Positions 1-64,000 of a stretch of 64,000 bases of DNA are shown piece by piece. The stretch spans positions 2,537 through 66,536 of the forward strand of contig CAZPGE010000003.1 of assembly GCA_964586255.1 (NCBI GenBank), in the 5' to 3' direction. The stretch's first letter is position 1. Every line of letters starts with the position of its first letter. The notes below the pieces were generated by a model. The model made no database searches. It had not been told where the DNA came from and worked only from the letters and a program-made list of their open reading frames with translations. The position numbers were made by a program, and so were the translations under genes. The stretch comes from an uncultured Candidatus Saccharibacteria bacterium. GTDB lineage: Bacteria > Patescibacteriota > Minisyncoccia > Phycocordibacterales > UBA2100.

Positions 1-1
1 C

Positions 2-1501
2 TCGGTCTCTGGCAATGCGTACTTTGCAGGATCTGGAATCTGGAATTCGAGCGGGAGTGTAGGTGTCGGTACGACATCGCCGTACGCAAAGCTTGCGGTG
101 CAGGCGACGGCGGGGCAGACAAATCCTCTTTTTGATATTGCGAGCTCGAGCGTAGGCACGTCGTTCTTCACGATTACGTCATCCGGGAGTGTTGGTGTGG
201 GTACATCGAGTCCTTCTGCAAGATTGGAAGTTGTTCATACCTCCAGCGGTGCGACTGCGGAACAGCTTTATCTCACTAACTTTGCATCGGCTACGTCGAC
301 CGCTTCGAGGATGACCTTCCGCGCCGCAGACGTGTCGGGCAGTGCGACATCGACAGCTGCGATTACATCGATATTGCAGCAAAATTATACGACCGGCAAA
401 GGTGACCTTGCATTCTCGACGCTTCAGAGTGGCACACTCACAGAAGTTTTCCGCGCGACAAGTCTTGGTAATGTTGGCGTTGGTACCACCACCCCGCTTC
501 GTCGTTTTGCGGTGGAGCAAGCAGCGTCCGCCGCGCAATTCTCCGTGGCATACGACACGACGCGTGTCACAGAAATACAAACCGATTCTTCAGGCGATGC
601 AATCATTAATCCGTCGGGCGATGATATCCGCGTCAACGATGACAATCTCTGGGTCTGTAGTGGCGGTTCGTGTCCCTCGGGCACTCCGAGTGGCACCGGT
701 AACTTGCTTGTTGAAACGGCATTGGGTGTGGGCACATCGACGCCTGTGTGGCCCCTCACTGCCTCTCATACGACGCTCCCGCAACTCTCCCTCACTGACG
801 GCTCAGCGACAAGTAACGCATGGACATTCCGCAGCGTCACGAATACCCTTTACATTGCGACATCCACTGCGTCGGCGACATCGACGGTCGCTGCAGTCAC
901 TATTACGCCGAATGGGCGTTTCGGAGTAGGCACCTCCACACCGACCACCCTGCTCTCTGTGGGCGGTCTCTTGAGCGTGGGAGCGAGCTCGACCGGCCAA
1001 CTGGCCACGATGGGAACGGCCACCTCCACGTTTAACGGTGACATCAAGATTACGGGCAAGCTCGACGTGGGCACCATCGACCCGGTATACACCATAGCCG
1101 GCATAAAATACGCAACATACGGTCATTCGACAGTGGGTATCAAGGAAGAAACGGTGCAAACTATTCATCTCGAAAAAGCAGACGACGGGTCGTATGCATA
1201 CACAATCGATTTCGACCATCTCCAGAAAGGAAGTGATCTCTGGCTGTTCTACCAGATTACCGATTTTGGAAAGAATTGGAGTGCGCTTGTAGTCTCACTT
1301 ACGCCTTCATTTGAGGGCACGGTGTACTACAAAAAGAATGTCGCTGAAAATACACTCACCATCAAGAGCAATAAGAAGGGCGAGGTCTCGATGCGACTCG
1401 TGGGCAATCGCTTCGACTTCTCCAAGTGGCCGAATCTTCGCACCGACCAAGATGGAGACACGTCAGGGTCGCACGTGATACCGGTGAAATCCAGACAATA
1501 G
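2..1501 (+). CDS. Giant repetitive 'tail-fibre-like' surface protein, 5'-truncated by the window edge (paralogue of the next gene)
   Basis: The reading frame is open from base 2 with no stop, so the ORF-track start at 98 is not the real start. It has 'GNVGVGTTTP'-type repeats. One block (PLRRFAVEQAASAAQFSVAYDTTRVTEIQTDSSGD...DDNLWVCSGGSCPSGTP) and the ~130-aa C-terminal domain (KITGKLDVGTIDPVYTIAGIKYATYGHSTVGIKEE...NRFDFSKWPNLRTDQDGD) are near-identical to those of 1503..4874. Confidence 0.7.
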   Translation, partial: SVSGNAYFAGSGIWNSSGSVGVGTTSPYAKLAVQATAGQTNPLFDIASSSVGTSFFTITSSGSVGVGTSSPSARLEVVHTSSGATAEQLYLTNFASATSTASRMTFRAADVSGSATSTAAITSILQQNYTTGKGDLAFSTLQSGTLTEVFRATSLGNVGVGTTTPLRRFAVEQAASAAQFSVAYDTTRVTEIQTDSSGDAIINPSGDDIRVNDDNLWVCSGGSCPSGTPSGTGNLLVETALGVGTSTPVWPLTASHTTLPQLSLTDGSATSNAWTFRSVTNTLYIATSTASATSTVAAVTITPNGRFGVGTSTPTTLLSVGGLLSVGASSTGQLATMGTATSTFNGDIKITGKLDVGTIDPVYTIAGIKYATYGHSTVGIKEETVQTIHLEKADDGSYAYTIDFDHLQKGSDLWLFYQITDFGKNWSALVVSLTPSFEGTVYYKKNVAENTLTIKSNKKGEVSMRLVGNRFDFSKWPNLRTDQDGDTSGSHVIPVKSRQ

Positions 1502-1502
1502 T

Positions 1503-4500
1503 ATGGCAGATCGAATACAGCTCGACGGAAAGACATTCATCCCCCTTATTGAGGCTGCCGGTATGACGGCCATATCGGAGAAACAGGTCATGGCGCTTGC
1601 ACAGTCCGGTCAGGTTTTCCTCAGGGCGATAGGGAAGAAAGTGTATGTCGATATTGATGGGCTGCGAAATGCTGTACGTACGCAACAATCGGCTCCCGTC
1701 GTGGAGGCGACTGTCGCGCCACTCCCTGTCGCTCCGCTGGTGAAGGCACGGGCGCTGTCTGCTCCGCCCGCCGCCCCAATCTCTGCGTCTGTGGATGTGC
1801 CAATGACTCCGCAGTCGCCGACAGTCCTGGTATGGCCGGCGCCGAAAGTATTGGAAACACTGCGCGTCGCGACGCCTCCGCTGCCTACGCCACATATTCC
1901 GGTGCAATCATCAATGACGGAGCAAGCGCCAATGCGTCCCGCATCGCTCGTTGCTGCCCCGCTCGCGTCTACGCAAGTGCGACCGGAAAACATATCACCG
2001 CACCATCTAAGCTCTGCCGAGTTGTCCGCCCTCGCACCTATAGAGATTTCTGCGCCAGCAGTACGGAGTACGGAATCGCTGCCATTGCAAGCCCCGTCGC
2101 GATCGAACTCTCTCCCGCGCATGGTACTTCCTCCCAAACAGCTTGCTGGAGGGACCGGCCGTTCTTTCGCGACGTCGGCCTCAACGCTTGTCGCTCTCGT
2201 ATTCGTAATAGGCGGAGGTGTTGCAGTGTATGAAAACAAGCCCGCACTCGCTCGTTTTGTTGGTCATGTCGGTGAGCAGGTCGCAGCCGCCGTGAGTTTC
2301 GGTAATACGGCGACATACCAGGCACAGCCCGGTACGCTAGGCAACTCACCGCTGGAAAATAGTCCGAGCGAACTGCAGGCGAGCACGCAGGCCGGTACGA
2401 TACCGGTCGCAGTGGCCTCGTCATCGCAACCCATTTACTACGTATATAACTACCCGGTGATTGAGCGCATCCGTACAGAGGTCCAGTATATTGACGCTGA
2501 GAGTCCACAGGATTTTGCTCAGCAGCTCGACGCGCTCTACCAGCGCATCCAAGCGCAGATACAGAGTCTGAATATCAGCACCAATACGAATTTCGCGCAG
2601 CAATACCAAGTCATCGCTCAGACCAACAATATCGATAAGCTCGGAAGCGTAACCATCGACAATAACTCAACATTCTCGGGCGGCACCGTGACAGGCTCGA
2701 CGCTCACCGATATCGCGTCACTTGCAGTATCGGGAGGTACGACGCTCGGAGGGCTCACGGTGGGCGACATCACCGCTTCGGGCGGTGGCACATTCTCGGG
2801 AGCAGGCATCTTTTCGTACCTAACGGCTTCGTCGACGAGCGCGACTTCCACATTCAATGGGGCATTGCTCGCTACGAGGGCGCCGACAATTCCGCACACG
2901 TTCTCATCATGGACTACGGGGGCCGCAAACTCTGGTGCGTTTGATGCTGCCTTGGTTATCAATCCGTCCAGTGCCGTAGCGGATAGCAACCTCTTCTCAG
3001 CGATGGTGAACGGGTCGGTGAAATTCCTTGTTGATGTGGAAGGTGATGTCTTCGTAAACAACCTGACCTCTGTCGGCTCAGTGACGCTCTCGACCACGTC
3101 GGCGTCGACATTCACCGTCGAGGGCAATACGACGCTTGGCGATTCAATCACTGATACGACGACGATTAACGGAGCGCTCGTCGTCTCAGGCACGACGACA
3201 GTCTCGACCGTCTCGGGTAAGTTTGGTGTGGGCACTACGACTCCGTGGGCCAAACTCGCAGTTCAAGCGACTGCGGGTCAATCTCACCCCATCTTCGAAA
3301 TCGCGAGCTCTTCGAGTGGCACCTCGTATCTCACTGTTGCATCGTCGGGGAATGTAGGGATTGGTACCACATCGCCATCCGCGACACTCGCGGTGACCGG
3401 GACATTTACCACCACGGGTACCAACACGTTCGGTGGTGCGCTCAACATCGCGGGAGCAATCACCTCCACCGCATCGACCGCCAATACATTCCCGTATGCA
3501 TCATCTACCGCGCTCACTGTCTCAGGCACGGGCTACTTCGCGGCTGCCTCCACGACCAATCTCACGGTATCGGCGCTCACAAGCGGTCGCGTACCATTTA
3601 TCACGACGGCGGGGGCATTCACCGATTCGAGTGCATTTGCATTCGACAGCTCTCTCACGAGGCTCACTGTCACGAATGCATCAACAACAGCACTTACGGT
3701 AAATGGTTCAGCATATTTCAACGTAGCCTCGACATCGCAGCTCTCCGTCTTTAGTCGTGCATATTTTGGCGGCTCTGCTACAAGTACATTCGATTCTGCC
3801 GGAAACATATTTGCGGTCGGAACACTCGGTGTGGGTACGTCATCACCACTCCGGAAGTTCGCTGTTGAACAGGCTGCCTCAGCGGCACAGTTCTCGGTCG
3901 CATACGATACGACGCGTGTCACTGAAATACAGACCGACTCGTCGGGAGATGTCGTCATCAATCCTTCCGGTGACGATGCTCGTCTCAACGATGACAATCT
4001 CTGGGTCTGCGCAGGAGGTTCGTGTCCAAGCGGCACGCCAAGCGATACCGGCAATCTCATCGTGGAGACCAAGATCGGTATCGGCTCTTCGACGCCGATG
4101 GACCTGCTGTCGATCAGTGGCACGCCGAATCCGCGTGTTCGATTCAACGATTCGGGAGGTTCCGCGTTCCAACTTCTCTTCGATAACTCCGACGCGTATT
4201 TGGATAATGCAAAAGTGGGTAAAAACTTTGTCTTTAGAACCTCGAACTCAAGTGCCTTAGACACGACGGCTATAACTATTCTATCGAGTGGAAAGACTGG
4301 TATCGGTACCACGACACCGACCGACATGCTCTCTGTGCACGGACTTCTGCGCGTGGGGGCGAATAGTGTCGCACCCGTAACACTAGGTACTGCCACTTCC
4401 ACATTCAACGGCGACATCAAGATATTGGGCAAGCTCGACGTGGGCACCATCGACCCGGCGTACACCATAGGAGGTACCAAATATGCGACATATGGGCACT

Positions 4501-4874
4501 CAACAGTCGGGATCAAGGAAGAGACGGTGTTGAAGATCAGTATGCAGCAGTGGGATCCGGAGAGTGGACTGTATCGATACATTATCGACTTTGACGAGCT
4601 CGAGAGAGGAATCGACCTTTGGCTCTTCTATCAGATCACGGACTTTGGAAAAGACTGGAAGAATCTTATTGTATCGCTTACGCCCGCATTCAACGGATTC
4701 GCATTCTATGAAGAAGATATCGAAAAGAACGCGATCATAATCTACTCATCTCAAGAGGGGCAAGTTTCCGCACGACTTATTGCAAATCGCTTCGACTTCT
4801 CGAAATGGACAAACCTACGACCAGATCAAGATGGTGACTCCAAGGGCACGCATGTCATCGAGGAGAAACGGTAG
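1503..4874 (+). CDS. Giant repetitive 'tail-fibre-like' cell-surface protein with an N-terminal cytoplasmic domain and one TM helix (type II anchor)
   Basis: It is 1123 aa. ATG sits 1 nt after the upstream stop. A Pro-rich linker is followed by a TM helix (LVALVFVIGGGVAVY), then long Gly/Thr/Ser-rich repeats (SSGNVGIGTTSPSATLAV). The C-terminal domain is shared with 2..1501. Confidence 0.8.
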   Translation: MADRIQLDGKTFIPLIEAAGMTAISEKQVMALAQSGQVFLRAIGKKVYVDIDGLRNAVRTQQSAPVVEATVAPLPVAPLVKARALSAPPAAPISASVDVPMTPQSPTVLVWPAPKVLETLRVATPPLPTPHIPVQSSMTEQAPMRPASLVAAPLASTQVRPENISPHHLSSAELSALAPIEISAPAVRSTESLPLQAPSRSNSLPRMVLPPKQLAGGTGRSFATSASTLVALVFVIGGGVAVYENKPALARFVGHVGEQVAAAVSFGNTATYQAQPGTLGNSPLENSPSELQASTQAGTIPVAVASSSQPIYYVYNYPVIERIRTEVQYIDAESPQDFAQQLDALYQRIQAQIQSLNISTNTNFAQQYQVIAQTNNIDKLGSVTIDNNSTFSGGTVTGSTLTDIASLAVSGGTTLGGLTVGDITASGGGTFSGAGIFSYLTASSTSATSTFNGALLATRAPTIPHTFSSWTTGAANSGAFDAALVINPSSAVADSNLFSAMVNGSVKFLVDVEGDVFVNNLTSVGSVTLSTTSASTFTVEGNTTLGDSITDTTTINGALVVSGTTTVSTVSGKFGVGTTTPWAKLAVQATAGQSHPIFEIASSSSGTSYLTVASSGNVGIGTTSPSATLAVTGTFTTTGTNTFGGALNIAGAITSTASTANTFPYASSTALTVSGTGYFAAASTTNLTVSALTSGRVPFITTAGAFTDSSAFAFDSSLTRLTVTNASTTALTVNGSAYFNVASTSQLSVFSRAYFGGSATSTFDSAGNIFAVGTLGVGTSSPLRKFAVEQAASAAQFSVAYDTTRVTEIQTDSSGDVVINPSGDDARLNDDNLWVCAGGSCPSGTPSDTGNLIVETKIGIGSSTPMDLLSISGTPNPRVRFNDSGGSAFQLLFDNSDAYLDNAKVGKNFVFRTSNSSALDTTAITILSSGKTGIGTTTPTDMLSVHGLLRVGANSVAPVTLGTATSTFNGDIKILGKLDVGTIDPAYTIGGTKYATYGHSTVGIKEETVLKISMQQWDPESGLYRYIIDFDELERGIDLWLFYQITDFGKDWKNLIVSLTPAFNGFAFYEEDIEKNAIIIYSSQEGQVSARLIANRFDFSKWTNLRPDQDGDSKGTHVIEEKR

Positions 4875-4916
4875 GAGAGCGATGGATTACACTACGACAC
4901 CTGGTGCTATATAATA

Positions 4917-5510
4917 ATGCACACACATATGCAGAAACGAACTCGGAAGATGATGGTTGCGGCAGTGATGGCGGCTTTAATTGGAGTTCCTTTGTTCGTG
5001 GGCGCGGTTGTTATCACGGAGACCAGTAGCGTGACCGGCCTCGCGAGCGTGCTCGGTGCCCTCTCAAAGGGCTCGGGCACATTCGTCATCGACCACCCAC
5101 TCGACCCCAAAAACAAGCTTCTCTATCACTCATTCGTCGAGTCGCCCGATGTAAAAAATCTCTACGATGGGATTGTACAGCTTGATGCGTATGGGGAAGC
5201 CGTCATAGAATTACCTGCGTATTTCCTCGCGCTCAACAAAGACTTCCGATACCTCGGTACTCCGGTAGGTGGGCCCATGCCAGAGCTTTACCTATCTAAA
5301 GAAGTTCATAAGCGTTATTTCAACGTGCTAGGTGCAATCTCGATACGCATATCGGGCGGTACTCCCAGCGGACGTGTATCTTGGCAGGTTACGGGTATTC
5401 GCCACGACAGATTCATCGAAGCGTACCCCATAGTCCCAGAAGTTGAAAAGGGGCCCGATGAGCTGGCAGATAAGGGCGAATACGTGTGTGAAGAATGCTA
5501 TGTGCAATAA
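4917..5510 (+). CDS. Small N-terminally anchored protein carrying the conserved 'IDHPLDP...SWQVTGIRHD' domain (paralogue 1 of 3)
   Basis: N-terminal hydrophobic segment. The domain reads SKGSGTFVIDHPLDPKNKLLYHSFVESPDVKNLYDGIVQLD...GGRVSWQVTGIRHD...EVEKGP and is shared with the next two genes. Confidence 0.65.
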   Translation: MHTHMQKRTRKMMVAAVMAALIGVPLFVGAVVITETSSVTGLASVLGALSKGSGTFVIDHPLDPKNKLLYHSFVESPDVKNLYDGIVQLDAYGEAVIELPAYFLALNKDFRYLGTPVGGPMPELYLSKEVHKRYFNVLGAISIRISGGTPSGRVSWQVTGIRHDRFIEAYPIVPEVEKGPDELADKGEYVCEECYVQ

Positions 5511-5513
5511 CAT

Positions 5514-6059
5514 ATGAGGATCTCTTCAGTCAGGCTGCTCATAATTCTTGCTGTCATACTCGTCCCGGGCGTAGTCGTGGCGGTAAAACTTACCGGCAAT
5601 GTACAATTTAGAGGCAGCCTTGCGATTTCGGGTGCCCTCTCAAAGGGCTCGGGCACATTCGTCATCGACCACCCACTCGACCCCAAAAACAAGCTTCTCT
5701 ATCACTCATTCGTCGAGTCGCCCGATGTAAAAAATCTCTACGATGGGATTGTACAGCTTGATGCCAACGGAGAGGCAGAAATAGAGTTACCGGAGTATTT
5801 TGACGCGCTCAATAAGGCGCCGCGGTATCAGTACTTTCCCCTCGACGAGGCGATGCCTGGCCTCTATGTTAAAGATGAGGAGAAAGAAAATGGATTCGTG
5901 ATTGCAGGAGGAGCGCCCGGGGGACGGGTGTCATGGCAGATTACCGGTATACGTCATGACCCGTATATACTGAGAAATCCAGTCCGCAATGAAGTGTGGA
6001 AAGGTCCAAACGAAGAAGTAGGCAGAGGCGAGTGTCTCTATGAACCCCTATGCGAATAA
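5514..6059 (+). CDS. Small N-terminally anchored protein with the same conserved domain (paralogue 2 of 3)
   Basis: Shares a 48-aa identical stretch (LSKGSGTFVIDHPLDPKNKLLYHSFVESPDVKNLYDGIVQLDA) with 4917..5510, and the C-terminal SWQITGIRHDPYILRNP...KGP motif. Confidence 0.65.
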   Translation: MRISSVRLLIILAVILVPGVVVAVKLTGNVQFRGSLAISGALSKGSGTFVIDHPLDPKNKLLYHSFVESPDVKNLYDGIVQLDANGEAEIELPEYFDALNKAPRYQYFPLDEAMPGLYVKDEEKENGFVIAGGAPGGRVSWQITGIRHDPYILRNPVRNEVWKGPNEEVGRGECLYEPLCE

Positions 6060-6811
6060 TTACACGGGCTACATGTTTCCTCTTGTTGCTGACGCCAATG
6101 AGCGCGCATGCATATTTCCAGGGTTATTATGAAGCCGCCTACTACTCGCAAGCAACCTACTATTCTCAGGCTACTTACTACTCGCAAGCAACCTACTATT
6201 CTCAGGCTACTTACTACTCGCAAGCAACCTACTATTCTCAGGCTACTTACTACTCGCAAGCCAGCTATCAGACGACGTTCACAAGAAATGCGTCTATCGT
6301 AGGAGGCCTCAGTGTGGCGGGGCACATCTCAAAGGGCTCAGGTACATTTGTCATCGATCACCCGCTCGACCCTTTCAATAAACTCCTCTTCCATTCGTTC
6401 CTCGAGTCGCCCGACGCAAAGAATCTCTACGACGGCATAGCGAAGCTCGACAAGGACGGCAGCGCGCGAGTCACGTTGCCGAAATACTTCGAAGCGCTTA
6501 ATACGGATTTTCGCTATCAGTTGAAGCCCGTTGGTGCGCCGATGCCACTACTTCATGTCCTGAGCGAGGTGTCGGACAATAGTTTCGCAATTGGCGGAGG
6601 CGTCGCTGGTGGAAAAGTCTCCTGGCAAGTCACGGGTACGCGCAAAGACCAGTACATTCTCGACAATCCCATAATTCCCGAAGTCGAGAAGGGTCCGGAG
6701 CAATTGGTTGAGAAAGGCCAGTATCTTTTTGCGGCGGGGTACGACAACGGCGGCATCCGATCAATTTTCTCCGGAATAGTAGACCTTTTGAACTCCCTGA
6801 TCGCCCGCTGA
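6050..6811 (+). CDS. Secreted protein with the same conserved domain plus an inserted (YYSQAT)n tandem repeat (paralogue 3 of 3)
   Basis: Signal-peptide-like N-terminus (LLLLTPMSAHA). Contains ISKGSGTFVIDHPLDPFNKLLFHSFLESPDAKNLYDG...KVSWQVTGTRKDQYILDNPIIPEVEKGP. Overlaps the previous gene by 10 nt. Confidence 0.65.
   Translation: MRIITRATCFLLLLTPMSAHAYFQGYYEAAYYSQATYYSQATYYSQATYYSQATYYSQATYYSQATYYSQASYQTTFTRNASIVGGLSVAGHISKGSGTFVIDHPLDPFNKLLFHSFLESPDAKNLYDGIAKLDKDGSARVTLPKYFEALNTDFRYQLKPVGAPMPLLHVLSEVSDNSFAIGGGVAGGKVSWQVTGTRKDQYILDNPIIPEVEKGPEQLVEKGQYLFAAGYDNGGIRSIFSGIVDLLNSLIAR
6131..6266 (+). repeat. In-frame tandem repeat, 36-nt unit x ~3.5 (encodes the YYSQAT hexapeptide about 7 times)
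   Basis: Unit 'tactcgcaagcaacctactattctcaggctacttac' repeats perfectly. It lies inside CDS 6050..6811. Confidence 0.85.
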
Positions 6812-6836
6812 AGTGTATTCCTATACAATACCAGTC

Positions 6837-8036
6837 ATGGGAAAGTTTGCCGTGAAATATACGATAATCCCCTTCTTCATTGCGCTTGTGTTCGGAGTCG
6901 GCTATTTCATCTTCGGTGCTAAGCCGTACGCTGAAGCATCCTCCATCGCCCGCGGCGTGGAGGACTTCAAGGAACTATCTCAGCGCTTCGTCGCTCTTTC
7001 AGAAAAGAAGAGTGCAGAGTATGCGTTTGAGATACTCCGACGCGCGGAGTTACCCCCGAATACGGATTTGCATCTGTTGGGGCACGTCGTGGGAGATGAA
7101 TTGTACAAACAGCAGGGGATAGACGGTATCGTCTTATGTACGCAGGATTTCCGCAACGCATGTTCGCATTCCATAGTCATAGGAGCACTCAATGAATTTG
7201 GCGGAGAACCCGCCCTTGCACGCATCCGCGACGCGTGCCGAAGAGCGCCAGGAGGTTCCGGTGCATATACCATGTGTTACCACGGGTTGGGCCATGGCAT
7301 TCTCGCCTTTTATGGGTACGATCTGGAGCCTACAATTGCGCTTTGCAAACAAGCCGGCACTTTGGAATATCGTGAGCGCGAATATATAGAGTGTGTGGGG
7401 GGAGCCGTAATGGAGCTCATGGGCGGTGGTGGTCATGACAGAAAGTTGTGGCTCGCGAGTAGGTCACGATACTTGAGTGGGGATACGCCTCTTGCGCCAT
7501 GCACGAGCGACGTCATTCCAAGTGAAATAAAACCGCTGTGCCTTGTCTACCTCACGCCACGACTCTGGGAATTGGCCGGCATCGACTTAGGACGTCCGGA
7601 CCCGTCACTTTTCTCGAAGGCATTTGCGATGTGCGACACGCTCTCTCGCTCACGGCAAGAATTACGTGCCGCATGTTTCGGAGGCTTCGGAAAAGAATTC
7701 ATTCCACTCGCAGGTGCGCGAGACATTCGAGGCGTGGACCGGTTTTCTGATGATGCGTATGCTCAAGCGATTGAGTGGTGTGGGTATGCACCTGCAGAAG
7801 ATGGTCGCACGGCATGTATTTCAGAGGCTTTGGCATCGATCTTCTGGGGCGGAGAGAATGACCCAGAGGCGAGTTTCCGGTTTTGCGCTCTTGTTTCTGA
7901 GTCTGGAATGCAAAGCGCATGCTACGGAAGCCTCGCGCGTAATATTCAGGACTACACGGAAGGTTCCGTGCGAAACGCGCTGTGCGCACGTATACCAGAA
8001 AAGGAGCGTATAGAGTGCACAATCTCAGGTATATGA
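6837..8036 (+). CDS. N-terminally anchored Cys/His-rich repeat protein (family member 1 of 5)
   Basis: The ORF-track start at 6813 is GTG; the ATG at 6837 precedes a TM helix (IIPFFIALVFGVGYFIFG). Recurrent C...C...GYxHGxGHG motifs (MCYHGLGHGILAFYGYD). About 20 Cys, mostly in pairs. Confidence 0.7.
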   Translation: MGKFAVKYTIIPFFIALVFGVGYFIFGAKPYAEASSIARGVEDFKELSQRFVALSEKKSAEYAFEILRRAELPPNTDLHLLGHVVGDELYKQQGIDGIVLCTQDFRNACSHSIVIGALNEFGGEPALARIRDACRRAPGGSGAYTMCYHGLGHGILAFYGYDLEPTIALCKQAGTLEYREREYIECVGGAVMELMGGGGHDRKLWLASRSRYLSGDTPLAPCTSDVIPSEIKPLCLVYLTPRLWELAGIDLGRPDPSLFSKAFAMCDTLSRSRQELRAACFGGFGKEFIPLAGARDIRGVDRFSDDAYAQAIEWCGYAPAEDGRTACISEALASIFWGGENDPEASFRFCALVSESGMQSACYGSLARNIQDYTEGSVRNALCARIPEKERIECTISGI

Positions 8037-9088
8037 CACGACGTACCCTTATAGCGATTGCACTCTGCGTTGTATTTGGGGCTGGTGGCATCGCAGTACG
8101 CCAGTATGCGACCGAGACCCAGAGCTCGTTGGCGAACAGGCAGCCGACTGAGAGCGAGAGAATATGGACGGAAAAAATACGTGCGCTTGGTGGCAAAGCG
8201 GCATACGCTTCGCTTGCAAAAGAGATAGAGGGTATGGCGCCGGAGGTTCAGCACACGAGCGCGCATGCATTTGGCGCAGCCCTCTTTGCTGTCGAAGATA
8301 ATGCTGGACTATCTGTGTGCGACGCGCGCTTCTCGTATGGGTGCTTCCACGAGTTCATGGGTAATTCGATCGCGTCGCACGGGCTCTCTGTCGTCAACGA
8401 ACTCAACGAGGGGTGTATCCGGGTACTAGTCAAAAGCCCGCTCTCTTGCCAGCACGGCATAGGACATGGAATATTAGCCTCTCTCGGATACGACGAGGAG
8501 TCCCTCATTACGTCACTCGGGGAATGCGCCAAACTTCCATACAGTGACCGTATAGGGGGATGCTATGGCGGTGTGTTCATGGAATACAATATGCAAACGA
8601 TGCTCGGTAAACAAGGGCACTTACGGTCGGCAGATTCCGAGGAGGGTTTGTACAAGCCGTGTGTCGGCTTGGAATCGAAGTACCATGCCTCGTGTGTATT
8701 TTGGCAGCCGCAATGGTGGCACATTGCAGTGCTGCATGCTGAAAGCAGCGAAGAATCGTTTGCGCAGCTTGGTACCTACTGCAGAGGAATGACACATACG
8801 AAAGAGTTACGTCGCGAGTGCTTCCAGGGTATTGGCAATATTACGAATCCGGCCACCGATTTCGATGTAGTGCGCTCGCGAGAACTATGCGATGCCACTT
8901 CTTCAGACCACCTTGAACGACTCTACTGTAGGGCGTATGCCGCCAACTCCCTCTTAAATGGGGGCGGAGGAAAAATCGGTGATGGGGATGCGTTGTGCGA
9001 CGGCTTACCCGAAAGTGAGCGAGAGTTCTGTCTTGCGTATGCGCGCAATGAGGCAAATTCAGCGAATGTGTTGGAATCTCCTCTATGA
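8033..9088 (+). CDS. N-terminally anchored Cys/His-rich repeat protein (family member 2)
   Basis: Start ATG overlaps the upstream stop (ATGA). TM helix (LIAIALCVVFGAGGIAV). Motifs include SCQHGIGHGILASLGYDEE and CDARFSYGCFHEF. Confidence 0.7.
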   Translation: MTRRTLIAIALCVVFGAGGIAVRQYATETQSSLANRQPTESERIWTEKIRALGGKAAYASLAKEIEGMAPEVQHTSAHAFGAALFAVEDNAGLSVCDARFSYGCFHEFMGNSIASHGLSVVNELNEGCIRVLVKSPLSCQHGIGHGILASLGYDEESLITSLGECAKLPYSDRIGGCYGGVFMEYNMQTMLGKQGHLRSADSEEGLYKPCVGLESKYHASCVFWQPQWWHIAVLHAESSEESFAQLGTYCRGMTHTKELRRECFQGIGNITNPATDFDVVRSRELCDATSSDHLERLYCRAYAANSLLNGGGGKIGDGDALCDGLPESEREFCLAYARNEANSANVLESPL

Positions 9089-10248
9089 AGCCAGTCTTCA
9101 CGGTGAGCGGCTTTCTCATAATCGCCGCATGTGCTTTTGCGCTTATATTTTTTGCTGATGTTCGCTCTGCGCATAGTGAAGCCCAGCGCATCGTGGAGAT
9201 TTGCTCAGGAGAATCAGCACATGCCGAGTGTTACGAACGGGAGGTTCCGAGATTGCTTCCCGACTATTCACTCACGCAGGCCTTCGACGTCATACGTCAG
9301 ATTCGGTTAATCGACCCTGCGTACCAATTTTGTCACGTGCTTGCGCATAAACTCGGAGAGAGAGTCGTCGCTGAAGACCCCGACAAATGGATAGATGCCA
9401 TCCCGCTCAATCCGACGGATGGCCTGTGTTCAAATGGATATATTCACGGGGTGTTGGGTGGCCGATTTCGAGCAGAGGTTCTTGAACCGGCGGCTCTCAG
9501 AAAACTCATACCAGACTTCACGAGAGCATGCGCGTCGAGGAAAGAGTGGCGCTCCAGCGAACTGGACCGCGCCATATGCAGCCACGGCATGGGGCATCTC
9601 TATATGTTTATCACCGATGCGGACATTCCGCTTTCCCTTTCGCTTTGTGAAGACACGATGCCTGAGCAGCTGAGGCGCGTATGCCGCGAGGGTGTATACA
9701 TGCAAATTTATCAGCCGCTCGAACCGGATGACTATCTACTCATTGAGCGCATGCCCATAAAGCCGACGAAAGAAACACTCCGTTCCTTCTGTGCACGATA
9801 CACGAAAGATGAGTATGAGGGCGCATGTCTGCGAGAGGGCTGGCCATTTTTCCGAGAAGAGCTAAAGACTGGCGAAGGCATAACGAAATTTTGCTCAGGC
9901 CAGCCAAATGACCGAGAAGAGATAGCGTGCTTCGAATCCACGCTCGCACTCTCGGGCAGATTCAATCTAGGGAATCAGGCCAAGGCGCTCTCGCTGTGCA
10001 ACGAGGTTGCGGATAAATGGAAGGCGATGTGTTATTCGAGTGCGGCACGCGCGATACTTGAAGAGGACAGGGCAGAAGGGAAAAAGGCTGTCGCATTTTG
10101 TAAGAGCGCGGCAAACGATCAGCAAGACGAGTGTCTCGGGCAGCTTGCAGACACTGCCAGCTTCGTTTTCGGCAACTCCTCCGAACAGAAAAGGTTTTGT
10201 TCTCTCCTCCCAGTCCAGCTTAAGGAGCGTTGCCTGGGACAGCCATAG
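9085..10248 (+). CDS. N-terminally anchored Cys/His-rich repeat protein (family member 3)
   Basis: ATGA overlap with the upstream gene. TM helix (FLIIAACAFALIFFA). Motifs include QFCHVLAHKLGE, CSNGYIHGVLGG and ICSHGMGHLYMF. Confidence 0.7.
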   Translation: MKPVFTVSGFLIIAACAFALIFFADVRSAHSEAQRIVEICSGESAHAECYEREVPRLLPDYSLTQAFDVIRQIRLIDPAYQFCHVLAHKLGERVVAEDPDKWIDAIPLNPTDGLCSNGYIHGVLGGRFRAEVLEPAALRKLIPDFTRACASRKEWRSSELDRAICSHGMGHLYMFITDADIPLSLSLCEDTMPEQLRRVCREGVYMQIYQPLEPDDYLLIERMPIKPTKETLRSFCARYTKDEYEGACLREGWPFFREELKTGEGITKFCSGQPNDREEIACFESTLALSGRFNLGNQAKALSLCNEVADKWKAMCYSSAARAILEEDRAEGKKAVAFCKSAANDQQDECLGQLADTASFVFGNSSEQKRFCSLLPVQLKERCLGQP

Positions 10249-10260
10249 ACGACGTCGATC

Positions 10261-11943
10261 CTAGAATTTCGCTCCTTCGTGAACTAGGAACTCACGCAGG
10301 TCGTGGGCGATGCGATCGCGGTGTTCGTCAAAGCGTATGTCCGAGTACGTGACAAGGGCGGGGAGAGTACCGTTACTTGTAGAGCGCGCCTTAGGTGTGA
10401 TGTACAGCATTTCTCTCGAAGTATCTGAGGCGAGAAGAAGTGTTGGGAATGCAGCGTGTGTGAGAAATAGCGTTTGCGCACTGAGGTCATGAGGTGCTCC
10501 CTCCGCATACGTATCAAGATTGTTTTGTGTAATACGTACGATATTGGCAACAATTAAATCGAGTCCCGCAGACCCACTGCTCCATAGAAGCACAATTTCC
10601 TCAAGCTCACGGAGTTCTCCTGGAGAATTCGCTTGCGTCAGCACTTCGATAAGTGCTTCGCGTGTGTACACATATGCGTCTGACTCGTACCATACGTCAC
10701 CGGTAGAAAGGAGCGCTGAGCGATACGTGCGTGCAATTTCAGGGTGACGCTCCGCGAACTTTGCGCTAGCGCGCACCGCCTTTGCTCTCGTAAGATCCGT
10801 GCCGACATCGGGGCACAGATAGAACATCGTGGGGTTAATACGACTGAAACGCATGTCGTACTTTTTAGCGAGATATTGCAGCATTGGCGCCTTCGTATTT
10901 TCTGTGGGAGAAAAGATCACATCACCCACATACCACAGCGGAGCGATACCTAGGGGCTCCTCATTTCCTACAATGACGACATGGGGGTGGGGTAGTTCGC
11001 GAAGGCACACACTTTGCGTGAGGACAATGGGAGTCGAATTAGTAAATATGGGGGACGCCCTTTTTGTGAAGGTCTCGGCGTACAGCGTTCTCACCGAATC
11101 TATTAGAGTCCGGGACGCAGTGGATACACGCGGCGTCTTTGCGGCCGAAAGTGGAAATGCACGGCCAAGTATGAGCGAATCGGGATAACAATTCTCGATG
11201 CGGCCTTTCAGGCATGCATCGAGTTCCTGCGACTGACTTCCGAGTCTCTCAAACTCGCTCTCTATGCTGCGCGAAGTATCCAGCATGCTTTGGACTGAAA
11301 TGCTGCCACCGAATCCCTGGAATTGAGCCTTCTTTCCTGCCGTTATGAGCTCGTATGTCTTACGGAAATACGTACTGTCTTGGCGGCCAGCGGCGAGCGC
11401 GCGTCTTAGAGACGCATGATACAAGTCTCCATCTGTATCCGTACCGGATGCAATAAATGTACGCCGCGCTTTCTCAAGCTCAGCAAGCGACAATAAAAAG
11501 TGAATCGGATAGAGGCTGCGTATGGCAGATGTTTCCTGTGCGGTCATTTGTACACCCGCCAACTCATCCATGACTTCAGCGAGTTGGTGTGTAGAATCTT
11601 CAAGAAGTTGCGGGTCGCTTCCGGCAGCACTTAAAAGCGGTGCGCGACTCGCAAGCGTACGCGCGTAAGCAAGACGAAGAGCATTTCGGGCCGCAGTCGT
11701 AGATGTTCTCATGCCGTCCTCAGCTTCGACAAGACCGCCATGAATTCTGAACGATTTCCCTCGATACACGACGACCTCCTCTGTGCTCATCGTTTGAAGC
11801 ACAGAAGAGAAAAATGTGTCTGCGGCAGCCTGTTCATGTCGGTATCGGACGGCCGAAGAGATGGCACTCGCGGCTGCGAGGCCGAGAATAGCGTAGGCGA
11901 TATACGTGCGAATCCGGGTACTCATGGCACTGTAAGCATACAT
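10261..11943 (-). CDS. Large N-terminally anchored hypothetical protein (paralogue A)
   Basis: 560 aa. N-terminal TM helix. Shares length, architecture and motifs (ALRLAYA...; HFLLSLAELEKARRTF versus DFLEELANLEVARRQF) with 11977..13650. Confidence 0.6.
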   Translation of the reverse strand: MYAYSAMSTRIRTYIAYAILGLAAASAISSAVRYRHEQAAADTFFSSVLQTMSTEEVVVYRGKSFRIHGGLVEAEDGMRTSTTAARNALRLAYARTLASRAPLLSAAGSDPQLLEDSTHQLAEVMDELAGVQMTAQETSAIRSLYPIHFLLSLAELEKARRTFIASGTDTDGDLYHASLRRALAAGRQDSTYFRKTYELITAGKKAQFQGFGGSISVQSMLDTSRSIESEFERLGSQSQELDACLKGRIENCYPDSLILGRAFPLSAAKTPRVSTASRTLIDSVRTLYAETFTKRASPIFTNSTPIVLTQSVCLRELPHPHVVIVGNEEPLGIAPLWYVGDVIFSPTENTKAPMLQYLAKKYDMRFSRINPTMFYLCPDVGTDLTRAKAVRASAKFAERHPEIARTYRSALLSTGDVWYESDAYVYTREALIEVLTQANSPGELRELEEIVLLWSSGSAGLDLIVANIVRITQNNLDTYAEGAPHDLSAQTLFLTHAAFPTLLLASDTSREMLYITPKARSTSNGTLPALVTYSDIRFDEHRDRIAHDLREFLVHEGAKF

Positions 11944-11976
11944 TTTTTCCCGTCTTCGGGCACTTTTCCCCTAAGG

Positions 11977-13650
11977 TCAGTTTGTATCGAGATCGAATGA
12001 GCGAAAGAACCGCATGTATGAAATAGCGTCGGTCGTGGACAGAGTCTCATTCGAGAGTTCGGAGAGCAGCGCATATGGTTGCACGTCGGCAGACAAGGTA
12101 TTTGCTGGGAAGATTTGGTCGGTACCGTGTAAGGTGATGTTGAGAGAATTCGGCACGAGAGATAAGAAACCGCTTCGCGCAAAAAATAAATATGTCGCAT
12201 CAAAATCAATCGCTGCTTCGGGGGGGAAATGCAAATGCTTGGTCTCGTATGTATTGATGTCGCGCACCACACCCAGGATTCCGTCGCTCTTTGTGCGCAT
12301 GCGGAGCCACAACGAGCGAACATCATGCGAAATGGACTCCGGGAAGTCTGGGCTTTCCGAAAGTGTCCGCGCGTAGGTGAGATATGTCTCGACGTCGGCT
12401 GTTGTGATTATGTAAGCGGAGGCAAACGTGTTCTCAAGGCGCTCGAGCTCGGTGGCAAGGTTTCCTGAAGCCCTCATACTCAAGGTCTGGCGCAATGCAA
12501 AGTCCTTCACGGCATACGCTGCCATTACAGTCCCGAGGTCTGCTTGGGCCCCCACACATTCATAGTACGAGAGCGAGCTCATGTACACATACGGAATATG
12601 ATGAGCCGCAAAATATCCTATATACGGCAGTCCCGCGTATGGAGCACTTTCTACAAAGAGAATGTCTCCCACAAAAAGAGGTGAGGGTAGGGTTCCGCTG
12701 CCATTGTCTCGCATAGAAAAGAGTGGAGCCGTGCTGGAGTTCAGTGGCGTACATGCACTGTCGGGGAGTAGAAGTAGTTGCGAAGAGGTAAATCGGTAGC
12801 CGGAGCGCTCAAATATGTCGAGTGCACGTCCGGCGAATGTACGTGCCTCCGGATGCACAGGAGCAGCGAAGGTCGTCTGAAATTCTGGTAGGAGAATTTC
12901 AGTAGACGTGCATGCGCGGACGTGGCCTCGGAAGCATGTGAAGCGATTGCGCATGGAATTCGCTACATTGCCAGCATCTTTCTCGAGCTGGTCGAGTGCG
13001 TCAATAAAGTCGTCTCTACTCACGATTGATTGCGGGGTCGCAAAGCTTGGCGCGTCCAGAGGGACGGCCTTCTTAAACGCACGCTCAAATGCCGCGCGGT
13101 CTCTTTGAAAGGCATGAACCGTAGATAAGAGCTGAATTCGATAGCGCCTTGCGCTCTCGTCGTCGCCCACATTGAGGAATTGTCTTCTGGCCACTTCGAG
13201 ATTTGCAAGCTCTTCGAGAAAGTCGATGGGATACAAAAAGTGTTGTACAGAAAAAGTCTGATTGGAGCGTGTTTGTCGCACGGCCAGTTGTGATGCGGTA
13301 GAGCGGAGATTGGTTACGGAAGCTCGAAAGAAATCGATATCGATGTCGGGCAGCGCGAGTAGTGGATTGTTGCGCGCAGCGGATTTTTCGTACGCGAGTC
13401 GGAGTGCGGTGCGCTCTACTGCTCCCGCGACAGGCCCCGCTTCGTTCGCAACGGCGCCGAGCGATACGCGATAGGATACTCCGCGTATAGATACGGTCTC
13501 TTCGATGTGAGCATCTCGAAGAGCATTTGAAAAAAATGCCACCTCCGTGCGTTTTGCAGAGATTACTGAAACGAGGAGAACAAATCCGAAAAGTGCAAAG
13601 AAAAAAAGAGGGGCACGCACGAAGCGTTTCGACGCGAGACAAGCACGCAT
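11977..13650 (-). CDS. Large N-terminally anchored hypothetical protein (paralogue B)
   Basis: 557 aa. N-terminal TM helix (LFFFALFGFVLLVSVI). Tandem paralogue of 10261..11943. Confidence 0.6.
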   Translation of the reverse strand: MRACLASKRFVRAPLFFFALFGFVLLVSVISAKRTEVAFFSNALRDAHIEETVSIRGVSYRVSLGAVANEAGPVAGAVERTALRLAYEKSAARNNPLLALPDIDIDFFRASVTNLRSTASQLAVRQTRSNQTFSVQHFLYPIDFLEELANLEVARRQFLNVGDDESARRYRIQLLSTVHAFQRDRAAFERAFKKAVPLDAPSFATPQSIVSRDDFIDALDQLEKDAGNVANSMRNRFTCFRGHVRACTSTEILLPEFQTTFAAPVHPEARTFAGRALDIFERSGYRFTSSQLLLLPDSACTPLNSSTAPLFSMRDNGSGTLPSPLFVGDILFVESAPYAGLPYIGYFAAHHIPYVYMSSLSYYECVGAQADLGTVMAAYAVKDFALRQTLSMRASGNLATELERLENTFASAYIITTADVETYLTYARTLSESPDFPESISHDVRSLWLRMRTKSDGILGVVRDINTYETKHLHFPPEAAIDFDATYLFFARSGFLSLVPNSLNITLHGTDQIFPANTLSADVQPYALLSELSNETLSTTDAISYMRFFRSFDLDTN

Positions 13651-13654
13651 TTCG

Positions 13655-13867
13655 TCAGTATATGCCCCCGCAGCTTATGAAGAAAATCTCGTCTTCGTAT
13701 GCGTCGGGAACGCATCGTGCCGCCGCTAAAGTGTTCCTGTCCGTATTACCCTCGGAGTGAGTAAACCAGCCATGCGTCGACGAGGTATCCCCATATACGA
13801 GTATCCCGATGATGCCAACGAAGCACCCGAAAAGGAATAATTTCAGTGTCCTCATGTGTACGACCAT
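13655..13867 (-). CDS. Small TM peptide ending ...EDEIFFISCGGIY (candidate precursor or substrate peptide)
   Basis: 70 aa with an N-terminal TM helix (LKLFLFGCFVGIIGILVY). Its C-terminus resembles that of 23586..23816 (...KMLFISCGGFLD). Lies immediately downstream of the PaaK-like gene 13931..15196. Confidence 0.45.
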   Translation of the reverse strand: MVVHMRTLKLFLFGCFVGIIGILVYGDTSSTHGWFTHSEGNTDRNTLAAARCVPDAYEDEIFFISCGGIY

Positions 13868-13930
13868 AGTTCTCTGTCAGTATATCGTCCGCGAGAAGAT
13901 TCGCTAGAAGAGAAGGTGCTCACGGAGTGC

Positions 13931-15196
13931 TCAATGCCGTACAATTCTTCGAATCTTTGTGCCCGGTACGAGTGTAAGGTGTTCACATGTAAGTGGCAGG
14001 TAACGCGCAGAGGCGACCCCCTCCGCGTACGACATGAAAGGCCCGACGCGTATGAGCGACGAAATATCGGCGGCAAACACATCAAGTTTTACATCGGCAC
14101 GCAATTCGATATGGAGGGCGAACTTTAACTGTGGGCCAGACGGAGTTTCAACCTCGGAATAGTGGAGCTCAAACACATCTGAAACCTGCGAGGGGAATAG
14201 TCTGAGCACGCGCGCTATTTCGTCTGCACGCAACAAGCCACCGGGGATTTTAATGAAATCCATATCAGTGCGGCCAAGTACCGTAAATGACCACATCCCA
14301 TGTTCGTGACAGGGCGCCTCCATGATGCGTATCGTGTCACCGATGCGGAAACGAATAAGTGGAAAGGATGCCGGCTCTCCGGGGTATGTCGTAACTAAGA
14401 GATCACCTTCCGCGCCCACGCTCGGCTCGATGATGTTGCCGCTCTCGGCGTCGAGCAGTTCCAAGTAGTGTGTCTCTTTCGGGTGGTAATGGGCGATTGG
14501 TTCAAGAAGTGTAAGTGGTCGACATGGCATGCCCATATGCGCATCCTCGATTTCGCTTGAATTGTACGATTGTACGATAGTGGCATTGGGGAATGTATCG
14601 TGCATGTACTGTATTTGTGCACGGCTGCACACCTCCCCGGTCACTTCAATAAATCGAATTTCCGTATTGTTACCGAGCGCCTTCATTTCTTCTCCGATAT
14701 CGCGCACGTGGTATACAAATGCCGAAAATGCGTCTGCACCCGCCGCTTGCGCGAGTCTCGCCGACGCGCGCGGCTCTCTCGGGTCGAGGCATAGTACGTG
14801 CGGGGAACCGCCGTGCTCCTTTTGAAACGTTTCGTGCCAATGGGGCATCAAGGGTACGGTGAATGCCAGGAATGGTCTCTTGAAGTCATGGAAACGGAGT
14901 CGGTAGTCCATGCCTCGCACGTGCGTGCGAGGGGAAAAGAGTGGAATTTTGCCGCTTGTGCCGGACGATGCGCGCACGTGGTCAAGATTGGAAAGTGGAA
15001 TGAAGGATCGTTCCGCGAGTGCTTTGCGGGCAAGTGCGTCCTTTGTGAGAATCGGAAGCGCGCGCCAGCCGTCCATATCTTGGAGGTCGAGCGCAGGGGC
15101 ATCATGCGATAGACCATACAACTCGCGATAGAACGTGTTGTTGCCTGACCGTGTCGCGCGAGCAGCCAGGGCGTACAGGTCTTTTTGGGAAAGCAT
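13931..15196 (-). CDS. Adenylate-forming enzyme of the PaaK / coenzyme-F390-synthetase-like (ANL) family
   Basis: P-loop SSGTSGKIPLF, A7-like LIRFRIGDT, hinge-region GRTDMDFIKIPGG. 421 aa. Confidence 0.7.
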   Translation of the reverse strand: MLSQKDLYALAARATRSGNNTFYRELYGLSHDAPALDLQDMDGWRALPILTKDALARKALAERSFIPLSNLDHVRASSGTSGKIPLFSPRTHVRGMDYRLRFHDFKRPFLAFTVPLMPHWHETFQKEHGGSPHVLCLDPREPRASARLAQAAGADAFSAFVYHVRDIGEEMKALGNNTEIRFIEVTGEVCSRAQIQYMHDTFPNATIVQSYNSSEIEDAHMGMPCRPLTLLEPIAHYHPKETHYLELLDAESGNIIEPSVGAEGDLLVTTYPGEPASFPLIRFRIGDTIRIMEAPCHEHGMWSFTVLGRTDMDFIKIPGGLLRADEIARVLRLFPSQVSDVFELHYSEVETPSGPQLKFALHIELRADVKLDVFAADISSLIRVGPFMSYAEGVASARYLPLTCEHLTLVPGTKIRRIVRH

Positions 15197-15249
15197 ACTT
15201 GAAAACTATCGCACGCTCTCCCTGCTACCACAATTGCGGATGACCCTCT

Positions 15250-16302
15250 GTGTTCTATAATCACGTTATGCAAATGAACTGGATACGGGCAATCGTAGCC
15301 GTCGTGGTGATTGGGCTAGCCGCGTACGCCATATTCTTCCACAAAGCGACAGGAAGTGATGCGTCAGGTGCGTCGCGCACGGTGACGTGGCTTCTCTCAC
15401 ATCAGCCTACTGACGTCTTTGCCCGCGCAGCCGATGTGTTCGACGAGACTCTCCAAAGAGAGAGCGGAGGGAGTCTTTCTCTCGTACTCATGAAGCCCGA
15501 AGATATTGGAGTTGAAAAAGGCGACGTACCGCATGCAAAAGTGCTTGAGCAACTGAGTTTGGGCACTGCCGATATTGCCTCGGTCTATACCATACCGCTG
15601 GGGAATGAGTACCAGGATTTTCAGATGCTCAACCTGCCGTTCCTCTTCGGCTCATATGAAGAGGCGAATGCCTCGCTCGACGGAGCTGCATTATCGATTC
15701 TTGATACGCGCATGGACAACGTGAGGGGGCTCGCGTTCACTATGAGCGGAGGGCTACGCATCATTGCGTCGAGGAATACGGATATCCGAAAGATGAGCGA
15801 CCTGAAAGGTAAGCGCATTGCGACATCAGGCGGCGCTGTCGCGGAAGCGACCCTTGTGGCGCTTGGCGCCATTCCCGTGCCTCTTGATCTCGAGAATGAT
15901 GGTTCACGCGATTTTTCTTCCATCGATGGCGTAGAGACTACATATGCTCGCCTCTCGACGGCGCTTGGCTCAAACACTGCATTTACTTCACATATAAACG
16001 AGACAAATCACAGTGTGTTTCTCACGGCGATTATCGCGAGCGATACATTCTTCGATTCACTGACGCCCGTCGAGCAAGCGGCGCTCATCTCTGCGGCTCG
16101 TGCCGCGGCGAAAGTCGAACGGCAGGACTCTATCGCACTCAACGCCACGGTAAAAGAGGCGCTTCGTGCGAAAGGGAGCACTGTGAACGAAATATCTCCC
16201 GTGTCTCATCAGGAATTCGTGAACGCAACGAAGGCCGTATACCGGGAGTTTATGTCCCGCTTTTCACCGGATGTCTATGATGCGGTAGTGGGGGAGCGCT
16301 GA
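15250..16302 (+). CDS. Membrane-anchored TRAP-type (DctP-family-like) solute-binding protein, orphan (no DctQ/DctM nearby)
   Basis: N-terminal TM helix. Segments NLPFLFGSYEEANASLDG, DLKGKRIATSGG and ALGAIPVPLDLEN match the DctP fold consensus as I recall it. Confidence 0.55.
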   Translation: MFYNHVMQMNWIRAIVAVVVIGLAAYAIFFHKATGSDASGASRTVTWLLSHQPTDVFARAADVFDETLQRESGGSLSLVLMKPEDIGVEKGDVPHAKVLEQLSLGTADIASVYTIPLGNEYQDFQMLNLPFLFGSYEEANASLDGAALSILDTRMDNVRGLAFTMSGGLRIIASRNTDIRKMSDLKGKRIATSGGAVAEATLVALGAIPVPLDLENDGSRDFSSIDGVETTYARLSTALGSNTAFTSHINETNHSVFLTAIIASDTFFDSLTPVEQAALISAARAAAKVERQDSIALNATVKEALRAKGSTVNEISPVSHQEFVNATKAVYREFMSRFSPDVYDAVVGER

Positions 16303-17099
16303 GCGTTCTGCGCCCGGACAATTGTTTTCCCACAGACGCAGAGCCCCACTTCATCTGTGGTCAGACTGGTTTCGTAACGTATGAGGGGCAGTGGATCATC
16401 AATGTGGCCCGTGACGAGTGCATTGGTCCCGTGTTCCCAGGTGTACCCTGCGCCGACATGAAAGGAGAATTCTTTTCCTGCGATGTGTGCACACTGTTCG
16501 AGAACGGGCACCCCGGGTATTAGATGAATCTCTTGTACGAGTGTACGAGCCGAGTTCGTCAGTGCGGGTACGAGTGGCACCATGGAATCGCTTTTCTGTA
16601 CGATGTGCCATGTATCAGGAAATGAGAGACCGTTCACCATAAGAAATGTTGCGAACTCATTTGCGTCTGCAGCGTCTGTGACCACGACCGCAACTGATGA
16701 GCGAAGTATCGCCATCGCCCCGAGGGGCATGTTCCCCTTGTCGTTAACAAAAATAAAAAGACCTTGCTTGTTACACGCTGAAAAAAGCGGGATTTCGACT
16801 TGCCAAAAAAGCGGCAGGCGGACCATCAGCCCACGGCCCTCGTGATCGGCCAGCGTCCTCTCTATCGAGTCCCATCGCCATGATTCTGCGCGAGGGAATA
16901 TGGTGAGCGATGAGTCGCTGGGTGAAAACGAGCTCGGAACGTAGCGTCCTCGTAGGGATTGTGTATGCGTCAAAACTTTCTTTAATGAAATCGCAAGCGT
17001 CTCTGGCGTCATCTGTCGCTCCTCAATCTCTACGCCAGCACGTGCCCATTTCGCGCGCTCCGCAGCCGCTGCCTGTGAAATTCCTACGTCGTCCTGCAT
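16275..17099 (-). CDS. P-loop-less PaaK-like paralogue (degenerate adenylate-forming-enzyme homologue)
   Basis: Ends with a PaaK A7-like region (PLPLIRYETSLTTDEVGLCVCGK) but has no SxGTTG P-loop and no C-terminal subdomain. Same architecture as 24968..25750. Confidence 0.5.
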   Translation of the reverse strand: MQDDVGISQAAAAERAKWARAGVEIEERQMTPETLAISLKKVLTHTQSLRGRYVPSSFSPSDSSLTIFPRAESWRWDSIERTLADHEGRGLMVRLPLFWQVEIPLFSACNKQGLFIFVNDKGNMPLGAMAILRSSVAVVVTDAADANEFATFLMVNGLSFPDTWHIVQKSDSMVPLVPALTNSARTLVQEIHLIPGVPVLEQCAHIAGKEFSFHVGAGYTWEHGTNALVTGHIDDPLPLIRYETSLTTDEVGLCVCGKTIVRAQNAQRSPTTAS

Positions 17100-17167
17100 A
17101 GCGCGAATCCTAGCATAGTGGTACTACGCAGCTCTGTGACACGGATGCACCGTGATTGTGGCGTCTG

Positions 17168-17635
17168 TTACATCGCTCCACCAAACAAGATCACGTCCGC
17201 ATTCGCGCGCTCCGCGCGCCACTTACGAGAAAGATCAACAGCAATAAGCATGCCAGGAGAAAGATCGGCGAGTGAGCCTGAGGCGGTCTCGGAGAAGCCC
17301 ACATACACTCCGTCGGAGGATATGAGACTTTGTCTGATAAAGAGGGTAACCTCGCTCACATCGATGGTGAGAGTCACATTTTCTTGTCCAGCTAAAATCT
17401 GATTTCTAAGAATTATGGTGAGTTGGTTTTTCGGAACATCGACACCGACGACTTCGGCGTGCCAAAGTGTCGAGCGTTGTGATAGAAGACTGCGCTCGGT
17501 CTCGTATTGAGCTACGAGCTTAGCGTATGTGCTTTGAAGGGTGTCATATGCATAACGATAGCTGAATGTTGCAAAAGCAAGTCCAGAGAGGCTCGCTGCA
17601 ATCACGACCACACCGGCAATATTCAGGATTTTCAT
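17168..17635 (-). CDS. Small N-terminally anchored hypothetical protein
   Basis: 155 aa. TM helix (IAGVVVIAASLSGLAFATF). Weak similarity to the adjacent 17632..18111 gene (VVGVDVPKNQLTIIL versus IVESVDLTQREITILV). Confidence 0.4.
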   Translation of the reverse strand: MKILNIAGVVVIAASLSGLAFATFSYRYAYDTLQSTYAKLVAQYETERSLLSQRSTLWHAEVVGVDVPKNQLTIILRNQILAGQENVTLTIDVSEVTLFIRQSLISSDGVYVGFSETASGSLADLSPGMLIAVDLSRKWRAERANADVILFGGAM

Positions 17636-18111
17636 AGATTCTCGGGGAGCGGTTTATTGACGACGAGTGAGAGCACTCTGAACGGGCCAGGATCTCGTTG
17701 GAGTCGAATCAAAGCGAGCAGTCCTCCTTGTGTTTTGCTGATATCGTATCGGGGAGTCTGGGCACGATCCAGGGTACTGGTGCTTTCCGCGATGCTGACA
17801 TTTGCAAAATTGTTTACGGCGTCGAAAGAAATCCTAAATGGCGCCCTCGCCTCCGGAAATCCGGGATACGCGACAAGAATGGTAATCTCTCTTTGAGTGA
17901 GGTCAACGCTCTCCACGATGCCGCGAATGCTAATGATTGACGTGGCGCTCTTTGGAGGTAATCCTCCCACCGTCCCCATCGATTCTATGAAGGGCGACAT
18001 CATAAAGTATGTGCTCAGTAGTCCGATGGCGCATCCACAAGTGATGCTCAGAATCGTGGTGCTTTGCATACACTCAAGTATATCGCGGTTGCGGATAAGG
18101 TAGGAAATCAT
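17632..18111 (-). CDS. Small N-terminally anchored hypothetical protein (possible paralogue of the previous gene)
   Basis: 159 aa. TM helix. Overlaps its neighbour by 4 nt. Confidence 0.4.
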   Translation of the reverse strand: MISYLIRNRDILECMQSTTILSITCGCAIGLLSTYFMMSPFIESMGTVGGLPPKSATSIISIRGIVESVDLTQREITILVAYPGFPEARAPFRISFDAVNNFANVSIAESTSTLDRAQTPRYDISKTQGGLLALIRLQRDPGPFRVLSLVVNKPLPENL

Positions 18112-19987
18112 GTCACAGATTGCACAGTGCTACACTTGGGGTACAGGTATGTGGCGCATGTCACTTTCTACAGCAGTTGTCATGTACGGCGGCGCACTTA
18201 TGGCGCTGCCGCTCATTGTCGCTCTTCTCAATACGGTAGGGATGGGTCTCGTCGGGGGATGGATACCCCTCCTTGCGCTCGGCGCAGCTTCAGCTGTTGC
18301 AGCGCTCGCGCTCCTCACAAGAAAGACGACGATAGCGCTCCCGCGAAATATTCATATTTTGGCCGGACTCCCCATTCTCGTTGTGTCGGTGGCATCGCTC
18401 GTAGGTCGACCATCGCTTGAAACCATGGTATTCGGAGTCTCGCTTGAGACAGGCACCGTAGGCTCGTTTTTTTTGTTTGCGAGCGCTATAGTATGCGGCT
18501 CTCTCATGGCACGCGCAAACATGTTGCGCCTCCTCGATATTTTTTTGGGTGCCTCTGCGGCAGGTTCCGTTATAACGTTTACCCGCATAGCTTTCTTGGG
18601 ATGGGAGCATGTTGAACTCATGAACAATGTATCGCTCATTATATGTGCGGCCCTGATTGTCGCAGTCTTACGAGCTGAAGGAGCACGCGGGAGAGCACGT
18701 CTTGTATATGGTGCATGCGCGTTCTTGTTTAGCGCCCTTCTCTTCTTCACATCTAGTGGGAGCACCAACTTGCTTTCGGTAATTACCTTGCTCGCTATAA
18801 GTGCGTTCGTGGTTTGGCGTAGCAACATCGAGCATATTCCGTGGACCGCGGTAATCTCCACTCTTTTTATCGGAGTCTTATTGCTTGTTGGTCACGTGGG
18901 GAAATTCATACCGACATCACCTGATGTGAGACCCTCCTTGTCGGTGACTTCGCGTTTAGCCGGTGCGCTGTATTTCCAAGACATACAAGGCGCCTTGTTG
19001 GGAATTGGCCCAAATGGATTTCACTATGCGTGGGAGAAGCATCGTGTACCTGAGCTCAATGCTTCGCCGCTTTGGCAACTTTCTCCTCACCACGGTTATT
19101 CGACAGCCGCGACGTTCGCTGTGACGATGGGAATGCTCGGATTCCTCGCATTTTTTCTTATGACACTTTCATTCGTCGTGTTTACCGTACATCGACTTGT
19201 GTGTTTATTCAAAGACGGCGATGCTGAGATGCTCACGCACGCACTCCCGGCTGTAGCGCTTGCACTTTTTGCCCTCGCAGCGATGTTCACGGAGGTCCTC
19301 GAGTCCCCGTTATTTCTCATCGGTGGGGTAGCAGTCGGTATGTCTGTACGCGCGCTAGAATCGGAAGTGCGCATCATACCTATCGACTTTTCATTTGGTG
19401 GGTCGCGTCTTGTTGCAGGACTTATTGCGATAGTGGCACTCGCCATGTCTGCACTATTGCTACAGGCTTCGATGCGCCCGGTGATTGCCGAGAGATTTCA
19501 TGCCCGGGCAGTTGCCCATGCCTCCGTGGGGGACGCCATAGCACCAGAATTGTTTGAACGTGCGGCGCGCATCTGGAAAACACCTCGCTATAGTCTTGAT
19601 GCATCTCGGGCTTTTGTGGAGCGTGCTCGCGTAGCCGGAGAGGGGGGCGATACATATGGTCTACGCGTCTCAGTCGAGAAGGCCATTTCGTATGCGGGAG
19701 GCGCTACTGATTCTGATCCGAATAATTATGAAGTATGGCTGTATCGAGGTTCACTTTTTATGGCACTTATCTCGAGTGGATATCCCCAAGCGGCAGAAAA
19801 TGCGTACGCTGACATTCAGGAGGCAAAAATGCGAGCTCCTGCGCGTCCAGATGTGCACTACCAAGAGGCGCTGCTTGAGACGGCGCGTGGTAGAAAAGTG
19901 AATGCCCGCATTGCTCTGGAAAGAGCGATAGAGCTCAAGCCCGATTACGCCGAGGCGCTTTCTCTTTTCAAATCATTGTCTGAATAA
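18110..19987 (+). CDS. Polytopic membrane protein with a C-terminal TPR-like domain (O-antigen-ligase/Wzy-like architecture)
   Basis: At least 10 predicted TM helices, followed by ~170 aa of helical repeats (EVWLYRGSLFMALISSGYPQAAENAYADIQEA...KPDYAEALSLFKSL). Confidence 0.45.
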   Translation: MSQIAQCYTWGTGMWRMSLSTAVVMYGGALMALPLIVALLNTVGMGLVGGWIPLLALGAASAVAALALLTRKTTIALPRNIHILAGLPILVVSVASLVGRPSLETMVFGVSLETGTVGSFFLFASAIVCGSLMARANMLRLLDIFLGASAAGSVITFTRIAFLGWEHVELMNNVSLIICAALIVAVLRAEGARGRARLVYGACAFLFSALLFFTSSGSTNLLSVITLLAISAFVVWRSNIEHIPWTAVISTLFIGVLLLVGHVGKFIPTSPDVRPSLSVTSRLAGALYFQDIQGALLGIGPNGFHYAWEKHRVPELNASPLWQLSPHHGYSTAATFAVTMGMLGFLAFFLMTLSFVVFTVHRLVCLFKDGDAEMLTHALPAVALALFALAAMFTEVLESPLFLIGGVAVGMSVRALESEVRIIPIDFSFGGSRLVAGLIAIVALAMSALLLQASMRPVIAERFHARAVAHASVGDAIAPELFERAARIWKTPRYSLDASRAFVERARVAGEGGDTYGLRVSVEKAISYAGGATDSDPNNYEVWLYRGSLFMALISSGYPQAAENAYADIQEAKMRAPARPDVHYQEALLETARGRKVNARIALERAIELKPDYAEALSLFKSLSE

Positions 19988-19991
19988 CGGT

Positions 19992-21344
19992 ATGCTCATG
20001 CAATCTCGAAATATCGGCTTCGGAGTGGGCGTGACCGTACTCACGTGCGTACTCGCAGCGTATGCGGTAGTTTCGAGTCTTTCTCCGAAAGTCTTTACGA
20101 TTACGCTCACCGAGTCAGGATTTGTGCCCTCAAGATTGCTCATAGATAAGGGAGATACCGTCGTCTTTATATCTGAGGTCGAGGACGCATTCTGGCCGGC
20201 ATCGGACTCGCATCCCACCCACGGTCGCTATCCTGAATTTGACCCAGGTCGCGCGCTCGTTCCGGGAGAGTCATGGGAATTCACGTTTGAGAAAGCCGGT
20301 GTGTGGACATTCCATGATCACCTGAGGACGGGTCTGAGAGGCAAGATATTGGTCATGGGCGCAAAAGGTGAAAGCAGCAGGAATTGTCTAAAGGTACAAA
20401 CCGGGACCATACAGCCTGAGTGCTGGGAAGCCGAAGTTGTATCTGTCGTGCGCACAAGAGGTACGGAAGCGGCATTCGACTCGATACGAACATGGTATGA
20501 AGAGAGCAGTGACTTCCGGAGAAATTGTCATGATGTTATGCATATTGTGGGCGTTGCGGCATATGCCGAATATGCCGGGAAAGGACTCGTTACGATACGA
20601 GACGAGACGTCGTATTGCGGGCATGGCTTTTATCACGGATTTGTTGAAAAGATGCTTTTGGAACGCGGGGCAGGCCAGTACGCGGAGGCCGATGCGTATT
20701 GCACGGATCTCAAGGTCATGAAGCCCGAGGCGGCCGGATCGTGTTATCACGGTATCGGTCACGCGGTATTCGATTCAATCGATGGTTCTTTGTGGGGTAA
20801 TGACGTCGGCATGGTCGACTTCGCGCTTGGCGTATGCCAAGCGGCACTGTCAGGCGAGTGGGAGCGCGTGCGTTGTGGTTCCGGCATCTTTAATGCGCTG
20901 GCGAATGCGTATAGTGCAAGAACCTATGACCTCACGTATCTCGATAATAAGCCGCCCTCTCTTTGCGACAATGTGCCGAAAGCGTATCAAGACTTTTGCA
21001 ATATGGAACTTGGCAATGGATATATCCGAGATAAACATTGGGGGCAGGCACAGGAAATCGATTTCATTCGACGTATCGAAAATCAGGAAGTTCGCGCTGC
21101 GATCATCGTGGGATATATGGACACTGAGGTCAAACGTTCTATAGATGCTGTTGACGTAGGGGCATTCGCGAAGTTGTGCCGCTCCTTCTCAATAGAGCAA
21201 GATATTCATGCGTGCGTTGTAGGAGTTCATTCGGGTTTGCGGGGGATCGGCGAGCCCGAAAACGAGGATGGGCTCGTGGAATCGTTTTGCAGGCTTTTGG
21301 ATGGTCCATACCGCATGACGTGTACCGAGAGTACTCGCCCATAG
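19992..21344 (+). CDS. Anchored fusion protein: cupredoxin-like domain plus Cys/His-rich repeat domain (family member 4)
   Basis: TM helix, then a cupredoxin-fold signature (GDTVVFISEVEDAFWPASDSHPTHGRYPEFDP...WEFTFEKAGVWTFHDHLRTGLRGKILV), then YCGHGFYHGF and SCYHGIGHAVFD motifs. Confidence 0.7.
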   Translation: MLMQSRNIGFGVGVTVLTCVLAAYAVVSSLSPKVFTITLTESGFVPSRLLIDKGDTVVFISEVEDAFWPASDSHPTHGRYPEFDPGRALVPGESWEFTFEKAGVWTFHDHLRTGLRGKILVMGAKGESSRNCLKVQTGTIQPECWEAEVVSVVRTRGTEAAFDSIRTWYEESSDFRRNCHDVMHIVGVAAYAEYAGKGLVTIRDETSYCGHGFYHGFVEKMLLERGAGQYAEADAYCTDLKVMKPEAAGSCYHGIGHAVFDSIDGSLWGNDVGMVDFALGVCQAALSGEWERVRCGSGIFNALANAYSARTYDLTYLDNKPPSLCDNVPKAYQDFCNMELGNGYIRDKHWGQAQEIDFIRRIENQEVRAAIIVGYMDTEVKRSIDAVDVGAFAKLCRSFSIEQDIHACVVGVHSGLRGIGEPENEDGLVESFCRLLDGPYRMTCTESTRP

Positions 21345-21364
21345 TGTGCAATAATGGCCTCGAT

Positions 21365-21751
21365 ATGCGCGCGGTATTCAGTATCTTGATAGTGCTTGCA
21401 GTCGTCGCGCTCGTAGGTGCCCTCGTGTATACGAGCACCCCATCCAAAGTAAAGATAGTCGACTTTCAGGGACAAGAAAGAGTCGATATCGTGCTGAAAG
21501 AAGACGGTTTCGAACCGCGCGATATCCGCGTGACTCGGGGCACCGTGGTGACCTTTACTACAACGCGTCCAAACAAATTCTGGCCGGCTTCCAACGCGCA
21601 TCCATCGCATGATGTGTACCCGCAGTTTGACCCGCAGAAGGTGCTGAGCCCAGAGGAATCATGGTCGTTCACATTTGACGTGGTGGGTGTGTGGGGTTAC
21701 CACGATCACGTGCGTTCGTATTTTACCGGGGTCATATATGTGGATGAATAA
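21365..21751 (+). CDS. Small anchored cupredoxin-like protein (stand-alone paralogue of the N-terminal domain of 19992..21344)
   Basis: Starts at Met 64 of ORF 21176..21751 (MRAVFSILIVLAVVALVGALVY). Contains RGTVVTFTTTRPNKFWPASNAHPSHDVYPQFDP...WSFTFDVVGVWGYHDHVRSYFTGVIYV. Confidence 0.65.
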   Translation: MRAVFSILIVLAVVALVGALVYTSTPSKVKIVDFQGQERVDIVLKEDGFEPRDIRVTRGTVVTFTTTRPNKFWPASNAHPSHDVYPQFDPQKVLSPEESWSFTFDVVGVWGYHDHVRSYFTGVIYVDE

Positions 21752-22946
21752 AAAGATATTGGTACGCGTGGGGGCAGGTGCGGTGCTCTGTATTGCGCTG
21801 GCCGCTCTGCTTTTTTCATACAGAGACAATTCGAAATCGACGCTCGCGCCATGCCGCAAGGAAACAGTCGATACACAGCAAATAGAATGCATTTTCCGCT
21901 CGATTGAGCGTGAGATTCTTGACGACGGGATGTCAGCGGGTATGGTGCTTTTCTCGCGTGCATACGCTGACTTCCCTTCATTCGTAGCTCAAGGATGTCA
22001 CAAGCAAGCTCACAGAGTCGGAGATATCGTGTATGCGCGTCTTTACACGTCCGAAGGGGGAATGGACGCACTCGATTTTCCGCAAGAGACAACCGCGTGC
22101 GGATACGGATTTTTCCACGGGTTTCTCGAACACTTGATACAAGACAGACCCGACCCCAAGTTTGTCGACTCGATATGTACAAACTTGAGCACGCGTCTCA
22201 GTGGGACGATGGGTTCCATAAAGAGCATATGTTTTCATGGGAGCGGACATGGATTTGCGCTCGCTCATGCAGAGACATTGCCCCGCTCTGCGTGGGGAAA
22301 TGTGCGGGAATTCACGGTGGATGCTGCCGCGATGTGTGACAAGCTTACTGAGGCCGATGAACGTTCGGTTGAGGAATGTAAGGAGGGCGTGTTCAATGTG
22401 TTGGTAGAGTGGATGTCCCTGAAGCAGTACGGCTTTTCCTACGATCAGGCGCGGCCATTTGTTCCATGCGACGCGGGGCCGAGAAGCTTACAGAGTGCGT
22501 GTTACTACGAGATGGCGCAGAAATTGGATGGACTCGCGGAGCGCGACCCTGTCAAGCTTGCACGTATTGTCGCCGATATTCCCGATGAACGATTGAGACT
22601 CATGTCATTCAAAGTCGGTATTGCGGGCATCGTCCAAAATACGATACAAGACAAAGGTGCTTCGGAGAGGATACTTTCTGCATGTGCCACATTGGATAGG
22701 CGATTTCTCAATCTGTGCCTGGAGAATTTCGTACATGGATTATTTGAACATGGTGCACCGCAGGAAGAATATATCCGTGCACTCGGCATGTGCAGGCTCG
22801 ACGCTGTTGTTGAGAATGATCTTGCATCGAAATGCTATGTTGCTGTCATGGAGCGTTTGCCCCGCTTCTACTCTCAAGACCAGCAGAGAAGTATTTGCAC
22901 TGAGTTTCCGCCAGAATTCCGCTCGGATTGCACGCGAAGCTTATAA
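21744..22946 (+). CDS. N-terminally anchored Cys/His-rich repeat protein (family member 5)
   Basis: Start ATGAATAA overlaps the upstream stop (alternative ATG at 21738). TM helix (GAGAVLCIALAALLF). Motifs include ACGYGFFHGFLEHL and CFHGSGHGFALAH. Confidence 0.7.
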   Translation: MNKKILVRVGAGAVLCIALAALLFSYRDNSKSTLAPCRKETVDTQQIECIFRSIEREILDDGMSAGMVLFSRAYADFPSFVAQGCHKQAHRVGDIVYARLYTSEGGMDALDFPQETTACGYGFFHGFLEHLIQDRPDPKFVDSICTNLSTRLSGTMGSIKSICFHGSGHGFALAHAETLPRSAWGNVREFTVDAAAMCDKLTEADERSVEECKEGVFNVLVEWMSLKQYGFSYDQARPFVPCDAGPRSLQSACYYEMAQKLDGLAERDPVKLARIVADIPDERLRLMSFKVGIAGIVQNTIQDKGASERILSACATLDRRFLNLCLENFVHGLFEHGAPQEEYIRALGMCRLDAVVENDLASKCYVAVMERLPRFYSQDQQRSICTEFPPEFRSDCTRSL

Positions 22947-22978
22947 ATCGGCCTGAGTCCCATGATAGCCTGCACAGT

Positions 22979-23539
22979 ATGAGTACAAAGGCGACACCGT
23001 ATATCTATTTTTCGGGTGTTTTGCTCGGCACCCTTCTTAGTGTTGGAAGTGCTTCCGTTTTGGCTCCTCAGCATGTGCTCGCCCATTCACTTGGCGCATC
23101 TTTCGAAGCGACCTCCTCGCCGTACCGCGTCGACGTGGGGTATGACCCTGTCGACTTTTTGGCCGGAGACGCAAGTCGATTTGACTTCGACTTGCGCGAA
23201 GAGTCCGGCCCTATCACTGACTACGATTACGTGTGGGTCAGAATAACGAAAGAAAAAAAGACGCTTTTTGCCACGGGCATCGAGCGGCAGACGCTCGGAC
23301 CCACGACACTTGTCTATACATTTGATACACCCGGTGATTACGTGCTGCATGTAAGTTACCGACAAGGCGCAGACGTGATGGCGGAAGCCTCGTTTCCATT
23401 CACGGTTCTCTTAAGCGACTCCGGTCCCGCGATTCCTGCGGATGCCCTCATGGGGTTTGGAATTGGTGCCGTCCTCTCCATTGCTGCAGCATCTCTCTGG
23501 CTCAGACTCCGCCGCGTACCAATGCGAAACGTGCTCTAG
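22979..23539 (+). CDS. Hypothetical secreted protein with a C-terminal TM anchor
   Basis: Internal ATG precedes a signal-like segment (YFSGVLLGTLLSVGSASVLA). C-terminal helix (GFGIGAVLSIAAASLWL) followed by a basic tail. Confidence 0.45.
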   Translation: MSTKATPYIYFSGVLLGTLLSVGSASVLAPQHVLAHSLGASFEATSSPYRVDVGYDPVDFLAGDASRFDFDLREESGPITDYDYVWVRITKEKKTLFATGIERQTLGPTTLVYTFDTPGDYVLHVSYRQGADVMAEASFPFTVLLSDSGPAIPADALMGFGIGAVLSIAAASLWLRLRRVPMRNVL

Positions 23540-23585
23540 GCTCTCGTATTGTACATAGCCTTAGTATCGATGTTATTATATTTAC

Positions 23586-23816
23586 ATGAAAAGTCTCCGA
23601 GAAAGAACCTCCGGTATCTTTTTTGGCCTGGCGGCTCTCGGCTTAACCATCGGAGCCACAATGGCCTTGTGGTCTGCTCGTTTCGGGACCTCCGTGTTTG
23701 GGCACAAGTCCTCACTCTCAGTTTCCAACACATGTCTTCCGGGACAGGCCTCGGTGCTTAAAAAAGAAAACCCAAACAAGATGCTCTTCATCTCATGCGG
23801 TGGATTTTTGGATTAA
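23586..23816 (+). CDS. Small TM peptide ending ...NKMLFISCGGFLD (candidate precursor or substrate peptide)
   Basis: 76 aa with an N-terminal TM helix (IFFGLAALGLTIGATMALW). Its C-terminus is shared with 13655..13867. Immediately upstream of the PaaK-like gene. Confidence 0.45.
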   Translation: MKSLRERTSGIFFGLAALGLTIGATMALWSARFGTSVFGHKSSLSVSNTCLPGQASVLKKENPNKMLFISCGGFLD

Positions 23817-23862
23817 TGACGACGTGTCATACCGTCGGCAGTGGAATAAGCGGTAATCGCAC

Positions 23863-24966
23863 ATGATGGAAAGAAGTGACATTGCCGCACTCTACAACGA
23901 GATTCTCGATGAGTTTGTTGCACACCCACCCGAAAAGCCGCAGGAGTACTGGATACGCATGACCTCGGGTACGACGACCGGTAGGCCTTTCCTCACGATG
24001 TGGCACAAGAAAAGCGCCGCTGATTGGCCTCATGCAGAGAGCATGCGTCGTTTTATTGTTGCATACGGATTGCTTGCGACTCGCATGAGCAACGTGCTTT
24101 CTTTTCGCATCAATACTGAAAACGAAGGTGCGCTCGTCCTTCCGTTCGATGCCGGTGCGCTCGAACCGTGGGTCGAGCGCCTCCTCTATGATTTTGCACC
24201 CGACAGTTTTTACGCAATCCCGTCTTTTGCTGTCCGCATCTCCGAGCATATGAGCGAAGAATCCCGGAGCAACGTACACACGCTCGGTTTTTCGGGTGAA
24301 CCAATGTCAAAGACGCTTAGAGATTTGTTTATGTCACGATTCCCAAAGGCGAGGCAGGTTATTACATTCGCCACGTCCGAGACCGGAGTCATCACAGGAT
24401 TCCCGTGCGATTATCTTTCTCCGAATCGATATCATCCGCGCGAGGGAGTCGTGATTGAAGTCGAGGAGCCCGACGAGCGGGGTATCGGATACCTACTTAT
24501 CAGTAAAGACCTTCTCTTCGGGAAGCGCATGGAGCGCTACAAGATTGGTGATATGGCCCGCATCGTGCCGGAAGCATGTCCGTGCGGGCAAGCGCTCACA
24601 TTTGAAGTTTTTGGCCGCGCCGGATACGATTTTATAAAAGTAGCTGGAGCAATTTTGCAGCGAGAGGAATTTGATCGTGTCGCGAGCGAATGCGCGGCAC
24701 TCTTCGACGACTACTATGCGGAGGCGGAAGCCGTCGTCGCCGACGGAAAGTTGAAGGGTAAAATAGTTCTCACCGTGTATCGGTCGAATGGCGCGCCGGC
24801 TGTTGAAGAAATTGCACGGGAATTTTCGGCGCGAATATATCTCAGTGTCTCGCAAACGCTGGAGCAGTTTGTTGCACAAGGATTGTTTCTCCCGCTCACC
24901 GTTTTAGTGAGCACAACACCCTTGGTGCGGGACGGGAAGGCGAAGAAGCTTTCGTTGCGTACATAA
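23863..24966 (+). CDS. Adenylate-forming enzyme of the PaaK / coenzyme-F390-synthetase-like (ANL) family
   Basis: P-loop TSGTTTGRPF, A7-like RYKIGDMARIVPEACPCGQ, hinge GRAGYDFIKVAGAIL. Confidence 0.7.
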   Translation: MMERSDIAALYNEILDEFVAHPPEKPQEYWIRMTSGTTTGRPFLTMWHKKSAADWPHAESMRRFIVAYGLLATRMSNVLSFRINTENEGALVLPFDAGALEPWVERLLYDFAPDSFYAIPSFAVRISEHMSEESRSNVHTLGFSGEPMSKTLRDLFMSRFPKARQVITFATSETGVITGFPCDYLSPNRYHPREGVVIEVEEPDERGIGYLLISKDLLFGKRMERYKIGDMARIVPEACPCGQALTFEVFGRAGYDFIKVAGAILQREEFDRVASECAALFDDYYAEAEAVVADGKLKGKIVLTVYRSNGAPAVEEIAREFSARIYLSVSQTLEQFVAQGLFLPLTVLVSTTPLVRDGKAKKLSLRT

Positions 24967-24967
24967 C

Positions 24968-25750
24968 ATGCATATGAGTACACCGATTGAGAATAGCACC
25001 GAGCTTGAGCAACTAATCTCGTTTGTACGCGAAAGTTCGCTCAGTGATTTCTATAGAAATAAATGGGGGACCGCGCAGACATACGGCGGTCTTCCACATA
25101 CTTCGCGCGCTGACTTCATAGCGGCCCCACTTTCCAAGCGTCGCTATAAGAAAGAGAAAGGTATGGTGAAAATCGTAGGAACAGGCGAACAAGCTTTTTT
25201 GTCCGAATGGAGCTTTACGGACATTGGACGAGAACCGTATGCACCGCATAGCACACGCCCGTTTGTCTACATGACAGATTCATATGATGCGGTAGAGAAA
25301 TCTTTGTGGTGCTATGAGAATGGCATGACGCCGCTCGTCGGAGAGAAAGACTCGGACATGGCCATCTTTGCAGCTGAGCGATATCAAATCGACTCGCTAC
25401 TCGTCGACGAACAGTCTCTTGCGAAATTTGCACCGTTTTTTTCGACACTCGAGGCACCGCTTTCCTCTATTACGATTATTGCGTCTAGCTTTTCTCCAAG
25501 CGAGCTTATGTCGCTTGAACGGTACGCCTCATCTATACGCCTGGTCCTCGCGCTGCCCGAAACAGGTGCATTTGCCGAAGCACCACTCTCACGAAACCCG
25601 GAATTCGCCCCGCTCCCGCACTGTGTAATCGAGCATGAATCGGGGATTATTCTCACGAAATTCGCACGGTATCCGACGCCAATCATTCGCTACCGAACCG
25701 ACATACACACACTACCGATTCCCGGTAGCCAGAGCTTTACGTTGCTCTAG
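24968..25750 (+). CDS. P-loop-less PaaK-like paralogue (degenerate adenylate-forming-enzyme homologue)
   Basis: Starts 1 nt after the upstream stop. About 260 aa, ending in an A7-like YPTPIIRYRTDIH. No P-loop. Confidence 0.5.
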   Translation: MHMSTPIENSTELEQLISFVRESSLSDFYRNKWGTAQTYGGLPHTSRADFIAAPLSKRRYKKEKGMVKIVGTGEQAFLSEWSFTDIGREPYAPHSTRPFVYMTDSYDAVEKSLWCYENGMTPLVGEKDSDMAIFAAERYQIDSLLVDEQSLAKFAPFFSTLEAPLSSITIIASSFSPSELMSLERYASSIRLVLALPETGAFAEAPLSRNPEFAPLPHCVIEHESGIILTKFARYPTPIIRYRTDIHTLPIPGSQSFTLL

Positions 25751-25828
25751 AGGCACAGGAGGTTGCTCCTTGAAGCGTGTGGACAGGGAGATATGGTAGC
25801 TCCAAGGCGCAGCGTATAATACAGATAC

Positions 25829-26890
25829 ATGTCGATACTGCATTTCCTTAGCTATCACAACGCGGTGCCGATTGCGGTATCCGTCGTGCTCCTCGGCGCC
25901 GGAGCAAGCTTTGCAGCCACAAATCCAGAGACCATATATTCAGAATCACAAACGGTTTTGTCCATCGACAATACGTATCTCGTCAACAAAGACCTCGGTG
26001 CGTACAGTCCTCGGGCGCAAATAGTTACGGTCACGGAGGACGCGGATACGTACTACATAGAATACACTCTCTTCACAATCGATATCGAAGATGCTGTATG
26101 GAAAGACATCTCCCGGCAACAGATTATGAAAGTTTCTAAAGCGGCGCTCGGCCCCTATCGAGACCTCGGTGTGTATGTCACCGGTCAGCTCAGAGAAAAT
26201 ATAGAGCAAGAGATACGACGACTCACCGAGACACAGGAGATAGAAAAGAGAAATGTCTCACAGAAAATAGTTGCGACCGAATACGGAGGACTTGTCGGCA
26301 AAATGCTCGACACCACGACCGAGACACTGCCGGGCTATACACCTGTCGTGGTCCGTCCACCAGAGCCACAAGTCGCGGTAGTCGGCGAAGCGGTGGGGGG
26401 TGCGCCGGCGTCCGGAACGCCGTCGCAAGAGATTCCGTCTACGGCAGCTCCACAGAGCGATCCGGGTGCGCCCACGATTCAGGTCCTCGGCAACAATCCT
26501 GCGCGGATTCCTCTCGGAAGTACGTATGCTGACCTCGGTGCCGCGATTACCGGCCCCACGCCACAAGACCAAACCCTTGGTATCCATGTATTTGTCAATG
26601 GCAATGAGATGCAGACGCCTTCCATCGACACAGCTATCGCTGGGGAGACAATGATCCGCTACGAGGCCACGAATGCAGCGGGCCTGAAAGGAGTAGCGGA
26701 CAGAGTTGTCGTTGTCTATGACCCAAACGCGTCGAAGGAGCCGGCTGCGTCAGCCTCTGTTGCGGAAACAGTGTCTGCGACCTCTACGGCAGGACAGACT
26801 GGAGCAGTCGCGCCTTCATCAGGAAGCGAACCTGCATTGGACGCAGTATCGGCGCAGTCGGCATCTTCGACAGATGCGACGGCGCAATAA
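25829..26890 (+). CDS. Secreted hypothetical protein with an Ig-like (DUF5011-type) domain and a low-complexity Ala/Ser/Thr-rich C-terminus
   Basis: Signal peptide (AVSVVLLGAGASFAAT). The segment PTIQVLGNNPARIPLGSTYADLGAAITGP resembles the DUF5011 Ig-like motif as I recall it. Confidence 0.5.
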   Translation: MSILHFLSYHNAVPIAVSVVLLGAGASFAATNPETIYSESQTVLSIDNTYLVNKDLGAYSPRAQIVTVTEDADTYYIEYTLFTIDIEDAVWKDISRQQIMKVSKAALGPYRDLGVYVTGQLRENIEQEIRRLTETQEIEKRNVSQKIVATEYGGLVGKMLDTTTETLPGYTPVVVRPPEPQVAVVGEAVGGAPASGTPSQEIPSTAAPQSDPGAPTIQVLGNNPARIPLGSTYADLGAAITGPTPQDQTLGIHVFVNGNEMQTPSIDTAIAGETMIRYEATNAAGLKGVADRVVVVYDPNASKEPAASASVAETVSATSTAGQTGAVAPSSGSEPALDAVSAQSASSTDATAQ

Positions 26891-26953
26891 TGGGCGTTGG
26901 CCACATCCGAAAGGGATTTTCCTGGAAAGGCGGGTGATATACTGCTTCGTACT

Positions 26954-27958
26954 ATGGCAAAAATCGCAATCAACGGCTTCGGCCGCATCGGGAGAGGGTT
27001 TATGCGTGCAGCGCACGGGCAGGCAGATATTGAAGTTGTTGCAGTCAACGACCTCACTTCCCCAGCTAATCTCGCGTACCTCTTAACATACGATTCGGTC
27101 TATGGGAGAGCGCCGTTTAGCGTTTCGTCTACTGAAAAGACACTCACCGTCGACGGGAAAACGATTCCCGTACTCTCTGAGAGGGATCCGGGAGTGCTCC
27201 CGTGGCGCGATATGGGTATTGACATCGTTCTTGAGTCGACAGGATTTTTTACCGATGCAGAAAAAGCGCGTGCGCATATCACGGCAGGCGCTAAAAAAGT
27301 CGTCATAACCGCACCCGCAAAAGGGGCGGGAGCGGAAACGATTCTGATTGGCGCCAACGAGAGTAAGTTTGGCACGTGCGACATCACATCGAACGCATCC
27401 TGCACGACGAATGCCGCGAACCCCCTCATCGGTGTGCTGGACGAAGCTATCGGTATCGAGAGAGCGCTTCTCAATACGACGCACGCATACACGGCGACAC
27501 AGGCAATCGTCGATGCGCCGGCATCCGACGACTTCCGCCGTGGCCGAGCGGGTGCGCTCAATCTCTCGCCAAGCTCAACCGGAGCCGCAAAAGCGACATC
27601 TCTCGCATATCCGCAGCTTGCGGGCAAATTCGACGGTATTGCAGTACGCGTCCCCGTACCGTCAGGCTCCATCGTTGATATCACGTTCGTCCCCAAGCGC
27701 CCCACGACGGTAGAGGAAGTGAACAGCGCGCTCCGTGCGGCCGCAACAAGTGACCGGTGGAAGAGGGTGTTTGCCGTCACCGAAGAGCCGCTCGTTTCTT
27801 CAGATATTCTAGGACTTCCATATGGTGCGATTGCCGATTTGCAAATGACTCGTGTCGTTGATGGGACACTTGTAAAAGTACTCGCATGGTATGACAATGA
27901 AATGGGGTACGTACACACGCTCCTCGAACACGTAAAAGAGGTCGCAAAGAGAATGTAG
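26954..27958 (+). CDS. gap: Glyceraldehyde-3-phosphate dehydrogenase (type I)
   Basis: MAKIAINGFGRIGR Rossmann N-terminus. SNASCTTNA catalytic-Cys region. WYDNEMGY near the C-terminus. Confidence 0.9.
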   Translation: MAKIAINGFGRIGRGFMRAAHGQADIEVVAVNDLTSPANLAYLLTYDSVYGRAPFSVSSTEKTLTVDGKTIPVLSERDPGVLPWRDMGIDIVLESTGFFTDAEKARAHITAGAKKVVITAPAKGAGAETILIGANESKFGTCDITSNASCTTNAANPLIGVLDEAIGIERALLNTTHAYTATQAIVDAPASDDFRRGRAGALNLSPSSTGAAKATSLAYPQLAGKFDGIAVRVPVPSGSIVDITFVPKRPTTVEEVNSALRAAATSDRWKRVFAVTEEPLVSSDILGLPYGAIADLQMTRVVDGTLVKVLAWYDNEMGYVHTLLEHVKEVAKRM

Positions 27959-27959
27959 T

Positions 27960-28454
27960 ATGCGCGTGTATTTTGCATCTGACCACGCAGGATTCGAACT
28001 CAAAAATAAACTCGTAGAGTATGTCAGAGATTTCCTTGGAGTCGACGTGGAAGATTGCGGCGCGCTCGAGCTCGACGCCACCGACGATTACCCCCACATC
28101 ATCGCGTCGGCAGCGAAACGCCTTTCGACGGACGTATCGCAGGGAATAGAGAGCAGAGCGATTTTGCTCGGTGGCTCTGGCCAGGGAGAAGCGATGGTCG
28201 CCAATCGATTCAAAGGCGTCCGTGCTGCGCTCTACTATGGTGAGGCGAAGGCTCCACAGACAGATGCCACGGGAAAGCGATTGGACATAATCGCCTCCGT
28301 GCGAGAACACAATGATGCCAATGCGCTGTCGCTAGGAGCTCGGTTTGTCTCCCTAGAAGAGGCGCAGGACGCAGTCAAAAAGTGGCTCGAGACACCGTTT
28401 TCTGGAGATGAGCGCCATGCTCGGAGGGTTGCTGATATCGACACATTGTCCTAG
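27960..28454 (+). CDS. rpiB: Ribose-5-phosphate isomerase B
   Basis: MRVYFASDHAGFELK...ILLGGSGQGEAMVANRF is typical of the RpiB/LacAB family. Starts 1 nt after the gap stop. Confidence 0.85.
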   Translation: MRVYFASDHAGFELKNKLVEYVRDFLGVDVEDCGALELDATDDYPHIIASAAKRLSTDVSQGIESRAILLGGSGQGEAMVANRFKGVRAALYYGEAKAPQTDATGKRLDIIASVREHNDANALSLGARFVSLEEAQDAVKKWLETPFSGDERHARRVADIDTLS

Positions 28455-28509
28455 AAACACTATCCACAAAGGCTTTTCCTTAGCCGTCCTCTCACGTATA
28501 CTTCTCTCT

Positions 28510-28737
28510 ATGAGCGACTTACGATTCGACACAGGAGATACTGAATTTGCGAGTTCGCGCGAGACTTCGGCGGGCCTTGACCTTGCAGGCAAGCTCGTAG
28601 CGTGGGGGCTCGTATCAGACAGACAGCAGGCCACCTATGTGCTTATAGGCGCCGGTGTGCTCGCACTCATTATCGCGTTTTTCTTATTTAGGTCGAGCGG
28701 CAGCGATCTGCCGCCGCCGCCGCCCGTAGGTGTATAG
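28510..28737 (+). CDS. Small tail-anchored hypothetical protein
   Basis: Internal ATG of ORF 28408..28737. C-terminal TM helix (YVLIGAGVLALIIAFFLF) and a PPPPP tail. Confidence 0.3.
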   Translation: MSDLRFDTGDTEFASSRETSAGLDLAGKLVAWGLVSDRQQATYVLIGAGVLALIIAFFLFRSSGSDLPPPPPVGV

Positions 28738-28742
28738 ATTGC

Positions 28743-29180
28743 ATGAAGACCAATTCAACTAAGCGAGGCTTCACACTCATCGAACTACTCGTGGTGATAG
28801 CGATTATTGGCATGCTTTCCTCAGTCGTCCTTTCATCTTTGAACAGCGCGAGGAAAAAGGCGCGTGACGCTCGACGTCTTGCCGATTTCAAACAGCTCCA
28901 GACTGCGCTCGAGCTGTACTATTCCGACAACACGGCATATCCAGCGTCGGTTACCCAAGCGAATATTTCGACGGCGCTCTCAGGTCTTGCGCCGGCGTAC
29001 ATGGCAGCGATACCGGAAGACCCGCTCGGCGGCAGCTATCATTATGTGTACAAGACAACGTCAGGTGGCACATTCTATTGTCTCGGGACTGCATATGAAG
29101 GCACAGCTCCTGCCTCGACGTGCAACACTACGAGCCTTGGGAGCTCTCTCACTGGGGTAGGGTATTCTGTCGGTCCGTAA
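28743..29180 (+). CDS. Type IV pilin / pseudopilin with a prepilin N-terminal cleavage-methylation domain
   Basis: MKTNSTKRGFTLIELLVVIAIIGMLSSVV is the class III signal: G|FTLIE plus a hydrophobic helix. Confidence 0.85.
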   Translation: MKTNSTKRGFTLIELLVVIAIIGMLSSVVLSSLNSARKKARDARRLADFKQLQTALELYYSDNTAYPASVTQANISTALSGLAPAYMAAIPEDPLGGSYHYVYKTTSGGTFYCLGTAYEGTAPASTCNTTSLGSSLTGVGYSVGP

Positions 29181-29203
29181 TTCTGCACACGCTTCCATCG
29201 AAG

Positions 29204-29941
29204 ATGAAGTATCTCTGCAACCCCCGCATACTGCCGACGAACACGTGTCCGCCGGATTTGTCAGAGCTCTCTCGGCGCGCCGAAGAGTTTTCGCGATTCG
29301 CAACTGAAATCCAATTGGATATTGCCGATGGCGTGTTTGCCCCCGTCGTATCGTGGCCATATCAATCGGGCCAATGGGAGGAACTAGAACGGCTCGCGCA
29401 AGGTGAAAAGTTACCTTTCTCAGACGCGGTTGCGTATGAAGCGCACCTCATGGTGCAAGAGCCGCTCGACGTTGGAGTTTTGCTTGCTAAAGCGGGGTGC
29501 CAGCGTCTCATCTTTCATATCGAAACGGTCGCTGTGGCGGAAAGGAGAGCAATGATTGATGCATGGAAGGATGCCGGCGCGAAAGAGGTTGGCGTGTCGC
29601 TCCTCGTGGAAACACCGCTCGAGGCTATCGATGATGTCATCGGTGCTGTTGATGTCGTACAGCTCATGTCGATACCCAAAATCGGCGCTCAAGGACAGCC
29701 GTTTGATGAGCGCACACTTTCACGGGTAGAAGAGCTTCACGCAAAGTATCCGAACATGATGGTCGCTGTCGATGGAGGCATTTCAGAGTCCAATATTGAG
29801 CTCCTCGTTCGTGCGGGGGCGAATCGATTGTGCGTCGGCTCCGCGATATCAAATGCGATGAATAAAGAAGTCGCGTTCGTCACACTTCTCGAGCGGGCGA
29901 TGCGTGGATGTGCACCACAGAGCGCGTCCCCGGTACTCTAA
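29204..29941 (+). CDS. rpe: Ribulose-phosphate 3-epimerase
   Basis: Starts at Met 29 of ORF 29120..29941. Contains LDIADGVFAP, HLMVQEP, VDVVQLMSIPKIGAQGQPF and VAVDGGISESNIELLVRAGANRLCVGSAI, which match the Rpe barrel consensus. Confidence 0.8.
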   Translation: MKYLCNPRILPTNTCPPDLSELSRRAEEFSRFATEIQLDIADGVFAPVVSWPYQSGQWEELERLAQGEKLPFSDAVAYEAHLMVQEPLDVGVLLAKAGCQRLIFHIETVAVAERRAMIDAWKDAGAKEVGVSLLVETPLEAIDDVIGAVDVVQLMSIPKIGAQGQPFDERTLSRVEELHAKYPNMMVAVDGGISESNIELLVRAGANRLCVGSAISNAMNKEVAFVTLLERAMRGCAPQSASPVL

Positions 29942-29959
29942 GAAAAAGAGCTCACAGTA

Positions 29960-30868
29960 GTGTGGAAGAAGAAGCCTGTAGGCGACTCGACGCGGTATAC
30001 TACTCTCATGGAAGCTCTTGGCGACGCAGAAGTTAAGCGGCTTGAAACTAAAGCCAGTGCGATCAGGCAGACGATCATAGAAATGTTAGTGGCTGCGGGG
30101 AGCGGCCACACCGCCGGACCACTCGGGATGGCGGATATTTTCACGGCGCTCTATTTTCATGTTCTCAAGCATGACCCGCAAAATCCTGCATGGGAAGAGC
30201 GTGACCGACTCATGCTCTCCAATGGTCACATTGCTCCCGTGCGCTATGCAGCGATGGCTCACGCCAGGTACTTTGCGGTAGAAGAGTGCCTGACGCTGAG
30301 GAAATTTGGCTCGCGACTCCAGGGGCATCCGGAACGCGATAAGCTCCCCGGCGTTGAGACGACCTCAGGGCCGCTCGGGAGCGGTCTCTCACAAGCATCG
30401 GGGTACGCGTATGCGGCTCGTATGGACGGGAAGACATTTCGTGTCTTTTGCGCTATGTCGGATGGCGAGCAACAGGAGGGGAATACGTGGGAGGGCGCGA
30501 TGTTTGCGGGTAAGTATCGTCTCTCAAATCTCACTGCAATCATGGATCGCAACAATATACAGATAGACGGTATGACAGAAGACATCATGCCGCTTGAGCC
30601 TCTGAGAGATAAATACGAAGCTTTCGGCTGGCACGTCCTTGAGGTGGATGGGCACAATATCCCGCAATTCATCCAGGCGTGCGATGAAGCCAGCGCCATC
30701 GCAGAGAGGCCTACGCTCATTCTCGCGCACACAATTCCGGGGAAGGGCATACGCGCAATCGAGCGTGATTATCGCTGGCACGGCAAACCGCCGAGCAAAG
30801 AAGAGGCCGCGCTTTTCTTGAACGAGCTCAGGACCATGGAGGGAAAAGTGGCGAGTGAGCACCAGTAA
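29960..30868 (+). CDS. Transketolase, N-terminal subunit (split form)
   Basis: AAGSGHTAGPLGMADIF (TPP-binding region), GHP, GPLGSGLSQASG and MSDGEQQEGNTWE. A possible alternative start at 30008 (MEALGD) is not excluded. Confidence 0.85.
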   Translation: MWKKKPVGDSTRYTTLMEALGDAEVKRLETKASAIRQTIIEMLVAAGSGHTAGPLGMADIFTALYFHVLKHDPQNPAWEERDRLMLSNGHIAPVRYAAMAHARYFAVEECLTLRKFGSRLQGHPERDKLPGVETTSGPLGSGLSQASGYAYAARMDGKTFRVFCAMSDGEQQEGNTWEGAMFAGKYRLSNLTAIMDRNNIQIDGMTEDIMPLEPLRDKYEAFGWHVLEVDGHNIPQFIQACDEASAIAERPTLILAHTIPGKGIRAIERDYRWHGKPPSKEEAALFLNELRTMEGKVASEHQ

Positions 30869-30870
30869 TT

Positions 30871-31857
30871 ATGCTGAATCAAGACATAAAACTCGCAGCC
30901 AACATATTCGACACTCCTGCGCAGGCGGCGACGCGTGATGGATTTGGCAAGGGACTCGTCGAGGCGGGAGATGCCGATGCGCGTATCGTCGCGCTCTCTG
31001 CCGACTTGACCGAAAGTACCCGTGTCGAGGAGTTCAAGAAAAAATATCCTGAGCGCTTCGTCGAGGTGGGAGTGGCCGAGCAAAACATGGCGACCGTCGC
31101 AGCGGGCATGGCTAATTACGGCAAGATACCGTTTATCACTTCGTACGCAGCATTTTCTCCGGGTCGCAACTGGGAGCAGATACGCACCACTATCGCGCTC
31201 AACGATGTACCGGTGATTGTCTGTGGCATGCACGCAGGGGTTTCTGTCGGGCCCGATGGTGCCACACATCAAATGCTGGAAGACCTGGCGCTCATGCGCG
31301 CGATGCCCAACATGATAGTGATTTCTGCCTGCGATAGTGAAGAGGGCAGAAAGGCGACACTCGCAGCGGCGAAGCTCGGTAAGCCTGTGTATATGCGATT
31401 TGGTAGGGAGAAGACTCCCGTCATGACGACAACGGATACGCCATTTGAAATCGGAAAGGCCAATGTGCTGTACGAAGGTGACACCTCCGCGTGCGCGATA
31501 TTCGCGACCGGAGCGCTCGTCTACAATGCGCTTCTCGCCGCGAAGCAGTTAGAGAGTGAAGGAGTGGCGGTGAGCGTGACCAATATTCATACAATAAAAC
31601 CTCTTGATAGGGAGACGGTCGTGCGCGAAGCGAAGCGCGCAGGCGCGGCGGTCACCGTAGAGGAACATCAAATCGCTGGCGGGCTTGGGAGCGCGATTGC
31701 AGAGGTGCTTTCACAAGAGGCGCCGGTACCCATGGAATATATTGGCGTGCATGATTCATACGGCCAGTCGGGGGAGCCCAAAGAACTTATCGAACACTAT
31801 GGCATGGGGGTCTCGCATATCATTGCTGCGGTAAGAAAAGTCACGGCACGGAAATAA
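30871..31857 (+). CDS. Transketolase, C-terminal subunit (split form)
   Basis: RDGFGKGLVEAG, EVGVAEQNMATVAAGMA and the C-terminal GVHDSYGQSGE motif. Starts 2 nt after the N-terminal subunit. Confidence 0.85.
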   Translation: MLNQDIKLAANIFDTPAQAATRDGFGKGLVEAGDADARIVALSADLTESTRVEEFKKKYPERFVEVGVAEQNMATVAAGMANYGKIPFITSYAAFSPGRNWEQIRTTIALNDVPVIVCGMHAGVSVGPDGATHQMLEDLALMRAMPNMIVISACDSEEGRKATLAAAKLGKPVYMRFGREKTPVMTTTDTPFEIGKANVLYEGDTSACAIFATGALVYNALLAAKQLESEGVAVSVTNIHTIKPLDRETVVREAKRAGAAVTVEEHQIAGGLGSAIAEVLSQEAPVPMEYIGVHDSYGQSGEPKELIEHYGMGVSHIIAAVRKVTARK

Positions 31858-31903
31858 AAAGAATCGAGCCTGCGCGGGGCGCAGGCTCGAGGTAGTGGAA
31901 GAA

Positions 31904-32479
31904 CTAAGCAGTCGGTAGGGGGTATTTGCACCCTCTTTTTTCCTGGAACGCCGTGTGGGAGCCGAAGCGACCCACCGGCAGGAGTTTCGAATCGAAGTAC
32001 TTTGCAGACTTCTTCGAGACCCCCTTTCCGTCGGTTCGTTTGTAGAACCGCGCACATTCCCAACCGCTCGGAAGACGATACGTAGTCCAGGCATTTCGCA
32101 GAAGATCGCGCGCGATATATTGCGCCTCCTCCCACTTGGCCTGCTCGCTACGACTCGTGGCAAGCTTGTGCTCAAGAACCCAGCTGAACTGGCGCTCCTG
32201 TGCGACTGCGCCGCAGATGGTCTTTGGCCACTGCGGATCAGGATCTGCCACGCGTGCGAGCGTGAGCATCCCCAGCTTGTGTTTCTCGTCGCGGGACTCA
32301 CCGCGAGCCTCGTGGTACAGATTCTCCGCGAGACACATGGCTGCCTTTTCGTTTTTCACGTACACCGAGAGGGAATACCCCCCATAGGTGATGGCGAGAA
32401 CGGCAAGGCAAGCAAACGAGAAGTAGGGGGCGAACCGAAAGAGCGTTGCTTCGATTCGCCACAGATTCTTGATACGCAT
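31904..32479 (-). CDS. Cell-wall hydrolase, SleB/CwlJ-like
   Basis: AAMCLAENLYHEARGE is the hallmark of SleB-family hydrolases. N-terminal TM/signal segment. Confidence 0.6.
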   Translation of the reverse strand: MRIKNLWRIEATLFRFAPYFSFACLAVLAITYGGYSLSVYVKNEKAAMCLAENLYHEARGESRDEKHKLGMLTLARVADPDPQWPKTICGAVAQERQFSWVLEHKLATSRSEQAKWEEAQYIARDLLRNAWTTYRLPSGWECARFYKRTDGKGVSKKSAKYFDSKLLPVGRFGSHTAFQEKRGCKYPLPTA

Positions 32480-32659
32480 ACTCAGACTCCACAAGGTTGA
32501 TGTTGGGGGTCCGAGTGTTCCTGTCCTCTGTGCGCCCGGGGAGATTGGGCACTATTGCAATTATAACATCATGCAGCTTGAAAGTCAACTATCTGTAATG
32601 GCTCTACAGAGCGGTCGTTTGTGTGCGGGGGCCGCACGGATTCAGAGTCTGTTGAAGTG

Positions 32660-34024
32660 TTAGAAAAGTCCCTCAGCGTGGAGCATCTCTTTGAATTGCT
32701 TGACGAGCGGCGCATGGGTCCTCGCGGTAGTCGTCGCAAGCAAACTCTTCTTTTCGGCTGGATCCGACGATAGGTCAAACATGAAACTCTTACTCGGCAC
32801 TCGCACCGCCCGCATATAGACGAGATTACTCCATCGCGCACCTTCCGAGCTTTTCTCTATGACGGGCAAGTTCGTGTCCCAGGCACCGACAGCAGCAAGA
32901 GAAGATGGTGGGACGATGTCAGGCGTGATTGTGTGAAGGGAAAAAGGATAGCCGTTCTCGTACCGCAAGAGTCGCTTGCCCAGGCTTCCTCCTGTCAGCA
33001 GTGGCGAGATGTCGTCTCCGACAAATGTCTCCGGGCTTGAAATACCCATGACCGAAAGGACGGTCGGCCCGAGGTCGAGGAGAGAAATGGGTTCAGTCAC
33101 ACGGAGCACGTCTGTGCCTGGTGCGCGGACCATAAACGGCACATGCATCTCTTCTTTGTGAAGTGAAAGGCCATGCCAGAAATGGCCGTGTTCCCAGAAT
33201 GCTTCGCCGTGATCGGACATGAGGATGACGACCGTATCGTCGAGCGCGGATTCCGGTATAGACTCTAGAAATTTTCCCAGCTTGTCGTCGAGACGGAGGA
33301 GTTGCTGATCGTACCGCAGAGTGTAGTCGTGCAGTGTCTCCATGGTCGGTGTGGCTGCTTGATTCGCGCGGAGTATGTCCTGCATCGTCACGGTTTTGTT
33401 GCGCTCGCTTGTCCCGAATGCGCTGTCATAGGGAGGCAGAGGGCTGTAGGGGTCATGCGCATCAAAAGTGTGCACCATAAGTAGGAACTGGTTGTCGGTA
33501 CGCTTTGACTGCTCCAAAAGTCTTCGCACCGCACCCTCGGCCTTTGAAAAAGTATCAGTGCCCCCATACTCGATTTCCTCCTCCATGAACGGACTGTTGA
33601 CTGCATCCGTGACGAATACGGTATTAGGGAGCAGGACTCCATATATCGTGCTCCCCGCGTCTCGGGCAGCGCTTACAAAGGACGGTTTTCCATTGCGTGC
33701 GAGATCCTTGAACGTGACTTGGGATGGGACATTCGAAAAGTATAGTGATGCGAACGACGGTAGTGTCCACGGAGCTCCCGAATACGCGTTCTCGAAAATT
33801 GTCCCACTCGAGAAAAATTGTTCTGTCCGCGGCATTGTGTCGCGATCGTAGCCGTATGTGCGCAGGTGTCCCGCTGCGAGGGTGTCCACGACGATAATAA
33901 TCACATTGCACCCTTCTGTGCATCGAATCGATTCTGGCCCGCGGTTGTCTGTAGTGTGGAAGAGTACACCCGCAAGCAAAGCAAGGATAATCAAAAAGAA
34001 GGCGACTTTACCGCGCAATTTCAC
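32660..34024 (-). CDS. Membrane-anchored sulfatase-family hydrolase/transferase (alkaline-phosphatase superfamily)
   Basis: NVIIIVVDTLAAGHLRTYGYDRDTMP...NAYSGAPWTLPSFASL is the sulfatase-fold N-terminal signature. It has DTL where classical arylsulfatases have C/S-x-P-x-R. Confidence 0.7.
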   Translation of the reverse strand: MKLRGKVAFFLIILALLAGVLFHTTDNRGPESIRCTEGCNVIIIVVDTLAAGHLRTYGYDRDTMPRTEQFFSSGTIFENAYSGAPWTLPSFASLYFSNVPSQVTFKDLARNGKPSFVSAARDAGSTIYGVLLPNTVFVTDAVNSPFMEEEIEYGGTDTFSKAEGAVRRLLEQSKRTDNQFLLMVHTFDAHDPYSPLPPYDSAFGTSERNKTVTMQDILRANQAATPTMETLHDYTLRYDQQLLRLDDKLGKFLESIPESALDDTVVILMSDHGEAFWEHGHFWHGLSLHKEEMHVPFMVRAPGTDVLRVTEPISLLDLGPTVLSVMGISSPETFVGDDISPLLTGGSLGKRLLRYENGYPFSLHTITPDIVPPSSLAAVGAWDTNLPVIEKSSEGARWSNLVYMRAVRVPSKSFMFDLSSDPAEKKSLLATTTARTHAPLVKQFKEMLHAEGLF

Positions 34025-34096
34025 TTCGGCATTTTATCACGGGAGCAATGTACAGAGAGGATTCCTGCTCGGTCCGGGTCGTGGCCCAGTCGCTGT

Positions 34097-35089
34097 CTAT
34101 AATGAAGTTGCTCTGAAATCTGCAGGGCGTTTTACGTACCATTCCTCAATCTTTTCTGCGCTCAGAAGGCCTCGTTGTGCACCAATTTCTTGTACGACGT
34201 ATGCAGAGTTTATGTGGCCGCGCAAAAGTGCTTCCTGGAGCGAGAGGCCTTTGATTAGATATGCCACTGTCGTAGATGCTGTCGCGTCGCCCGCGCCCGT
34301 GCGCTCCAGCGGGGGCTTCGGGTCTGGATACATCGGTGCGTGCCAAGCAGCTCCACTCTCGTCCATTGCATACGAGCCACCTCTGCCGTCGGTGATGACC
34401 GCGTTTTTCGAGCCCAGACCGCGCATACCCTCGAGGAGAAGCTTGAAGTCGGTATCCTGCGTCTTGAGTATCATCTGTGCTTCCTGTTTATTGCAGAAAA
34501 CTATCTCCGCATTTTCATACAGAGGCTTGAGCGCATCAGCGCCCTGTTTGATCTGAAATGTGCCCGGCTGAAATGCGAGTTTTACAGAGGGGTTCTTTGC
34601 GACGTATTCGCCTATCGCCATCTGGTACGGAATCGTACCCTCGCCGAGAGAAGAAAGGTAAATCCACTTCGGTGGCTCTGGAAGTACCGGCATCTCGTAC
34701 GCGTACGCCTCATGCTTAATAAGTATGGTGCGCTCGCTCTCGTACCAGAGCACAAAGTGGTAGTTGGTCTTTTTGCCCTTTTCCGTCACGATAAGCGACG
34801 TATCGACCCCTTCTTTCTTAAATGTTTCGATGCACAGACGGCCATTGTCATCATCGCCGACATGGACGCGGAGTGACGCGTTCAGTCCGAGCCGCGCGCA
34901 CGCTACTGCAGCGTTGGCGGAATTGCCGACAGCCGGGATTTTTTCAGAAAACTCAAACGGCACCTTGTCGCCGAAGCGAACGCTGAGCATGCAGTGCTCG
35001 TCGTTGATGTCGCAATTGACGCGGGCGTCCTTGAGGCGAATAAATTCGTCGATGACGGTGTCACCAATAGCAAGAAAATCAATACTCAT
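34097..35089 (-). CDS. PfkB-family (ribokinase-like) sugar or sugar-phosphate kinase
   Basis: GDDDNG near the N-terminus and the C-terminal TGAGDATAS (GAGD anion-hole motif). An alternative upstream start at 35137 is possible. Confidence 0.75.
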   Translation of the reverse strand: MSIDFLAIGDTVIDEFIRLKDARVNCDINDEHCMLSVRFGDKVPFEFSEKIPAVGNSANAAVACARLGLNASLRVHVGDDDNGRLCIETFKKEGVDTSLIVTEKGKKTNYHFVLWYESERTILIKHEAYAYEMPVLPEPPKWIYLSSLGEGTIPYQMAIGEYVAKNPSVKLAFQPGTFQIKQGADALKPLYENAEIVFCNKQEAQMILKTQDTDFKLLLEGMRGLGSKNAVITDGRGGSYAMDESGAAWHAPMYPDPKPPLERTGAGDATASTTVAYLIKGLSLQEALLRGHINSAYVVQEIGAQRGLLSAEKIEEWYVKRPADFRATSL

Positions 35090-35131
35090 GCCAGCAATTT
35101 TATCATGCGAGACAGGTGGTATTATGTTGGC

Positions 35132-35986
35132 ATGCAAACGTTACGCGAAGCGATTGAAGAGGCGCGCGATGCTCATATTGGCATCGGGCATTTCAATGTT
35201 TCGGATTCCAACCAGCTGAATGCGGTAGTGGACGCATCTAAAAACACTTCGCTTCCGGTCATTATTGGGGCCTCCGAGGGTGAAAGAAAGTTCTTCGGCG
35301 TGCGAGCGCTCGCTGCCGTTGTCTCGTCTATACAAGCCCAGGCGGGTCGCATATATCTCAACGCCGATCACACGTACTCAATCGAGCTCGTAAAGGAGGC
35401 CATTGATGCGGGTTTTGATGCCGTTATTTTCGACGGGAGCCACCTTCCACTTGAAGAGAATATTGCGCAGACGCGCGCCGCGGTTTCGTATGCGCGCGCG
35501 AGTGGTCGCGACGTGCTGATAGAAGGTGAGATTGGGCGGATTGGTACGTCGAGCAAGTTGCTCGACAAGGCACCCGAAGATATCGATACCGAGCTCACGA
35601 CACCCGATGACGCGGCACGATTTGTCCGCGAGACCGGGGTCGACTTGCTTGCGCCCGCGGTCGGTACGATGCACGGGAGACTCAAGAGCGGTCCCATGCC
35701 GCGCATCAATGCACAGCGCATAGAAGAGATTCGAGAGGCAGCCGGCGTGCCGCTCGTTCTCCACGGCGGTTCGGGCTCGACTGACGAGGATTTCGTGGCG
35801 GCAGTGAAGGCGGGTATCTCAATCGTCCATATCAATACTGATATTCGTATAGCGTACAGAAAGGGTATAGAAGCGGGCCTTTCAAAGGATGCCGACGAAA
35901 TCGCTCCCTACCGATTCTTGCAGCCTGGTGTCGATGGGGTGCGGGCAGAGACGGAGCGATACCTCAAGCTTTTTGCTCTCAAGTAG
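35132..35986 (+). CDS. fba: Class II fructose/tagatose-bisphosphate aldolase
   Basis: HFNVSD, LNADHT and LVLHGGSGS are class II FBA metal-site motifs. Starts at Met 47 of ORF 34994..35986. Confidence 0.8.
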   Translation: MQTLREAIEEARDAHIGIGHFNVSDSNQLNAVVDASKNTSLPVIIGASEGERKFFGVRALAAVVSSIQAQAGRIYLNADHTYSIELVKEAIDAGFDAVIFDGSHLPLEENIAQTRAAVSYARASGRDVLIEGEIGRIGTSSKLLDKAPEDIDTELTTPDDAARFVRETGVDLLAPAVGTMHGRLKSGPMPRINAQRIEEIREAAGVPLVLHGGSGSTDEDFVAAVKAGISIVHINTDIRIAYRKGIEAGLSKDADEIAPYRFLQPGVDGVRAETERYLKLFALK

Positions 35987-36095
35987 GGAAAGGGTTTGCA
36001 AAAAAGCCCTACATACATATACCCCGTGAGATAGGAATTCTCGCGCGGGACAGATGGCCTTGATTTTTTTATCTCACGGGGTAGACTGCTGAGCC

Positions 36096-36737
36096 ATGAT
36101 AGTGAAGTTGGAAGTCAGTCCTCGCGATTCGAAAGAATCGACAGAAACGCTCCGCCAGCGCGGCGCGGTCCCGGCTGTTTTCTATGGCCCGAAGGAAGAA
36201 TCGACCGCCATCTCGATAGATGCACGAAAGCTCGCATCGGTATGGAAAGATGCCGGCGAGACCACCATCATCACGCTCTCTGGAGCCGGTGAAGACAAGG
36301 ATACACTCATCCGCGATGTGCAATTCCATCCCGTCACAAGCGCGCTTCTCCATGCAGACTTTTACGTTCTCGAAAAAGGTAAGAAAATCACCATCAACAT
36401 CCCGCTCGAATTCGAGGGCCAGGCTCCTGCTGAAAAAGCCGGACACGTCATCTCGAAGGCGCTCCATGAAATCGAAATCGAGGTTGCTCCCGCAGAGCTT
36501 CCGCAGCATCTCGCTGTCGACCTTGCCCTGCTTGCAAATGTCGGCGATCACATCACCGCATCCCAGATCAAGCTCCCTCCGAGTGCGACACTTCTCACGG
36601 GCCCCGAAGAGATTGTTGCGTCGGTCACCGAGCACATGGAAGAGAAAGAACCGGCCCCTGCTGCTGAAGGTGCGGCTCCTGCTGAGGGTGCGGCTCCAGA
36701 GGGTGAGGCGGCTTCTGAAGGTGAGGCAAAGGAGTAA
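36096..36737 (+). CDS. rplY: 50S ribosomal protein L25 / general stress protein Ctc, with a low-complexity Ala/Glu/Pro C-terminal tail
   Basis: L25 fold (SRDSKESTETLRQRGAVPAVFYGPKEE...HADFY) plus the C-terminal beta-barrel domain. Tail EPAPAAEGAAPAEGAAPEGEAASEGE. Confidence 0.85.
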   Translation: MIVKLEVSPRDSKESTETLRQRGAVPAVFYGPKEESTAISIDARKLASVWKDAGETTIITLSGAGEDKDTLIRDVQFHPVTSALLHADFYVLEKGKKITINIPLEFEGQAPAEKAGHVISKALHEIEIEVAPAELPQHLAVDLALLANVGDHITASQIKLPPSATLLTGPEEIVASVTEHMEEKEPAPAAEGAAPAEGAAPEGEAASEGEAKE

Positions 36738-36741
36738 CGTT

Positions 36742-36844
36742 CAGTCCCCTTGTGTTTTGGAGTACGAAATTCCTCTGCTGAGGAATTTCTCGGCTTTCGC
36801 ACCGTCGTGCTCAAGAGCCTCCAAAACACAAGGGGACGTTCACT
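36742..36844 (+). promoter_or_regulatory. Nested multi-hairpin RNA structure (~100 nt) directly after the L25 stop, with no U-tract
   Basis: A perfect 18-bp stem (tccccttgtgttttggag / ctccaaaacacaagggga) encloses an inner 10-bp hairpin (gaaattcctc / gaggaatttc). Confidence 0.4.
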
Positions 36845-36931
36845 GATGTTGGAAATGGAATAATGAAACCCGGCGCTCGAGCGCCGATTTTTTGTCACAA
36901 GAGCTTGGTATAATCGTCATACCTTCTGAAT

Positions 36932-38272
36932 ATGAAACAATCGTTCGTTCTTTTCGCATGCGCCGTGGTTTTCCTTGGCGCGCTCTCATTCCCCACCGCG
37001 TCTTTCGCGGTAACGAGTGCTGAGGAGCGTGCTGCGCTACAGGCGCAGCTCGATCAGATAGAGCGCGACATAGCCAACAACAAAGGCACGCTCTCGGAGC
37101 TCCAAAAACAGCGTACGACGCTTGAGCGAGATATCGCGATTCTCGACAATAAGATTAAAACAGCGCAAAAGCAGATACGGCAGACCGACCTCACGCTCAA
37201 ACAGATACAGACGGATATCACTGATAAGCAGCAGGCAATCCGTCTGGTCGACATAAAAGTCGTGAAAGGCCAAGATTCGCTCGCTCAAATACTGCGCCGC
37301 ACCCGCGAGATTGACGATCTCTCGATAGCGACACTTGCACTCGCGACCGGCTCTATTTCGGATGTGTTTCAGCAAATAGACAGCTACGAGGCGATTCAAA
37401 AGGCGCTTGGCGAATCTTTTGAAGAGATGGCGCTGTATAAAGAAGAGCTTTCCAACAGGAAAAGGTCTCTCGAAGAAAAAGAAGACGAGGCACAGAAGGT
37501 GCGCACGGCGCAGCTGATAGCGAAGCAGGCGATTCTCGAGGATGAGAAAGAGAAGCAGACGATACTGAATGCCACAAAGGGGCAGGAAAAGACGTATCAA
37601 CAAATCATCGCCGATAAACAAAAGCAGGCTTCTGCAATCCGTGCAGCGCTCTTCGGTCTGCGCGATAGCGGTGCGATACCGTTTGGCACCGCGTACGATT
37701 ATGCGAAGCAGGCCTCGCAGGGTACGGGCGTGCCAGCCGCCTTGATTCTCGCGATTCTCACCCAGGAGACAAATCTCGGAGAGAACCAAGGTTCGTGCTT
37801 CGTGAAGGACCTTGCGACAGGCAATGGCGTGGGCAAGAACACGGGACGCGCGTTCAATAAAGTGATGGCCGCGCCGCGAGACACGACGCCGTTCCAGACG
37901 ATTACCGAATCGCTCGGACGGGATTGGTCGAACACACCGGTGTCCTGCCCTCAGTCAGTGGGCTATGGCGGGGCCATGGGTCCTTCGCAATTCATCCCAT
38001 CGACATGGATGCTCTATAAGACGCGTCTCGCAAACCTGACGGGCGAGGCCTTCCCTGACCCGTGGAATGCGCGAACGGCAATATTCGCGACCGCGCTCCT
38101 CATGGAGGACAATGGCGGTGACGGCGGCACGCGCGAGAGTTGGCGCAAAGCGGCTCTACGCTATTTTGCGGGAGGCAATTGGAGCAAACCAGCCAACGCA
38201 CCATATGGCGATGGCGTGTTGCGACATATGGACAAAATCCAGGCGGAAATCAACATCCTGGAAGGCAAATAG
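36932..38272 (+). CDS. Secreted coiled-coil protein with a C-terminal lytic-transglycosylase (MltB/SLT_2-like) domain
   Basis: Signal peptide, ~250 aa of heptad-rich coiled coil, then GTGVPAALILAILTQETNLG and GAMGPSQFIPSTW, which I recall as the SLT_2 catalytic-region signature. Confidence 0.6.
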   Translation: MKQSFVLFACAVVFLGALSFPTASFAVTSAEERAALQAQLDQIERDIANNKGTLSELQKQRTTLERDIAILDNKIKTAQKQIRQTDLTLKQIQTDITDKQQAIRLVDIKVVKGQDSLAQILRRTREIDDLSIATLALATGSISDVFQQIDSYEAIQKALGESFEEMALYKEELSNRKRSLEEKEDEAQKVRTAQLIAKQAILEDEKEKQTILNATKGQEKTYQQIIADKQKQASAIRAALFGLRDSGAIPFGTAYDYAKQASQGTGVPAALILAILTQETNLGENQGSCFVKDLATGNGVGKNTGRAFNKVMAAPRDTTPFQTITESLGRDWSNTPVSCPQSVGYGGAMGPSQFIPSTWMLYKTRLANLTGEAFPDPWNARTAIFATALLMEDNGGDGGTRESWRKAALRYFAGGNWSKPANAPYGDGVLRHMDKIQAEINILEGK

Positions 38273-38318
38273 CGCCACCATTTGTCTTTTTCAAAGAATT
38301 TGGGTATAGTACCGCGAC

Positions 38319-38585
38319 ATGAAAAAGGATATTCATCCGGAGAACTATCGCAGCGTTATCTTCGAGGACGTAACCTCGGGGAAGCGTTTTCTGATTGGTT
38401 CGACCATCGCGACCGAAAAGACCGACAAATGGGAGGATGGAAAGGAATACCCCGTCTACCAGATTGAAATCTCAAGCGCGTCTCACCCCTTCTACACCGG
38501 CCAGTCCAAGACCATCGACACCGCAGGTCGCGTAGAGAAGTTCAAGACTCGCGCCGCTGCCAAGAAGACCAAGACCTCCAAATAA
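38319..38585 (+). CDS. rpmE2: 50S ribosomal protein L31 (type B, no zinc ribbon)
   Basis: [29 protein letters not shown]...HPFYTGQ. The CxxC pairs are absent. Confidence 0.85.
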
Positions 38586-38598
38586 AAAGACGCTCGGC

Positions 38599-38631
38599 AT
38601 CCGTTCTCGTTCGCACGGATATTTTTCTGTT
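38599..38631 (+). terminator. Putative intrinsic terminator after rpmE2
   Basis: Stem atccgt / acggat with a 10-nt loop, then atttttctgtt. Confidence 0.5.
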
Positions 38632-38738
38632 GAAAAATTCCTCGTGCGAGATGTCCTGGGTCGGCAGACGACGCGCTCGCAAGGCTCACTTGAACCGATG
38701 CACTCGCTAAAAGCCGGAAATGCCAATATACTCGCGGT

Positions 38739-39743
38739 ATGAATGAGACAAAGCACATAAATCCGGAAGAGTTCGCTGACGACCAGCGAGTGGCATATCT
38801 CATACCTGAATGGAAACGACTTACGCAAGCGGAGAAAGATGCCGCCGAGCTTCTGGAAGTGGACCCTGCGATGAAAGAGCTTGCCGAGAAAGAACTCGAA
38901 GAGATAAGTTTGCAGAAAGACGCACTTTTGGCACAGATGGAGAATATCGTCGGCAAAGTGGGCGAGCGCGAATGGCCCAACGAGATTGTGCTCGAAGTCC
39001 GGGCAGGAGTCGGTGGCGATGAAGCGTCGTTGTTTGCAGAAGACTTAGCTCGCATGTATTTGCGTTATGCGGAGTCCAAGGGCTGGAAGACACGTTCTCT
39101 CGACGAATCACGCGCAAGTATCGGCGGCTATAAAGAAGCGCAATTTGAGATTCGCGGTGAAAACGCTTATCGCGAGTTGCAATTTGAGACAGGTGTACAT
39201 CGCGTGCAGCGCGTACCTGCCACTGAGAAGGCAGGGCGCACACACACTTCGACCGCATCGGTCGCGATAATGCCGATATACAAGCGCACGACTATCGTCA
39301 TCAATCCTTCCGACCTCGAGATAGAAACATCTCGCTCGGGAGGTGCGGGCGGACAAAACGTCAACAAGGTGGAGACGGCAGTGCGCATCATCCACAAACC
39401 GACCGGTATGGATGTGCGCTGTACATCGGAGAGAAGTCAGGTCCAAAACAGAGAGAAGGCAATGATGCTCCTCACGAGCAGGTTGCAGCAGGCGCAAGAC
39501 GAGCGCGAGGCCAGGGAGCGGGCCGCAGACCGCAAGCAGCAGGTGGGTACTGGCGATCGCTCGGAGAAGATTCGCACGTACAATTTCCCGCAGGACAGAG
39601 TCACCGACCACCGCATCAAACAATCATGGTCGAATATTGAGGGCATTATGCAGGGTCGTATAGGGCCTATCTTGGAGGCTCTTGAGAAGGCAGAGGGGGG
39701 AGACCTATCCGAGGGGGAGGGCGCCTCCGGTGAAGACGAGTAA
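38739..39743 (+). CDS. prfA: Peptide chain release factor 1
   Basis: [18 protein letters not shown] (GGQ motif). [14 protein letters not shown] (P-A-T tripeptide, RF1-type). Acidic C-terminal extension ([16 protein letters not shown]). Confidence 0.85.
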
Positions 39744-39820
39744 TCCGCCCTGCCCTTGCAGGGGCGGCTTCGCTTTGGTACTATCCCAGTGCTCCGCCGC
39801 CTGGCGGATTCAACATATTC

Positions 39821-40534
39821 ATGGCAACAGAAAGCGATATCAAGACACTCTTCGAAGCGGGCGCGCACTTCGGTTTTTCTCGCGCACGCAGACACCCCAC
39901 TGCAGCTCCCTTTCTTTTCGGTACCAAAGATCGCACTGATATTTTTGACCTTGAGGAGACTGAGCGCCGTCTTGCCGCCGCAGCAGAGTTTGTCGCTTCA
40001 ATCGCCCAGTCAGGCAAGCAAGTACTTTTTGTCGGCGGTAAGCATGAAGCGGTCGCGACGGTGAAAAGTCTCGCTGAGCAGATAGGGGCGCCGTACGTCG
40101 CAGGACGCTGGATTGGCGGCACGCTCACCAATTTCAAAAACATCCGCAAGCGCATCGACCTCCTCCTCAAGCTCTCTGAAGAGCGTGAGACGGGAGCACT
40201 TGAGAAGTACACTAAAAAGGAGCGCCTCCTCATCGACCGTCAAATAGAAGAGCTCATCGCCCGCTTCGGCGGACTTGTAAGCATGACGGATCTTCCTGGT
40301 GCACTGTTCGTCGTCGACTCAAGGCACGAGAATACTGCAGTCCAAGAAGCAAACCAGCTCAGCATACCGGTTGTCGGACTCGCATCCTCGGATTGCGACT
40401 TCGCGCTCGTGCAGTATCCAATACCGGCCAACGACACTTCAGTGCGTAGCATCCGCCTCGTCGCGGAAGCTATCGCAGAAGCGTACCAGGGTGCGAAGCG
40501 TGCTCCCGCTCCCAAGGCGGCAGTACAGCGCTAA
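39821..40534 (+). CDS. rpsB: 30S ribosomal protein S2
   Basis: LFEAGAHFGFSRARRHPTAAPFLFGTKDRTDIFDLEET...VLFVGGK matches bS2 along its whole length. Confidence 0.9.
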   Translation: MATESDIKTLFEAGAHFGFSRARRHPTAAPFLFGTKDRTDIFDLEETERRLAAAAEFVASIAQSGKQVLFVGGKHEAVATVKSLAEQIGAPYVAGRWIGGTLTNFKNIRKRIDLLLKLSEERETGALEKYTKKERLLIDRQIEELIARFGGLVSMTDLPGALFVVDSRHENTAVQEANQLSIPVVGLASSDCDFALVQYPIPANDTSVRSIRLVAEAIAEAYQGAKRAPAPKAAVQR

Positions 40535-40579
40535 GTGTTATAATCGATAAATAGGCCGCCTGCGGTCACTTGTTCTACT

Positions 40580-41161
40580 ATGGCTACAACTGAAGAAATA
40601 AAGGCATTGCGTGATGAGACAGGCGTTTCGATAATGCAGTGCAAGAGGGCACTCGAAGAGGCTGCGGGTGACGTGGAGAAGGCCAAGGTCTTGCTTCGCA
40701 AGGCATCGGCAGCCATTGCTACAAAGAAATCTGACCGTGAACTCGGCGCGGGCGTCGCTGCTGCGTATGTGCACGCAGGAGGCTCTGTAGTAGGCGCTGT
40801 GGTGCTTGCCTGTGAGACTGACTTCGTATCGAAGAACGAAGAGTTTTCGAAGCTCGCGTACGACATAGCCATGCACGTAGCAGCTATGAAGCCGCAATTT
40901 AAAACGAAAGACGACGTGAAAGACACGGATGTACGCGCCGCCAAAGAGGTTTTCACTGAGGAAGCGGCGAATGTGCCGGCGGAAAAACGCGACATGGTCG
41001 TACAGGGGAAACTCGATGCGTATCTCAAAGAGCGCGTGCTTCTCGAACAGCCATTTGTGAAAAACGGAGATATCACGATTCGCGAGCTCATCGACACGCA
41101 CATGCAGAAGTTCGGCGAGAAGATTGAAATAACGCGCTTCGAACGACTCTCGGTAAAATAG
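40580..41161 (+). CDS. tsf: Elongation factor Ts (short form)
   Basis: MATTEEIKALRDETGVSIMQCKRALEEAAGDVEKAKVLLRK (UBA-like N-terminus) and VVLACETDFVSKNEEF (dimerisation core). Confidence 0.9.
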   Translation: MATTEEIKALRDETGVSIMQCKRALEEAAGDVEKAKVLLRKASAAIATKKSDRELGAGVAAAYVHAGGSVVGAVVLACETDFVSKNEEFSKLAYDIAMHVAAMKPQFKTKDDVKDTDVRAAKEVFTEEAANVPAEKRDMVVQGKLDAYLKERVLLEQPFVKNGDITIRELIDTHMQKFGEKIEITRFERLSVK

Positions 41162-41163
41162 TC

Positions 41164-41556
41164 ATGATTGCAGCGGCATCAGTATTTTTCGTATCGCTCA
41201 CTGGACTCTCCCTGCTCTTCGGACTCAAGGCGATTGAATCAAAGCGAGGAAATATATTCCTGCCTCGTGTGCGCTCCGCAGCGGACGATGCAGCACTCTC
41301 TCTCAAATCGCTTCTCTCGGATCTCCGCGCCATGATCTCCAAACTGCCGCCTGCATGCGTGTACCTGAGCCGAGTCGCACTCCATAAGCTTGCGCTTGGT
41401 TCTGCTCAGCTTGCGCGCCTCGCCGAGGCGCAGTCGCATAAAGTGGCGGACCTCGTATCGCATAAGCGAAACTTTGAGAAGCGCGAGCCACGCTCTGACT
41501 TCCTCAGGCAAGTGGGAGAGAGGAATGATATCGATTCAGGTCTTGATACGAAGTAA
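41164..41556 (+). CDS. Small N-terminally anchored hypothetical protein
   Basis: TM helix (IAAASVFFVSLTGLSLLFGL) and a helical remainder. Starts 2 nt after the tsf stop. Confidence 0.35.
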   Translation: MIAAASVFFVSLTGLSLLFGLKAIESKRGNIFLPRVRSAADDAALSLKSLLSDLRAMISKLPPACVYLSRVALHKLALGSAQLARLAEAQSHKVADLVSHKRNFEKREPRSDFLRQVGERNDIDSGLDTK

Positions 41557-41693
41557 GAGAGAGGGCACAATAGCCCCACGCCGCCTTAGCTCCCTGCTTC
41601 GCACAAGCAATGCATGAGCTTCGCAGGGCAAGCAGTAGTACTTTCCACTACGACTTGCACTTCGAAGCTCCGGCGTAGCCGGAGCGTAGTAGT

Positions 41694-41766
41694 GCCGCCT
41701 TAGCTCAGTTGGTAGAGCAACGCTTTTGTAAAGCGAAGGTCCCCGGTTCGAGTCCGGGAGGCGGCT
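41694..41766 (+). tRNA. tRNA-Thr (anticodon UGU)
   Basis: Folded by hand. Acceptor stem gccgcct / aggcggc (7 bp). D-arm gctc-agttggta-gagc. Anticodon loop tt-TGT-aa. T-arm cccgg-ttcgagt-ccggg (GTTCGAGTC consensus). Discriminator t. CCA is not encoded. Confidence 0.8.
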
Positions 41767-41853
41767 CAAACGAAGTGCAGAGACGCGTCCCGGACTGGAT
41801 AGGGACGGGAAAACCGGGGGTTTCCCAGCCGCCTGCGAGGCGGTTCAAAGAAA

Positions 41854-42567
41854 TTACCTATCCGTTGATGTAGCAGTCGTGCTTGCAGCTTCTTCGAGGG
41901 TAGAGAGTTCAGGGAGAATCTCGGCGATATCATCCATCGTCTTGAAGCCATAGTAGGCCTGACCGTTTATTACGAGCGCTGGCAGCGCATTTCGGACATC
42001 GTTGATGTCGATGAGCGTCTGGAGCGCTGCGAGGTCGAGATTGTAGTCGAAAGAGTAGATGCGAAGCTGTGGATATTTTTCATTAAGACCCGTGAGCACG
42101 TACCCCTGCTGCTCGCAGTCTTCACAGTCGCCCTTGTTGGAGTAGAAGTAGAGAATGAAGACGGGGTCAATGTTGCGGCATTTTTGTGTAACCTCCTGCA
42201 TGAGCATGAGGTCCTTTATCTGAAGAAGCGAATAGTAGCGTTTGAGACGGTCGAGCTCGTTTTCGTCGACTCCCGGTTGCAGCTCGAGGTAGGAGAGCCT
42301 GCTTGCCAGTGGTCGTATTTCACTGGAGAGCACGGAGTTTTCCGTGATGTCGCGGCAAGCGTGTTCGGCAAGAAGTTCAAACTGCGTCTCTAGGGAGAGT
42401 ATATCTATAGAGATATTGTCCTGCGTCGCCTGTATATCAGCGATACGGCGGTTGTTGAAATAGTTGGATACGTAGAGCGCGGTCGCAAAGATGAGCGCCG
42501 TGATGACGAATGCCACTATATAGCTGCTCCAGCGAGCAGAGCGCGTTTCGACTACCGGTTCTTCCAT
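41854..42567 (-). CDS. Membrane-anchored thioredoxin-fold protein with a CxxC motif (putative extracytoplasmic thiol-disulfide oxidoreductase)
   Basis: N-terminal TM helix (YIVAFVITALIFATALYV). Contains FYSNKGDCEDCEQQGYVL and a later ALPALVING, a cis-Pro-like region. Confidence 0.5.
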   Translation of the reverse strand: MEEPVVETRSARWSSYIVAFVITALIFATALYVSNYFNNRRIADIQATQDNISIDILSLETQFELLAEHACRDITENSVLSSEIRPLASRLSYLELQPGVDENELDRLKRYYSLLQIKDLMLMQEVTQKCRNIDPVFILYFYSNKGDCEDCEQQGYVLTGLNEKYPQLRIYSFDYNLDLAALQTLIDINDVRNALPALVINGQAYYGFKTMDDIAEILPELSTLEEAASTTATSTDR

Positions 42568-42571
42568 AGAG

Positions 42572-43819
42572 TTATCGCCACCTTACACCAGTCTTGAAGA
42601 CTGCGCGAACCACGGCGGCGGAGAGCCAGAGCGGCGCGAGGAAGCTATAAAAGAGGAGGAAAAGTGGTGTCGCGGCGGGTGGCCTGCGTGAACCGGTCCC
42701 AATGAACGAGCCTGCCGAGATGAGGACAAGAATAAGCCCCACGCTGACAAACACGAGAAATATCATCGCGCTCGTATTTACATAGAAAAGTTCAAACGAA
42801 CCTGGCGACACATAGAGGCCCGAGAAGTATACGCGGGCGAGTTCATCGCGGAGCATCAATGCTCCCTCGGCGAGAATGCGGAGGAAGAAATAGATACCCG
42901 CTCCGATTGAGAGAATGGCAGAGGGGAGCACAATGAGACCGAGGTTCCCGTACTTCTTATTGCCGAGCATGAAGCGGTAGTCGACCGCGTTGCGCAACCA
43001 GCCATACGTCCATCGTACTCGCTGACGGAAGAGTGCGGGGAGGGTACGTGGGGTCGACGTGTGCACTATAGCTTTGGGTGCATTTGCGATGAGATGGCCA
43101 GCGACCTGCATGCGGAGCGCCATTTCCATGTCCTCGGTGGAGTGAGCGTATCGCCATCCGCCGAGCTCGCGTATGACAGATGCTCGGAAGAACGAAAATG
43201 GGCCCGGTGTGATAAACGCTGAGCCAAGCGCGGCGAGGATGAAGCGGTTGAAAATCGAGAGGCGATATTCCACGTGCTGCATGTGCTGCAGGATCGTCTG
43301 TGGGTCGCGTACGTGAATGCCCGGCGTCACCGCAGCAATCTTTTCGTTGTCGAAGACAGGTACGATTCGCAGAAGTGCCTCTTTTGCTACCACGGAATCG
43401 GCATCGAGACAGCCGATGAGCTCGGCGTGAGTTCGCTCAATCGCATGATTCATCGCGGTGTGTTTGCCGCCGTTGGCTTTCGTGAAGACGCGGACGCGTG
43501 GGTCCGCTTCAAACGTACGGAGCACCTCGAGCGTGTTATCTACCGAGCCGTCGTCGACCGCAATGATTTCGAGTCGGTCAGCGGGGTAGTCGAGCGCGAG
43601 AAGCGAGCGCATCGTACTCTCTACCGTGCGGCCTTCGTTGTAGCAGGGGACCACAATGGCGACCGAAGGAAAGTGAGTAGGCACTCGAACCGCGGCGGGG
43701 AGCGTCTTTTGAAAACGACGGCGCACAAATGCAAGCAGCAAGAACACCTCGAAGTAGAGGGACGTAAAAAGAAGCACGTATGTAGCCAAAGCTGCGGCGT
43801 TCATAAATTGTGGGTGCAT
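42572..43819 (-). CDS. Family-2 glycosyltransferase, processive type (PgaC / cellulose-synthase-like), integral membrane
   Basis: VAIVVPCYNEG, IIAVDDGS, GCLDADS and the QxxRW-type motif FRQRVRWTYG, with N- and C-terminal TM helices. Starts at Met 76 of ORF 42572..44044; the upstream 75 codons look non-coding. Confidence 0.75.
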   Translation of the reverse strand: MHPQFMNAAALATYVLLFTSLYFEVFLLLAFVRRRFQKTLPAAVRVPTHFPSVAIVVPCYNEGRTVESTMRSLLALDYPADRLEIIAVDDGSVDNTLEVLRTFEADPRVRVFTKANGGKHTAMNHAIERTHAELIGCLDADSVVAKEALLRIVPVFDNEKIAAVTPGIHVRDPQTILQHMQHVEYRLSIFNRFILAALGSAFITPGPFSFFRASVIRELGGWRYAHSTEDMEMALRMQVAGHLIANAPKAIVHTSTPRTLPALFRQRVRWTYGWLRNAVDYRFMLGNKKYGNLGLIVLPSAILSIGAGIYFFLRILAEGALMLRDELARVYFSGLYVSPGSFELFYVNTSAMIFLVFVSVGLILVLISAGSFIGTGSRRPPAATPLFLLFYSFLAPLWLSAAVVRAVFKTGVRWR

Positions 43820-43979
43820 TATAGCAAAAAGGGGTGCTCGGCGGCAGTGTTCGTGGGAAACACGCGTTTCCGCCTGCTGGCGGAACGGCTCCTCTCGCTC
43901 CCGTCGGGGCTGCGAGGGGTTTCCCACGAACACTGCCGCGCTCGCGCTTGTTCGAGGATGCGGTACTCGCTTTAAGCCT

Positions 43980-44738
43980 TTGGGAGAGGCTATACTGTCT
44001 CGCATGCCAGAAACGGGACACGTGCACCCTATCTCATACCTCATTCGCGAGGCGAATCGTATTTTTCACGGCATGGGCTTTACGTTTGCCTCGGGGCCAC
44101 TCCTTGAGAGCGAGTGGTACAACTTCGACGCGCTCAACGTGCCCAAAGATCATCCGGCTCGCGACATGCAAGATACGTTTTTCATAAAGGACGAGCCCGG
44201 ATACGTGCTTCGTACACACACGTCGCCTGTGCAGGTGCGCTATATGGAAGCGCAGATGAAAAAAGGCATCGAGCCGCCGTATCGAGTGATTGTGCCGGGC
44301 AAGGTCTTTCGCAATGAGGCGACCGATATGACGCACGAAGCAGAATTCTTTCAGATAGAAGGACTCGCCGTTGGCGAAGACGTGACGCTCGCACACCTCA
44401 AAGGTACGCTTGAGAAATTTTTCAAAGAACTTTTCGCTGGCGCGAATGTGGAAATCCGATTTCGCCCGAGCTTTTTCCCTTTTACAGAGCCCAGCGTCGA
44501 AGTCGATATGCGCCTTGTGGGCGATGCGGCACCGGAGAAGCTCCGCGACCGTTGGATAGAGATGATGGGCGCCGGCATGGTACATCCGAGCGTGTTGCGC
44601 AACGCAGGGCTCGACCCGGAAAGATATCGTGGCTTCGCCTTCGGCATGGGGCTCGACCGTCTCGCTATGCTTCGGTGGGGCATCGACGATGTGCGCCACA
44701 TGCACTCAGCGGACCTGCGTTTCATCAATCAGTTTTAA
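43980..44738 (+). CDS. pheS: Phenylalanine--tRNA ligase alpha subunit (catalytic core only, short form)
   Basis: HPARDMQDTFF (motif 1), FRNEATDMTHEAEFFQIEG (motif 2) and GFAFGMGLDRLAML (motif 3). About 250 aa, with no long N-terminal domain. An alternative start at 44004 (MPETGH) is possible. Confidence 0.85.
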   Translation: MGEAILSRMPETGHVHPISYLIREANRIFHGMGFTFASGPLLESEWYNFDALNVPKDHPARDMQDTFFIKDEPGYVLRTHTSPVQVRYMEAQMKKGIEPPYRVIVPGKVFRNEATDMTHEAEFFQIEGLAVGEDVTLAHLKGTLEKFFKELFAGANVEIRFRPSFFPFTEPSVEVDMRLVGDAAPEKLRDRWIEMMGAGMVHPSVLRNAGLDPERYRGFAFGMGLDRLAMLRWGIDDVRHMHSADLRFINQF

Positions 44739-44739
44739 T

Positions 44740-46557
44740 ATGAAAATCTCACGCAATTGGCTCCAGACGTTTTTCGATTCACCACTCCCTGAGAGCGATG
44801 TTCTCTCTGAAGCGCTTACATTTCATGCATTTGAAATTGAGAGCATTGAAAATGACGTGCTCGATATAAAAGTGACTGCCAATCGTGGTCATGATTGCCT
44901 TTCCCATCGCGGTATCGCGAAAGAACTTTCTGCCATACTCGAGAAACCGCTTCGTGCCGATCCTCTGCGTCAGCAGCCTGACCTCTCACAAAGGACCGAC
45001 AGGGTGGAAGTCACCATCGAAGAGCCGAGTCTCTGCAAGCGCTACATCGCAGGCTACATTCGTGGCGTGCAGGTGGGTCCATCGCCCGAGTGGCTTCAAA
45101 AGGCGCTTGAGTCGGTGGGGCAGCGCAGTATCAACAACGTAGTCGATGCGACGAACTACGTGATGTTTAACCTAGGACAGCCCTTGCACGCTTTTGATGC
45201 GGGGCAGCTCATCGAGAAAGATGGCGTGTATTCGATAAAGGTACGCAAAGCGAAAAGCGGTGAGCGCATGGTCGCGCTTGACGAAAAAGAGTACACGCTC
45301 TCGGATTCCATGCTGGTCATTGCCGATGCGCGGGCAGATTCTGCGATAGGTATCGCCGGCGTAAAGGGCGGCGCACCTGCGGGTATCACACAAGAGACGT
45401 CGGACATCATCATCGAATCCGCAAATTTCGAAGGTGTCTCGGTTCGAAAAACTGCCGCAGCACTCAAGCTCCGCACCGACGCATCGTCGCGCTTTGAACA
45501 GGTCATCTCGCCAGAACTCACTGCGTACGGTATGCGTGCGGCTGCCGATCTCATACTCGAACTCGCGGGTGGAGAGCTCGTCGGCTTTGTCGACGAATAT
45601 CCCGTGACGCAGGAAAAGATGACTGCGAGTGTCTCCGTGCCTCATATCAACAAGACGCTCGGTACCTCATTTAGCGCGGAGGAGGTGGTGCGAATCTTCG
45701 GTAGACTCGATTTGGCGCATTCACAGACAGGAGATGCCTTCGAAGTGCATGCCCCCTTCGAGCGACTCGACCTCTCTATTCCGGAAGATTTGGTGGAAGA
45801 GGTCGCGCGTATCGCAGGATATGAGCATGTGCCCACTGTTGAGCTGTCGCCGCTTTCGACCCCGGTAGAAGTCAACGCGGAATTTGCACGGTCCGAACGC
45901 GTCCGCGCGTTCCTTTGCAGCCTAGGCTTTAGTGAAGTGTTCACATCGGTATTCACCACAAAAGGTGACCGCGTGGTGCTCAACAAGGTCGACGGTGTGA
46001 AGCCGCACCTGCGCAGAAGCATTGCCGAGTCGCTTCAGGAAGCCCTTGAGCGCAATATCCGCAATAAAGACGTGCTCGGTCTCGCGCAGGTGAAGATTTT
46101 TGAGATAGGCACGGTATGGAAGGGCGGCAAGGAAGAAGTGGAAGTGGAAATCGCGGTGGAAAAAGTAAAAGGACAGAAGAATACGGAAGAATACAAGAAA
46201 CTCCTTGAAGAGCATCTCTCCGAGTACGGCGAGGGGGACTCGTACGAAGACCTGCCGTTTACAGGAGCGTTGCGATACGAGCCATTTTCAAAATATCCTT
46301 TCATTGTTCGCGATATTGCGCTCTGGGTGCCAGACGGGACACAGGCGGACGAGGTGCTGAGTGTCATCCGCGATGCGTCGGGTTCACTTTTGGTGCGCAG
46401 TGCACTTTTTGATGAGTTCACAAAAGAGGGTCGTACTTCGTACGCATTTCGGCTTGTGTTCCAATCGTTTGATAGGACGCTCACCGACCAAGACGCGAAC
46501 GAGCGAATGGAAAGCGTGCAAACCGCCGTTGCGTCAAATGGCTGGCAGGTCCGCTAA
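44740..46557 (+). CDS. pheT: Phenylalanine--tRNA ligase beta subunit (short form, ~605 aa)
   Basis: MKISRNWLQTFF (B1 domain), the B3/B4 region (INNVVDATNYVMFNLGQPLHAFD), B5 (FEGVSVRKTAAALKLRTDASSRFE) and the C-terminal FDX-like domain. Starts 1-2 nt after pheS. Confidence 0.85.
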   Translation: MKISRNWLQTFFDSPLPESDVLSEALTFHAFEIESIENDVLDIKVTANRGHDCLSHRGIAKELSAILEKPLRADPLRQQPDLSQRTDRVEVTIEEPSLCKRYIAGYIRGVQVGPSPEWLQKALESVGQRSINNVVDATNYVMFNLGQPLHAFDAGQLIEKDGVYSIKVRKAKSGERMVALDEKEYTLSDSMLVIADARADSAIGIAGVKGGAPAGITQETSDIIIESANFEGVSVRKTAAALKLRTDASSRFEQVISPELTAYGMRAAADLILELAGGELVGFVDEYPVTQEKMTASVSVPHINKTLGTSFSAEEVVRIFGRLDLAHSQTGDAFEVHAPFERLDLSIPEDLVEEVARIAGYEHVPTVELSPLSTPVEVNAEFARSERVRAFLCSLGFSEVFTSVFTTKGDRVVLNKVDGVKPHLRRSIAESLQEALERNIRNKDVLGLAQVKIFEIGTVWKGGKEEVEVEIAVEKVKGQKNTEEYKKLLEEHLSEYGEGDSYEDLPFTGALRYEPFSKYPFIVRDIALWVPDGTQADEVLSVIRDASGSLLVRSALFDEFTKEGRTSYAFRLVFQSFDRTLTDQDANERMESVQTAVASNGWQVR

Positions 46558-46628
46558 ATACTCACGCGAGGTGGGGGATTTCGACTAGGCAAGGAGGTCA
46601 TTTTTTGCTATACTTCGGGCATAAAACT

Positions 46629-48692
46629 ATGGCTGTAAGTAAGGGAAAATCCGCCGATTCCGCCGCCCCAAAAAAGGGCGGAAGTTCGTATGGGGCAGCC
46701 GACATCACCGTCCTTGAGGGGCTCGAGGCAGTACGTCGCAGGCCGGGTATGTACATCGGCACCACCGGTGTCTCTGGTCTGCATCATCTCGTATGGGAAA
46801 TCTTCGACAACTCGCGCGACGAGGCCATGGGCGATTTTGCCGATGACATCGAAATAGCGCTTCTCCCTGGCAATCGCGTACGCGTCGCCGACAACGGTCG
46901 CGGCATCCCGGTCGACATCCACCCGAAGACAAAGGTCTCAGCACTCGAGACGATTATGACTACTCTGCATGCCGGCGGTAAGTTCGGAGGCGAAGGATAC
47001 AAAGTATCCGGCGGACTTCATGGTGTTGGTGCATCGGTCGTGAACGCGCTTTCGACAAAGGTGCGAGCGATTGTACACCGCGATGGCGGCGAGCACGTAC
47101 AAGAATACAAAGACGGCGGCAAGGCAGTCAGCAAGGTCAAGAAGCTCGCCGCGTCGAAGCTTCACGGCACTATCATCACATTTCAACCCGACCCGTCGAT
47201 TTTCCCCGACACTGCTTTCAACTGGGACACTATCGTGTCGCACATGCGCCAGCAGGCGTACCTGGTGAAAGGTATGCGTATTTCGATACTCGATTTGCGC
47301 AATGTCGAAAAAGTGCGTGACGAAGATGTCTTCTATATCCGCGAACTCGGTCTTGATGCGCCGTCGGTGACCTTTTACTTTGAGGGTGGCTTGCGTAGCC
47401 TCGTGTCCTTCCAGAATCACCATCTCGACCCGATTCACAAAACCGTTTTCTATATAGAAAAAGAACAAGATGACGTGCACGTAGAAGTCGCACTTCAGTA
47501 TGTCGACGACATTACCTCGCGTATTTCAGCATTTGCCAACAACATCTACACCGCAGAGGGCGGCACGCATGTGACCGGCTTCAAGACTGCGCTTACGCGC
47601 TCGATCAACGCAAAGAGTGGTGCCGCAGAGAGCTTCACCGGCGACGATGTACTCGAAGGTCTCACGGCGGTGGTCTCGGTCAAGCTTCGTGAAATTCAGT
47701 TTGAGGGCCAAACAAAAGGAAAGCTCGGCTCTGTAGAGGCACGCGGTGCCACAGAGGCCATCTTTGGTGAGGCGTTCAATACGTTCCTCGAAGAAAATCC
47801 GGACGAGGCGCGCGCTATCATCGGCAAAATCACCCTTGCGATGAAGGCACGTAAAGCCGCCAAGGCCGCCAAGGATTCGATACTCCGCAAAGGTGCGCTC
47901 GATGGCATGACCCTGCCGGGCAAGCTCGCCGACTGTCAGACGAAATCAGCAGAGGAGGCCGAGCTCTTTATCGTGGAGGGAGATTCGGCAGGAGGCACGG
48001 CAAAAATGGGCCGCGACCGTCGCATACAGGCTATCCTTCCGCTCCGCGGCAAGATTCTCAACATCGAACGTGCTCGTCTCGACAAGATGCTTGCGAGCGA
48101 GCAGATAAAGAATCTCGTGGTCGCACTCGGTACCGCGATAGGTGACATCTTCAATATCGAGAAGCTCCGCTACCACAAGATAATCATCGCCACCGATGCC
48201 GATGTGGACGGTGCACACATTCGCACGCTCTTGCTCACACTCATGTTCCGTCATTTCCGACCGATAATCGACGGCGGCTTCCTCTACATCGCACAGCCAC
48301 CGCTCTTTAAGGTGAAGAAGGGCAAGGAAGTTTTCTATGCGTACTCTGACGAGCAGCGTGTTGCGCTCGTCGGCAAGGATCTGCCGCTCGAAGTTGAGGG
48401 CGGTGATGAGTCTGGGGAGAGCGAACAAGAAGAAGCAGCCGAAGAAGTGGAAGATAAGAAGGCAAAGAAGACTCCGAAAATATCTGTTCAGCGCTACAAG
48501 GGCCTCGGAGAAATGAACTCGGAGGAGCTATGGGAGACAACCATGGACCCTGAGCGTCGCATACTCAAGCAAGTCACTATCGTCGACGCCCAGGAAGCCG
48601 ATATGATATTCGATATGCTCATGGGCACCGACGTCCCCGCCCGTAAATCATTCATCCAGTCGCACGCAAAAGAAGCGACCATCGACATATAA
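46629..48692 (+). CDS. gyrB: DNA gyrase subunit B
   Basis: GLEAVRRRPGMYIGTT, the ATP lid (HAGGKFGG...GLHGVGASVVNALS), Toprim (FIVEGDSAGGTAKMGRDR...PLRGKILN) and the C-terminal RYKGLGEMN. Confidence 0.9.
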   Translation: MAVSKGKSADSAAPKKGGSSYGAADITVLEGLEAVRRRPGMYIGTTGVSGLHHLVWEIFDNSRDEAMGDFADDIEIALLPGNRVRVADNGRGIPVDIHPKTKVSALETIMTTLHAGGKFGGEGYKVSGGLHGVGASVVNALSTKVRAIVHRDGGEHVQEYKDGGKAVSKVKKLAASKLHGTIITFQPDPSIFPDTAFNWDTIVSHMRQQAYLVKGMRISILDLRNVEKVRDEDVFYIRELGLDAPSVTFYFEGGLRSLVSFQNHHLDPIHKTVFYIEKEQDDVHVEVALQYVDDITSRISAFANNIYTAEGGTHVTGFKTALTRSINAKSGAAESFTGDDVLEGLTAVVSVKLREIQFEGQTKGKLGSVEARGATEAIFGEAFNTFLEENPDEARAIIGKITLAMKARKAAKAAKDSILRKGALDGMTLPGKLADCQTKSAEEAELFIVEGDSAGGTAKMGRDRRIQAILPLRGKILNIERARLDKMLASEQIKNLVVALGTAIGDIFNIEKLRYHKIIIATDADVDGAHIRTLLLTLMFRHFRPIIDGGFLYIAQPPLFKVKKGKEVFYAYSDEQRVALVGKDLPLEVEGGDESGESEQEEAAEEVEDKKAKKTPKISVQRYKGLGEMNSEELWETTMDPERRILKQVTIVDAQEADMIFDMLMGTDVPARKSFIQSHAKEATIDI

Positions 48693-48743
48693 ACTAAACC
48701 CCAATCAAATGGACGCCTTTCGGCGTCCTTAGATGATGAAGGC

Positions 48744-48780
48744 ATGACGGAGTTCGTAACTCCGTCATATTGTTTTAGTA
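48744..48780 (+). terminator. Hairpin plus T-run after gyrB (the region also holds a second hairpin at 48711-48728 on the convergent gene's side)
   Basis: atgacggagt-tcgta-actccgtcat followed by attgtttta. Confidence 0.45.
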
Positions 48781-49749
48781 GATTGGGTACTGATACGGAG
48801 CGTTGTAGTTGTACGGATAGCTTCCGCTTATGTACTGAGAGTCGGTGTTGTTGACCTCATTGCTCTCAGCTGCAGTATTCGATGGGTCGACAATCACATA
48901 TACCTGACCAGGGATTGCTTGCGTGAATCGCAGCGTGTTGACGATGTACGAGCCAGGAGCGAGCGAAGACTGTAGCGGTGACATGTAGGTGTATGGCTGC
49001 GCTGTCGGAATCTGTGCAGTGAAGTAGTAGCTGCCGCTGTTTCCCGTGCCGATGTTGGAGATGTTAAACGTCACTGTACCGTTGCCGTACTGGTCTATCG
49101 AGACCGATGTGATGGTGACGGCGAGATCACCGAGGCCATACGCGGCAGGTTTCGCAGGTGTCGGTGTTGGCGTCGCGGGCGTGATTGGTTTCTTTGGCTC
49201 CGTGACGACAGGAGTCGTCGGCGTACTCGGCGCGGGGGTGCCGGAAGATGCGAGGACCGTCATCGTGACCGAACCTTCTGCTGGGGTGGACGATGTAGCG
49301 CTTGGGATGAAGAGCACAGAGAGGGGAGTCTTTACCGATGAGGTGCCGGTGAGCATCGGGAGGATGGTCGCGCTCGTCGTCGCTGTGCCGAGCGTATATG
49401 CGGTGCCGCACGGGATAGTCGTAAATGTCTGCACAGCCGAAGGTGTCGAGAAACGGAGTCCCTCAGTGCATGGATAGATAAGTGCGTATGAGCCAGCTTC
49501 ACTCGTCTTATGTTTCCACGAAATACGCGCGCTCTGACCGGAGTTTACAGAAGCGGGAGCGGTGACAGATATCGATGTGTCGCCCTTTCCGTCAAAGAGT
49601 GAAGAGAAAAAGCCGCCTGAAATCGAGAGGAGATGTATAAGACCCCAAATAATTATCACCACAAGGATAATCGAACCTATGATGGCGAGGATATTCGCAA
49701 GCATCATCGTGCCGGCGCCCTTTTGGTTTGTGTCTGACATGGCCGGCAT
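48775..49749 (-). CDS. N-terminally anchored, Thr/Pro-rich surface protein with a C-terminal CARDB-like domain
   Basis: TM helix (LANILAIIGSIILVVIIIWGLI), a TP-rich linker (PAPSTPTTPVVTEPKKPITPATPTPTP), then a C-terminal region (VIVDPSNTAAESNEVNNT) that resembles the CARDB motif. Start chosen at MPAMSD. Confidence 0.55.
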   Translation of the reverse strand: MPAMSDTNQKGAGTMMLANILAIIGSIILVVIIIWGLIHLLSISGGFFSSLFDGKGDTSISVTAPASVNSGQSARISWKHKTSEAGSYALIYPCTEGLRFSTPSAVQTFTTIPCGTAYTLGTATTSATILPMLTGTSSVKTPLSVLFIPSATSSTPAEGSVTMTVLASSGTPAPSTPTTPVVTEPKKPITPATPTPTPAKPAAYGLGDLAVTITSVSIDQYGNGTVTFNISNIGTGNSGSYYFTAQIPTAQPYTYMSPLQSSLAPGSYIVNTLRFTQAIPGQVYVIVDPSNTAAESNEVNNTDSQYISGSYPYNYNAPYQYPIY

Positions 49750-49815
49750 CTTTACATGAATATATGCGTTTGTCAAGTGCTCTGGGAGGGGCCTATTGAC
49801 AAAGAGGCACATAAG

Positions 49816-50520
49816 ATGTATGATTCACCTATGAATCCTACCCACGGCACAACAAAGCCACAAAAAACCGCTCCCAAGAGCGTCTTTCTTGCTGCGACGC
49901 TCGTGGTCTTCTTTCTCTCGCTCTCAGCGGCAGATTCTGTCGGCTTTGTTCCCGATTACATCGATGGGACGAATACAGAGTACGAGACCGTCGCAGAGAC
50001 ACTCTCTGAAGAGACGGTAGCTCTCTCGAGTCTTCCTGAGCTTGGTCCAAGTACGCCTGTTGTCGAAGAAATCGCCGTAAAGCCGGAGCGCCTCATCATC
50101 TCTGCTATCGACCTCGACCTCTCCATACAGAATCCAGGGACGCGCGACATCGGCGAGCTCGATGCGCTTCTTAAAAATGGTCCTGCGAGGTACGTCGACT
50201 CTGCGATGCTCGGCGAGAACGGCGGCAACATGATTATCTTCGCACATTCGTCGAATCTTCCTGTAGTGCGCAATCAGATGTACAAAGCGTTCAACAAAGT
50301 ACCGACACTGGTCGCGGGGGATACCATCACCATCCAGGCTGATGGAAAGAGTTACTTGTACATGGTCACGTCGGTAAAAAAGGCAGATGCGTCGGACACT
50401 CGAATCGACATGTCGCGCACGCTTGGTACGCGTCTCACCCTCGTGACGTGCGATACCCTCACTTCAAAAGATGCACGCTTTGTGCTGGAGGCCTCATTTG
50501 TTGGCTCGTACGACATATAA
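49816..50520 (+). CDS. Sortase-family transpeptidase
   Basis: N-terminal TM anchor. Candidate catalytic His (NMIIFAHSS), Cys (TRLTLVTCDT) and a downstream Arg (KDARFVLEA). Confidence 0.65.
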   Translation: MYDSPMNPTHGTTKPQKTAPKSVFLAATLVVFFLSLSAADSVGFVPDYIDGTNTEYETVAETLSEETVALSSLPELGPSTPVVEEIAVKPERLIISAIDLDLSIQNPGTRDIGELDALLKNGPARYVDSAMLGENGGNMIIFAHSSNLPVVRNQMYKAFNKVPTLVAGDTITIQADGKSYLYMVTSVKKADASDTRIDMSRTLGTRLTLVTCDTLTSKDARFVLEASFVGSYDI

Positions 50521-50524
50521 ATCT

Positions 50525-51100
50525 ATGAACACCATGAAAACACTCATCATCCCTCTCGCGTGTGCCGCCATCCTCCTTGGTGCAAACACGGCATCTGCCG
50601 CATCCAACTGCGGATGCGATGAAATCGTAGTTTCGCGCAGCACGATAGTCGCACAGCCTGTCACCATTGCGGGTCCCGTCACTGTAGGACGACCGGCTAC
50701 AGTCGGCCGTCCAGCGACAGTCGGTCGCCCCGTAAACGTAGGGCGCCCTGTGAGTGTGGGCTATCCCGTCATAATCGGCCGACCCATCAGTCTTGGGTAT
50801 CCGGTTGAAATCGGCTACGCGGTAGACGTCGCACACGCTGTCGAAATCGCGCATGCGGTAGACATCGCACGCGCCGTCGATATCGGTAAGGTGGTCGACA
50901 TTGCGCACGCAGTCACGATTGGTTCTGTTGCAAACATCGGCTCCGTCGTCTCGATTGGTCATGCTGTGGAAATCGCGCGTGCGGTAGATGTAGGACGCCC
51001 CGTCGAGATTGCACATGCGATAGATATTCATCGCCAGACGAAGCCCGACAATTCCGTCGAATCAAATCTCGAGCAGATGCGTCGCATCTTAGCGAATTAG
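50525..51100 (+). CDS. Secreted protein built almost entirely of ~20 hexapeptide repeats ([VIL]-[GA]-x-[PA]-V-x; left-handed-beta-helix-like periodicity)
   Basis: Signal peptide (LIIPLACAAILLGANTASA), then VGRPATVGRPATVGRPVNVGRPVSVGYPVIIGRPISLGYPVEIGYAVDVAHAVEIAHAVDIARAVDIGKVVDIAHAVTIGSVANIG... Starts 5 nt after the sortase stop. Confidence 0.55.
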   Translation: MNTMKTLIIPLACAAILLGANTASAASNCGCDEIVVSRSTIVAQPVTIAGPVTVGRPATVGRPATVGRPVNVGRPVSVGYPVIIGRPISLGYPVEIGYAVDVAHAVEIAHAVDIARAVDIGKVVDIAHAVTIGSVANIGSVVSIGHAVEIARAVDVGRPVEIAHAIDIHRQTKPDNSVESNLEQMRRILAN

Positions 51101-51179
51101 GGTATTCATTGACATTTGTCTTCTGCGTGGCACAATAGCCACGGCAAACGCGGCATAGAGTCGCAGAGAGGAGTCTGGA

Positions 51180-51617
51180 ATGCCCATCCATCATACGAAA
51201 ATGCCTGCGAGCATTTGGGTCGTTTTCTACATCGGCGTGCTCGCAAGCATCGTCTACTCCGCCGCAATCTTCTTCCTCACGATTTTCCCGCACTGGTTCG
51301 GTGCAACAAGTCGTGGCCATATCACAGAGTGGTGGGGAATTGCGGGCGGCGTATTCATCTGCCTGCAGATCATCCCGGTCGTCTCGAGGCCCGTGCACAA
51401 GGATGCGTGGGAGATTGCGGACCACCTCACGTCCTGGATCCCTATTGTGATCTTGCTCGGTGCATTTCCGGCGATCTGGTTTACAAGGGGCATCATGCCC
51501 GATCGTTGGACCTGGCAGGTCTACGGAACTGGCCTTGCGCTGAGTATCGCGGACGTGCTTCTGACGTTCGTGTCGCTGAAGATTTCGCGCTTTGCTCAGC
51601 GGATTACCTCGGCGTAG
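51180..51617 (+). CDS. Small 4-TM membrane protein
   Basis: 145 aa with four hydrophobic helices. Confidence 0.5.
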   Translation: MPIHHTKMPASIWVVFYIGVLASIVYSAAIFFLTIFPHWFGATSRGHITEWWGIAGGVFICLQIIPVVSRPVHKDAWEIADHLTSWIPIVILLGAFPAIWFTRGIMPDRWTWQVYGTGLALSIADVLLTFVSLKISRFAQRITSA

Positions 51618-51646
51618 ATCTGCTGTTTGAGCGGGGATAGTTCTCA

Positions 51647-51702
51647 AATTGAGCGGGGCTGCAAGGCCCCGCTCTTGACTTTTTGATATATTAGTGTACA
51701 AT
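51647..51702 (+). promoter_or_regulatory. Terminator-promoter module A: GC-rich hairpin fused to TTGACT (-35), 16-nt spacer, TACAAT (-10)
   Basis: Hairpin gagcggggc-tggcaag-gccccgctc, then cTTGACTtttt...gtgTACAATt. The next gene begins about 38 nt downstream with a GGGAGA Shine-Dalgarno. Confidence 0.55.
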
Positions 51703-51739
51703 TTCAGGAGCGCAACCTTGTTTTTAACGGGAGAGACCC

Positions 51740-52225
51740 ATGAATGGAATGCAGCGATTCGTGTTCGTCGGTTCGGGGGTCGTTGCCCTCGTCTATGCGG
51801 CCTTCATCGCCACGGTGCTGTCGGCCAACTTCACGCCTGTCTACAGCCTCAGCGTGGACGAAGCAATCACCTCGACCGCCAACGTCATTGGATGGACGGC
51901 AATTCTCGCGTTCGTCCATGTCATCTTCCAGATCGCCCTCGACCGTGTCGAGCTGCAGGAGGAGACCGTCGGCGAGAAGGCGTGGGATATGCTCACGACG
52001 TTCATGCCGATTGTCGTATTCGTCCTCGTTTCCTTCTATATGGCGGGCAAGACGCCGAAAGTGGCGTGGTGGTCGACGCTGTATAGCTGGGTGTGGTGGA
52101 TCGTTCTCGCCTCGCTCATCGTCGACCTGTACAACGCCTGGAAGAGGGGGAGGGTCTGGCTGAGCTCGGCCGCGGCGCATGCGCCGGCGGCTCATCCTCC
52201 GGCAGGAGGTGCAGGAAACCCGTAA
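51740..52225 (+). CDS. Small 4-TM membrane protein (possible analogue of 51180..51617) with a Pro/Ala/His-rich tail
   Basis: 161 aa with four hydrophobic helices. Tail SSAAAHAPAAHPPAGGAGNP. Confidence 0.5.
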   Translation: MNGMQRFVFVGSGVVALVYAAFIATVLSANFTPVYSLSVDEAITSTANVIGWTAILAFVHVIFQIALDRVELQEETVGEKAWDMLTTFMPIVVFVLVSFYMAGKTPKVAWWSTLYSWVWWIVLASLIVDLYNAWKRGRVWLSSAAAHAPAAHPPAGGAGNP

Positions 52226-52245
52226 TACGGGGTGCAAGCTCTATC

Positions 52246-52305
52246 GGGGCGCGTCGGGATTCACTCCCGCCGCGCCCTTGACTTTTGTATACTATTTGCT
52301 ATAAT
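52246..52305 (+). promoter_or_regulatory. Terminator-promoter module B: GC-rich hairpin fused to TTGACT, 16-nt spacer, extended -10 TGcTATAAT
   Basis: ggggcgcg...cgcgccc hairpin, then cTTGACTtttgtatactattTGcTATAATaaaa. Confidence 0.6.
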
Positions 52306-52356
52306 AAAAACCGAATAAAACTATCGGTTTTGGCCCTAACATTGAGAGGAAATGCC

Positions 52357-52656
52357 ATGTCAGCTGGCGGTCATGATACCCACGGAAGTGGTGCGCTCGG
52401 GAAAGTTGCTGGCTGGGTGGCAGTTGCCACCTTCGCCGTCATTGTCGTCAACGGAGCCTTCAACAGGCTCGATGGCAAGAACTTCTTCGACGGGATCTTC
52501 AGCGGAGGTTCGCGCTCGCCGACAAGCTTCCAGGGTGTGAACAATCCGGGACGGCGTGTCGGCTATGTCGCCGGCGCTCCGACAACTGCACGGGAATGTG
52601 CCGCGCGTGGGGGCTCTGTCGTCAACGGCGGCATGTCCTGCAGCGGCTACCAATAG
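52357..52656 (+). CDS. Small N-terminally anchored protein with the conserved C-terminal two-Cys domain (family member P1)
   Basis: The start follows the promoter and a GAGAGGA Shine-Dalgarno. TM helix (VAGWVAVATFAVIVV). C-terminus RVGYVAGAPTTARECAARGGSVVNGGMSCSGYQ. Confidence 0.55.
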   Translation: MSAGGHDTHGSGALGKVAGWVAVATFAVIVVNGAFNRLDGKNFFDGIFSGGSRSPTSFQGVNNPGRRVGYVAGAPTTARECAARGGSVVNGGMSCSGYQ

Positions 52657-52668
52657 AGAGGAGATGTC

Positions 52669-52953
52669 ATGTCGAACGATACGCCGAAACATGAGTCCGG
52701 CTTCGAAAAGGGTATGGGCATTGGCTTCGGAATAGTGTGGGCCATTGCGCTCGTTGTTGCCGGCACCTTGCTCTTGATCATGATCTTCGAGCGATTCGGT
52801 CCGCCGAGCGCTTCGTACCGATCTCGTCAGGCTGCGGTCATCGGCACTCCCGGCAGCGGTTACGTCGCAGGAGCGCCCGTCAATGCGACGGAATGCATCG
52901 CGCGCGCTGGCCATGTCGTCTACGGCGGCAAGGGATGTCGTGACTACCGGTAA
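52669..52953 (+). CDS. Small N-terminally anchored protein with the conserved C-terminal two-Cys domain (P2)
   Basis: GAGGAG Shine-Dalgarno. TM helix (GIGFGIVWAIALVVAGTLLLIMIF). C-terminus GSGYVAGAPVNATECIARAGHVVYGGKGCRDYR. Confidence 0.55.
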   Translation: MSNDTPKHESGFEKGMGIGFGIVWAIALVVAGTLLLIMIFERFGPPSASYRSRQAAVIGTPGSGYVAGAPVNATECIARAGHVVYGGKGCRDYR

Positions 52954-52971
52954 CCATGGTCTTTACAACAA

Positions 52972-53020
52972 GGGAAGCGGCCTCGCCTCAGGCTTGGCCG
53001 CTCCCCGCTACTTTCTGAAA
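52972..53020 (+). terminator. GC-rich hairpin after P2 (a near-duplicate of the hairpin after P3)
   Basis: gggaagcggcc-tcgcctcaggctt-ggccgctcccc. Confidence 0.4.
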
Positions 53021-53104
53021 ATCCGATACGGTTTGATACATCGAACTGTGCCGGACTTTCACGAAAGGCGTGAGAGCACGAGTTCTTTGAAGGAGAGAAT
53101 ACAG

Positions 53105-53515
53105 ATGACCAAGATTGTCAGGTTGTTCTTCGGGTTGGCGATGCTCGCTATCTCGCAGATGGCTATGTCGAATGAGGCATCGGCTCAGCGCCGATGCGGC
53201 GATTTTATCCAGAACGGCACCATCTACGTCGCGAGTCGCGCGAGGGATTGTGACCGCGGCACTTCCTGGCAAAGGGATCGGCGCGGAAACCGCATCTGGG
53301 GCATGTCGCGTGCTTCATCGCATCGGGCCTACTATCACGGTCGTCATGCCGCGGCTCGACAGTACGGGCGTACGCGTTCGTACGCGTATCGTCCTGCAGC
53401 GGTTGCGGCGGTCACGACCAATTACATCCCCGGTGCGCCGCGAAATGTCGCGGAGTGCTATGCTCGCGGTGGCACGCTCGCCAACGGCGGACGCGGATGT
53501 GCCGGTTATCGCTGA
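53105..53515 (+). CDS. Secreted protein with the conserved C-terminal two-Cys domain (P3)
   Basis: AAGGAGAG Shine-Dalgarno. Signal peptide (LFFGLAMLAISQMAMSNEASA). C-terminus TNYIPGAPRNVAECYARGGTLANGGRGCAGYR. Confidence 0.55.
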   Translation: MTKIVRLFFGLAMLAISQMAMSNEASAQRRCGDFIQNGTIYVASRARDCDRGTSWQRDRRGNRIWGMSRASSHRAYYHGRHAAARQYGRTRSYAYRPAAVAAVTTNYIPGAPRNVAECYARGGTLANGGRGCAGYR

Positions 53516-53525
53516 AGTTCTTCCC

Positions 53526-53570
53526 GGAAGCGGCCTCGCCTGAGGCCTGGCCGCTTCCCAAGATTTTTCT
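53526..53570 (+). terminator. Intrinsic terminator after P3
   Basis: Perfect 10-bp stem ggaagcggcc / ggccgcttcc, then caagatttttctccc. Confidence 0.6.
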
Positions 53571-53709
53571 CCCACACTTGCGAATATCATTTCAGAGGTA
53601 TATGCCTCTGGATAGTCTTCGGAAGAAGATATTATGTTGAGCCGCTCGGACCGAAAGGGAAGAGCATCCTGTTCTACGACAATGCCCATGATGGGCGATG
53701 GAGAAGACC

Positions 53710-54369
53710 ATGAAGATGAGAATCGGTTTGGCAGCGCTTGCGCTGCTCGCGTTCATCCCCGCGGCGAATGCCAACGGGGCTGACAATAAGGCCTGCGAAC
53801 CCGACTGCTACAAGACGGTCACGAAGTCGAAGATCGTCGGATACAAGTGGGCGCGCGTGCCCGTTCGCAAGAAGTACGAGGTCAAGGAAAAGGTCACTTG
53901 CAAGGACGACTGCTCGCCTGTGAAGGTGAACGCCGGTCCCGGTGTCGACATTCCCTCGCCACCACCCGCGGTCGTCATTCAGAACCAGAAGGTCCTGGTG
54001 ATCACCCGCCCGGTCGTCGAATATGCCCCGGTTCCGCCGGTCCGCATTCTCCCGGCACCGGAGGTGGTCTACGACCAGCCGACCCTCGTACGCGCTCCGC
54101 CTCCGCCGATGGTGCAGGTGGTTCGCGCTCCGACGCAGTGCCGGCCGATCGTGCGTGCGACCTGCAATGGTTGCCAGCCCGTGCGGACCGCGTGCGTGCC
54201 TCCGGGTCATCATGGTCCGGCGAACGCTCATGGTGCCCCGCAGCAGACTGCAGCGGTCGGCTCGCCCGGCGGCGGTTATATCGCCGGCGCACCGACGAAT
54301 GCGCAGGAGTGCATCGCGCGCGGTGGCCAGCTCGCCAACGAAGGCCGCGGTTGCGCCGGCTACCGCTGA
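53710..54369 (+). CDS. Secreted Cys/Pro-rich protein with the conserved C-terminal two-Cys domain (P4)
   Basis: Signal peptide (MKMRIGLAALALLAFIPAANANG). Pro-rich middle region with 8 further Cys. C-terminus GGGYIAGAPTNAQECIARGGQLANEGRGCAGYR. Confidence 0.55.
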   Translation: MKMRIGLAALALLAFIPAANANGADNKACEPDCYKTVTKSKIVGYKWARVPVRKKYEVKEKVTCKDDCSPVKVNAGPGVDIPSPPPAVVIQNQKVLVITRPVVEYAPVPPVRILPAPEVVYDQPTLVRAPPPPMVQVVRAPTQCRPIVRATCNGCQPVRTACVPPGHHGPANAHGAPQQTAAVGSPGGGYIAGAPTNAQECIARGGQLANEGRGCAGYR

Positions 54370-54429
54370 TGCTCCAAGTTCTATCCTAGGCGACTCATTC
54401 GCCCAGGCAGCCCATTATCTCGGGCATCC

Positions 54430-54498
54430 GAGAGGCTCCATCGCAAGATGGGGCCTCTTTCTTTTTATACTTGACAAACCAATAGTATCTGCTATAAT
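54430..54498 (+). promoter_or_regulatory. Terminator-promoter module C: hairpin plus T-run, TTGACA, 16-nt spacer, extended -10 TGcTATAAT
   Basis: agaggc...gcctct hairpin plus ttcttttta, then cTTGACAaaccaatagtatcTGcTATAATag. Confidence 0.6.
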
Positions 54499-54581
54499 AG
54501 ATAGAGTACTGCAAACCCGCTTCGCGAAAGCGAAGCATCGTTCTCAAAGCGCCCAATTCGGGCATCATAGAGGAGACTTCC

Positions 54582-55145
54582 ATGAACAAATTGTTCACGC
54601 TGACCGCCGCTGTTCTCGCTTTGACCGCTTCCGTCGCATCTGCGCAGGATGTCGGCAGGTCGAAGGACATCGTCGAGTCCGCGCCCGCCGCTGCCGCTCC
54701 GGCACCCGTTCCGGGCCCGGTATCGACGTTCCCGACGGCCACTGCGCCGTCGTGCACGCTGATGCAGGTCCGCGTCGAAGTCCTGAAGAAGCCGGCGCGA
54801 TTCGTTGTCGCTGCCTTCGATCAGGCGTTCAACGAGACCGGCTCGGATGCGGACAAGGCCAAGTTCGTCGACGAGATGAAGACGTGCAACGGCGATGTCA
54901 TCGCCGTGCGCCCGAACTCGAAGTACGTCTCGGTCGACATTCACGTCGTGTCCGATACGCAGGGCTGGGCTACGATCAAGGTGCCCGCTTCGCGCAAGGC
55001 CAAGATGGTCGCGACGTTCCACTCGTCGGTTCCTGAGCTGAAGGCGACCCCGTTCTGGGCGTCTGCACAGTTCGCCGACCTGACGCAGGTGGATCTGAAG
55101 ACGGTGAATCCGGGCACGGTCGCGCAGAAGCACGACAAGCGCTGA
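54582..55145 (+). CDS. Secreted hypothetical protein
   Basis: Signal peptide (LTAAVLALTASVASAQD). 187 aa with a GC-rich codon bias like the rest of the cassette array. Confidence 0.5.
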   Translation: MNKLFTLTAAVLALTASVASAQDVGRSKDIVESAPAAAAPAPVPGPVSTFPTATAPSCTLMQVRVEVLKKPARFVVAAFDQAFNETGSDADKAKFVDEMKTCNGDVIAVRPNSKYVSVDIHVVSDTQGWATIKVPASRKAKMVATFHSSVPELKATPFWASAQFADLTQVDLKTVNPGTVAQKHDKR

Positions 55146-55398
55146 TATTCATCGGCAAGTTCTCCTTCGAGCGACGACGCAAGGCCTCTCAGCCTTGTGT
55201 CGTCGCCGAAACTTTTCGCAAACATCTGTCTTTCGAGATGAAAGACGACAGACAGATTTTTACGAACCCTTTTAGGTCAAAAAGGGAAGTAGGAATCGGC
55301 TGTGTACGAAAGGCGCACGACCTTGACAAGGGCCGATACGCGTGATAGTACGCTCACATTAGTAGGGTAGGAATTACTAAATAGAAACGATTAATTAT

Positions 55399-56829
55399 AT
55401 GAACATCAATAAAATAGTCGCAGTTGGTCTCTGCGCAGTAGTGTTCGGCATCATGCCGACCGTCGCGAACGCACAGTACGATTTCTCAGATTCGTATGTC
55501 GATTACGGTGGTTTTTCGGATTACTCAGGCGGCTACGACTTCTCGGACTCGTACGTCGACTACGGTGGTTTTAGTGACTACACCGGCACTGGCGGCTACG
55601 ACTTCTCGGACTCATACGTCGACTACAGTGGCTTTGGTGACTACACCGGCACTGGTGGCTACGACTTCTCGGATTCGTATGTCAACTATGACGGATTCAA
55701 CAACTACTCAGATTTCCCGAACACGTACTCGGATTTCCCAACGGATTGCGGTGGCGTATCCTGCACGTACTCGGATTTCCCGACCACGTACTCGGACTTC
55801 CCGACGTACAGCGATTTCCCAACGACGTACTCGGACTTCCCGACGTACAGCGACTTCCCATCAGACTGCGGCTCAAGCTGTGGCCAGGTGACGTACAACG
55901 AGTCGTGCGGCTGCTACGAGACTCGCGGCGGTAGCTACGGCGGCGGATTCGGTGGTGGCTTTGGCGGCGGCTTCAAGATGCCTTCCTTCGGTGGCATGTC
56001 GATTGTTCCTCCGAGCTATCCGACTCCTCCTCGTCCTACCCCGACCCCGCACTACCCTCAGCCGACTCCTCCTCGTCCTACCCCGACGACTCCGTCGACT
56101 CCAATCAACATCAACAACGTGAACACGAACACGAATACCAACACCAACGTGAACACGAATGTGACGACCGTCACGCCAGTAACCCCGGGCCCCGTCGTGC
56201 AGTATGTCTACCCGTACTCTCCGCAGTATCCGACATACCCGACCCAGGCACCGTTCTGTGTCATCACAGCAAGCAATCAGTACAACTATGGCAACGGCAT
56301 GATAACGCTCACGTGGAGCTCAAGTGGAGCCACGAGTGCCTACATCACACCGGGCCTCGGTCAGGTCGCTCCCAACGGTTCGACGACGCTCTATGGGTAC
56401 AACAACACTGTGTACACCATGACAGTCTCCGGACAGGGTGGTTCGTACACGTGCCACACACAGTCGTACGTCAATCCGATAACTCCGGTGAGCCCGTACG
56501 TATCGCTTACGCAGATACCGTACACAGGTCTTGCACTTGGTCCTATCGGCAACGCGCTCTACTGGATGGGTCTCATCTCAGTAGCGGTAGCCGGTGCGTA
56601 CCTCTTGGTCTACTACAGGGGCGGCATGCTTGCCCTCGCAGGCCAGACTCTCTCAGCTTCGATTGCACGTCGTTCGCAGGAAGAGGATGTATCTCCGGTG
56701 GCAGCTCCTCATCAGGAAAAGGTAGCGGCTCTCGCTCACCTTCCGGTACAGGAAACGACGACTCGTGACGCGATGAAGATTGTCCGCTCGGAAGACGGAA
56801 CTCCTCGCCTCGTCATCTCTCGCGCCTAA
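55399..56829 (+). CDS. Large low-complexity secreted protein with a C-terminal IPYTG motif, hydrophobic helix and charged tail (candidate sortase substrate or surface-layer protein)
   Basis: Signal peptide. Repeats (YDFSDSYVDYGGFSDYTGTGG x4; TYSDFPT x7; GGGFGGGFGGGF; PTPPRPTPT; NTNTNTNVNTN). Then SLTQIPYTGLALGPIGNALYWMGLISVAVAGAYLLVYYRGG. Confidence 0.6.
   Translation: MNINKIVAVGLCAVVFGIMPTVANAQYDFSDSYVDYGGFSDYSGGYDFSDSYVDYGGFSDYTGTGGYDFSDSYVDYSGFGDYTGTGGYDFSDSYVNYDGFNNYSDFPNTYSDFPTDCGGVSCTYSDFPTTYSDFPTYSDFPTTYSDFPTYSDFPSDCGSSCGQVTYNESCGCYETRGGSYGGGFGGGFGGGFKMPSFGGMSIVPPSYPTPPRPTPTPHYPQPTPPRPTPTTPSTPININNVNTNTNTNTNVNTNVTTVTPVTPGPVVQYVYPYSPQYPTYPTQAPFCVITASNQYNYGNGMITLTWSSSGATSAYITPGLGQVAPNGSTTLYGYNNTVYTMTVSGQGGSYTCHTQSYVNPITPVSPYVSLTQIPYTGLALGPIGNALYWMGLISVAVAGAYLLVYYRGGMLALAGQTLSASIARRSQEEDVSPVAAPHQEKVAALAHLPVQETTTRDAMKIVRSEDGTPRLVISRA
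55477..55870 (+). repeat. Coding tandem-repeat region (63-nt and 21-nt units) inside 55399..56829
   Basis: Repeated tacgacttctcggactcgtacgtcgactacggtggttt... and gtactcggacttcccgac... units. Confidence 0.7.
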
Positions 56830-56925
56830 CTGCCGCCGCCTGTCCTGCGAAGCCTTTCGCGAAGCAGGACCCAGCTCCAGCCTTCTTTCGTGAAAGCGAA
56901 AGACAGGTACAAAAGTGAACGCAAA

Positions 56926-56950
56926 CCGCCCCGAAAGGGGCGGTTTTGTG
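56926..56950. terminator. Bidirectional intrinsic terminator between convergent genes (55399..56829 on + and thrS on -)
   Basis: ccgcccc-gaaa-ggggcgg followed by ttttgtg; T-rich on the opposite strand too. Confidence 0.6.
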
Positions 56951-56964
56951 CATGTACAACCGTC

Positions 56965-58197
56965 TTACGAGCGGGACGTTATTTCTTGCTTTAGTTTTGC
57001 GACGAGGTCGGGGATAGCGAGCACATCTTTCCCGCCATCGCGGCCTTCGAGTGTCGCGGTCGATGCATTCACTTCTTTGTCGCCGAGCACGAGTGTGTAG
57101 GGGACTTTCTCCAGCTTGCTCTGTCGTATGCGCTTACCGAGGCTGTCGTCGGCATCAATTTCGGCGCGAATCCCCGCTTCGCGGAGTTGCGTGAGGACTT
57201 CCGATGCGTACGCGGCATGCTTCTCCGAGACCGGAAGTATCTTCGCTTGCACCGGCGCGAGCCAGAGAGGGAAGGCGCCACCGTAGTGCTCGATGAGGAA
57301 TGCGACGATGCGCTCTATTGCGCCTATGGAGGAGCGGTGCACGACAAACGCGCGCTTCTGCGTGCCGTCTGCGGCGGTGTAGGTGAGGTCGAATCGGCTC
57401 GGCATACAGAAATCGTACTGCACCGTAAACGCGGTATCTTCCTTGCCGTTTACATTTTTCATCTGGATATCAATCTTGGGACCATAGAATGCTGCCTCGT
57501 CTCTGGCTTCTTCAAATTTCTCGCCGCGTGCTTTGAGGACTTCGCGCAAAAGGTGTTCGCCCTTCTCCCATGCGGCATCGTCTTGGAAATATTTCTCAGT
57601 ATTTGAGCGGTCACCGAGCGAGAGTCGGAAGTGGTAGTTCTCACCCATCTTGAGACCAAAGACCTTTGCGATGTCGACGATAAGGTCGAGCGCCTTGGCG
57701 ACCTCCTCCGCTGCCTGCTCCTCCGTGGCACAGATGATGTGTGCATCGGCAAGGCAAAACGAGCGCACACGCTGCAGGCCCATGAGCTCGCCGGATTGCT
57801 CGTAGCGGTAGAGCTTAGCGAGCTCCGCGATACGCATGGGGAGTTCGCGGTAGCTGTGCGGCTTTGCAAGGTAGAGCTCGAAGTGATGGGGGCATGTCAT
57901 GGGGCGGAGCATGAACTCTTCGTCGTCGACCTGGATAGGTGCGTACATCGAGTCCTTGTAGTGCGGGTAGTGCCCGCTCTTGCGATAGAGATCGAGCTTG
58001 GCGATATCGGGCGTGTAGACGTGGAGATAGCCGCGCTTGATTTCCTCATCGACGATAAACCGCTCAAGCTCACGGCGTATCACCGAGCCCTTGGGTGTCC
58101 AGAGGGGGAGGCCCTTGCCGACGGCATCGGAAAATGTAAAAAGGTCGAGCTCCTTCCCGAGCTTCTTGTGGTCTCTCTCGTGTGCGTCGTGTTCCAT
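56965..58197 (-). CDS. thrS: Threonine--tRNA ligase, catalytic plus anticodon-binding domains only (no N-terminal TGS/editing domains)
   Basis: It begins directly with the catalytic-domain N-terminus (RDHKKLGKELDLF). Class II motifs (FRNE-like MLRPMTCPHH; RVRSFCLADAHI...). C-terminal anticodon-binding domain (VQAKILPVSE...). 410 aa. Confidence 0.85.
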   Translation of the reverse strand: MEHDAHERDHKKLGKELDLFTFSDAVGKGLPLWTPKGSVIRRELERFIVDEEIKRGYLHVYTPDIAKLDLYRKSGHYPHYKDSMYAPIQVDDEEFMLRPMTCPHHFELYLAKPHSYRELPMRIAELAKLYRYEQSGELMGLQRVRSFCLADAHIICATEEQAAEEVAKALDLIVDIAKVFGLKMGENYHFRLSLGDRSNTEKYFQDDAAWEKGEHLLREVLKARGEKFEEARDEAAFYGPKIDIQMKNVNGKEDTAFTVQYDFCMPSRFDLTYTAADGTQKRAFVVHRSSIGAIERIVAFLIEHYGGAFPLWLAPVQAKILPVSEKHAAYASEVLTQLREAGIRAEIDADDSLGKRIRQSKLEKVPYTLVLGDKEVNASTATLEGRDGGKDVLAIPDLVAKLKQEITSRS

Positions 58198-58298
58198 AGT
58201 TTTTGATGTTTGACCAATGATAGCAGTATTCTAGGCCTCTACGCAAAAAGATGACCCCGGGCGCGTGCCCGGGGTCGTTCGTAGTTCGTTCTCAAGCG

Positions 58299-58652
58299 CT
58301 AGGCCGGGTTGGCCATGTTGAGAAGGAATGTACCGATGCGCTCGCGTCGGTGCGACTCAGCTTTCGCTGGCCTTTTCGTGGCGCCGAATGCCTCGGCTAG
58401 GAAATTACGCAATCTGGTGTCGTCCTTTCCAAAGCTCGAGTGGACGGACGCCGCTGCGGCTCGCAGTCGCGCCTGCACAGTTTCGTCGAGAAGAAGAAAG
58501 CCTTCTTCCGTCCGAACCTTCTTCAGCACGTCTGCAACCTGGCCGCAGGGTGTGAGGTCTGGAGCTTCGCCATCGTTGAGTTTCTTGAGAGCCTCGCCCG
58601 CCTTCGCGAACGCGTCCTCGTCAATAATGGGTGGCACCTCATCAGCCTTCAT
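58299..58652 (-). CDS. Small hypothetical protein
   Basis: 117 aa, helical, no recognisable motif. Confidence 0.35.
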   Translation of the reverse strand: MKADEVPPIIDEDAFAKAGEALKKLNDGEAPDLTPCGQVADVLKKVRTEEGFLLLDETVQARLRAAAASVHSSFGKDDTRLRNFLAEAFGATKRPAKAESHRRERIGTFLLNMANPA

Positions 58653-58756
58653 TCCACATTGCTCCCTTTTTTCTCGCGTCGTCTTCGGCGCGTGCGCGTA
58701 CGATAAACCCTCACGCGCTCATGTCAATACTTTTTCGAGCTTATCTGTATAAAAAC

Positions 58757-58790
58757 AAAAGGGGCGGCCGCTTTCGCAACCGCCCCTCCG
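58757..58790 (-). terminator. Intrinsic terminator, read on the minus strand, after 58814..59662
   Basis: The minus strand reads ggggcgg-ttgcgaaagcgg-ccgcccc followed by ttttgttttta. Confidence 0.6.
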
Positions 58791-58813
58791 CCATTCTTGA
58801 TGAACTTCTCGCG

Positions 58814-59662
58814 CTAGATCGCGAGCGCCGCGTCGGAGACCTCCTTCGCTTTCGCCTTCGCATCGTCCACCGCATTGACGAGGACGGGCACCAGTTTTCC
58901 GAGCTGACCGACGAGCGAATCGACAGCGTCGGCCCTCGGGCGCTTCGCAAAGGTGCGGAGATCTTCCGCAAGGATGCCGAGGTTGACCGCGTAGGGCTCG
59001 AGATACTTCGCGAGATTGTCGAAGCGAACCGGGTCCTTCGCCTGCAAGTCGCCGATCAGCTTGGCGAACGAGTCGGCGGCAATCGCAGCTTTCCCGGGCT
59101 CCTTCTGCCAGCGGCCGTACTTCGTCAGCGCCACGGCGGTGATCGCCGAGGTGAGCATGATGGTAGCAGTCGGCGAACCCTCGTTCTTCGGCGTGTCGCG
59201 CGGCTCGTCGTTCAAGGACTGCTTCATGCTCTGCATGAAATCGCCGAGGGGCGACTGCGGTTGTTCGGCGCGACCGGGTTTGCCGGGGCCGAAGTCTGCG
59301 AACGCACTGCGGCCGCCGTGGCGGTCGGAGTAGCGCATCGCGTTCATGAGCGCACCGAGATCGAGGCCGTCGCCGAGCTTCGTCTCGACGACCGAGCCGG
59401 AGATGATGTGGCTGCCGTCGGGCATTTCGTGCAGTTCGGGATTGACCATTCCGGCCATAGTCGCCTTGATCTCATCCAGCGCCCGCTGGGGGAGCTTGGA
59501 ACCCTTCTTCGTGCCGACTTCGTCGAGCGCCGTGATGATGGCGTCGACACCGGTGGCGATGACCTTGCCGCCCTTGAGTTCGGCGTTGCCGAGAATCGAG
59601 GCCATTGACGCCGCAAAACTGGCGCCGCTTCTTGAGGAATTGCGTTCGGGATCGTGACGCAT
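58814..59662 (-). CDS. Hypothetical protein, GC-rich gene, start uncertain
   Basis: The long minus-strand ORF is 58814..59839, but dnaE ends at 59761, so an internal Met was chosen (M60 at 59662, or M38 at 59728). The plus-strand ORF 58631..59608 is its GC-driven antisense shadow. Confidence 0.4.
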   Translation of the reverse strand: MRHDPERNSSRSGASFAASMASILGNAELKGGKVIATGVDAIITALDEVGTKKGSKLPQRALDEIKATMAGMVNPELHEMPDGSHIISGSVVETKLGDGLDLGALMNAMRYSDRHGGRSAFADFGPGKPGRAEQPQSPLGDFMQSMKQSLNDEPRDTPKNEGSPTATIMLTSAITAVALTKYGRWQKEPGKAAIAADSFAKLIGDLQAKDPVRFDNLAKYLEPYAVNLGILAEDLRTFAKRPRADAVDSLVGQLGKLVPVLVNAVDDAKAKAKEVSDAALAI

Positions 59663-59760
59663 CTGCGTGTCTTTCTCTATTGAGGGTGTTGGTGAATGGC
59701 ACTGACCAAGTACCCGTGCCGATGGCATAAAAACACATAATAGGCGGATGCGCAAGGGGT

Positions 59761-62700
59761 CTAGAGCGCCTTCGCTTTTTCGGCGACGAAGCTCGGGGTG
59801 CCGTTTCTTTCCGATATTTTGCCCCTGAGCATGATGCATTGGCCGGGGGCGAGGATGGCCTCGTACTCTTTAAGGACGCGCGGGAATGCCACGACCTCGA
59901 TGTTGTCGGAGAGGTCGGCGACTTTGAGAAACATCATGCGTTCACCGTTTTTGGTCAAGATAGATTGCACCGTCTCCACGAATCCGGCGATGACCGTCTC
60001 GACACCCTTGAGGTGTTCTTTCGCATGCCTGATGCTGTTCTTCGCGTTTTGGAGCTTTGCGGCGTGCTTGTCGAGCGGGTGCCCAGATATGTAGAGCCCA
60101 AGAAGCTCTTTCTCCCACGTGAGCTTCTCATCGAGATGCATAGGGGGCGCATCATCTAATTTGATTTTCGAAGCAGGGGAGACTGACGCGCCGAAAAGCG
60201 AGCCCTGGTCGACAGGGGCTTTCATGTGTTCTTTGTGGAAGATAAGAAGGCGTTCGGCGTTGGCGAGAAGTGCGCCGCGCTCTCCGAATTCATCCATGGC
60301 GCCACTCTGGATAAGTGACTCGAGCGATTTTTTGTTGAGATTTTTATCCGGATTGCGAGAAATAAAATCGGACACGTCGGTGAACCTACCTCCCTTTTCG
60401 CGCGCCGCGATGATGGAGTTTGCGACACCTTCGCCAAAATTCTTTATCGAGTAGAGACCGAAGCGTATGGTCTTGTCATCTATCACCGTGAATGTGCCCA
60501 TGCTCTCGTTGACCGATGGCGGTAGTATCGAGATATTCATGTGTTTGCACTCCGCGACGATTTCCGCGATTTTCTCCACATCGCCAGCATCAGCGGTGAG
60601 CACTGCCGCCATGTAATCGACAGGGAAGTTGGCTTTCATGTACGCGGTCTTGTAGGCGAGGTTGCCGTATGAGGCGGCGTGCGCTTTGTTGAAGCCATAC
60701 GCGGCAAACGTCTCTATCTGCTCCCAAAGCTTGGTGACCGATGCAGGCTTCATGCCGTGCTCGATGCAGCCTTTTGTGAAGTGCTCTTTTTGTGCGGCCA
60801 TCTCGGACTGGATTTTCTTACCCATCGCTTTGCGGAATTTGTCAGCTTCTCCCCATGAGTATCCTGCGAGTTGCACCGCTATCATCATCACGTCGTCTTG
60901 ATAGATAAGGACGCCATACGTGGGTTTGAGGATTTGCTCCATGCGCGGGTCGAGGTAGGTGACGCGCGCAGGGTTGCGTTTGCGCTGGATGTATTCAGGA
61001 ATAAACGCCATCGGGCCGGGGCGATAGAGTGCGACCATCGCGTTAAGGTCGTGAATCACCGTGGGCTTCAGATCCTTGAGGTATGCCGTCATGCCGCTGC
61101 CTGCCATCTGAAAGACACCGAGGGTTTCCCCGCGCGTGAGCATTTCATAGACCTTGCTGTCGTCGAGCGGGATTTTGTTGAGATCGACATCGATTCCGTG
61201 GCGTACTTTTACGCGCGCCACCGAATCGGCGAGGACCGAGAGGTTGGTAAGTCCGAGAAAGTCGAACTTGAGGAGACCCACGCCGCCGTATTCGTCGGCG
61301 ATTGAGTACATATCGTACTGTGTAATCGTCTTGCCGCCTTTCGGGTCGAGCTGGATGGGTGCGTACTCGGTCACCGATTTTGGCGCAATCACGACACCGG
61401 CTGCATGCACACCGACGTGTCGCGCGTTGCCCTCTATCTTCTGTGCGAGGTCGAGAATCTCTCGTGCATCTGCGTCGCGTTTGTAGAGCTCGAGGAGCTC
61501 TGGGGTTTCTTCAAGCGCGCCCTGGATGGTGACGGGGAATCCTTGCTTACCAAAAGGGATGAGCTTCGCCACGGTGTCGCCGAGCGCGTAGCTATGCCCG
61601 AGTGCGCGAGCCACATCGCGGACCGCAGCGCGAGCCATCATCGTGCCAAATGTACCTATCTGTATGACATGGTCGGTGCCGTATTGTTTGCGCGCGTACT
61701 CGATGAGCTCATCGCGGCGGTTGTCAGCGATGTCCATATCGATATCGGGTGCCGAAGGGCGCTCAGGATTGAGGAATCGTTCAAACGGCATGTTGAACTT
61801 AATCGGGTCGACGGTCGTGATACCGCAGAGGTACGAGACGAGTGAGCCTGCAGCAGAGCCCCTCGTGTTGGTGAAGATACCGACTTCTGCTGCATGGCGA
61901 AGCAAATCCGCGACGATAAGAAAGTAGGATGCATATCCCTTGTTGGCGATAATCTCGAGCTCGTAGTTGATGCGTTCTCTCAGCGCAGGGGTATCCTCGA
62001 GACCTCGCTCTGTGATACCGAGCTCCGCGCGCTTGCGTAGTTCCTCGTTGTCAGTCGTACCAGGCGGGATGGGGAAGGAGGGGAAGATAGCTTTTCCGAG
62101 CGTGAGTTCGAGGTTGCAGGCTTCGGCGATCTTTACCGTATTATCGACCGCTTCGGGAAATCGCTTAAAGAGTTCTGCGGCTCTCTCTCGATTGAAAAAT
62201 GAAAAGTCGGGGAGGTTGTCAATGATGTCGCGATTGAGGGTGCTTGCGGTGCGTATTTTGTTGACGAGCTCGCGCGCGACCGCGTCGTCTTGTTTGAGAT
62301 AGTACGAGTCGGCTGCAGCGACGAGGGGAATCTCTGCCTCGTTCGCGAGCTCGATCACCCTCTTCATGCGCTCCTCAAAACCGTCGACATCAGGATGATG
62401 CGTAATCTCTGCGTAACATCCGCCAGCCGGCGGAGCGCCATACAGCTTCTTAAACCACCGAAGCGATTCGCGGGCTTTTTCCTCCTGGCCGTCTTTCACT
62501 GCTCGTGCGTGCTCACCGGAAAAAGATGGGAGTATCGCGATGAGTCCTGCACTGTGTTTCTCGAGTAGTTCGCGGTCCACGCGCGGACGATAGTAAAAAC
62601 CCTCCAGGTAGGACGCCGACACGAGTTGAATCAAATTTCGGTAGCCCTCCTCATTTTTCGCCAAGAGGACCAGGCGCGTCGTCTGGTCGTCGATGCGATG

Positions 62701-62940
62701 TTCTTTGTCGTGCCTGGTACGGGGTGCTACAAAGAAATCGACACCGAGAATCGGTTTTATGCCGTGCGTCTTGCATTCTTTATAAAAATCGATAGCACCG
62801 TACATGTTGCCGTTGTCGGTAAGCGCAAGTGCAGTCTGACCATCGCTTTTTGCAGCCGCCACGAGGTCTTCGGCCTTCGGGAGTGCTTCGAGGAGGGAAT
62901 AGTGAGAATGCGTGTGAAGATGCACGAAATCGCGAGCCAT
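59761..62940 (-). CDS. dnaE: DNA polymerase III alpha subunit (DnaE type)
   Basis: PHP domain N-terminus (FVHLHTHSHYSLLEALPKAEDLV), the polymerase core (GLLKFDFLGLTNL) and an OB-fold C-terminus. About 1060 aa. Confidence 0.9.
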   Translation of the reverse strand: MARDFVHLHTHSHYSLLEALPKAEDLVAAAKSDGQTALALTDNGNMYGAIDFYKECKTHGIKPILGVDFFVAPRTRHDKEHRIDDQTTRLVLLAKNEEGYRNLIQLVSASYLEGFYYRPRVDRELLEKHSAGLIAILPSFSGEHARAVKDGQEEKARESLRWFKKLYGAPPAGGCYAEITHHPDVDGFEERMKRVIELANEAEIPLVAAADSYYLKQDDAVARELVNKIRTASTLNRDIIDNLPDFSFFNRERAAELFKRFPEAVDNTVKIAEACNLELTLGKAIFPSFPIPPGTTDNEELRKRAELGITERGLEDTPALRERINYELEIIANKGYASYFLIVADLLRHAAEVGIFTNTRGSAAGSLVSYLCGITTVDPIKFNMPFERFLNPERPSAPDIDMDIADNRRDELIEYARKQYGTDHVIQIGTFGTMMARAAVRDVARALGHSYALGDTVAKLIPFGKQGFPVTIQGALEETPELLELYKRDADAREILDLAQKIEGNARHVGVHAAGVVIAPKSVTEYAPIQLDPKGGKTITQYDMYSIADEYGGVGLLKFDFLGLTNLSVLADSVARVKVRHGIDVDLNKIPLDDSKVYEMLTRGETLGVFQMAGSGMTAYLKDLKPTVIHDLNAMVALYRPGPMAFIPEYIQRKRNPARVTYLDPRMEQILKPTYGVLIYQDDVMMIAVQLAGYSWGEADKFRKAMGKKIQSEMAAQKEHFTKGCIEHGMKPASVTKLWEQIETFAAYGFNKAHAASYGNLAYKTAYMKANFPVDYMAAVLTADAGDVEKIAEIVAECKHMNISILPPSVNESMGTFTVIDDKTIRFGLYSIKNFGEGVANSIIAAREKGGRFTDVSDFISRNPDKNLNKKSLESLIQSGAMDEFGERGALLANAERLLIFHKEHMKAPVDQGSLFGASVSPASKIKLDDAPPMHLDEKLTWEKELLGLYISGHPLDKHAAKLQNAKNSIRHAKEHLKGVETVIAGFVETVQSILTKNGERMMFLKVADLSDNIEVVAFPRVLKEYEAILAPGQCIMLRGKISERNGTPSFVAEKAKAL

Positions 62941-63042
62941 GTAGCTAGTATACACGCACCACTTTTCGGCTTAGCGACGCCTCTTTTCTTATAGAATACT
63001 TCGTGGCATAGTACCGCGCAGTCGCAGCCAGGAGTTGATTCC

Positions 63043-63216
63043 ATGAAAAAGCGAGGGAAGAAGACGAAACCTGCAAAGAGCAGCCGAAAGGTCACCACGC
63101 AAAGCATCGGCGCCCAGAAGCCAGCGTTCCGGCCTCCGGAAAGGCGTGCCGTCACCGGAAACCCGCTCGCACTTGTTCGGCTCAATCACGAGCTCGCCCG
63201 AGGGGAGCACAAGTAG
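63043..63216 (+). CDS. Possible small, highly basic protein (57 aa)
   Basis: GGAG Shine-Dalgarno 8 nt upstream. MKKRGKKTKPAKSSRKVTTQSIGAQKPAFRPPERRAVTGNPLALVRLNHELARGEHK. It is below the ORF-track length cutoff and competes with the minus-strand ORF 62989..63210. Confidence 0.3.
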   Translation: MKKRGKKTKPAKSSRKVTTQSIGAQKPAFRPPERRAVTGNPLALVRLNHELARGEHK

Positions 63217-63293
63217 TTCTAGACCCTGGCAGGGTCTTCCAAGGGGCCGCCATACGCGGCCTTTTTGATTACCGTATATATAATAGACACATA

Positions 63294-63896
63294 ATGAAGT
63301 ACCTCATCGGTATCGACGAAGCTGGACGAGGGCCGCTTGCAGGGCCAGTGTCGGTTGGTGCCGTGATGGTTTTGAAAGGAAAAGAGACCTCGCTTCTCAA
63401 GCTCATGCGCGACTCGAAGCAGCTCTCAGAAACGGCACGAGAAGAACTTTTTACAGACCTGACGCGTCTCAGAGAACAAGGCGTACTCAATTTTTCACAT
63501 TCATTTTCGTCCGCGACCGTTATCGACCGTCGCGGCATCGTGCCTGCTATTCGGGGAGCACTCTCACGATGTCTCTTGAAGCTTGAAGCAGACTCGAGGA
63601 AGTGTGAGATCTTGCTCGATGGGAGCCTCTATGCGCCGGAAGAGTTTATCGCTCAAAAGACCATCGTTCGCGGGGACGCGAGTGAGCCCATCATTTCTGC
63701 CGCGTCTATCGTGGCAAAAGTCATGAGAGACAGATATATGGTGCGTATTGCCAGCGAGTACCCTGCATACGGGTTCGAGGTACACAAGGGGTATGGGACC
63801 CTCAAGCATCGAGAGGCCATCCGTCGTCTGGGACTCTCAGGGCTCCACAGAGCCTCCTTTTGCAGAAGTTTGCACCCCGCCAGAAATACGGTATAG
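63294..63896 (+). CDS. rnhB: Ribonuclease HII
   Basis: MKYLIGIDEAGRGPLAGPVSVGAVMV (DEAGRG active site) and the C-terminal HKGYGTLKH. Confidence 0.85.
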   Translation: MKYLIGIDEAGRGPLAGPVSVGAVMVLKGKETSLLKLMRDSKQLSETAREELFTDLTRLREQGVLNFSHSFSSATVIDRRGIVPAIRGALSRCLLKLEADSRKCEILLDGSLYAPEEFIAQKTIVRGDASEPIISAASIVAKVMRDRYMVRIASEYPAYGFEVHKGYGTLKHREAIRRLGLSGLHRASFCRSLHPARNTV

Positions 63897-63906
63897 TATC
63901 GCGACT

Positions 63907-64000
63907 ATGGTAGTACGAATGCGGGTCAACCGCTCGAAAACCGGTAAGCGCCGTTCACATCACGGGCTTTCAACCGCGCGCATCACCAAAGACGCAGCAG
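63907..64000 (+). CDS. rpmF: 50S ribosomal protein L32, 3'-truncated by the window edge
   Basis: MVVRMRVNRSKTGKRRSHHGLS matches the bL32 N-terminal pattern (R-x-SK-x-x-KRRSH-x-x-L). Confidence 0.45.
   Translation, partial: MVVRMRVNRSKTGKRRSHHGLSTARITKDAA

Follow-up and report, generated by a model that had tools for sequence, protein, structure and literature searches.

A hexapeptide-repeat protein encoded directly downstream of a sortase gene: a possible exported beta-solenoid of Kaiserbacteria

The window, that is, the whole stretch of 64,000 nucleotides analysed here, contains a gene for a membrane-anchored sortase at positions 49816..50520 of the forward strand. The product matched Pfam PF04203 with 62.6 bits (cut-off 26.6), and the match covered model positions 3-123 of 125. 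In a profile alignment, the triad residues H144 (FAHSS), C212 (LVTCD) and R221 (ARF) aligned with GH, TC and KRY in SrtA of B. anthracis (2kw8), and all three were invariant in eight orthologues. None of the NCBIfam sortase class models (C, D, E, F and GN) reached its curated cut-off. Class E scored best (33.4 bits; cut-off 160), and the other four models scored lower. The sortase family also shares a conserved, exposed juxtamembrane motif, SAADS[IV]GFVP[DY]YIDG, together with an LP[EQ]LG pseudo-motif. The dN/dS ratio of the sortase gene was 0.038. A promoter-like site on the same strand (TTGACA-17-TATGAT, 49796..49824, 11 of 12 matches), detected by consensus scan only, suggests that the sortase mRNA may be leaderless and that translation may start at the ATG at 49831 rather than at 49816. 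Orthologous sortases begin at the equivalent of Met 49831.

Directly 3' of the sortase gene and on the same strand lies a gene for a hexapeptide-repeat protein of 191 residues (50525..51100). Its ATG is separated from the sortase TAA (50518-50520) by the spacer ATCT (50521..50524, forward strand), so that the gap is 4 nt and not the 5 nt given in the earlier note. That note had also placed a signal-peptide protein here, and this was confirmed. As read from the sequence, the signal peptide comprises residues 1-25 (50525..50599, forward strand), with predicted cleavage between ASA and AS. The N-terminus is MNTMKTLIIPLACAAILLGANTASA, followed by AS after the cleavage site. It has a basic n-region with K5, a 13-residue hydrophobic core (LIIPLACAAILLG) and A-S-A at positions -3 to -1, with Ala at -3 and -1; residues 8-20 were modelled by AF2 as a helix. 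A CxC motif (CGC, residues 29-31, 50609..50617, forward strand) stands four residues past the predicted mature N-terminus, and many of the positional orthologues, though not all, also have either CxC or one or two Cys close to the start of the mature protein. A lipoprotein reading was rejected, since by the same reading there is no lipobox and the first Cys is preceded by A-S-N.

The mature protein of about 166 residues is hydrophobic (GRAVY +0.37, V+I about 30%). It has no Trp, no Phe and no transmembrane (TM) segment beyond the signal peptide. Neither a catalytic extension nor a loop insertion was found in it, which bears out the earlier description of a protein without catalytic extension. 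Its C-terminus is a predicted amphipathic helix (SVESNLEQMRRILA, 51053..51094, forward strand), present in both AF2 runs at pLDDT of about 60-78 and preceded by a conserved HRxxKPDN. This helix is kept in P0001, P0011, P0020, P0151, L010, L011 and L012, and is missing from P0002, P0013, P0040, L013 and L015.

No terminator-like site was found between the two genes, or anywhere before 51651. A strong terminator-like hairpin (51651-51674) follows an ORF for a 145-residue polytopic membrane protein (51180..51617, forward strand) that may belong to the transcription unit as its third gene. This membrane protein shows 95% amino acid identity in the L010 locus and is not kept in more distant loci. 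The 4-nt gap, the lack of an intervening terminator-like site and the recurrent adjacency of the two genes in related loci support the operon-type coupling proposed earlier. The repeat protein is probably encoded on the same transcript as the divergent housekeeping-type sortase, with translational coupling as well. On the other side of the sortase gene, a Thr/Pro-rich protein of 324 residues is divergently transcribed (48775..49749, reverse strand, from the ATG at 49749). It has an N-terminal TM segment, and residues 208-303 matched the CARDB domain (PF07705) with 37.4 bits against a cut-off of 22.7, in agreement with the N-anchored CARDB protein that had been described at this position. Orthologues occupy the same divergent position in L003, L007, L008, L009, L010-L013 and L015, and the dN/dS ratio against L010 was 0.050. 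The CARDB protein is a conserved member of the sortase module.

The repeat protein contains 21 uninterrupted hexads (residues 46-171; 50660..51037, forward strand) with the pattern V-x-[IV]-[GA]-x-[PA]. The series listed in the earlier note (VGRPAT twice, VGRPVN, VGRPVS, VGYPVI, IGRPIS, LGYPVE, IGYAVD, VAHAVE, IAHAVD, IARAVD and so on) proved to be exact. Two further, degenerate hexads lie upstream of the 21, from residue 34 (nt 50624). Sequence identity at lag 6 was 0.50, compared with 0.104 +/- 0.027 in 10,000 shuffles (z = 14.7). The identity fell monotonically from lag 6 through lags 12 and 18 to lag 24; an 18-residue super-period, which would be an indirect sign of three hexads per coil, was absent. 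When the hexapeptide motif [LIV]-[GAED]-x2-[STAV]-x was applied, 18 of 20 frames matched, and the two that did not match carry Ile at the fifth motif position. Nine hexads have Pro at the fourth motif position. A regular Thr/Ser array on one face of the protein was not found, and the earlier idea of ice binding is therefore unsupported.

At the nucleotide level, only a short 18/36-nt tandem array was detectable (50807-50910). This fact indicates that the hexads are old and diverged, and that they arose neither by recent expansion nor through an artefact of assembly. The closest relative, the L010 orthologue, is 91% identical and has the same repeat number without indels. The two genes differ at 88 nucleotides, 70 of them at codon position 3, and the dN/dS ratio was 0.069. 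An antisense ORF (50459..51031) was rejected as a true gene on the basis of this codon-position pattern. The ORF of the repeat protein is a genuine gene under purifying selection. Folded proteins, more typically than free linkers, show such constraint on both the residues and the length.

Close homologues of the repeat protein are rare. Only eight were found in 5.8 billion proteins, and all eight are encoded directly 3' of an orthologous sortase gene. An exhaustive representative search returned 196 matches, mostly unrelated repeat proteins, with only six true family members among them. Word-indexed searches yielded only 2, 7 and 5 proteins, their candidate lists being swamped by repeat-sharing sequences. 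The alignment of the repeat proteins holds no conserved stretch of 7-10 columns, and the loci in GTDB were located by sortase alignment. In this way 77 loci with an orthologous sortase were collected, all from Kaiserbacteria/Paceibacterota. A period-6 protein with a signal peptide occupies the slot after the sortase in 37 of about 72 assessable loci, mostly at a spacing between -14 and +18 nt, and the flanks contain few period-6 ORFs other than this gene and its alternative-frame shadows. The earlier note had regarded absence of the gene from orthologous sortase loci as evidence against its reading. About half of the loci keep the gene and about half are without it, so that the gene is accessory and not obligatory.

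The flavour of the repeat varies by clade (VAHPVx, SVPTSY, SYPTGS, PGYPSN) and follows the clades of a neighbour-joining tree of the sortases, an indication that the two genes are inherited together. The period-6 architecture is kept while the sequence is replaced between clades. Pfam and NCBIfam contain no model for the family, and in the literature searched on sortases of Parcubacteria, Kaiserbacteria, Patescibacteria and CPR we found no description of the sortase/repeat-protein pair or of the IPYTG motif described below. As judged from these sequence searches, the repeat protein appears to represent a Kaiserbacteria-restricted, fast-diverging family with almost no database relatives.

Candidate substrates of the sortase were found downstream. 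In the window, a secreted Tyr-rich repeat protein of 476 residues (55399..56829, forward strand) carries a C-terminal YVSLTQIPYTG (nt 56515-56529), followed by a TM segment and a tail of 70 residues. About two dozen related loci encode proteins with such a motif and a TM segment, some of them with short basic tails, at a distance of 0.1-5 kb downstream from the sortase gene. A pattern scan flagged 26 loci, four of them by non-PYTG chance matches, and the motifs counted were IPYTG (23), VPYTG (2), APYTG (2) and LPYTG (1). In L085, the gene for a QIPYTG protein with a TM segment is the first gene after the sortase. From their sequences, these QIPYTG proteins are likely to be substrates of the sortase. 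An LPXTG-like motif with a TM segment was absent both from the repeat protein of the window, as noted earlier, and from all 38 positional orthologues. Without a sorting signal, the repeat protein cannot count as a classical sortase substrate. A pilin-like Lys acceptor was also considered and rejected: in seven of the 38 orthologues the mature part lacks Lys, and L010 has Arg in place of K121 of the window protein.

The earlier note had assigned the hexads to the left-handed beta-helix (LbH) fold, and had named a low-confidence structure prediction as evidence against this assignment. The confidence was indeed low in both AF2 runs. With an alignment of eight sequences, the pLDDT was 42.7 and the repeats showed no secondary structure. 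In the single-sequence run (pLDDT 46.8, pTM 0.36), a three-residue strand recurred every six residues, on the V-x-[IV] of nearly every hexad, and was followed by the terminal helix. Foldseek gave no significant match to the model of the repeat protein (best E = 0.6, TM about 0.2); the non-significant list consisted mostly of beta-solenoids, with LbH proteins among them. The Pfam Hexapep model PF00132 did not match the repeat protein even at E <= 1, LbH_EIF2B reached 24.3 bits against a cut-off of 54, and NCBIfam LpxD 33 bits against 207. The sub-threshold NCBIfam matches fell on the LbH parts of LpxD and LpxA, and hhalign of the repeat family against an LpxD gave a probability of 16%. The PDB sequences that matched the family profile at E <= 1 were LbH proteins in 17 of 18 cases, led by QdtC (6.4e-5) and followed by LpxA, gamma-carbonic anhydrase (gamma-CA), GlmU, maltose O-acetyltransferase and LpxD. 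The LbH assignment is therefore supported at the level of the motif only, with 18 of 20 hexads in agreement; as a fold it is tentative, since AF2 confidence was low and neither Foldseek significance nor any curated cut-off was reached.

Comparison with known LbH proteins (PF00132, LbH_EIF2B; LpxA, LpxD, GlmU, QdtC and gamma-CA) gave a similar picture. The tandem [LIV]-[GAED]-x2-[STAV]-x hexads are shared, and a helix C-terminal to the repeats, as in the window protein, is also found in gamma-CA-type LbH proteins. The window protein differs in that it is exported, has neither a catalytic nor an N-terminal domain, stays under every curated threshold and carries Pro at the fourth motif position of nine hexads, and in that AF2 does not confirm the fold. 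Pro at this position is unusual for a canonical LbH. The orthologues of polar flavour (SYPTGS, SVPTSY, PGYPSN) differ further, since their sequences would put Thr or Tyr at core positions, a poor fit to an LbH core. Similar tracts, [VI]G[RK][PS]Vx, stand right after the signal peptide in the polymorphic-toxin-like proteins P0007, P0010 and P0015 of the representative search (at most 54% identity over the GRP hexads). These proteins, however, end in effector domains (a barnase-type RNase, a CDI EC869-like nuclease and an alpha/beta-hydrolase), whereas the window protein consists of repeats only. P0010 is encoded on a 2-kb contig without informative neighbours, and the gene for P0035, a small protein that likewise consists of repeats only, has no sortase nearby.

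On the basis of these results, we tentatively consider the repeat protein to be a Sec-exported, non-enzymatic, fast-evolving envelope protein of beta-solenoid type, made together with the sortase and not a canonical substrate of it; this reading is quite possible, if somewhat short of probable. The hydrophobic composition, which is unlike that of a disordered segment, and the occurrence of [VI]G[RK][PS]Vx tracts behind the signal peptides of secreted toxin-type proteins both favour this reading. There is another interpretation, which we regard as unlikely and yet deserving of serious weight, namely that the hexads form an extended or disordered spacer, flexible or PPII-like and possibly glycosylated, in a wall-spanning or mucin-like filament for which period and composition are selected. 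Parallels for such a spacer would be the Pro-rich hexapeptide repeats of P30, a cytadhesin of Mycoplasma, or the regions with which surface proteins of Gram-positive bacteria span the wall. The pLDDT below 50 across all repeats in both runs, the absence of an 18-residue super-period and the extreme sequence turnover between clades are consistent with it, as are the Ser/Thr/Pro/Tyr/Gly-rich hexads of positional orthologues, one of which, the PGYPSN-type protein of L049, scored 27.8 bits against Pfam Cytadhesin_P30, below the cut-off of 40. Like the window family, the P30/P32 proteins (PF07271) carry period-6 repeats outside the cell, and in both cases the repeats belong to a surface or attachment protein of a bacterium that is ultra-small or has a reduced wall. 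The hexads of P30 are, however, rich in Pro, Gly and Met where those of the window are rich in Val and Ile, and P30 is an attachment-organelle membrane protein with no link to a sortase. The abundance of beta-branched hydrophobic residues is atypical of disordered linkers, and the strong purifying selection without indels and the regular strands of the single-sequence model also argue against a spacer. A wall-spanning spacer would moreover need an anchor, and the protein has none at the C-terminus and no clearly uncleaved one at the N-terminus. An enzymatic role, for instance as a gamma-CA-like trimer that uses a His ladder or as an extracellular acyltransferase, seems very improbable. The LbH-type motif is present, the mature protein has six His (four on one face if three hexads make a coil) and weak gamma-CA matches were obtained (NCBIfam E = 0.0037; PDB 7tgh E = 0.025); the Cam protein of Methanosarcina is an exported LbH enzyme. 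All enzyme family scores nevertheless lie far under the cut-offs (gamma-CA 16.9 against 250 bits; LpxD 33 against 207), there is no catalytic extension or loop insertion, and the orthologues in L018, L037, L049, L053, L074 and L077 have no His at all, which argues against a conserved metal site. To our knowledge, an extracellular enzyme would find no acyl-CoA or acyl-ACP donors.

Two further interpretations concern the sortase itself. The mature N-terminus of the repeat protein, alone or polymerised through CxC, might serve as the amine nucleophile for QIPYT- acyl intermediates, so that surface proteins would be attached to a protein rod instead of, or besides, peptidoglycan. The translational-type coupling suggests matched expression of the two proteins, which are co-inherited, and substrate-like QIPYTG proteins are encoded in the same neighbourhood as a repeat protein without an anchor of its own. 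We nevertheless find this role rather improbable, since no residue or motif past the predicted cleavage site is conserved, a pilin-like Lys is excluded as a general mechanism and half of the orthologous sortases work without the repeat protein. It is also conceivable, with a still smaller chance, that the repeat protein regulates or stabilises the sortase in the manner of the actinobacterial SafA, which binds sortase and shields it from signal peptidase cleavage (PMC9282373). SafA provides a precedent for a conserved non-substrate partner gene beside a housekeeping-type sortase, as in the window. It is small, spans the membrane, carries a conserved FPW motif and keeps signal peptidase from cleaving SrtA (PMC9282373). 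The secreted repeat protein of 166 residues has neither a TM segment nor an FPW motif. Such conserved adjacency, in the SafA locus as in the window, implies a functional partnership. The tight coupling of the genes would fit regulation, and the juxtamembrane motif and the LP[EQ]LG pseudo-motif of the sortase could be docking sites. No residue or motif of the sortase, however, was found to separate loci with the repeat partner from loci without it, the repeat protein has no similarity to SafA in sequence or architecture, and a specific binding interface would hardly be expected between its hypervariable surface and a conserved sortase. A different link between sortases and small secreted proteins is known from Streptomyces, in which chaplins, small secreted hydrophobic beta-rich proteins, assemble on the surface in connection with class E sortases; true substrates among them are the long chaplins, which have LAXTG sorting signals. 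The window case is similar in that a small secreted hydrophobic protein is tied to a sortase, and class E is the best, sub-threshold, class of the window sortase. The repeat protein, unlike chaplins, has neither a sorting signal nor a chaplin domain, and its gene lies in the sortase operon.

Returning to the solenoid reading, we infer how the protein is folded, where it resides once exported and what structural or adhesive role it plays, as follows. It would consist of an N-terminal CxC handle, 21-23 contiguous hexads and the C-terminal amphipathic helix. The hexads would probably form a beta-solenoid rod, perhaps only upon oligomerisation, in which each hexad contributes a three-residue strand, V-x-I, with its side chains inward, and a three-residue turn, G/A-x-P/A. 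The rod would be LbH-like, with about seven coils if three hexads make a coil. Exposed positions (Arg/Tyr/His at i+2 and Thr/Ser/Asp/Glu at i+5) would be free to differ between lineages. The protein would lie on the outer face of the membrane or wall, beside the N-anchored sortase and the CARDB protein, and would act as a structural or adhesive surface element and not as an acyltransferase. A more specific version, to which we give only a small chance, is that of a dedicated extracellular partner of the sortase: a solenoid rod or fibre, possibly disulfide-linked via CxC, that acts as acceptor or scaffold for the display of QIPYTG proteins and whose hypervariable exposed residues tune attachment to the host cell. 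If this version were true, an episymbiotic CPR bacterium would possess an anchoring platform that is built of protein and evolves rapidly.

Sortase genes are present in more than half of the CPR genomes (PMC6744442). The envelope and the host-attachment machinery of CPR/Patescibacteria are nevertheless largely unknown, and the substrates and partners of their sortases are uncharacterised. In the present locus, YVSL[ST]QIPYTG with a TM segment behind it is a candidate for a lineage-specific sorting signal, and a conserved gene for a non-substrate lies in a sortase operon. Should the repeat protein prove to be a spacer only, it would still be a useful marker of a fast-evolving surface module of Kaiserbacteria. 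Were it a solenoid rod or a scaffold for the sortase, it would be a surface structure of a new type associated with sortase, in which the hexapeptide-repeat motif is exported and used without catalysis.

Three genes occupy 48.7-51.4 kb of the window, the source organism of which is a Candidatus Kaiserbacteria-type member of the Parcubacteria/Paceibacterota (candidate phyla radiation, CPR). The sortase gene (49816..50520, (+); Pfam Sortase, 62.6 bits) is followed by an ORF of 191 codons (ATG at 50525, ending at 51100, (+)), the product of which is hereafter called the repeat protein. This ORF starts 4 nt after the sortase TAA; the earlier note had given 5 nt. As that note had described, an N-anchored CARDB protein (48775..49749, (-); Pfam CARDB, 37.4 bits) lies divergently upstream. 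A promoter-like site at 49796-49824 suggests that the sortase is translated from 49831, without a leader. The CARDB protein has a mid-protein motif, [IV]LP..[TA]GT[SE], which reads LPMLTG in the window and is kept in the orthologues of loci L003, L007, L008 and L009. The motif is one residue longer than LPXTG, with no TM segment after it, and is probably just a conserved strand.

Translation of 50525..51100 gave six-residue repeats (hexads) identical to those first listed, and the expected Sec-type signal peptide was predicted (K5, hydrophobic core LIIPLACAAILLG, cleavage between ASA and AS). The protein has a CGC motif (residues 29-31), 21 uninterrupted hexads (residues 46-171) with two more degenerate hexads upstream, and the C-terminal segment HRQTKPDNSVESNLEQMRRILAN. 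Identity at lag 6 was 0.50, against 0.10 +/- 0.03 in shuffles (z = 14.7), and the hexapeptide-transferase motif [LIV]-[GAED]-x2-[STAV]-x fits 18 of 20 frames. Since only a short 18/36-nt array is seen at the DNA level, the repeats are old and diverged. The gene was compared with its orthologue in Parcubacteria bacterium Athens0416_74 (L010), the GyrB of which is 98% identical to that of the window organism. Third codon positions held 70 of the 88 substitutions, dN/dS was 0.069 for the repeat protein, compared with 0.038 (sortase) and 0.013 (GyrB), and the number of repeats was the same. The gene is real, and the protein is under strong purifying selection with no length change. Between the window and locus L011, identities were 62% (repeat protein), 74% (sortase) and 90% (GyrB); divergence of the repeat protein outpaces that of its neighbours.

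Close homologues of the repeat protein all lie directly after an orthologous sortase, with spacings from an 11-nt overlap to +40 nt, and the divergent CARDB protein is upstream wherever the contig extends far enough. A scan of the sortase alignment against GTDB species representatives gave 77 loci, each carrying a label such as Kaiserbacteria, Paceibacterota or Parcubacteria. A period-6 signal-peptide protein of 156-339 aa immediately follows the sortase in 37 of about 72 assessable loci. Together with the 4-nt gap, this adjacency bears out the coupling claimed for the window. Few other period-6 ORFs were found in the flanks, leaving aside the sortase-adjacent gene and its alternative-frame shadows.

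The repeat sequence of these sortase-adjacent proteins differs radically between loci: [VI][GA][HRY][PA]Vx, which includes the window and IGYAVN variants (type A), SVPTSY or SVTVAx (type B), SYPTGS with a Tyr-rich C-terminal domain (type C) and PGYPSN (type D). Transitional proteins (e.g. at L037) align these types as one hexad frame, [small]-[V/I/Y]-x-[V/I/T]-[G/A/S]-x. In a neighbour-joining tree, sortase clades and repeat type agree. The deepest sortase branches have no repeat-protein gene, and loci without it are scattered over the tree, a pattern that fits repeated loss. While hexapeptide-repeat or solenoid surface proteins and sortase accessory genes are known kinds already, the gene pair is previously undescribed; no account of it was found in the searched literature. 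In the SYPTGS-type clade, a large protein (655-904 aa) with long GGGGDS repeats lies upstream of the sortase on the sortase's own strand (L019 3944..5911; L028 3429..5882; L039 3195..5909; L078 3500..5869), in the place of the window clade's divergent CARDB protein. For the L039 protein, a PKD match was sub-threshold and a BiPBP_C match borderline.

The repeat protein represents an unannotated, lineage-restricted family, which no model in Pfam or NCBIfam covers. It has almost no known relatives: each search among 5.8 billion sequences returned two to seven proteins, and an exhaustive search of 1.84 billion representatives gave 196 matches, mainly repeat-driven, with six true family members. 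Besides the signal peptide and V-[AG]-H-[PA]-V-x hexads, its members have in common an acidic segment rich in Tyr, after which comes the strand motif E-E-v-v-I-T-d-t-q-I; a CxC motif is frequent, and some members end in an L-x-Q-[LM]-[RK]-R-x-L helix. Toxin-like secreted proteins with similar tracts show that hexapeptide tracts of this kind are more widespread among exported proteins. In three matches from the representative search (P0007, P0010, P0015) and in L087, a long [VI]G[RK][PS]Vx tract lies between the signal peptide and a toxin-type C-terminal effector domain (barnase-type ribonuclease, CDI EC869-like nuclease or alpha/beta-hydrolase). The tract looks like a hexapeptide module, so far unannotated, that secreted effectors outside the CPR carry. 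A further signal-peptide protein of the window (6050..6811, (+)), without a Pfam match, has many copies of the period-6 repeat ATYYSQ (identity at lag 6, 0.70). In this genome, secreted proteins seem generally to contain short tandem repeats rich in Tyr.

The hexads had been likened to a left-handed beta-helix (LbH), and at the motif level this reading is supported. Besides the fit of the hexads to the motif, 17 of the 18 PDB sequences picked up with the family profile at E <= 1 were LbH proteins (best QdtC, E = 6.4e-5), and the sub-threshold matches of the repeat protein were all to LbH regions (LbH_EIF2B, 24 bits against a cut-off of 54; NCBIfam LpxD, 33 bits against 207). In the AlphaFold2 model from the single sequence, V-x-[IV] forms a 3-residue strand in one hexad after another, and a terminal helix follows. 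The counter-evidence, however, is substantial. AlphaFold2 confidence was low both with an alignment (pLDDT 42.7, no strands) and from the single sequence (46.8). Foldseek gave no significant match, its non-significant list being mostly beta-solenoids (LpxD, DapD, dynactin p27, gamma-CA, autotransporters, an ice-binding protein). The hhalign probability against an LpxD was 16%, no 18-residue super-period was found, and the polar orthologues of types B, C and D would make a poor LbH core. The GRAVY of the mature protein (+0.37), its Val+Ile content (about 30%), the strong purifying selection and the unchanged length nevertheless argue for a folded rather than a disordered protein. For these reasons a beta-solenoid, perhaps needing oligomerisation and possibly of the LbH subtype, is regarded as more likely than a disordered spacer.

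An N-terminal TM segment anchors the sortase. Its H144/C212/R221 triad is invariant and, in the profile alignment, lines up with GH, TC and KRY of B. anthracis SrtA; none of the NCBIfam sortase class models reaches threshold for this sortase. The extracellular linker (window about 49990..50050; all orthologues, L003-L086) bears two near-universal motifs. SAADS[IV]GFVP[DY]YIDG lies just past the TM helix; further on, ALS.LP[EQ]LG[DE] is like an LPXTG pseudo-substrate with Leu for Thr and could be an autoinhibitory or docking element.

No LPXTG-like motif with a TM segment was found in the repeat protein, in agreement with the earlier note, or in its 38 positional orthologues (signal-peptide period-6 proteins directly after orthologous sortases). 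Seven of the 38 have no Lys in the mature part, and a pilin-type Lys acceptor is therefore excluded as a general mechanism. A candidate substrate is encoded at 55399..56829 (+), where YVSLTQIPYTG (motif at 56515..56529) is followed by a TM helix. In about two dozen loci (L003 11362..12543; L006 6391..7743; about 20 others), the signal YVSL[ST]QIPYTG[FL]D.GP.GNA.YW with a TM segment is encoded 0.1-5 kb downstream of the sortase gene, and in L085 its carrier is the gene directly after the sortase. The carriers are Tyr-rich repeat surface proteins of Kaiserbacteria, often with a 60-120-aa tail after the TM segment. They are the likely sortase substrates, and the signal is probably this lineage's version of LPXTG. 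Pfam and NCBIfam have no model for it, and the searched literature did not yield the motif in this context.

Other window proteins also share C-terminal motifs. Four consecutive small secreted or membrane proteins at 52285..54369 (+) (52285..52656; 52669..52953; 52883..53515; 53698..54369) have a common Cys motif of ~30 aa, Y[VI][AP]GAP.N..EC.ARGG...NGG.GC.GYR, and look like a paralogous family; the two tested had no Pfam or NCBIfam match. The adjoining large ORFs 98..1501 and 1503..4874 (+) (467 and 1123 aa) share KW.NLR.DQDGD..G.HVI. Several N-anchored proteins of about 370-450 aa at 6813..10248 and 19992..22946 (+) have a similar C-terminal Cys-x(9-12)-Cys (e.g. FCSLLPVQLKERC, SFCRLLDGPYRMTC, SICTEFPPEFRSDC) and may be another such family. 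The ORF at 28743..29180 (+) begins with MKTNSTKRGFTLIELLVVIAIIGMLSS, a type IV pilin/pseudopilin N-terminal processing motif.

The original observation thus stood, with small corrections, and its interpretation stood in part: the sortase coupling, the lack of a sorting signal and the motif-level LbH resemblance were supported, but the fold and the partner role stay hypothetical. A conserved catalytic role is unlikely, because the repeat protein has neither a catalytic extension, as first noted, nor loop insertions, its enzyme-family scores are far under the cut-offs, several positional orthologues have no His at all, and the extracellular space offers no acyl donors. The protein could serve as an acceptor or scaffold for the QIPYTG proteins. 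It could also be a SafA-like sortase stabiliser (PMC9282373). Half of the orthologous sortases, however, have no repeat protein, and no sortase residues track its presence, which speaks against an obligatory partnership. For the repeat protein, the operon-type coupling, co-inheritance and hypervariable repeat surface point to a non-enzymatic element of the envelope that would be made together with the sortase. The exposed residues of this element would be free or driven to change, and its role may be structural or adhesive.

Follow-up and report, generated by a model that had tools for sequence, protein, structure and literature searches.

A putative disulfide-stapled docking module shared by four neighbouring genes in a conserved envelope locus of Paceibacterota

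Among described systems, dockerin/cohesin pairs, SLH domains and LPXTG sorting signals place a short constant C-terminal module behind unrelated N-terminal parts, the fibritin foldon of phage T4 (Fibritin_C) is a C-terminal trimerisation nucleus of about 30 residues, and class II bacteriocin/immunity pairs bring together small two-Cys products, strong promoters and small polytopic membrane proteins. Each of these resembles in part a locus that we analysed in a 64-kb stretch of DNA (the window), where four adjacent genes, C1-C4, end in a common motif. We tentatively propose that they belong to a vertically inherited envelope cluster of Paceibacterota (Parcubacteria/Minisyncoccota, CPR) in which the motif would be a disulfide-stapled extracytoplasmic docking tag, a reading that we regard as plausible, if short of probable.

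Four genes with one C-terminal module

The array and its flanks contain the following genes.

48775..51100, both strands: conserved upstream flank (CARDB protein, sortase and repeat protein, as in the next three lines)
48775-49812, minus strand: TM-anchored CARDB protein
49756-50520, plus strand: sortase
about 50525-51100, plus strand: secreted protein with a 6-residue periodic repeat
51180..51617, plus strand: A, 145 aa, four TM segments by hydropathy scan
51740..52225, plus strand: B, 161-aa polytopic membrane protein
52357..52656, plus strand: C1, 99 aa; His/Gly-rich N-terminus, one TM helix, linker and module (module coding part 52561-52653)
52669..52953, plus strand: C2, 94 aa; one TM helix and module (52858-52950)
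53105..53515, plus strand: C3, 136 aa; signal peptide, small N-terminal domain, basic linker and module (53420-53512)
53698..54369, plus strand: C4, 223 aa, or 219 aa if started at ATG 53710; module at 54274-54366
54582..55145, plus strand: D, 187-aa secreted protein
55399..56829, plus strand: conserved downstream flank, a 476-aa repeat protein with YSDFP repeats and an Ig-like region

A preliminary description of this DNA had noted four consecutive genes (at 52357, 52669, 53105 and 53710) with a common two-Cys C-terminus of about 30 residues, and both the open reading frames and an alignment of the motif agree with it. The module reads Y-[VI]-x-G-A-P-x4-E-C-x2-R-G-G-loop-G-x-x-C-x-G-Y-[RQ]; it is Arg-rich, 12 of the 40 columns in the C1-C4 alignment are invariant, both Cys among them, and the N-terminal parts that precede it are otherwise unrelated. 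Hydropathy analysis found one TM segment each in C1 and C2 and N-terminal signal-like segments in C3 and C4 which, with the sequences themselves, bears out the two TM anchors, two signal peptides and one Cys/Pro-rich domain described earlier. The Cys/Pro-rich protein is C4, in which the signal peptide is followed by a beta-hairpin region with Cys pairs on either side, then by a long stalk, Pro-rich and mostly disordered, and by the module, while the N-terminal domain of C3 has two Cys of its own (RRCGDF…RDCDRG). Only 12 nt separate the C1 stop codon from the C2 start. As for the two upstream proteins, earlier given four TM segments each, the count held for A, but in B the scan found three, a fourth and weaker one being read by eye; B is a weak paralogue of A (E 0.07), and A has no family in Pfam or NCBIfam. 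The C-terminus of the 476-aa repeat protein is a sortase-type signal: SLTQIPYTG, then a TM helix and basic residues.

The module had been described as matching nothing recognisable, and indeed it has no match in Pfam, NCBIfam, PADLOC or PDB (weak PDB similarities are considered below); the sole PHROG match, a weak one, is to the TM region of C2, outside the module. An exhaustive scan of 1.84 billion (1.84e9) representative proteins returned about 30 module clusters (best E 2e-16), and among species-representative genomes the module was confirmed only in four Paceibacterota MAGs, two further pattern matches failing the HMM; the motif is absent from viral contigs. Being present outside the array and conserved there, it is not a local repeat artefact, and the earlier guess of a CPR origin is supported. 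A few family members lie in contexts unlike the CPR locus, among them one beside ArdC-N and DUF3768 with the module internal (P0018) and one beside a DoxX-like gene (P0019), and thus the module does not require CPR partners. We infer that it is a previously undescribed mini-domain of ~30 residues, putatively extracytoplasmic.

The locus in related genomes and the evolution of the module

Nearly all contexts long enough to read represent one Paceibacterota chromosomal locus, ordered GyrB, CARDB, sortase, repeat protein, in some cases membrane proteins, TM-anchored member, secreted member(s), secreted D protein, sortase-substrate-like repeat protein and ThrRS. The wider synteny, PheST-GyrB-CARDB-sortase-repeat protein-…-C1-like-(C2)-(C3)-C4-like-D-like-repeat protein-ThrRS-DnaE, is kept between genomes with ThrRS only 43-47% identical, and the position between gyrB/sortase and thrS/dnaE is fixed in all Paceibacterota genomes examined, which argues for an inherited envelope locus rather than a mobile cassette. 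Positional orthologues of D with an '(I/M)K(A/G/T)CN' motif lie 3' of the C4-like gene in VMEY01, CAIRSC01, JBAYUL01 and JARLIE01. Each locus readable across holds one or more TM-anchored members together with one or more that have a signal peptide, with the single exception of L021, where one anchored protein carries two tandem modules and has no secreted partner; this fusion-type arrangement hints that modules pair. C1-like proteins have cytoplasmic N-termini of 30-90 residues and uncleaved TM anchors, and in relatives these N-termini are long, Lys-rich and lack signal peptides.

These contexts bear on an idea raised in the preliminary description, that of a bacteriocin or toxin cassette in which the two-Cys C-terminal peptides are secreted antimicrobials or effectors and A and B are immunity proteins. 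It would fit small two-Cys products under strong promoters with polytopic membrane proteins directly upstream, the more so as a homologue of A lies directly 5' of a C1-like gene in JARLIE01 as well (L018 9352-9906; BLASTP E 2e-6). However, the locus keeps its syntenic place in the chromosome, and the membrane proteins can be missing: in CAIRSC01 A and B are absent from their position, which is taken by soluble proteins of 664 and 83 aa, and in the Logan contig L023 soluble homologues of these are followed by a polytopic membrane ORF of 235/285 aa, a longer, different ORF that was not compared with A/B. Moreover, C1-C4 are membrane-anchored, with the uncleaved anchors just described, or large secreted stalk proteins; no ABC transporter, C39 peptidase or modification enzyme was found within 10 kb, so that leader-processing and export machinery is missing from the locus; PADLOC and PHROGs gave only the C2 match mentioned above; and a constant C-terminus behind a variable N-terminus is the inverse of polymorphic toxins. 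We consider this explanation highly improbable.

Comparison of the window with VMEY01 gave dN/dS values of 0.01-0.06 for flanking genes versus 0.21-0.54 for C1-C4 and D, and 0.11-0.14 for the module in C2, C3 and C4; amino-acid identity was 0.59 for C2, 0.40 for C4 and 0.51 for D, and at least 0.94 for the neighbours. By these estimates, the N-terminal regions are fast-evolving and the module is under purifying selection. That the module is the sole conserved part of these proteins, often with a Gly-rich stretch just before the conserved Tyr (PGGG/PGSG), would also suit its release by cleavage as a signalling peptide cyclised by the disulfide, pheromone-like or host-directed, with the N-terminal parts as carriers. 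We find this scarcely credible, as the stretch where cleavage would occur varies (RRVG in C1, VTTN in C3), the locus has no processing protease or exporter, and the upkeep of four such different carriers and a tandem-module protein would be hard to account for.

Loop length between RGG and the second Cys is uniform within each genome (6, 8 or 13), the paralogues being 8/8/8/8, 6/6/6, 6/6 (three times) and 13/13. Both members of the 13/13 pair carry a unique VPS…PGRSA insert, and their third-codon-position identity is just 26%. Taken together, these comparisons indicate concerted evolution without recent gene conversion; alternatively, the concordance could be the legacy of old gene conversion in functionally uncoupled modules, or reflect binding of one common ligand. 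Overall module identity is 0.64 within genomes, barely above the 0.61 between genomes.

Predicted structure and candidate docking role

AlphaFold2 predicted the same helix-plus-hairpin both for the isolated module (core pLDDT 75-80) and for the module within C4 (pLDDT 66-73, stalk disordered), at a confidence that is only moderate, with shallow input alignments of 8-12 sequences. In the predicted fold, Y-[VI]-x-G-A-P is extended, the first Cys lies in a short helix and the second in a beta-hairpin, and one disulfide between both Cys would staple the module. We place the module outside because of its paired Cys, its presence on signal-peptide proteins and the long Lys-rich N-termini of the relatives' C1-like proteins. 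In the docking model, C1 and C2 would be tiny type-II membrane proteins (N-in, C-out) showing only the module on the external side of the membrane, and C3 and C4 would be secreted, with the module ending basic or Pro-rich, largely disordered stalks. The modules would bind one another, or one common co-evolving partner, and the membrane-anchored members would then hold the secreted stalk proteins by their C-termini. If true, this would amount to sortase-independent display of fast-evolving surface proteins, in a cluster that adjoins the housekeeping sortase gene. The other suggestion made earlier, of surface proteins with a common cell-wall or partner-binding tag, is supported.

Clustering of C1-C4 in such a locus is a further likeness to surface-protein docking modules, as is the Pro-rich stalk before the module to the wall-spanning regions of Gram-positive surface proteins. 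However, the module has no sequence or fold similarity to dockerin/cohesin, SLH or LPXTG and, at about 30 residues with one predicted disulfide, is far smaller. With neither a hydrophobic segment nor an LPXTG-like motif it does not qualify as a sortase signal, Ca-binding repeats of the dockerin kind are absent, and the receptor proposed for it is another copy of the module, on a membrane anchor, instead of a separate cohesin-type domain.

An Arg-rich, disulfide-stapled module, predicted to be extracytoplasmic and carried by otherwise unrelated proteins, could instead be a non-covalent tag for an envelope polymer (peptidoglycan, wall glycopolymer or S-layer) or a host-cell surface ligand, so that all four proteins would be retained on, or sent to, one structure, each independently and with no mutual binding. 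The locus is devoted to envelope proteins (sortase, CARDB, sortase-substrate-like repeat protein), the loop concordance within genomes fits one lineage-specific ligand equally well, and the module is also found away from the CPR locus, where the set of partners is missing. We nevertheless consider this rather unlikely, since such a tag would be redundant for C1 and C2, which have a membrane anchor anyway and hardly anything else apart from the module, 30 residues are small for a glycan-binding site, and there is no likeness to LysM, SLH, SH3b, choline-binding or other known wall-binding folds or profiles.

A distant relative or convergent analogue of the T4 foldon, by which C1-C4 would assemble into homo- or hetero-trimers, also came into view, because both are ~30-residue elements at the extreme C-terminus starting GY[IV]P-x-APR[DN], and the only recurring weak PDB sequence matches were foldon tags on engineered haemagglutinin chains. 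Alignment of the module profile with the T4 foldon (hhalign) gave P 3.8e-5 and a probability of 71%, a score attained by 0 of 200 column-shuffled profiles, but the probability fell to 16% (P 0.0016) when the target profile was built from six diverse fibritin foldons. The PDB matches (E 1.8-8) rest partly on an artificial GSPGS linker, Fibritin_C had no match in the Pfam scan, and the lead, having come from a search of 177,635 sequences, is within chance expectation. The module lacks the conserved hairpin core YVRKDG-x-WV (D-G, Y-V-R, W-V) and has two invariant Cys where the foldon has none, 'GY' is not conserved among fibritins, the first strand of the foldon corresponds to a helix in the AlphaFold2 model, and the module's absence from viral contigs is a further difference. 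We regard such a relationship as very unlikely.

Promoters, hairpins and the structured leader

Expression signals in the array, all on the plus strand, are as follows.

51109..51136, plus strand: sigma-70-like promoter of A, TTGACA-16-TG-CACAAT, 10/12, missed in the preliminary description
51651-51674, plus strand: terminator hairpin before B, -22.9 kcal/mol, fused to the promoter (element 51651..51702)
51675, plus strand: promoter of B, TTGACT-16-TACAAT, 10/12 (TTGACTTTTT-N-TACAAT)
52246-52277, plus strand: hairpin before C1, -25.9 kcal/mol, abutting the promoter (element 52246..52305)
52278, plus strand: promoter of C1-C2, TTGACT-16-TG-TATAAT, 11/12
52973..53006, plus strand: conserved hairpin GGAAGCGGCC…GGCCGCTCCC after C2, -25.5 kcal/mol
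53526-53559, plus strand: conserved hairpin GGAAGCGGCC…GGCCGCTTCC after C3, opening the leader (element 53526..53697)
3' of the C3 hairpin, reaching the C4 start codon: leader with CTTGCGAATATCATT, a covarying hairpin, GTCTTCGGAAGAAG, a GNRA-loop hairpin and GCCC…GGGC
54430-54459 plus TCTTTTTAT, plus strand: intrinsic terminator before D, -23.9 kcal/mol (element 54430..54498)
54471-54498, plus strand: promoter of D, TTGACA-16-TG-TATAAT, 12/12 (perfect)
55166..55210, plus strand: very stable hairpin after D, -34.4 kcal/mol

With near-consensus sigma-70 promoters defined by at least 10/12 consensus positions, the whole window has 8 sites on both strands, 4 of them within 51.1-54.5 kb; these include the three promoters reported earlier at 51675, 52278 and 54471. 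The earlier description as 'individually terminated transcription units' holds only in part: A, B, C1 and D each have their own consensus promoter, and C2, C3 and C4 have none of their own. A scan of 599 windows, each of 4.1 kb, gave a mean GC content of 0.544 (sd 0.019) and peaked at 51100-55200 with 0.593; GC3 is 0.66-0.83 in the seven genes versus 0.59 +/- 0.05 in 28 long ORFs of the window, in line with the enrichment over the flanks noted before. Orthologues in other genomes are likewise GC-raised, which ties the high GC to the genes themselves rather than to recent import. Strong promoters and raised GC3 suggest high expression of the array genes.

The hairpins of the array are stable (-23 to -34 kcal/mol, z -3.7 to -8.6). 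Direct fusion of the -35 box to a hairpin, claimed earlier for three promoters, holds at 51651-51674 and 52246-52277, and the same hairpin/TTGACTTTTT fusion as before B lies 5' of the C1-like gene in L018; at 54430-54459, however, the hairpin has its own T-run and the -35 box follows 11 nt on. Near-identical terminator hairpins had also been described, as following the second and third promoters: those after C2 and C3 are indeed alike (91% identity over 34 nt), but no sigma-70 promoter lies 3' of either. Nor do they look like plain terminators; each is rather a sequence-conserved element with a weak U-tract, opening a conserved structured leader. Such a GGAAGCGGC…GCCGCTTCC hairpin is found 3' of module genes in all lineages. 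Like intrinsic terminators and intercistronic hairpins, it is a stable GC-rich stem-loop a few nt past the stop codon, with pairing kept by compensatory changes in L021. Unlike intrinsic terminators, it has a stem sequence invariant between genomes with ThrRS only about 45% identical, is followed by (G)AAAACTTCTTG with no U-run, is specific to module genes and opens a leader of roughly 190 nt with covarying helices; no Rfam family matches it. This intergenic hairpin and its leader plausibly set the anchor:cargo ratio. Separately, a GAAACTTTTCGCAAACATC stretch 3' of the post-D hairpin resembles the block after the conserved hairpins.

Genes, promoters and base composition of the array

The array is a conserved envelope-protein locus with a new C-terminal two-cysteine module, and it is apparently highly expressed. 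It encodes two polytopic membrane proteins (A and B), four proteins that share the module of about 30 residues at their C-termini (C1 to C4), and a secreted protein 3′ of C4 (D), with all seven genes on the same strand:

51180-51617, same strand as the six genes below: A, four transmembrane (TM) segments by hydropathy
51740-52225, same strand: B, three clear TM segments by hydropathy and a weaker fourth by eye
52357-52656, same strand: C1, one TM anchor by hydropathy
52669-52953, same strand: C2, one TM anchor by hydropathy
53105-53515, same strand: C3, signal-like N-terminal segment by hydropathy
53698/53710-54369, same strand: C4, signal-like N-terminal segment by hydropathy
54582-55145, same strand: D, signal peptide read by eye from the sequence

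When the C-termini of C1-C4 are aligned, 12 of 40 positions are invariant, both cysteines among them. A consensus scan placed promoters at 51109, 51675, 52278 and 54471, which match the sigma-70 consensus at 10-12 of 12 positions and carry the extended -10 TG in three of the four cases; the whole window holds eight sites of at least 10/12 on both strands, four of them within the 3.4-kb array stretch. The preliminary description of the genes, motif, promoters, hairpins and GC content was accurate apart from its promoters, where the three near-consensus sites it named were found but a fourth, at 51109, had been missed. Its claim that each -35 box is fused to a hairpin holds for two hairpins, in which TTGACTTTT serves as T-tract and -35 box alike, whereas the third is a normal terminator that the -35 box follows 11 nt later. 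Consensus promoters were also found 5′ of C1-like, C4-like or repeat-protein genes in relatives, in several cases with the -35 box fused to or inside a hairpin.

The array hairpins are very stable relative to shuffles. Those at 51651-51674 (followed by TTGACTTTTT) and 54430-54459 (followed by TCTTTTTAT) were listed as intrinsic terminators by the scan, while the one at 52246-52277 (followed by TTGACTTTTG), which has a bulged stem and was not listed, qualifies as a terminator by its fold and by eye.

Within the window, GC content is highest at 51100-55200 (0.593 versus 0.544 ± 0.019), in agreement with the GC enrichment first noticed by eye, and GC at third codon positions (GC3) is 0.66-0.83 in the seven array genes versus 0.59 ± 0.05 in 28 long ORFs. 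Raised GC and GC3 recur in the C4-like and D-like genes of three relatives (JBAYUL01, CAIRSC01 and JARLIE01), indicating a property of the genes and no trace of recent transfer; Gly/Ala/Pro/Arg-rich products together with expression-linked codon choice probably account for it. Recent horizontal import was therefore rejected as the cause of the GC peak, the orthologues being equally rich and synteny being kept.

A rare C-terminal two-cysteine module

None of the seven proteins matched Pfam, NCBIfam or PADLOC, and the only PHROG match was a weak one of C2 (E 0.003, family of unknown function), which covers the TM region and not the module. A profile of the four C-termini, run exhaustively with HMMER against 1.84 billion representative proteins, gave 35 matches at E≤1e-3. 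Five of these are long repeat proteins with fragmentary matches; the other ~30 contain the complete motif, in nearly all cases at the very end of the protein, so that the motif does occur outside the array. The consensus of 33 sequences reads [TP]-P-G-G-G-Y-[VI]-x-G-A-P-[RT]-[NS]-x-x-E-C-x-[AR]-R-G-G-(loop of 6, 8 or 13)-C-x-G-[YF]-x. A word-indexed homologue search with short module alignments (36-40-aa queries) found none, apparently a limit of the index for queries of this length, since the same profile did recover the family when searched exhaustively. Full-length proteins retrieved 10 homologues; those in close relatives, labelled Parcubacteria group, Candidatus Paceibacterota or Minisyncoccota, are all annotated ‘hypothetical protein’. 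A back-translated DNA pattern of the module, scanned over one genome per GTDB species, matched eight loci, six of which were confirmed by the profile and lie in four genomes, all Paceibacterota MAGs; the other two (Dehalococcoidia, Pseudomonas) were rejected by the HMM as chance matches. The pattern scan of JGI metagenomes gave one contig, a duplicate of the JBAYUL01 contig L002, and viral contigs gave none. The module defines a genuine, rare family that lies mostly in a single CPR lineage.

Three family members, P0016 (L022), P0018 and P0019, lie in contexts unlike the CPR locus; all three are TM proteins whose N-terminal domain is of another kind (C-x-G-A-E-T-H-W…A-L-E-D-H-I). P0018 (L024 2238-2813), where the module is internal, adjoins a DUF3768 protein and an ArdC-N protein whose best matches, at ~45% identity, are on alpha- and betaproteobacterial plasmids, and P0019 (L027 154-408) adjoins a DoxX-like gene. 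Such contexts, which possibly reflect exchange with non-CPR bacteria, indicate that the module is not exclusive to Paceibacterota and can work where the CPR partner set is missing.

AlphaFold2 modelling of the module as a single chain from 12 sequences (pLDDT 66 overall, 75-80 over the last 25 residues) predicts that the YIAGAP segment is extended, that NAQECI forms a short helix and that the second Cys sits in a beta-hairpin. These elements recur in a low-confidence model of full-length C4 (pLDDT 49.6), the rest of which is a 28-residue beta-hairpin and a disordered Pro-rich stalk.

In the PDB, the only recurrent weak sequence matches to the module were foldon tags on engineered haemagglutinins (E 1.8-8), and alignment of the module profile with the T4 foldon sequence alone by hhalign gave P 3.8e-5, which none of 200 column shuffles equalled. 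Against a profile of six diverse fibritin C-termini from phage genomes, however, the hhalign probability was 16%; Pfam gave no Fibritin_C match to the module at E≤1, and the foldon beta-hairpin core (Y-V-R-K-D-G-x-W-V) is absent from the 33-sequence alignment. After its extended segment the foldon continues with this hairpin core, whereas the module is predicted to form a helix there. Foldon homology is therefore unsupported, and we treat the foldon as an analogy that merits testing, not as a relative.

The conserved hairpin and leader 3′ of module genes

The near-identical hairpins seen in the preliminary description are present after C2 and C3; no sigma-70 promoter follows either of them, and they are probably not ordinary terminators. 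The U-tract of these GGAAGCGGC hairpins is weak or displaced. The pair GGAAGCGG…CCGCTTCC lies 6-25 nt 3′ of the stop codon of a module gene in every lineage examined, and does not occur elsewhere in the 64-kb window or in the 20-kb JARLIE01 contig L018. Loop and inner stem are variable, and in one Logan contig (L021) the outer stem has two compensatory changes (GGAGACGGC/GCCGTCTCC).

If the next gene also encodes the module, the hairpin continues into a leader, which starts with (G)AAAACTTCTTGCGAATATCATT, exact over 15 nt in four genomes, and goes on with a hairpin that has double changes in five of its eight pairs, then GTCTTCGGAAGAAG, a hairpin with a GNRA loop and, just 5′ of the ribosome-binding site, GCGCCC…GGGC. 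Across six leader sequences 93.6% of cells are paired versus ~43% with slid partners, double changes occur at seven pairs, and the covariation score was not equalled in any of 500 shuffles, which on this number of sequences amounts to moderate evidence for a conserved RNA fold. The element could act as an attenuator or processing site, as a structured leader that governs translation of the next gene, or as a non-sigma-70 promoter.

Rfam reported only a tRNA in the window at gathering threshold, and the hairpin and leader match no family; neither this RNA element nor the module has a description in the sequence and family libraries searched. A hit to BjrC68, a Bradyrhizobiaceae sRNA, at 54390-54466 was dismissed because it scored 35.6 bits against a threshold of 39 and its alignment rests on the generic GCAA-tetraloop terminator after C4. 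Repetitive extragenic (REP) elements were rejected since the hairpin is restricted to positions after module genes. Integron cassettes were likewise rejected: there is no integrase (IntI) in the 20-kb neighbourhood, the 3′ hairpins, whose stems are GGAAGCGGC/GCCGCTTCC, contain no attC core sites (RYYYAAC / GTTRRRY), and gene order is syntenic across genomes. A copy of the leader block with two mismatches at 49687-49701 falls within the coding sequence of CARDB and is regarded as a chance match. Several hairpins are followed by a (G)AAACTT-N15-16-TC(T/A)G(G/A) block (window 55166-55230; leaders of L002, L009, L018, L019 and L021), which in sequence resembles an ECF-sigma-type promoter (GGAACTT … TCTGA) and could be either a promoter or RNA structure.

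Organization, evolution and possible function of the locus

We compared the locus with VMEY01 (L003, L006), CAIRSC01 (L008, L009), JBAYUL01 (L002), JARLIE01 (L005, L018), JBTSDM01 (L010) and the Logan contigs L019, L021 and L023. The common gene order begins with PheS-PheT-GyrB-CARDB(-)-sortase-secreted 6-residue-repeat protein, continues with a variable insert, a TM-anchored module protein, optional C2-like and C3-like genes, a C4-like secreted module protein and a D-like secreted protein, and ends with a large repeat protein (terminating in SQIPYTG, a TM helix and K/R), ThrRS(-) and DnaE. Pfam-annotated genes within ±10 kb are PheST, GyrB, CARDB, sortase, ThrRS, DnaE, RNase HII and L32. ThrRS identity between these genomes falls to 43-47%, indicating that the locus is old and vertically inherited.

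The variable insert consists of 4-TM proteins or of a soluble pair of ~600 and ~85 aa. A and B, whose mutual similarity is marginal, are present in the window, VMEY01 and JBTSDM01, and JARLIE01 has an A homologue directly 5′ of its C1-like gene (E 2e-6). There is no 4-TM protein at the A/B position in CAIRSC01; L023 has a longer polytopic ORF there. In CAIRSC01 (L008 993-3242) and L023 (3227-5309) the soluble pair (~600-660 aa and 83-89 aa; no precomputed Pfam match in L023) replaces the 4-TM genes and is an alternative insert in the same locus. A DsbB/VKOR-like role for A and B was rejected because A has one Cys inside a TM helix and B none, leaving no loop Cys pairs.

The large repeat protein (window 55399-56829, 476 aa; L002 2803-4182; L009 2210-3538; L018 11926-13401) has S(L/V)(T/S)QIPYTG(L/F) in every genome, followed by a TM helix, K/R and ~70 more residues ending …PR(L/I)VI(S/T/A/N)R(A/S/V). 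It is probably a substrate of the neighbouring sortase, with the unusual IPYTG as sortase-type signal. The module proteins differ from LPXTG-type substrates, the module being hydrophilic and having neither sorting motif nor TM segment. The secreted 6-residue-repeat protein (window about 50525-51100; L018 7264-7818; L023 1520-2110; L008 3325-3861) is conserved directly 3′ of the sortase gene and carries [AP]-V-x-[IV]-[AG]-[HRY] repeats after a CGC motif; its matches include several PHROG families without assigned function (best E 3e-17) and, weakly, a left-handed beta-helix Pfam model.

The module proteins fall into N-terminal types that recur across genomes. C1-type proteins have a cytoplasmic His/Gly-rich start and one TM helix, C2-type proteins a short N-terminus and one TM helix, C3-type proteins a signal peptide and a small two-Cys domain, and C4-type proteins combine a signal peptide with a beta-hairpin flanked by Cys, a stalk rich in Pro and a CCPPG…PPC motif. 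P0041, with a C3-type N-domain and a different C-terminus, demonstrates modularity. In C1, C2 and their relatives 15-90 N-terminal residues precede an internal, uncleaved TM helix, and C3 and C4 are stalk-bearing proteins of 136-223 aa. The C1-type starts read, for example, GGHDTHGSG, HGHGHD or GDHGHGGGG (window 52357-52410; L018 10001-10090), the A-like protein of JARLIE01 (L018 9352-9906) ends in GGGGHEAHDHH and B (52170-52225) in AAHAPAAHPP; these His-rich tails are possibly cytoplasmic and metal-binding or interacting.

The preliminary description had likened the array to toxin or bacteriocin plus immunity cassettes, a reading that we now consider very improbable from the genomic context and the arrangement of constant and variable ends. 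There is no small peptide with a cleavable leader, C1 and C2 having uncleaved TM helices and C3 and C4 being large stalk proteins, and no bacteriocin export or processing genes (ABC transporter with C39 peptidase, modification enzymes) lie within ±10 kb. Synteny is fixed and old, the 4-TM proteins are not constant, and the absence of A and B from their position in CAIRSC01 leaves no constant immunity-gene companion. Moreover, polymorphic toxins have a conserved N-terminus and a variable C-terminal toxin, whereas the array is reversed, with unrelated N-termini and a constant C-terminus.

When the window is compared with VMEY01, the flanking genes GyrB, CARDB, sortase and A have dS 0.5-1.0 and dN/dS 0.01-0.06, versus dN/dS of 0.21-0.54 for C1-C4 and D and 0.11-0.14 for the module alone (C2, C3, C4). 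Protein identity is 59% for C2, 40% for C4 and 51% for D, with neighbours at ≥94%. The N-terminal parts are thus fast-evolving and the tag is constrained. C1 and C3 have dS of 0.24-0.29 against L003/L006, far below the flanking genes (0.5-1.0), and this low dS beside the diverged C2, C4 and D proteins marks the locus as a mosaic, which suggests recombination or strong codon constraint.

The loop from R-G-G to the second Cys has the same length in all paralogues of a genome (8/8/8/8 in the window and VMEY01, 6/6/6 in CAIRSC01, 6/6 in JBAYUL01, L023 and L019, 13/13 in JARLIE01). Both members of the JARLIE01 pair contain a unique VPS…PGRSA insert, although their third codon positions agree at only 26%, indicating that the modules of one cell evolve in concert. 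Each locus readable across has at least one anchored and at least one secreted member, except L021, where a single anchored protein with two tandem modules is directly followed by the repeat protein.

That variable surface proteins share a constant C-terminal tag is not new in principle, and the module is likely to be a shared extracytoplasmic tag of envelope proteins; we infer that it lies outside the membrane and is stapled by a disulfide. Four observations argue that the modules associate, either with one another or with a single partner that co-evolves with them: the module is found on minimal membrane anchors as well as on secreted stalk proteins, anchored and secreted members co-occur (L021 excepted), modules evolve in concert within a genome, and there is a natural fusion of two modules in tandem. 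By such binding the secreted members would be held on the cell via their C-termini, a docking mechanism that we propose tentatively. Its main rival, a ligand- or wall-binding tag, seems to us rather unlikely. It is doubtful that all parts of a fuller docking scheme hold together, in which a self-recognising, disulfide-locked module would let the C1/C2 anchors capture C3/C4 by pairing, possibly as foldon-like oligomers, for sortase-independent display, with the GGAAGCGGC hairpin and leader setting the anchor:cargo ratio.

The prevailing view is that CPR bacteria live attached to host cells; their surface proteins are almost entirely unannotated. The locus offers a compact, conserved envelope set whose signature can guide searches for similar proteins in other Paceibacterota, a module small enough for synthesis and for tests of self-association or ligand binding, and a conserved RNA element associated with these genes. 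With 40-59% identity between strains whose housekeeping proteins are ~97% identical, C2, C4 and D are candidate host- or phage-interaction surfaces. Docking, if true, would give bacteria a new and highly economical means of fixing proteins on their surface. The locus does not overturn current understanding; it has value for the study of CPR surfaces and lends itself readily to tests.

Three independent MAG assemblies (L003/L006, L008/L009 and L010) break right after the C1-like or C2 gene, and the CAIRSC01 contigs L008 and L009 overlap by ~140 nt spanning the module 3′ end and the conserved hairpin, which suggests that strain heterogeneity or repeats fragment assemblies at the locus. The ThrRS ORF of the window (56965-58197, - strand) is 410 aa long versus 577-581 aa in JBAYUL01, CAIRSC01 and JARLIE01; its N-terminal ~170 residues appear to be missing or separately encoded, and small same-strand ORFs follow.
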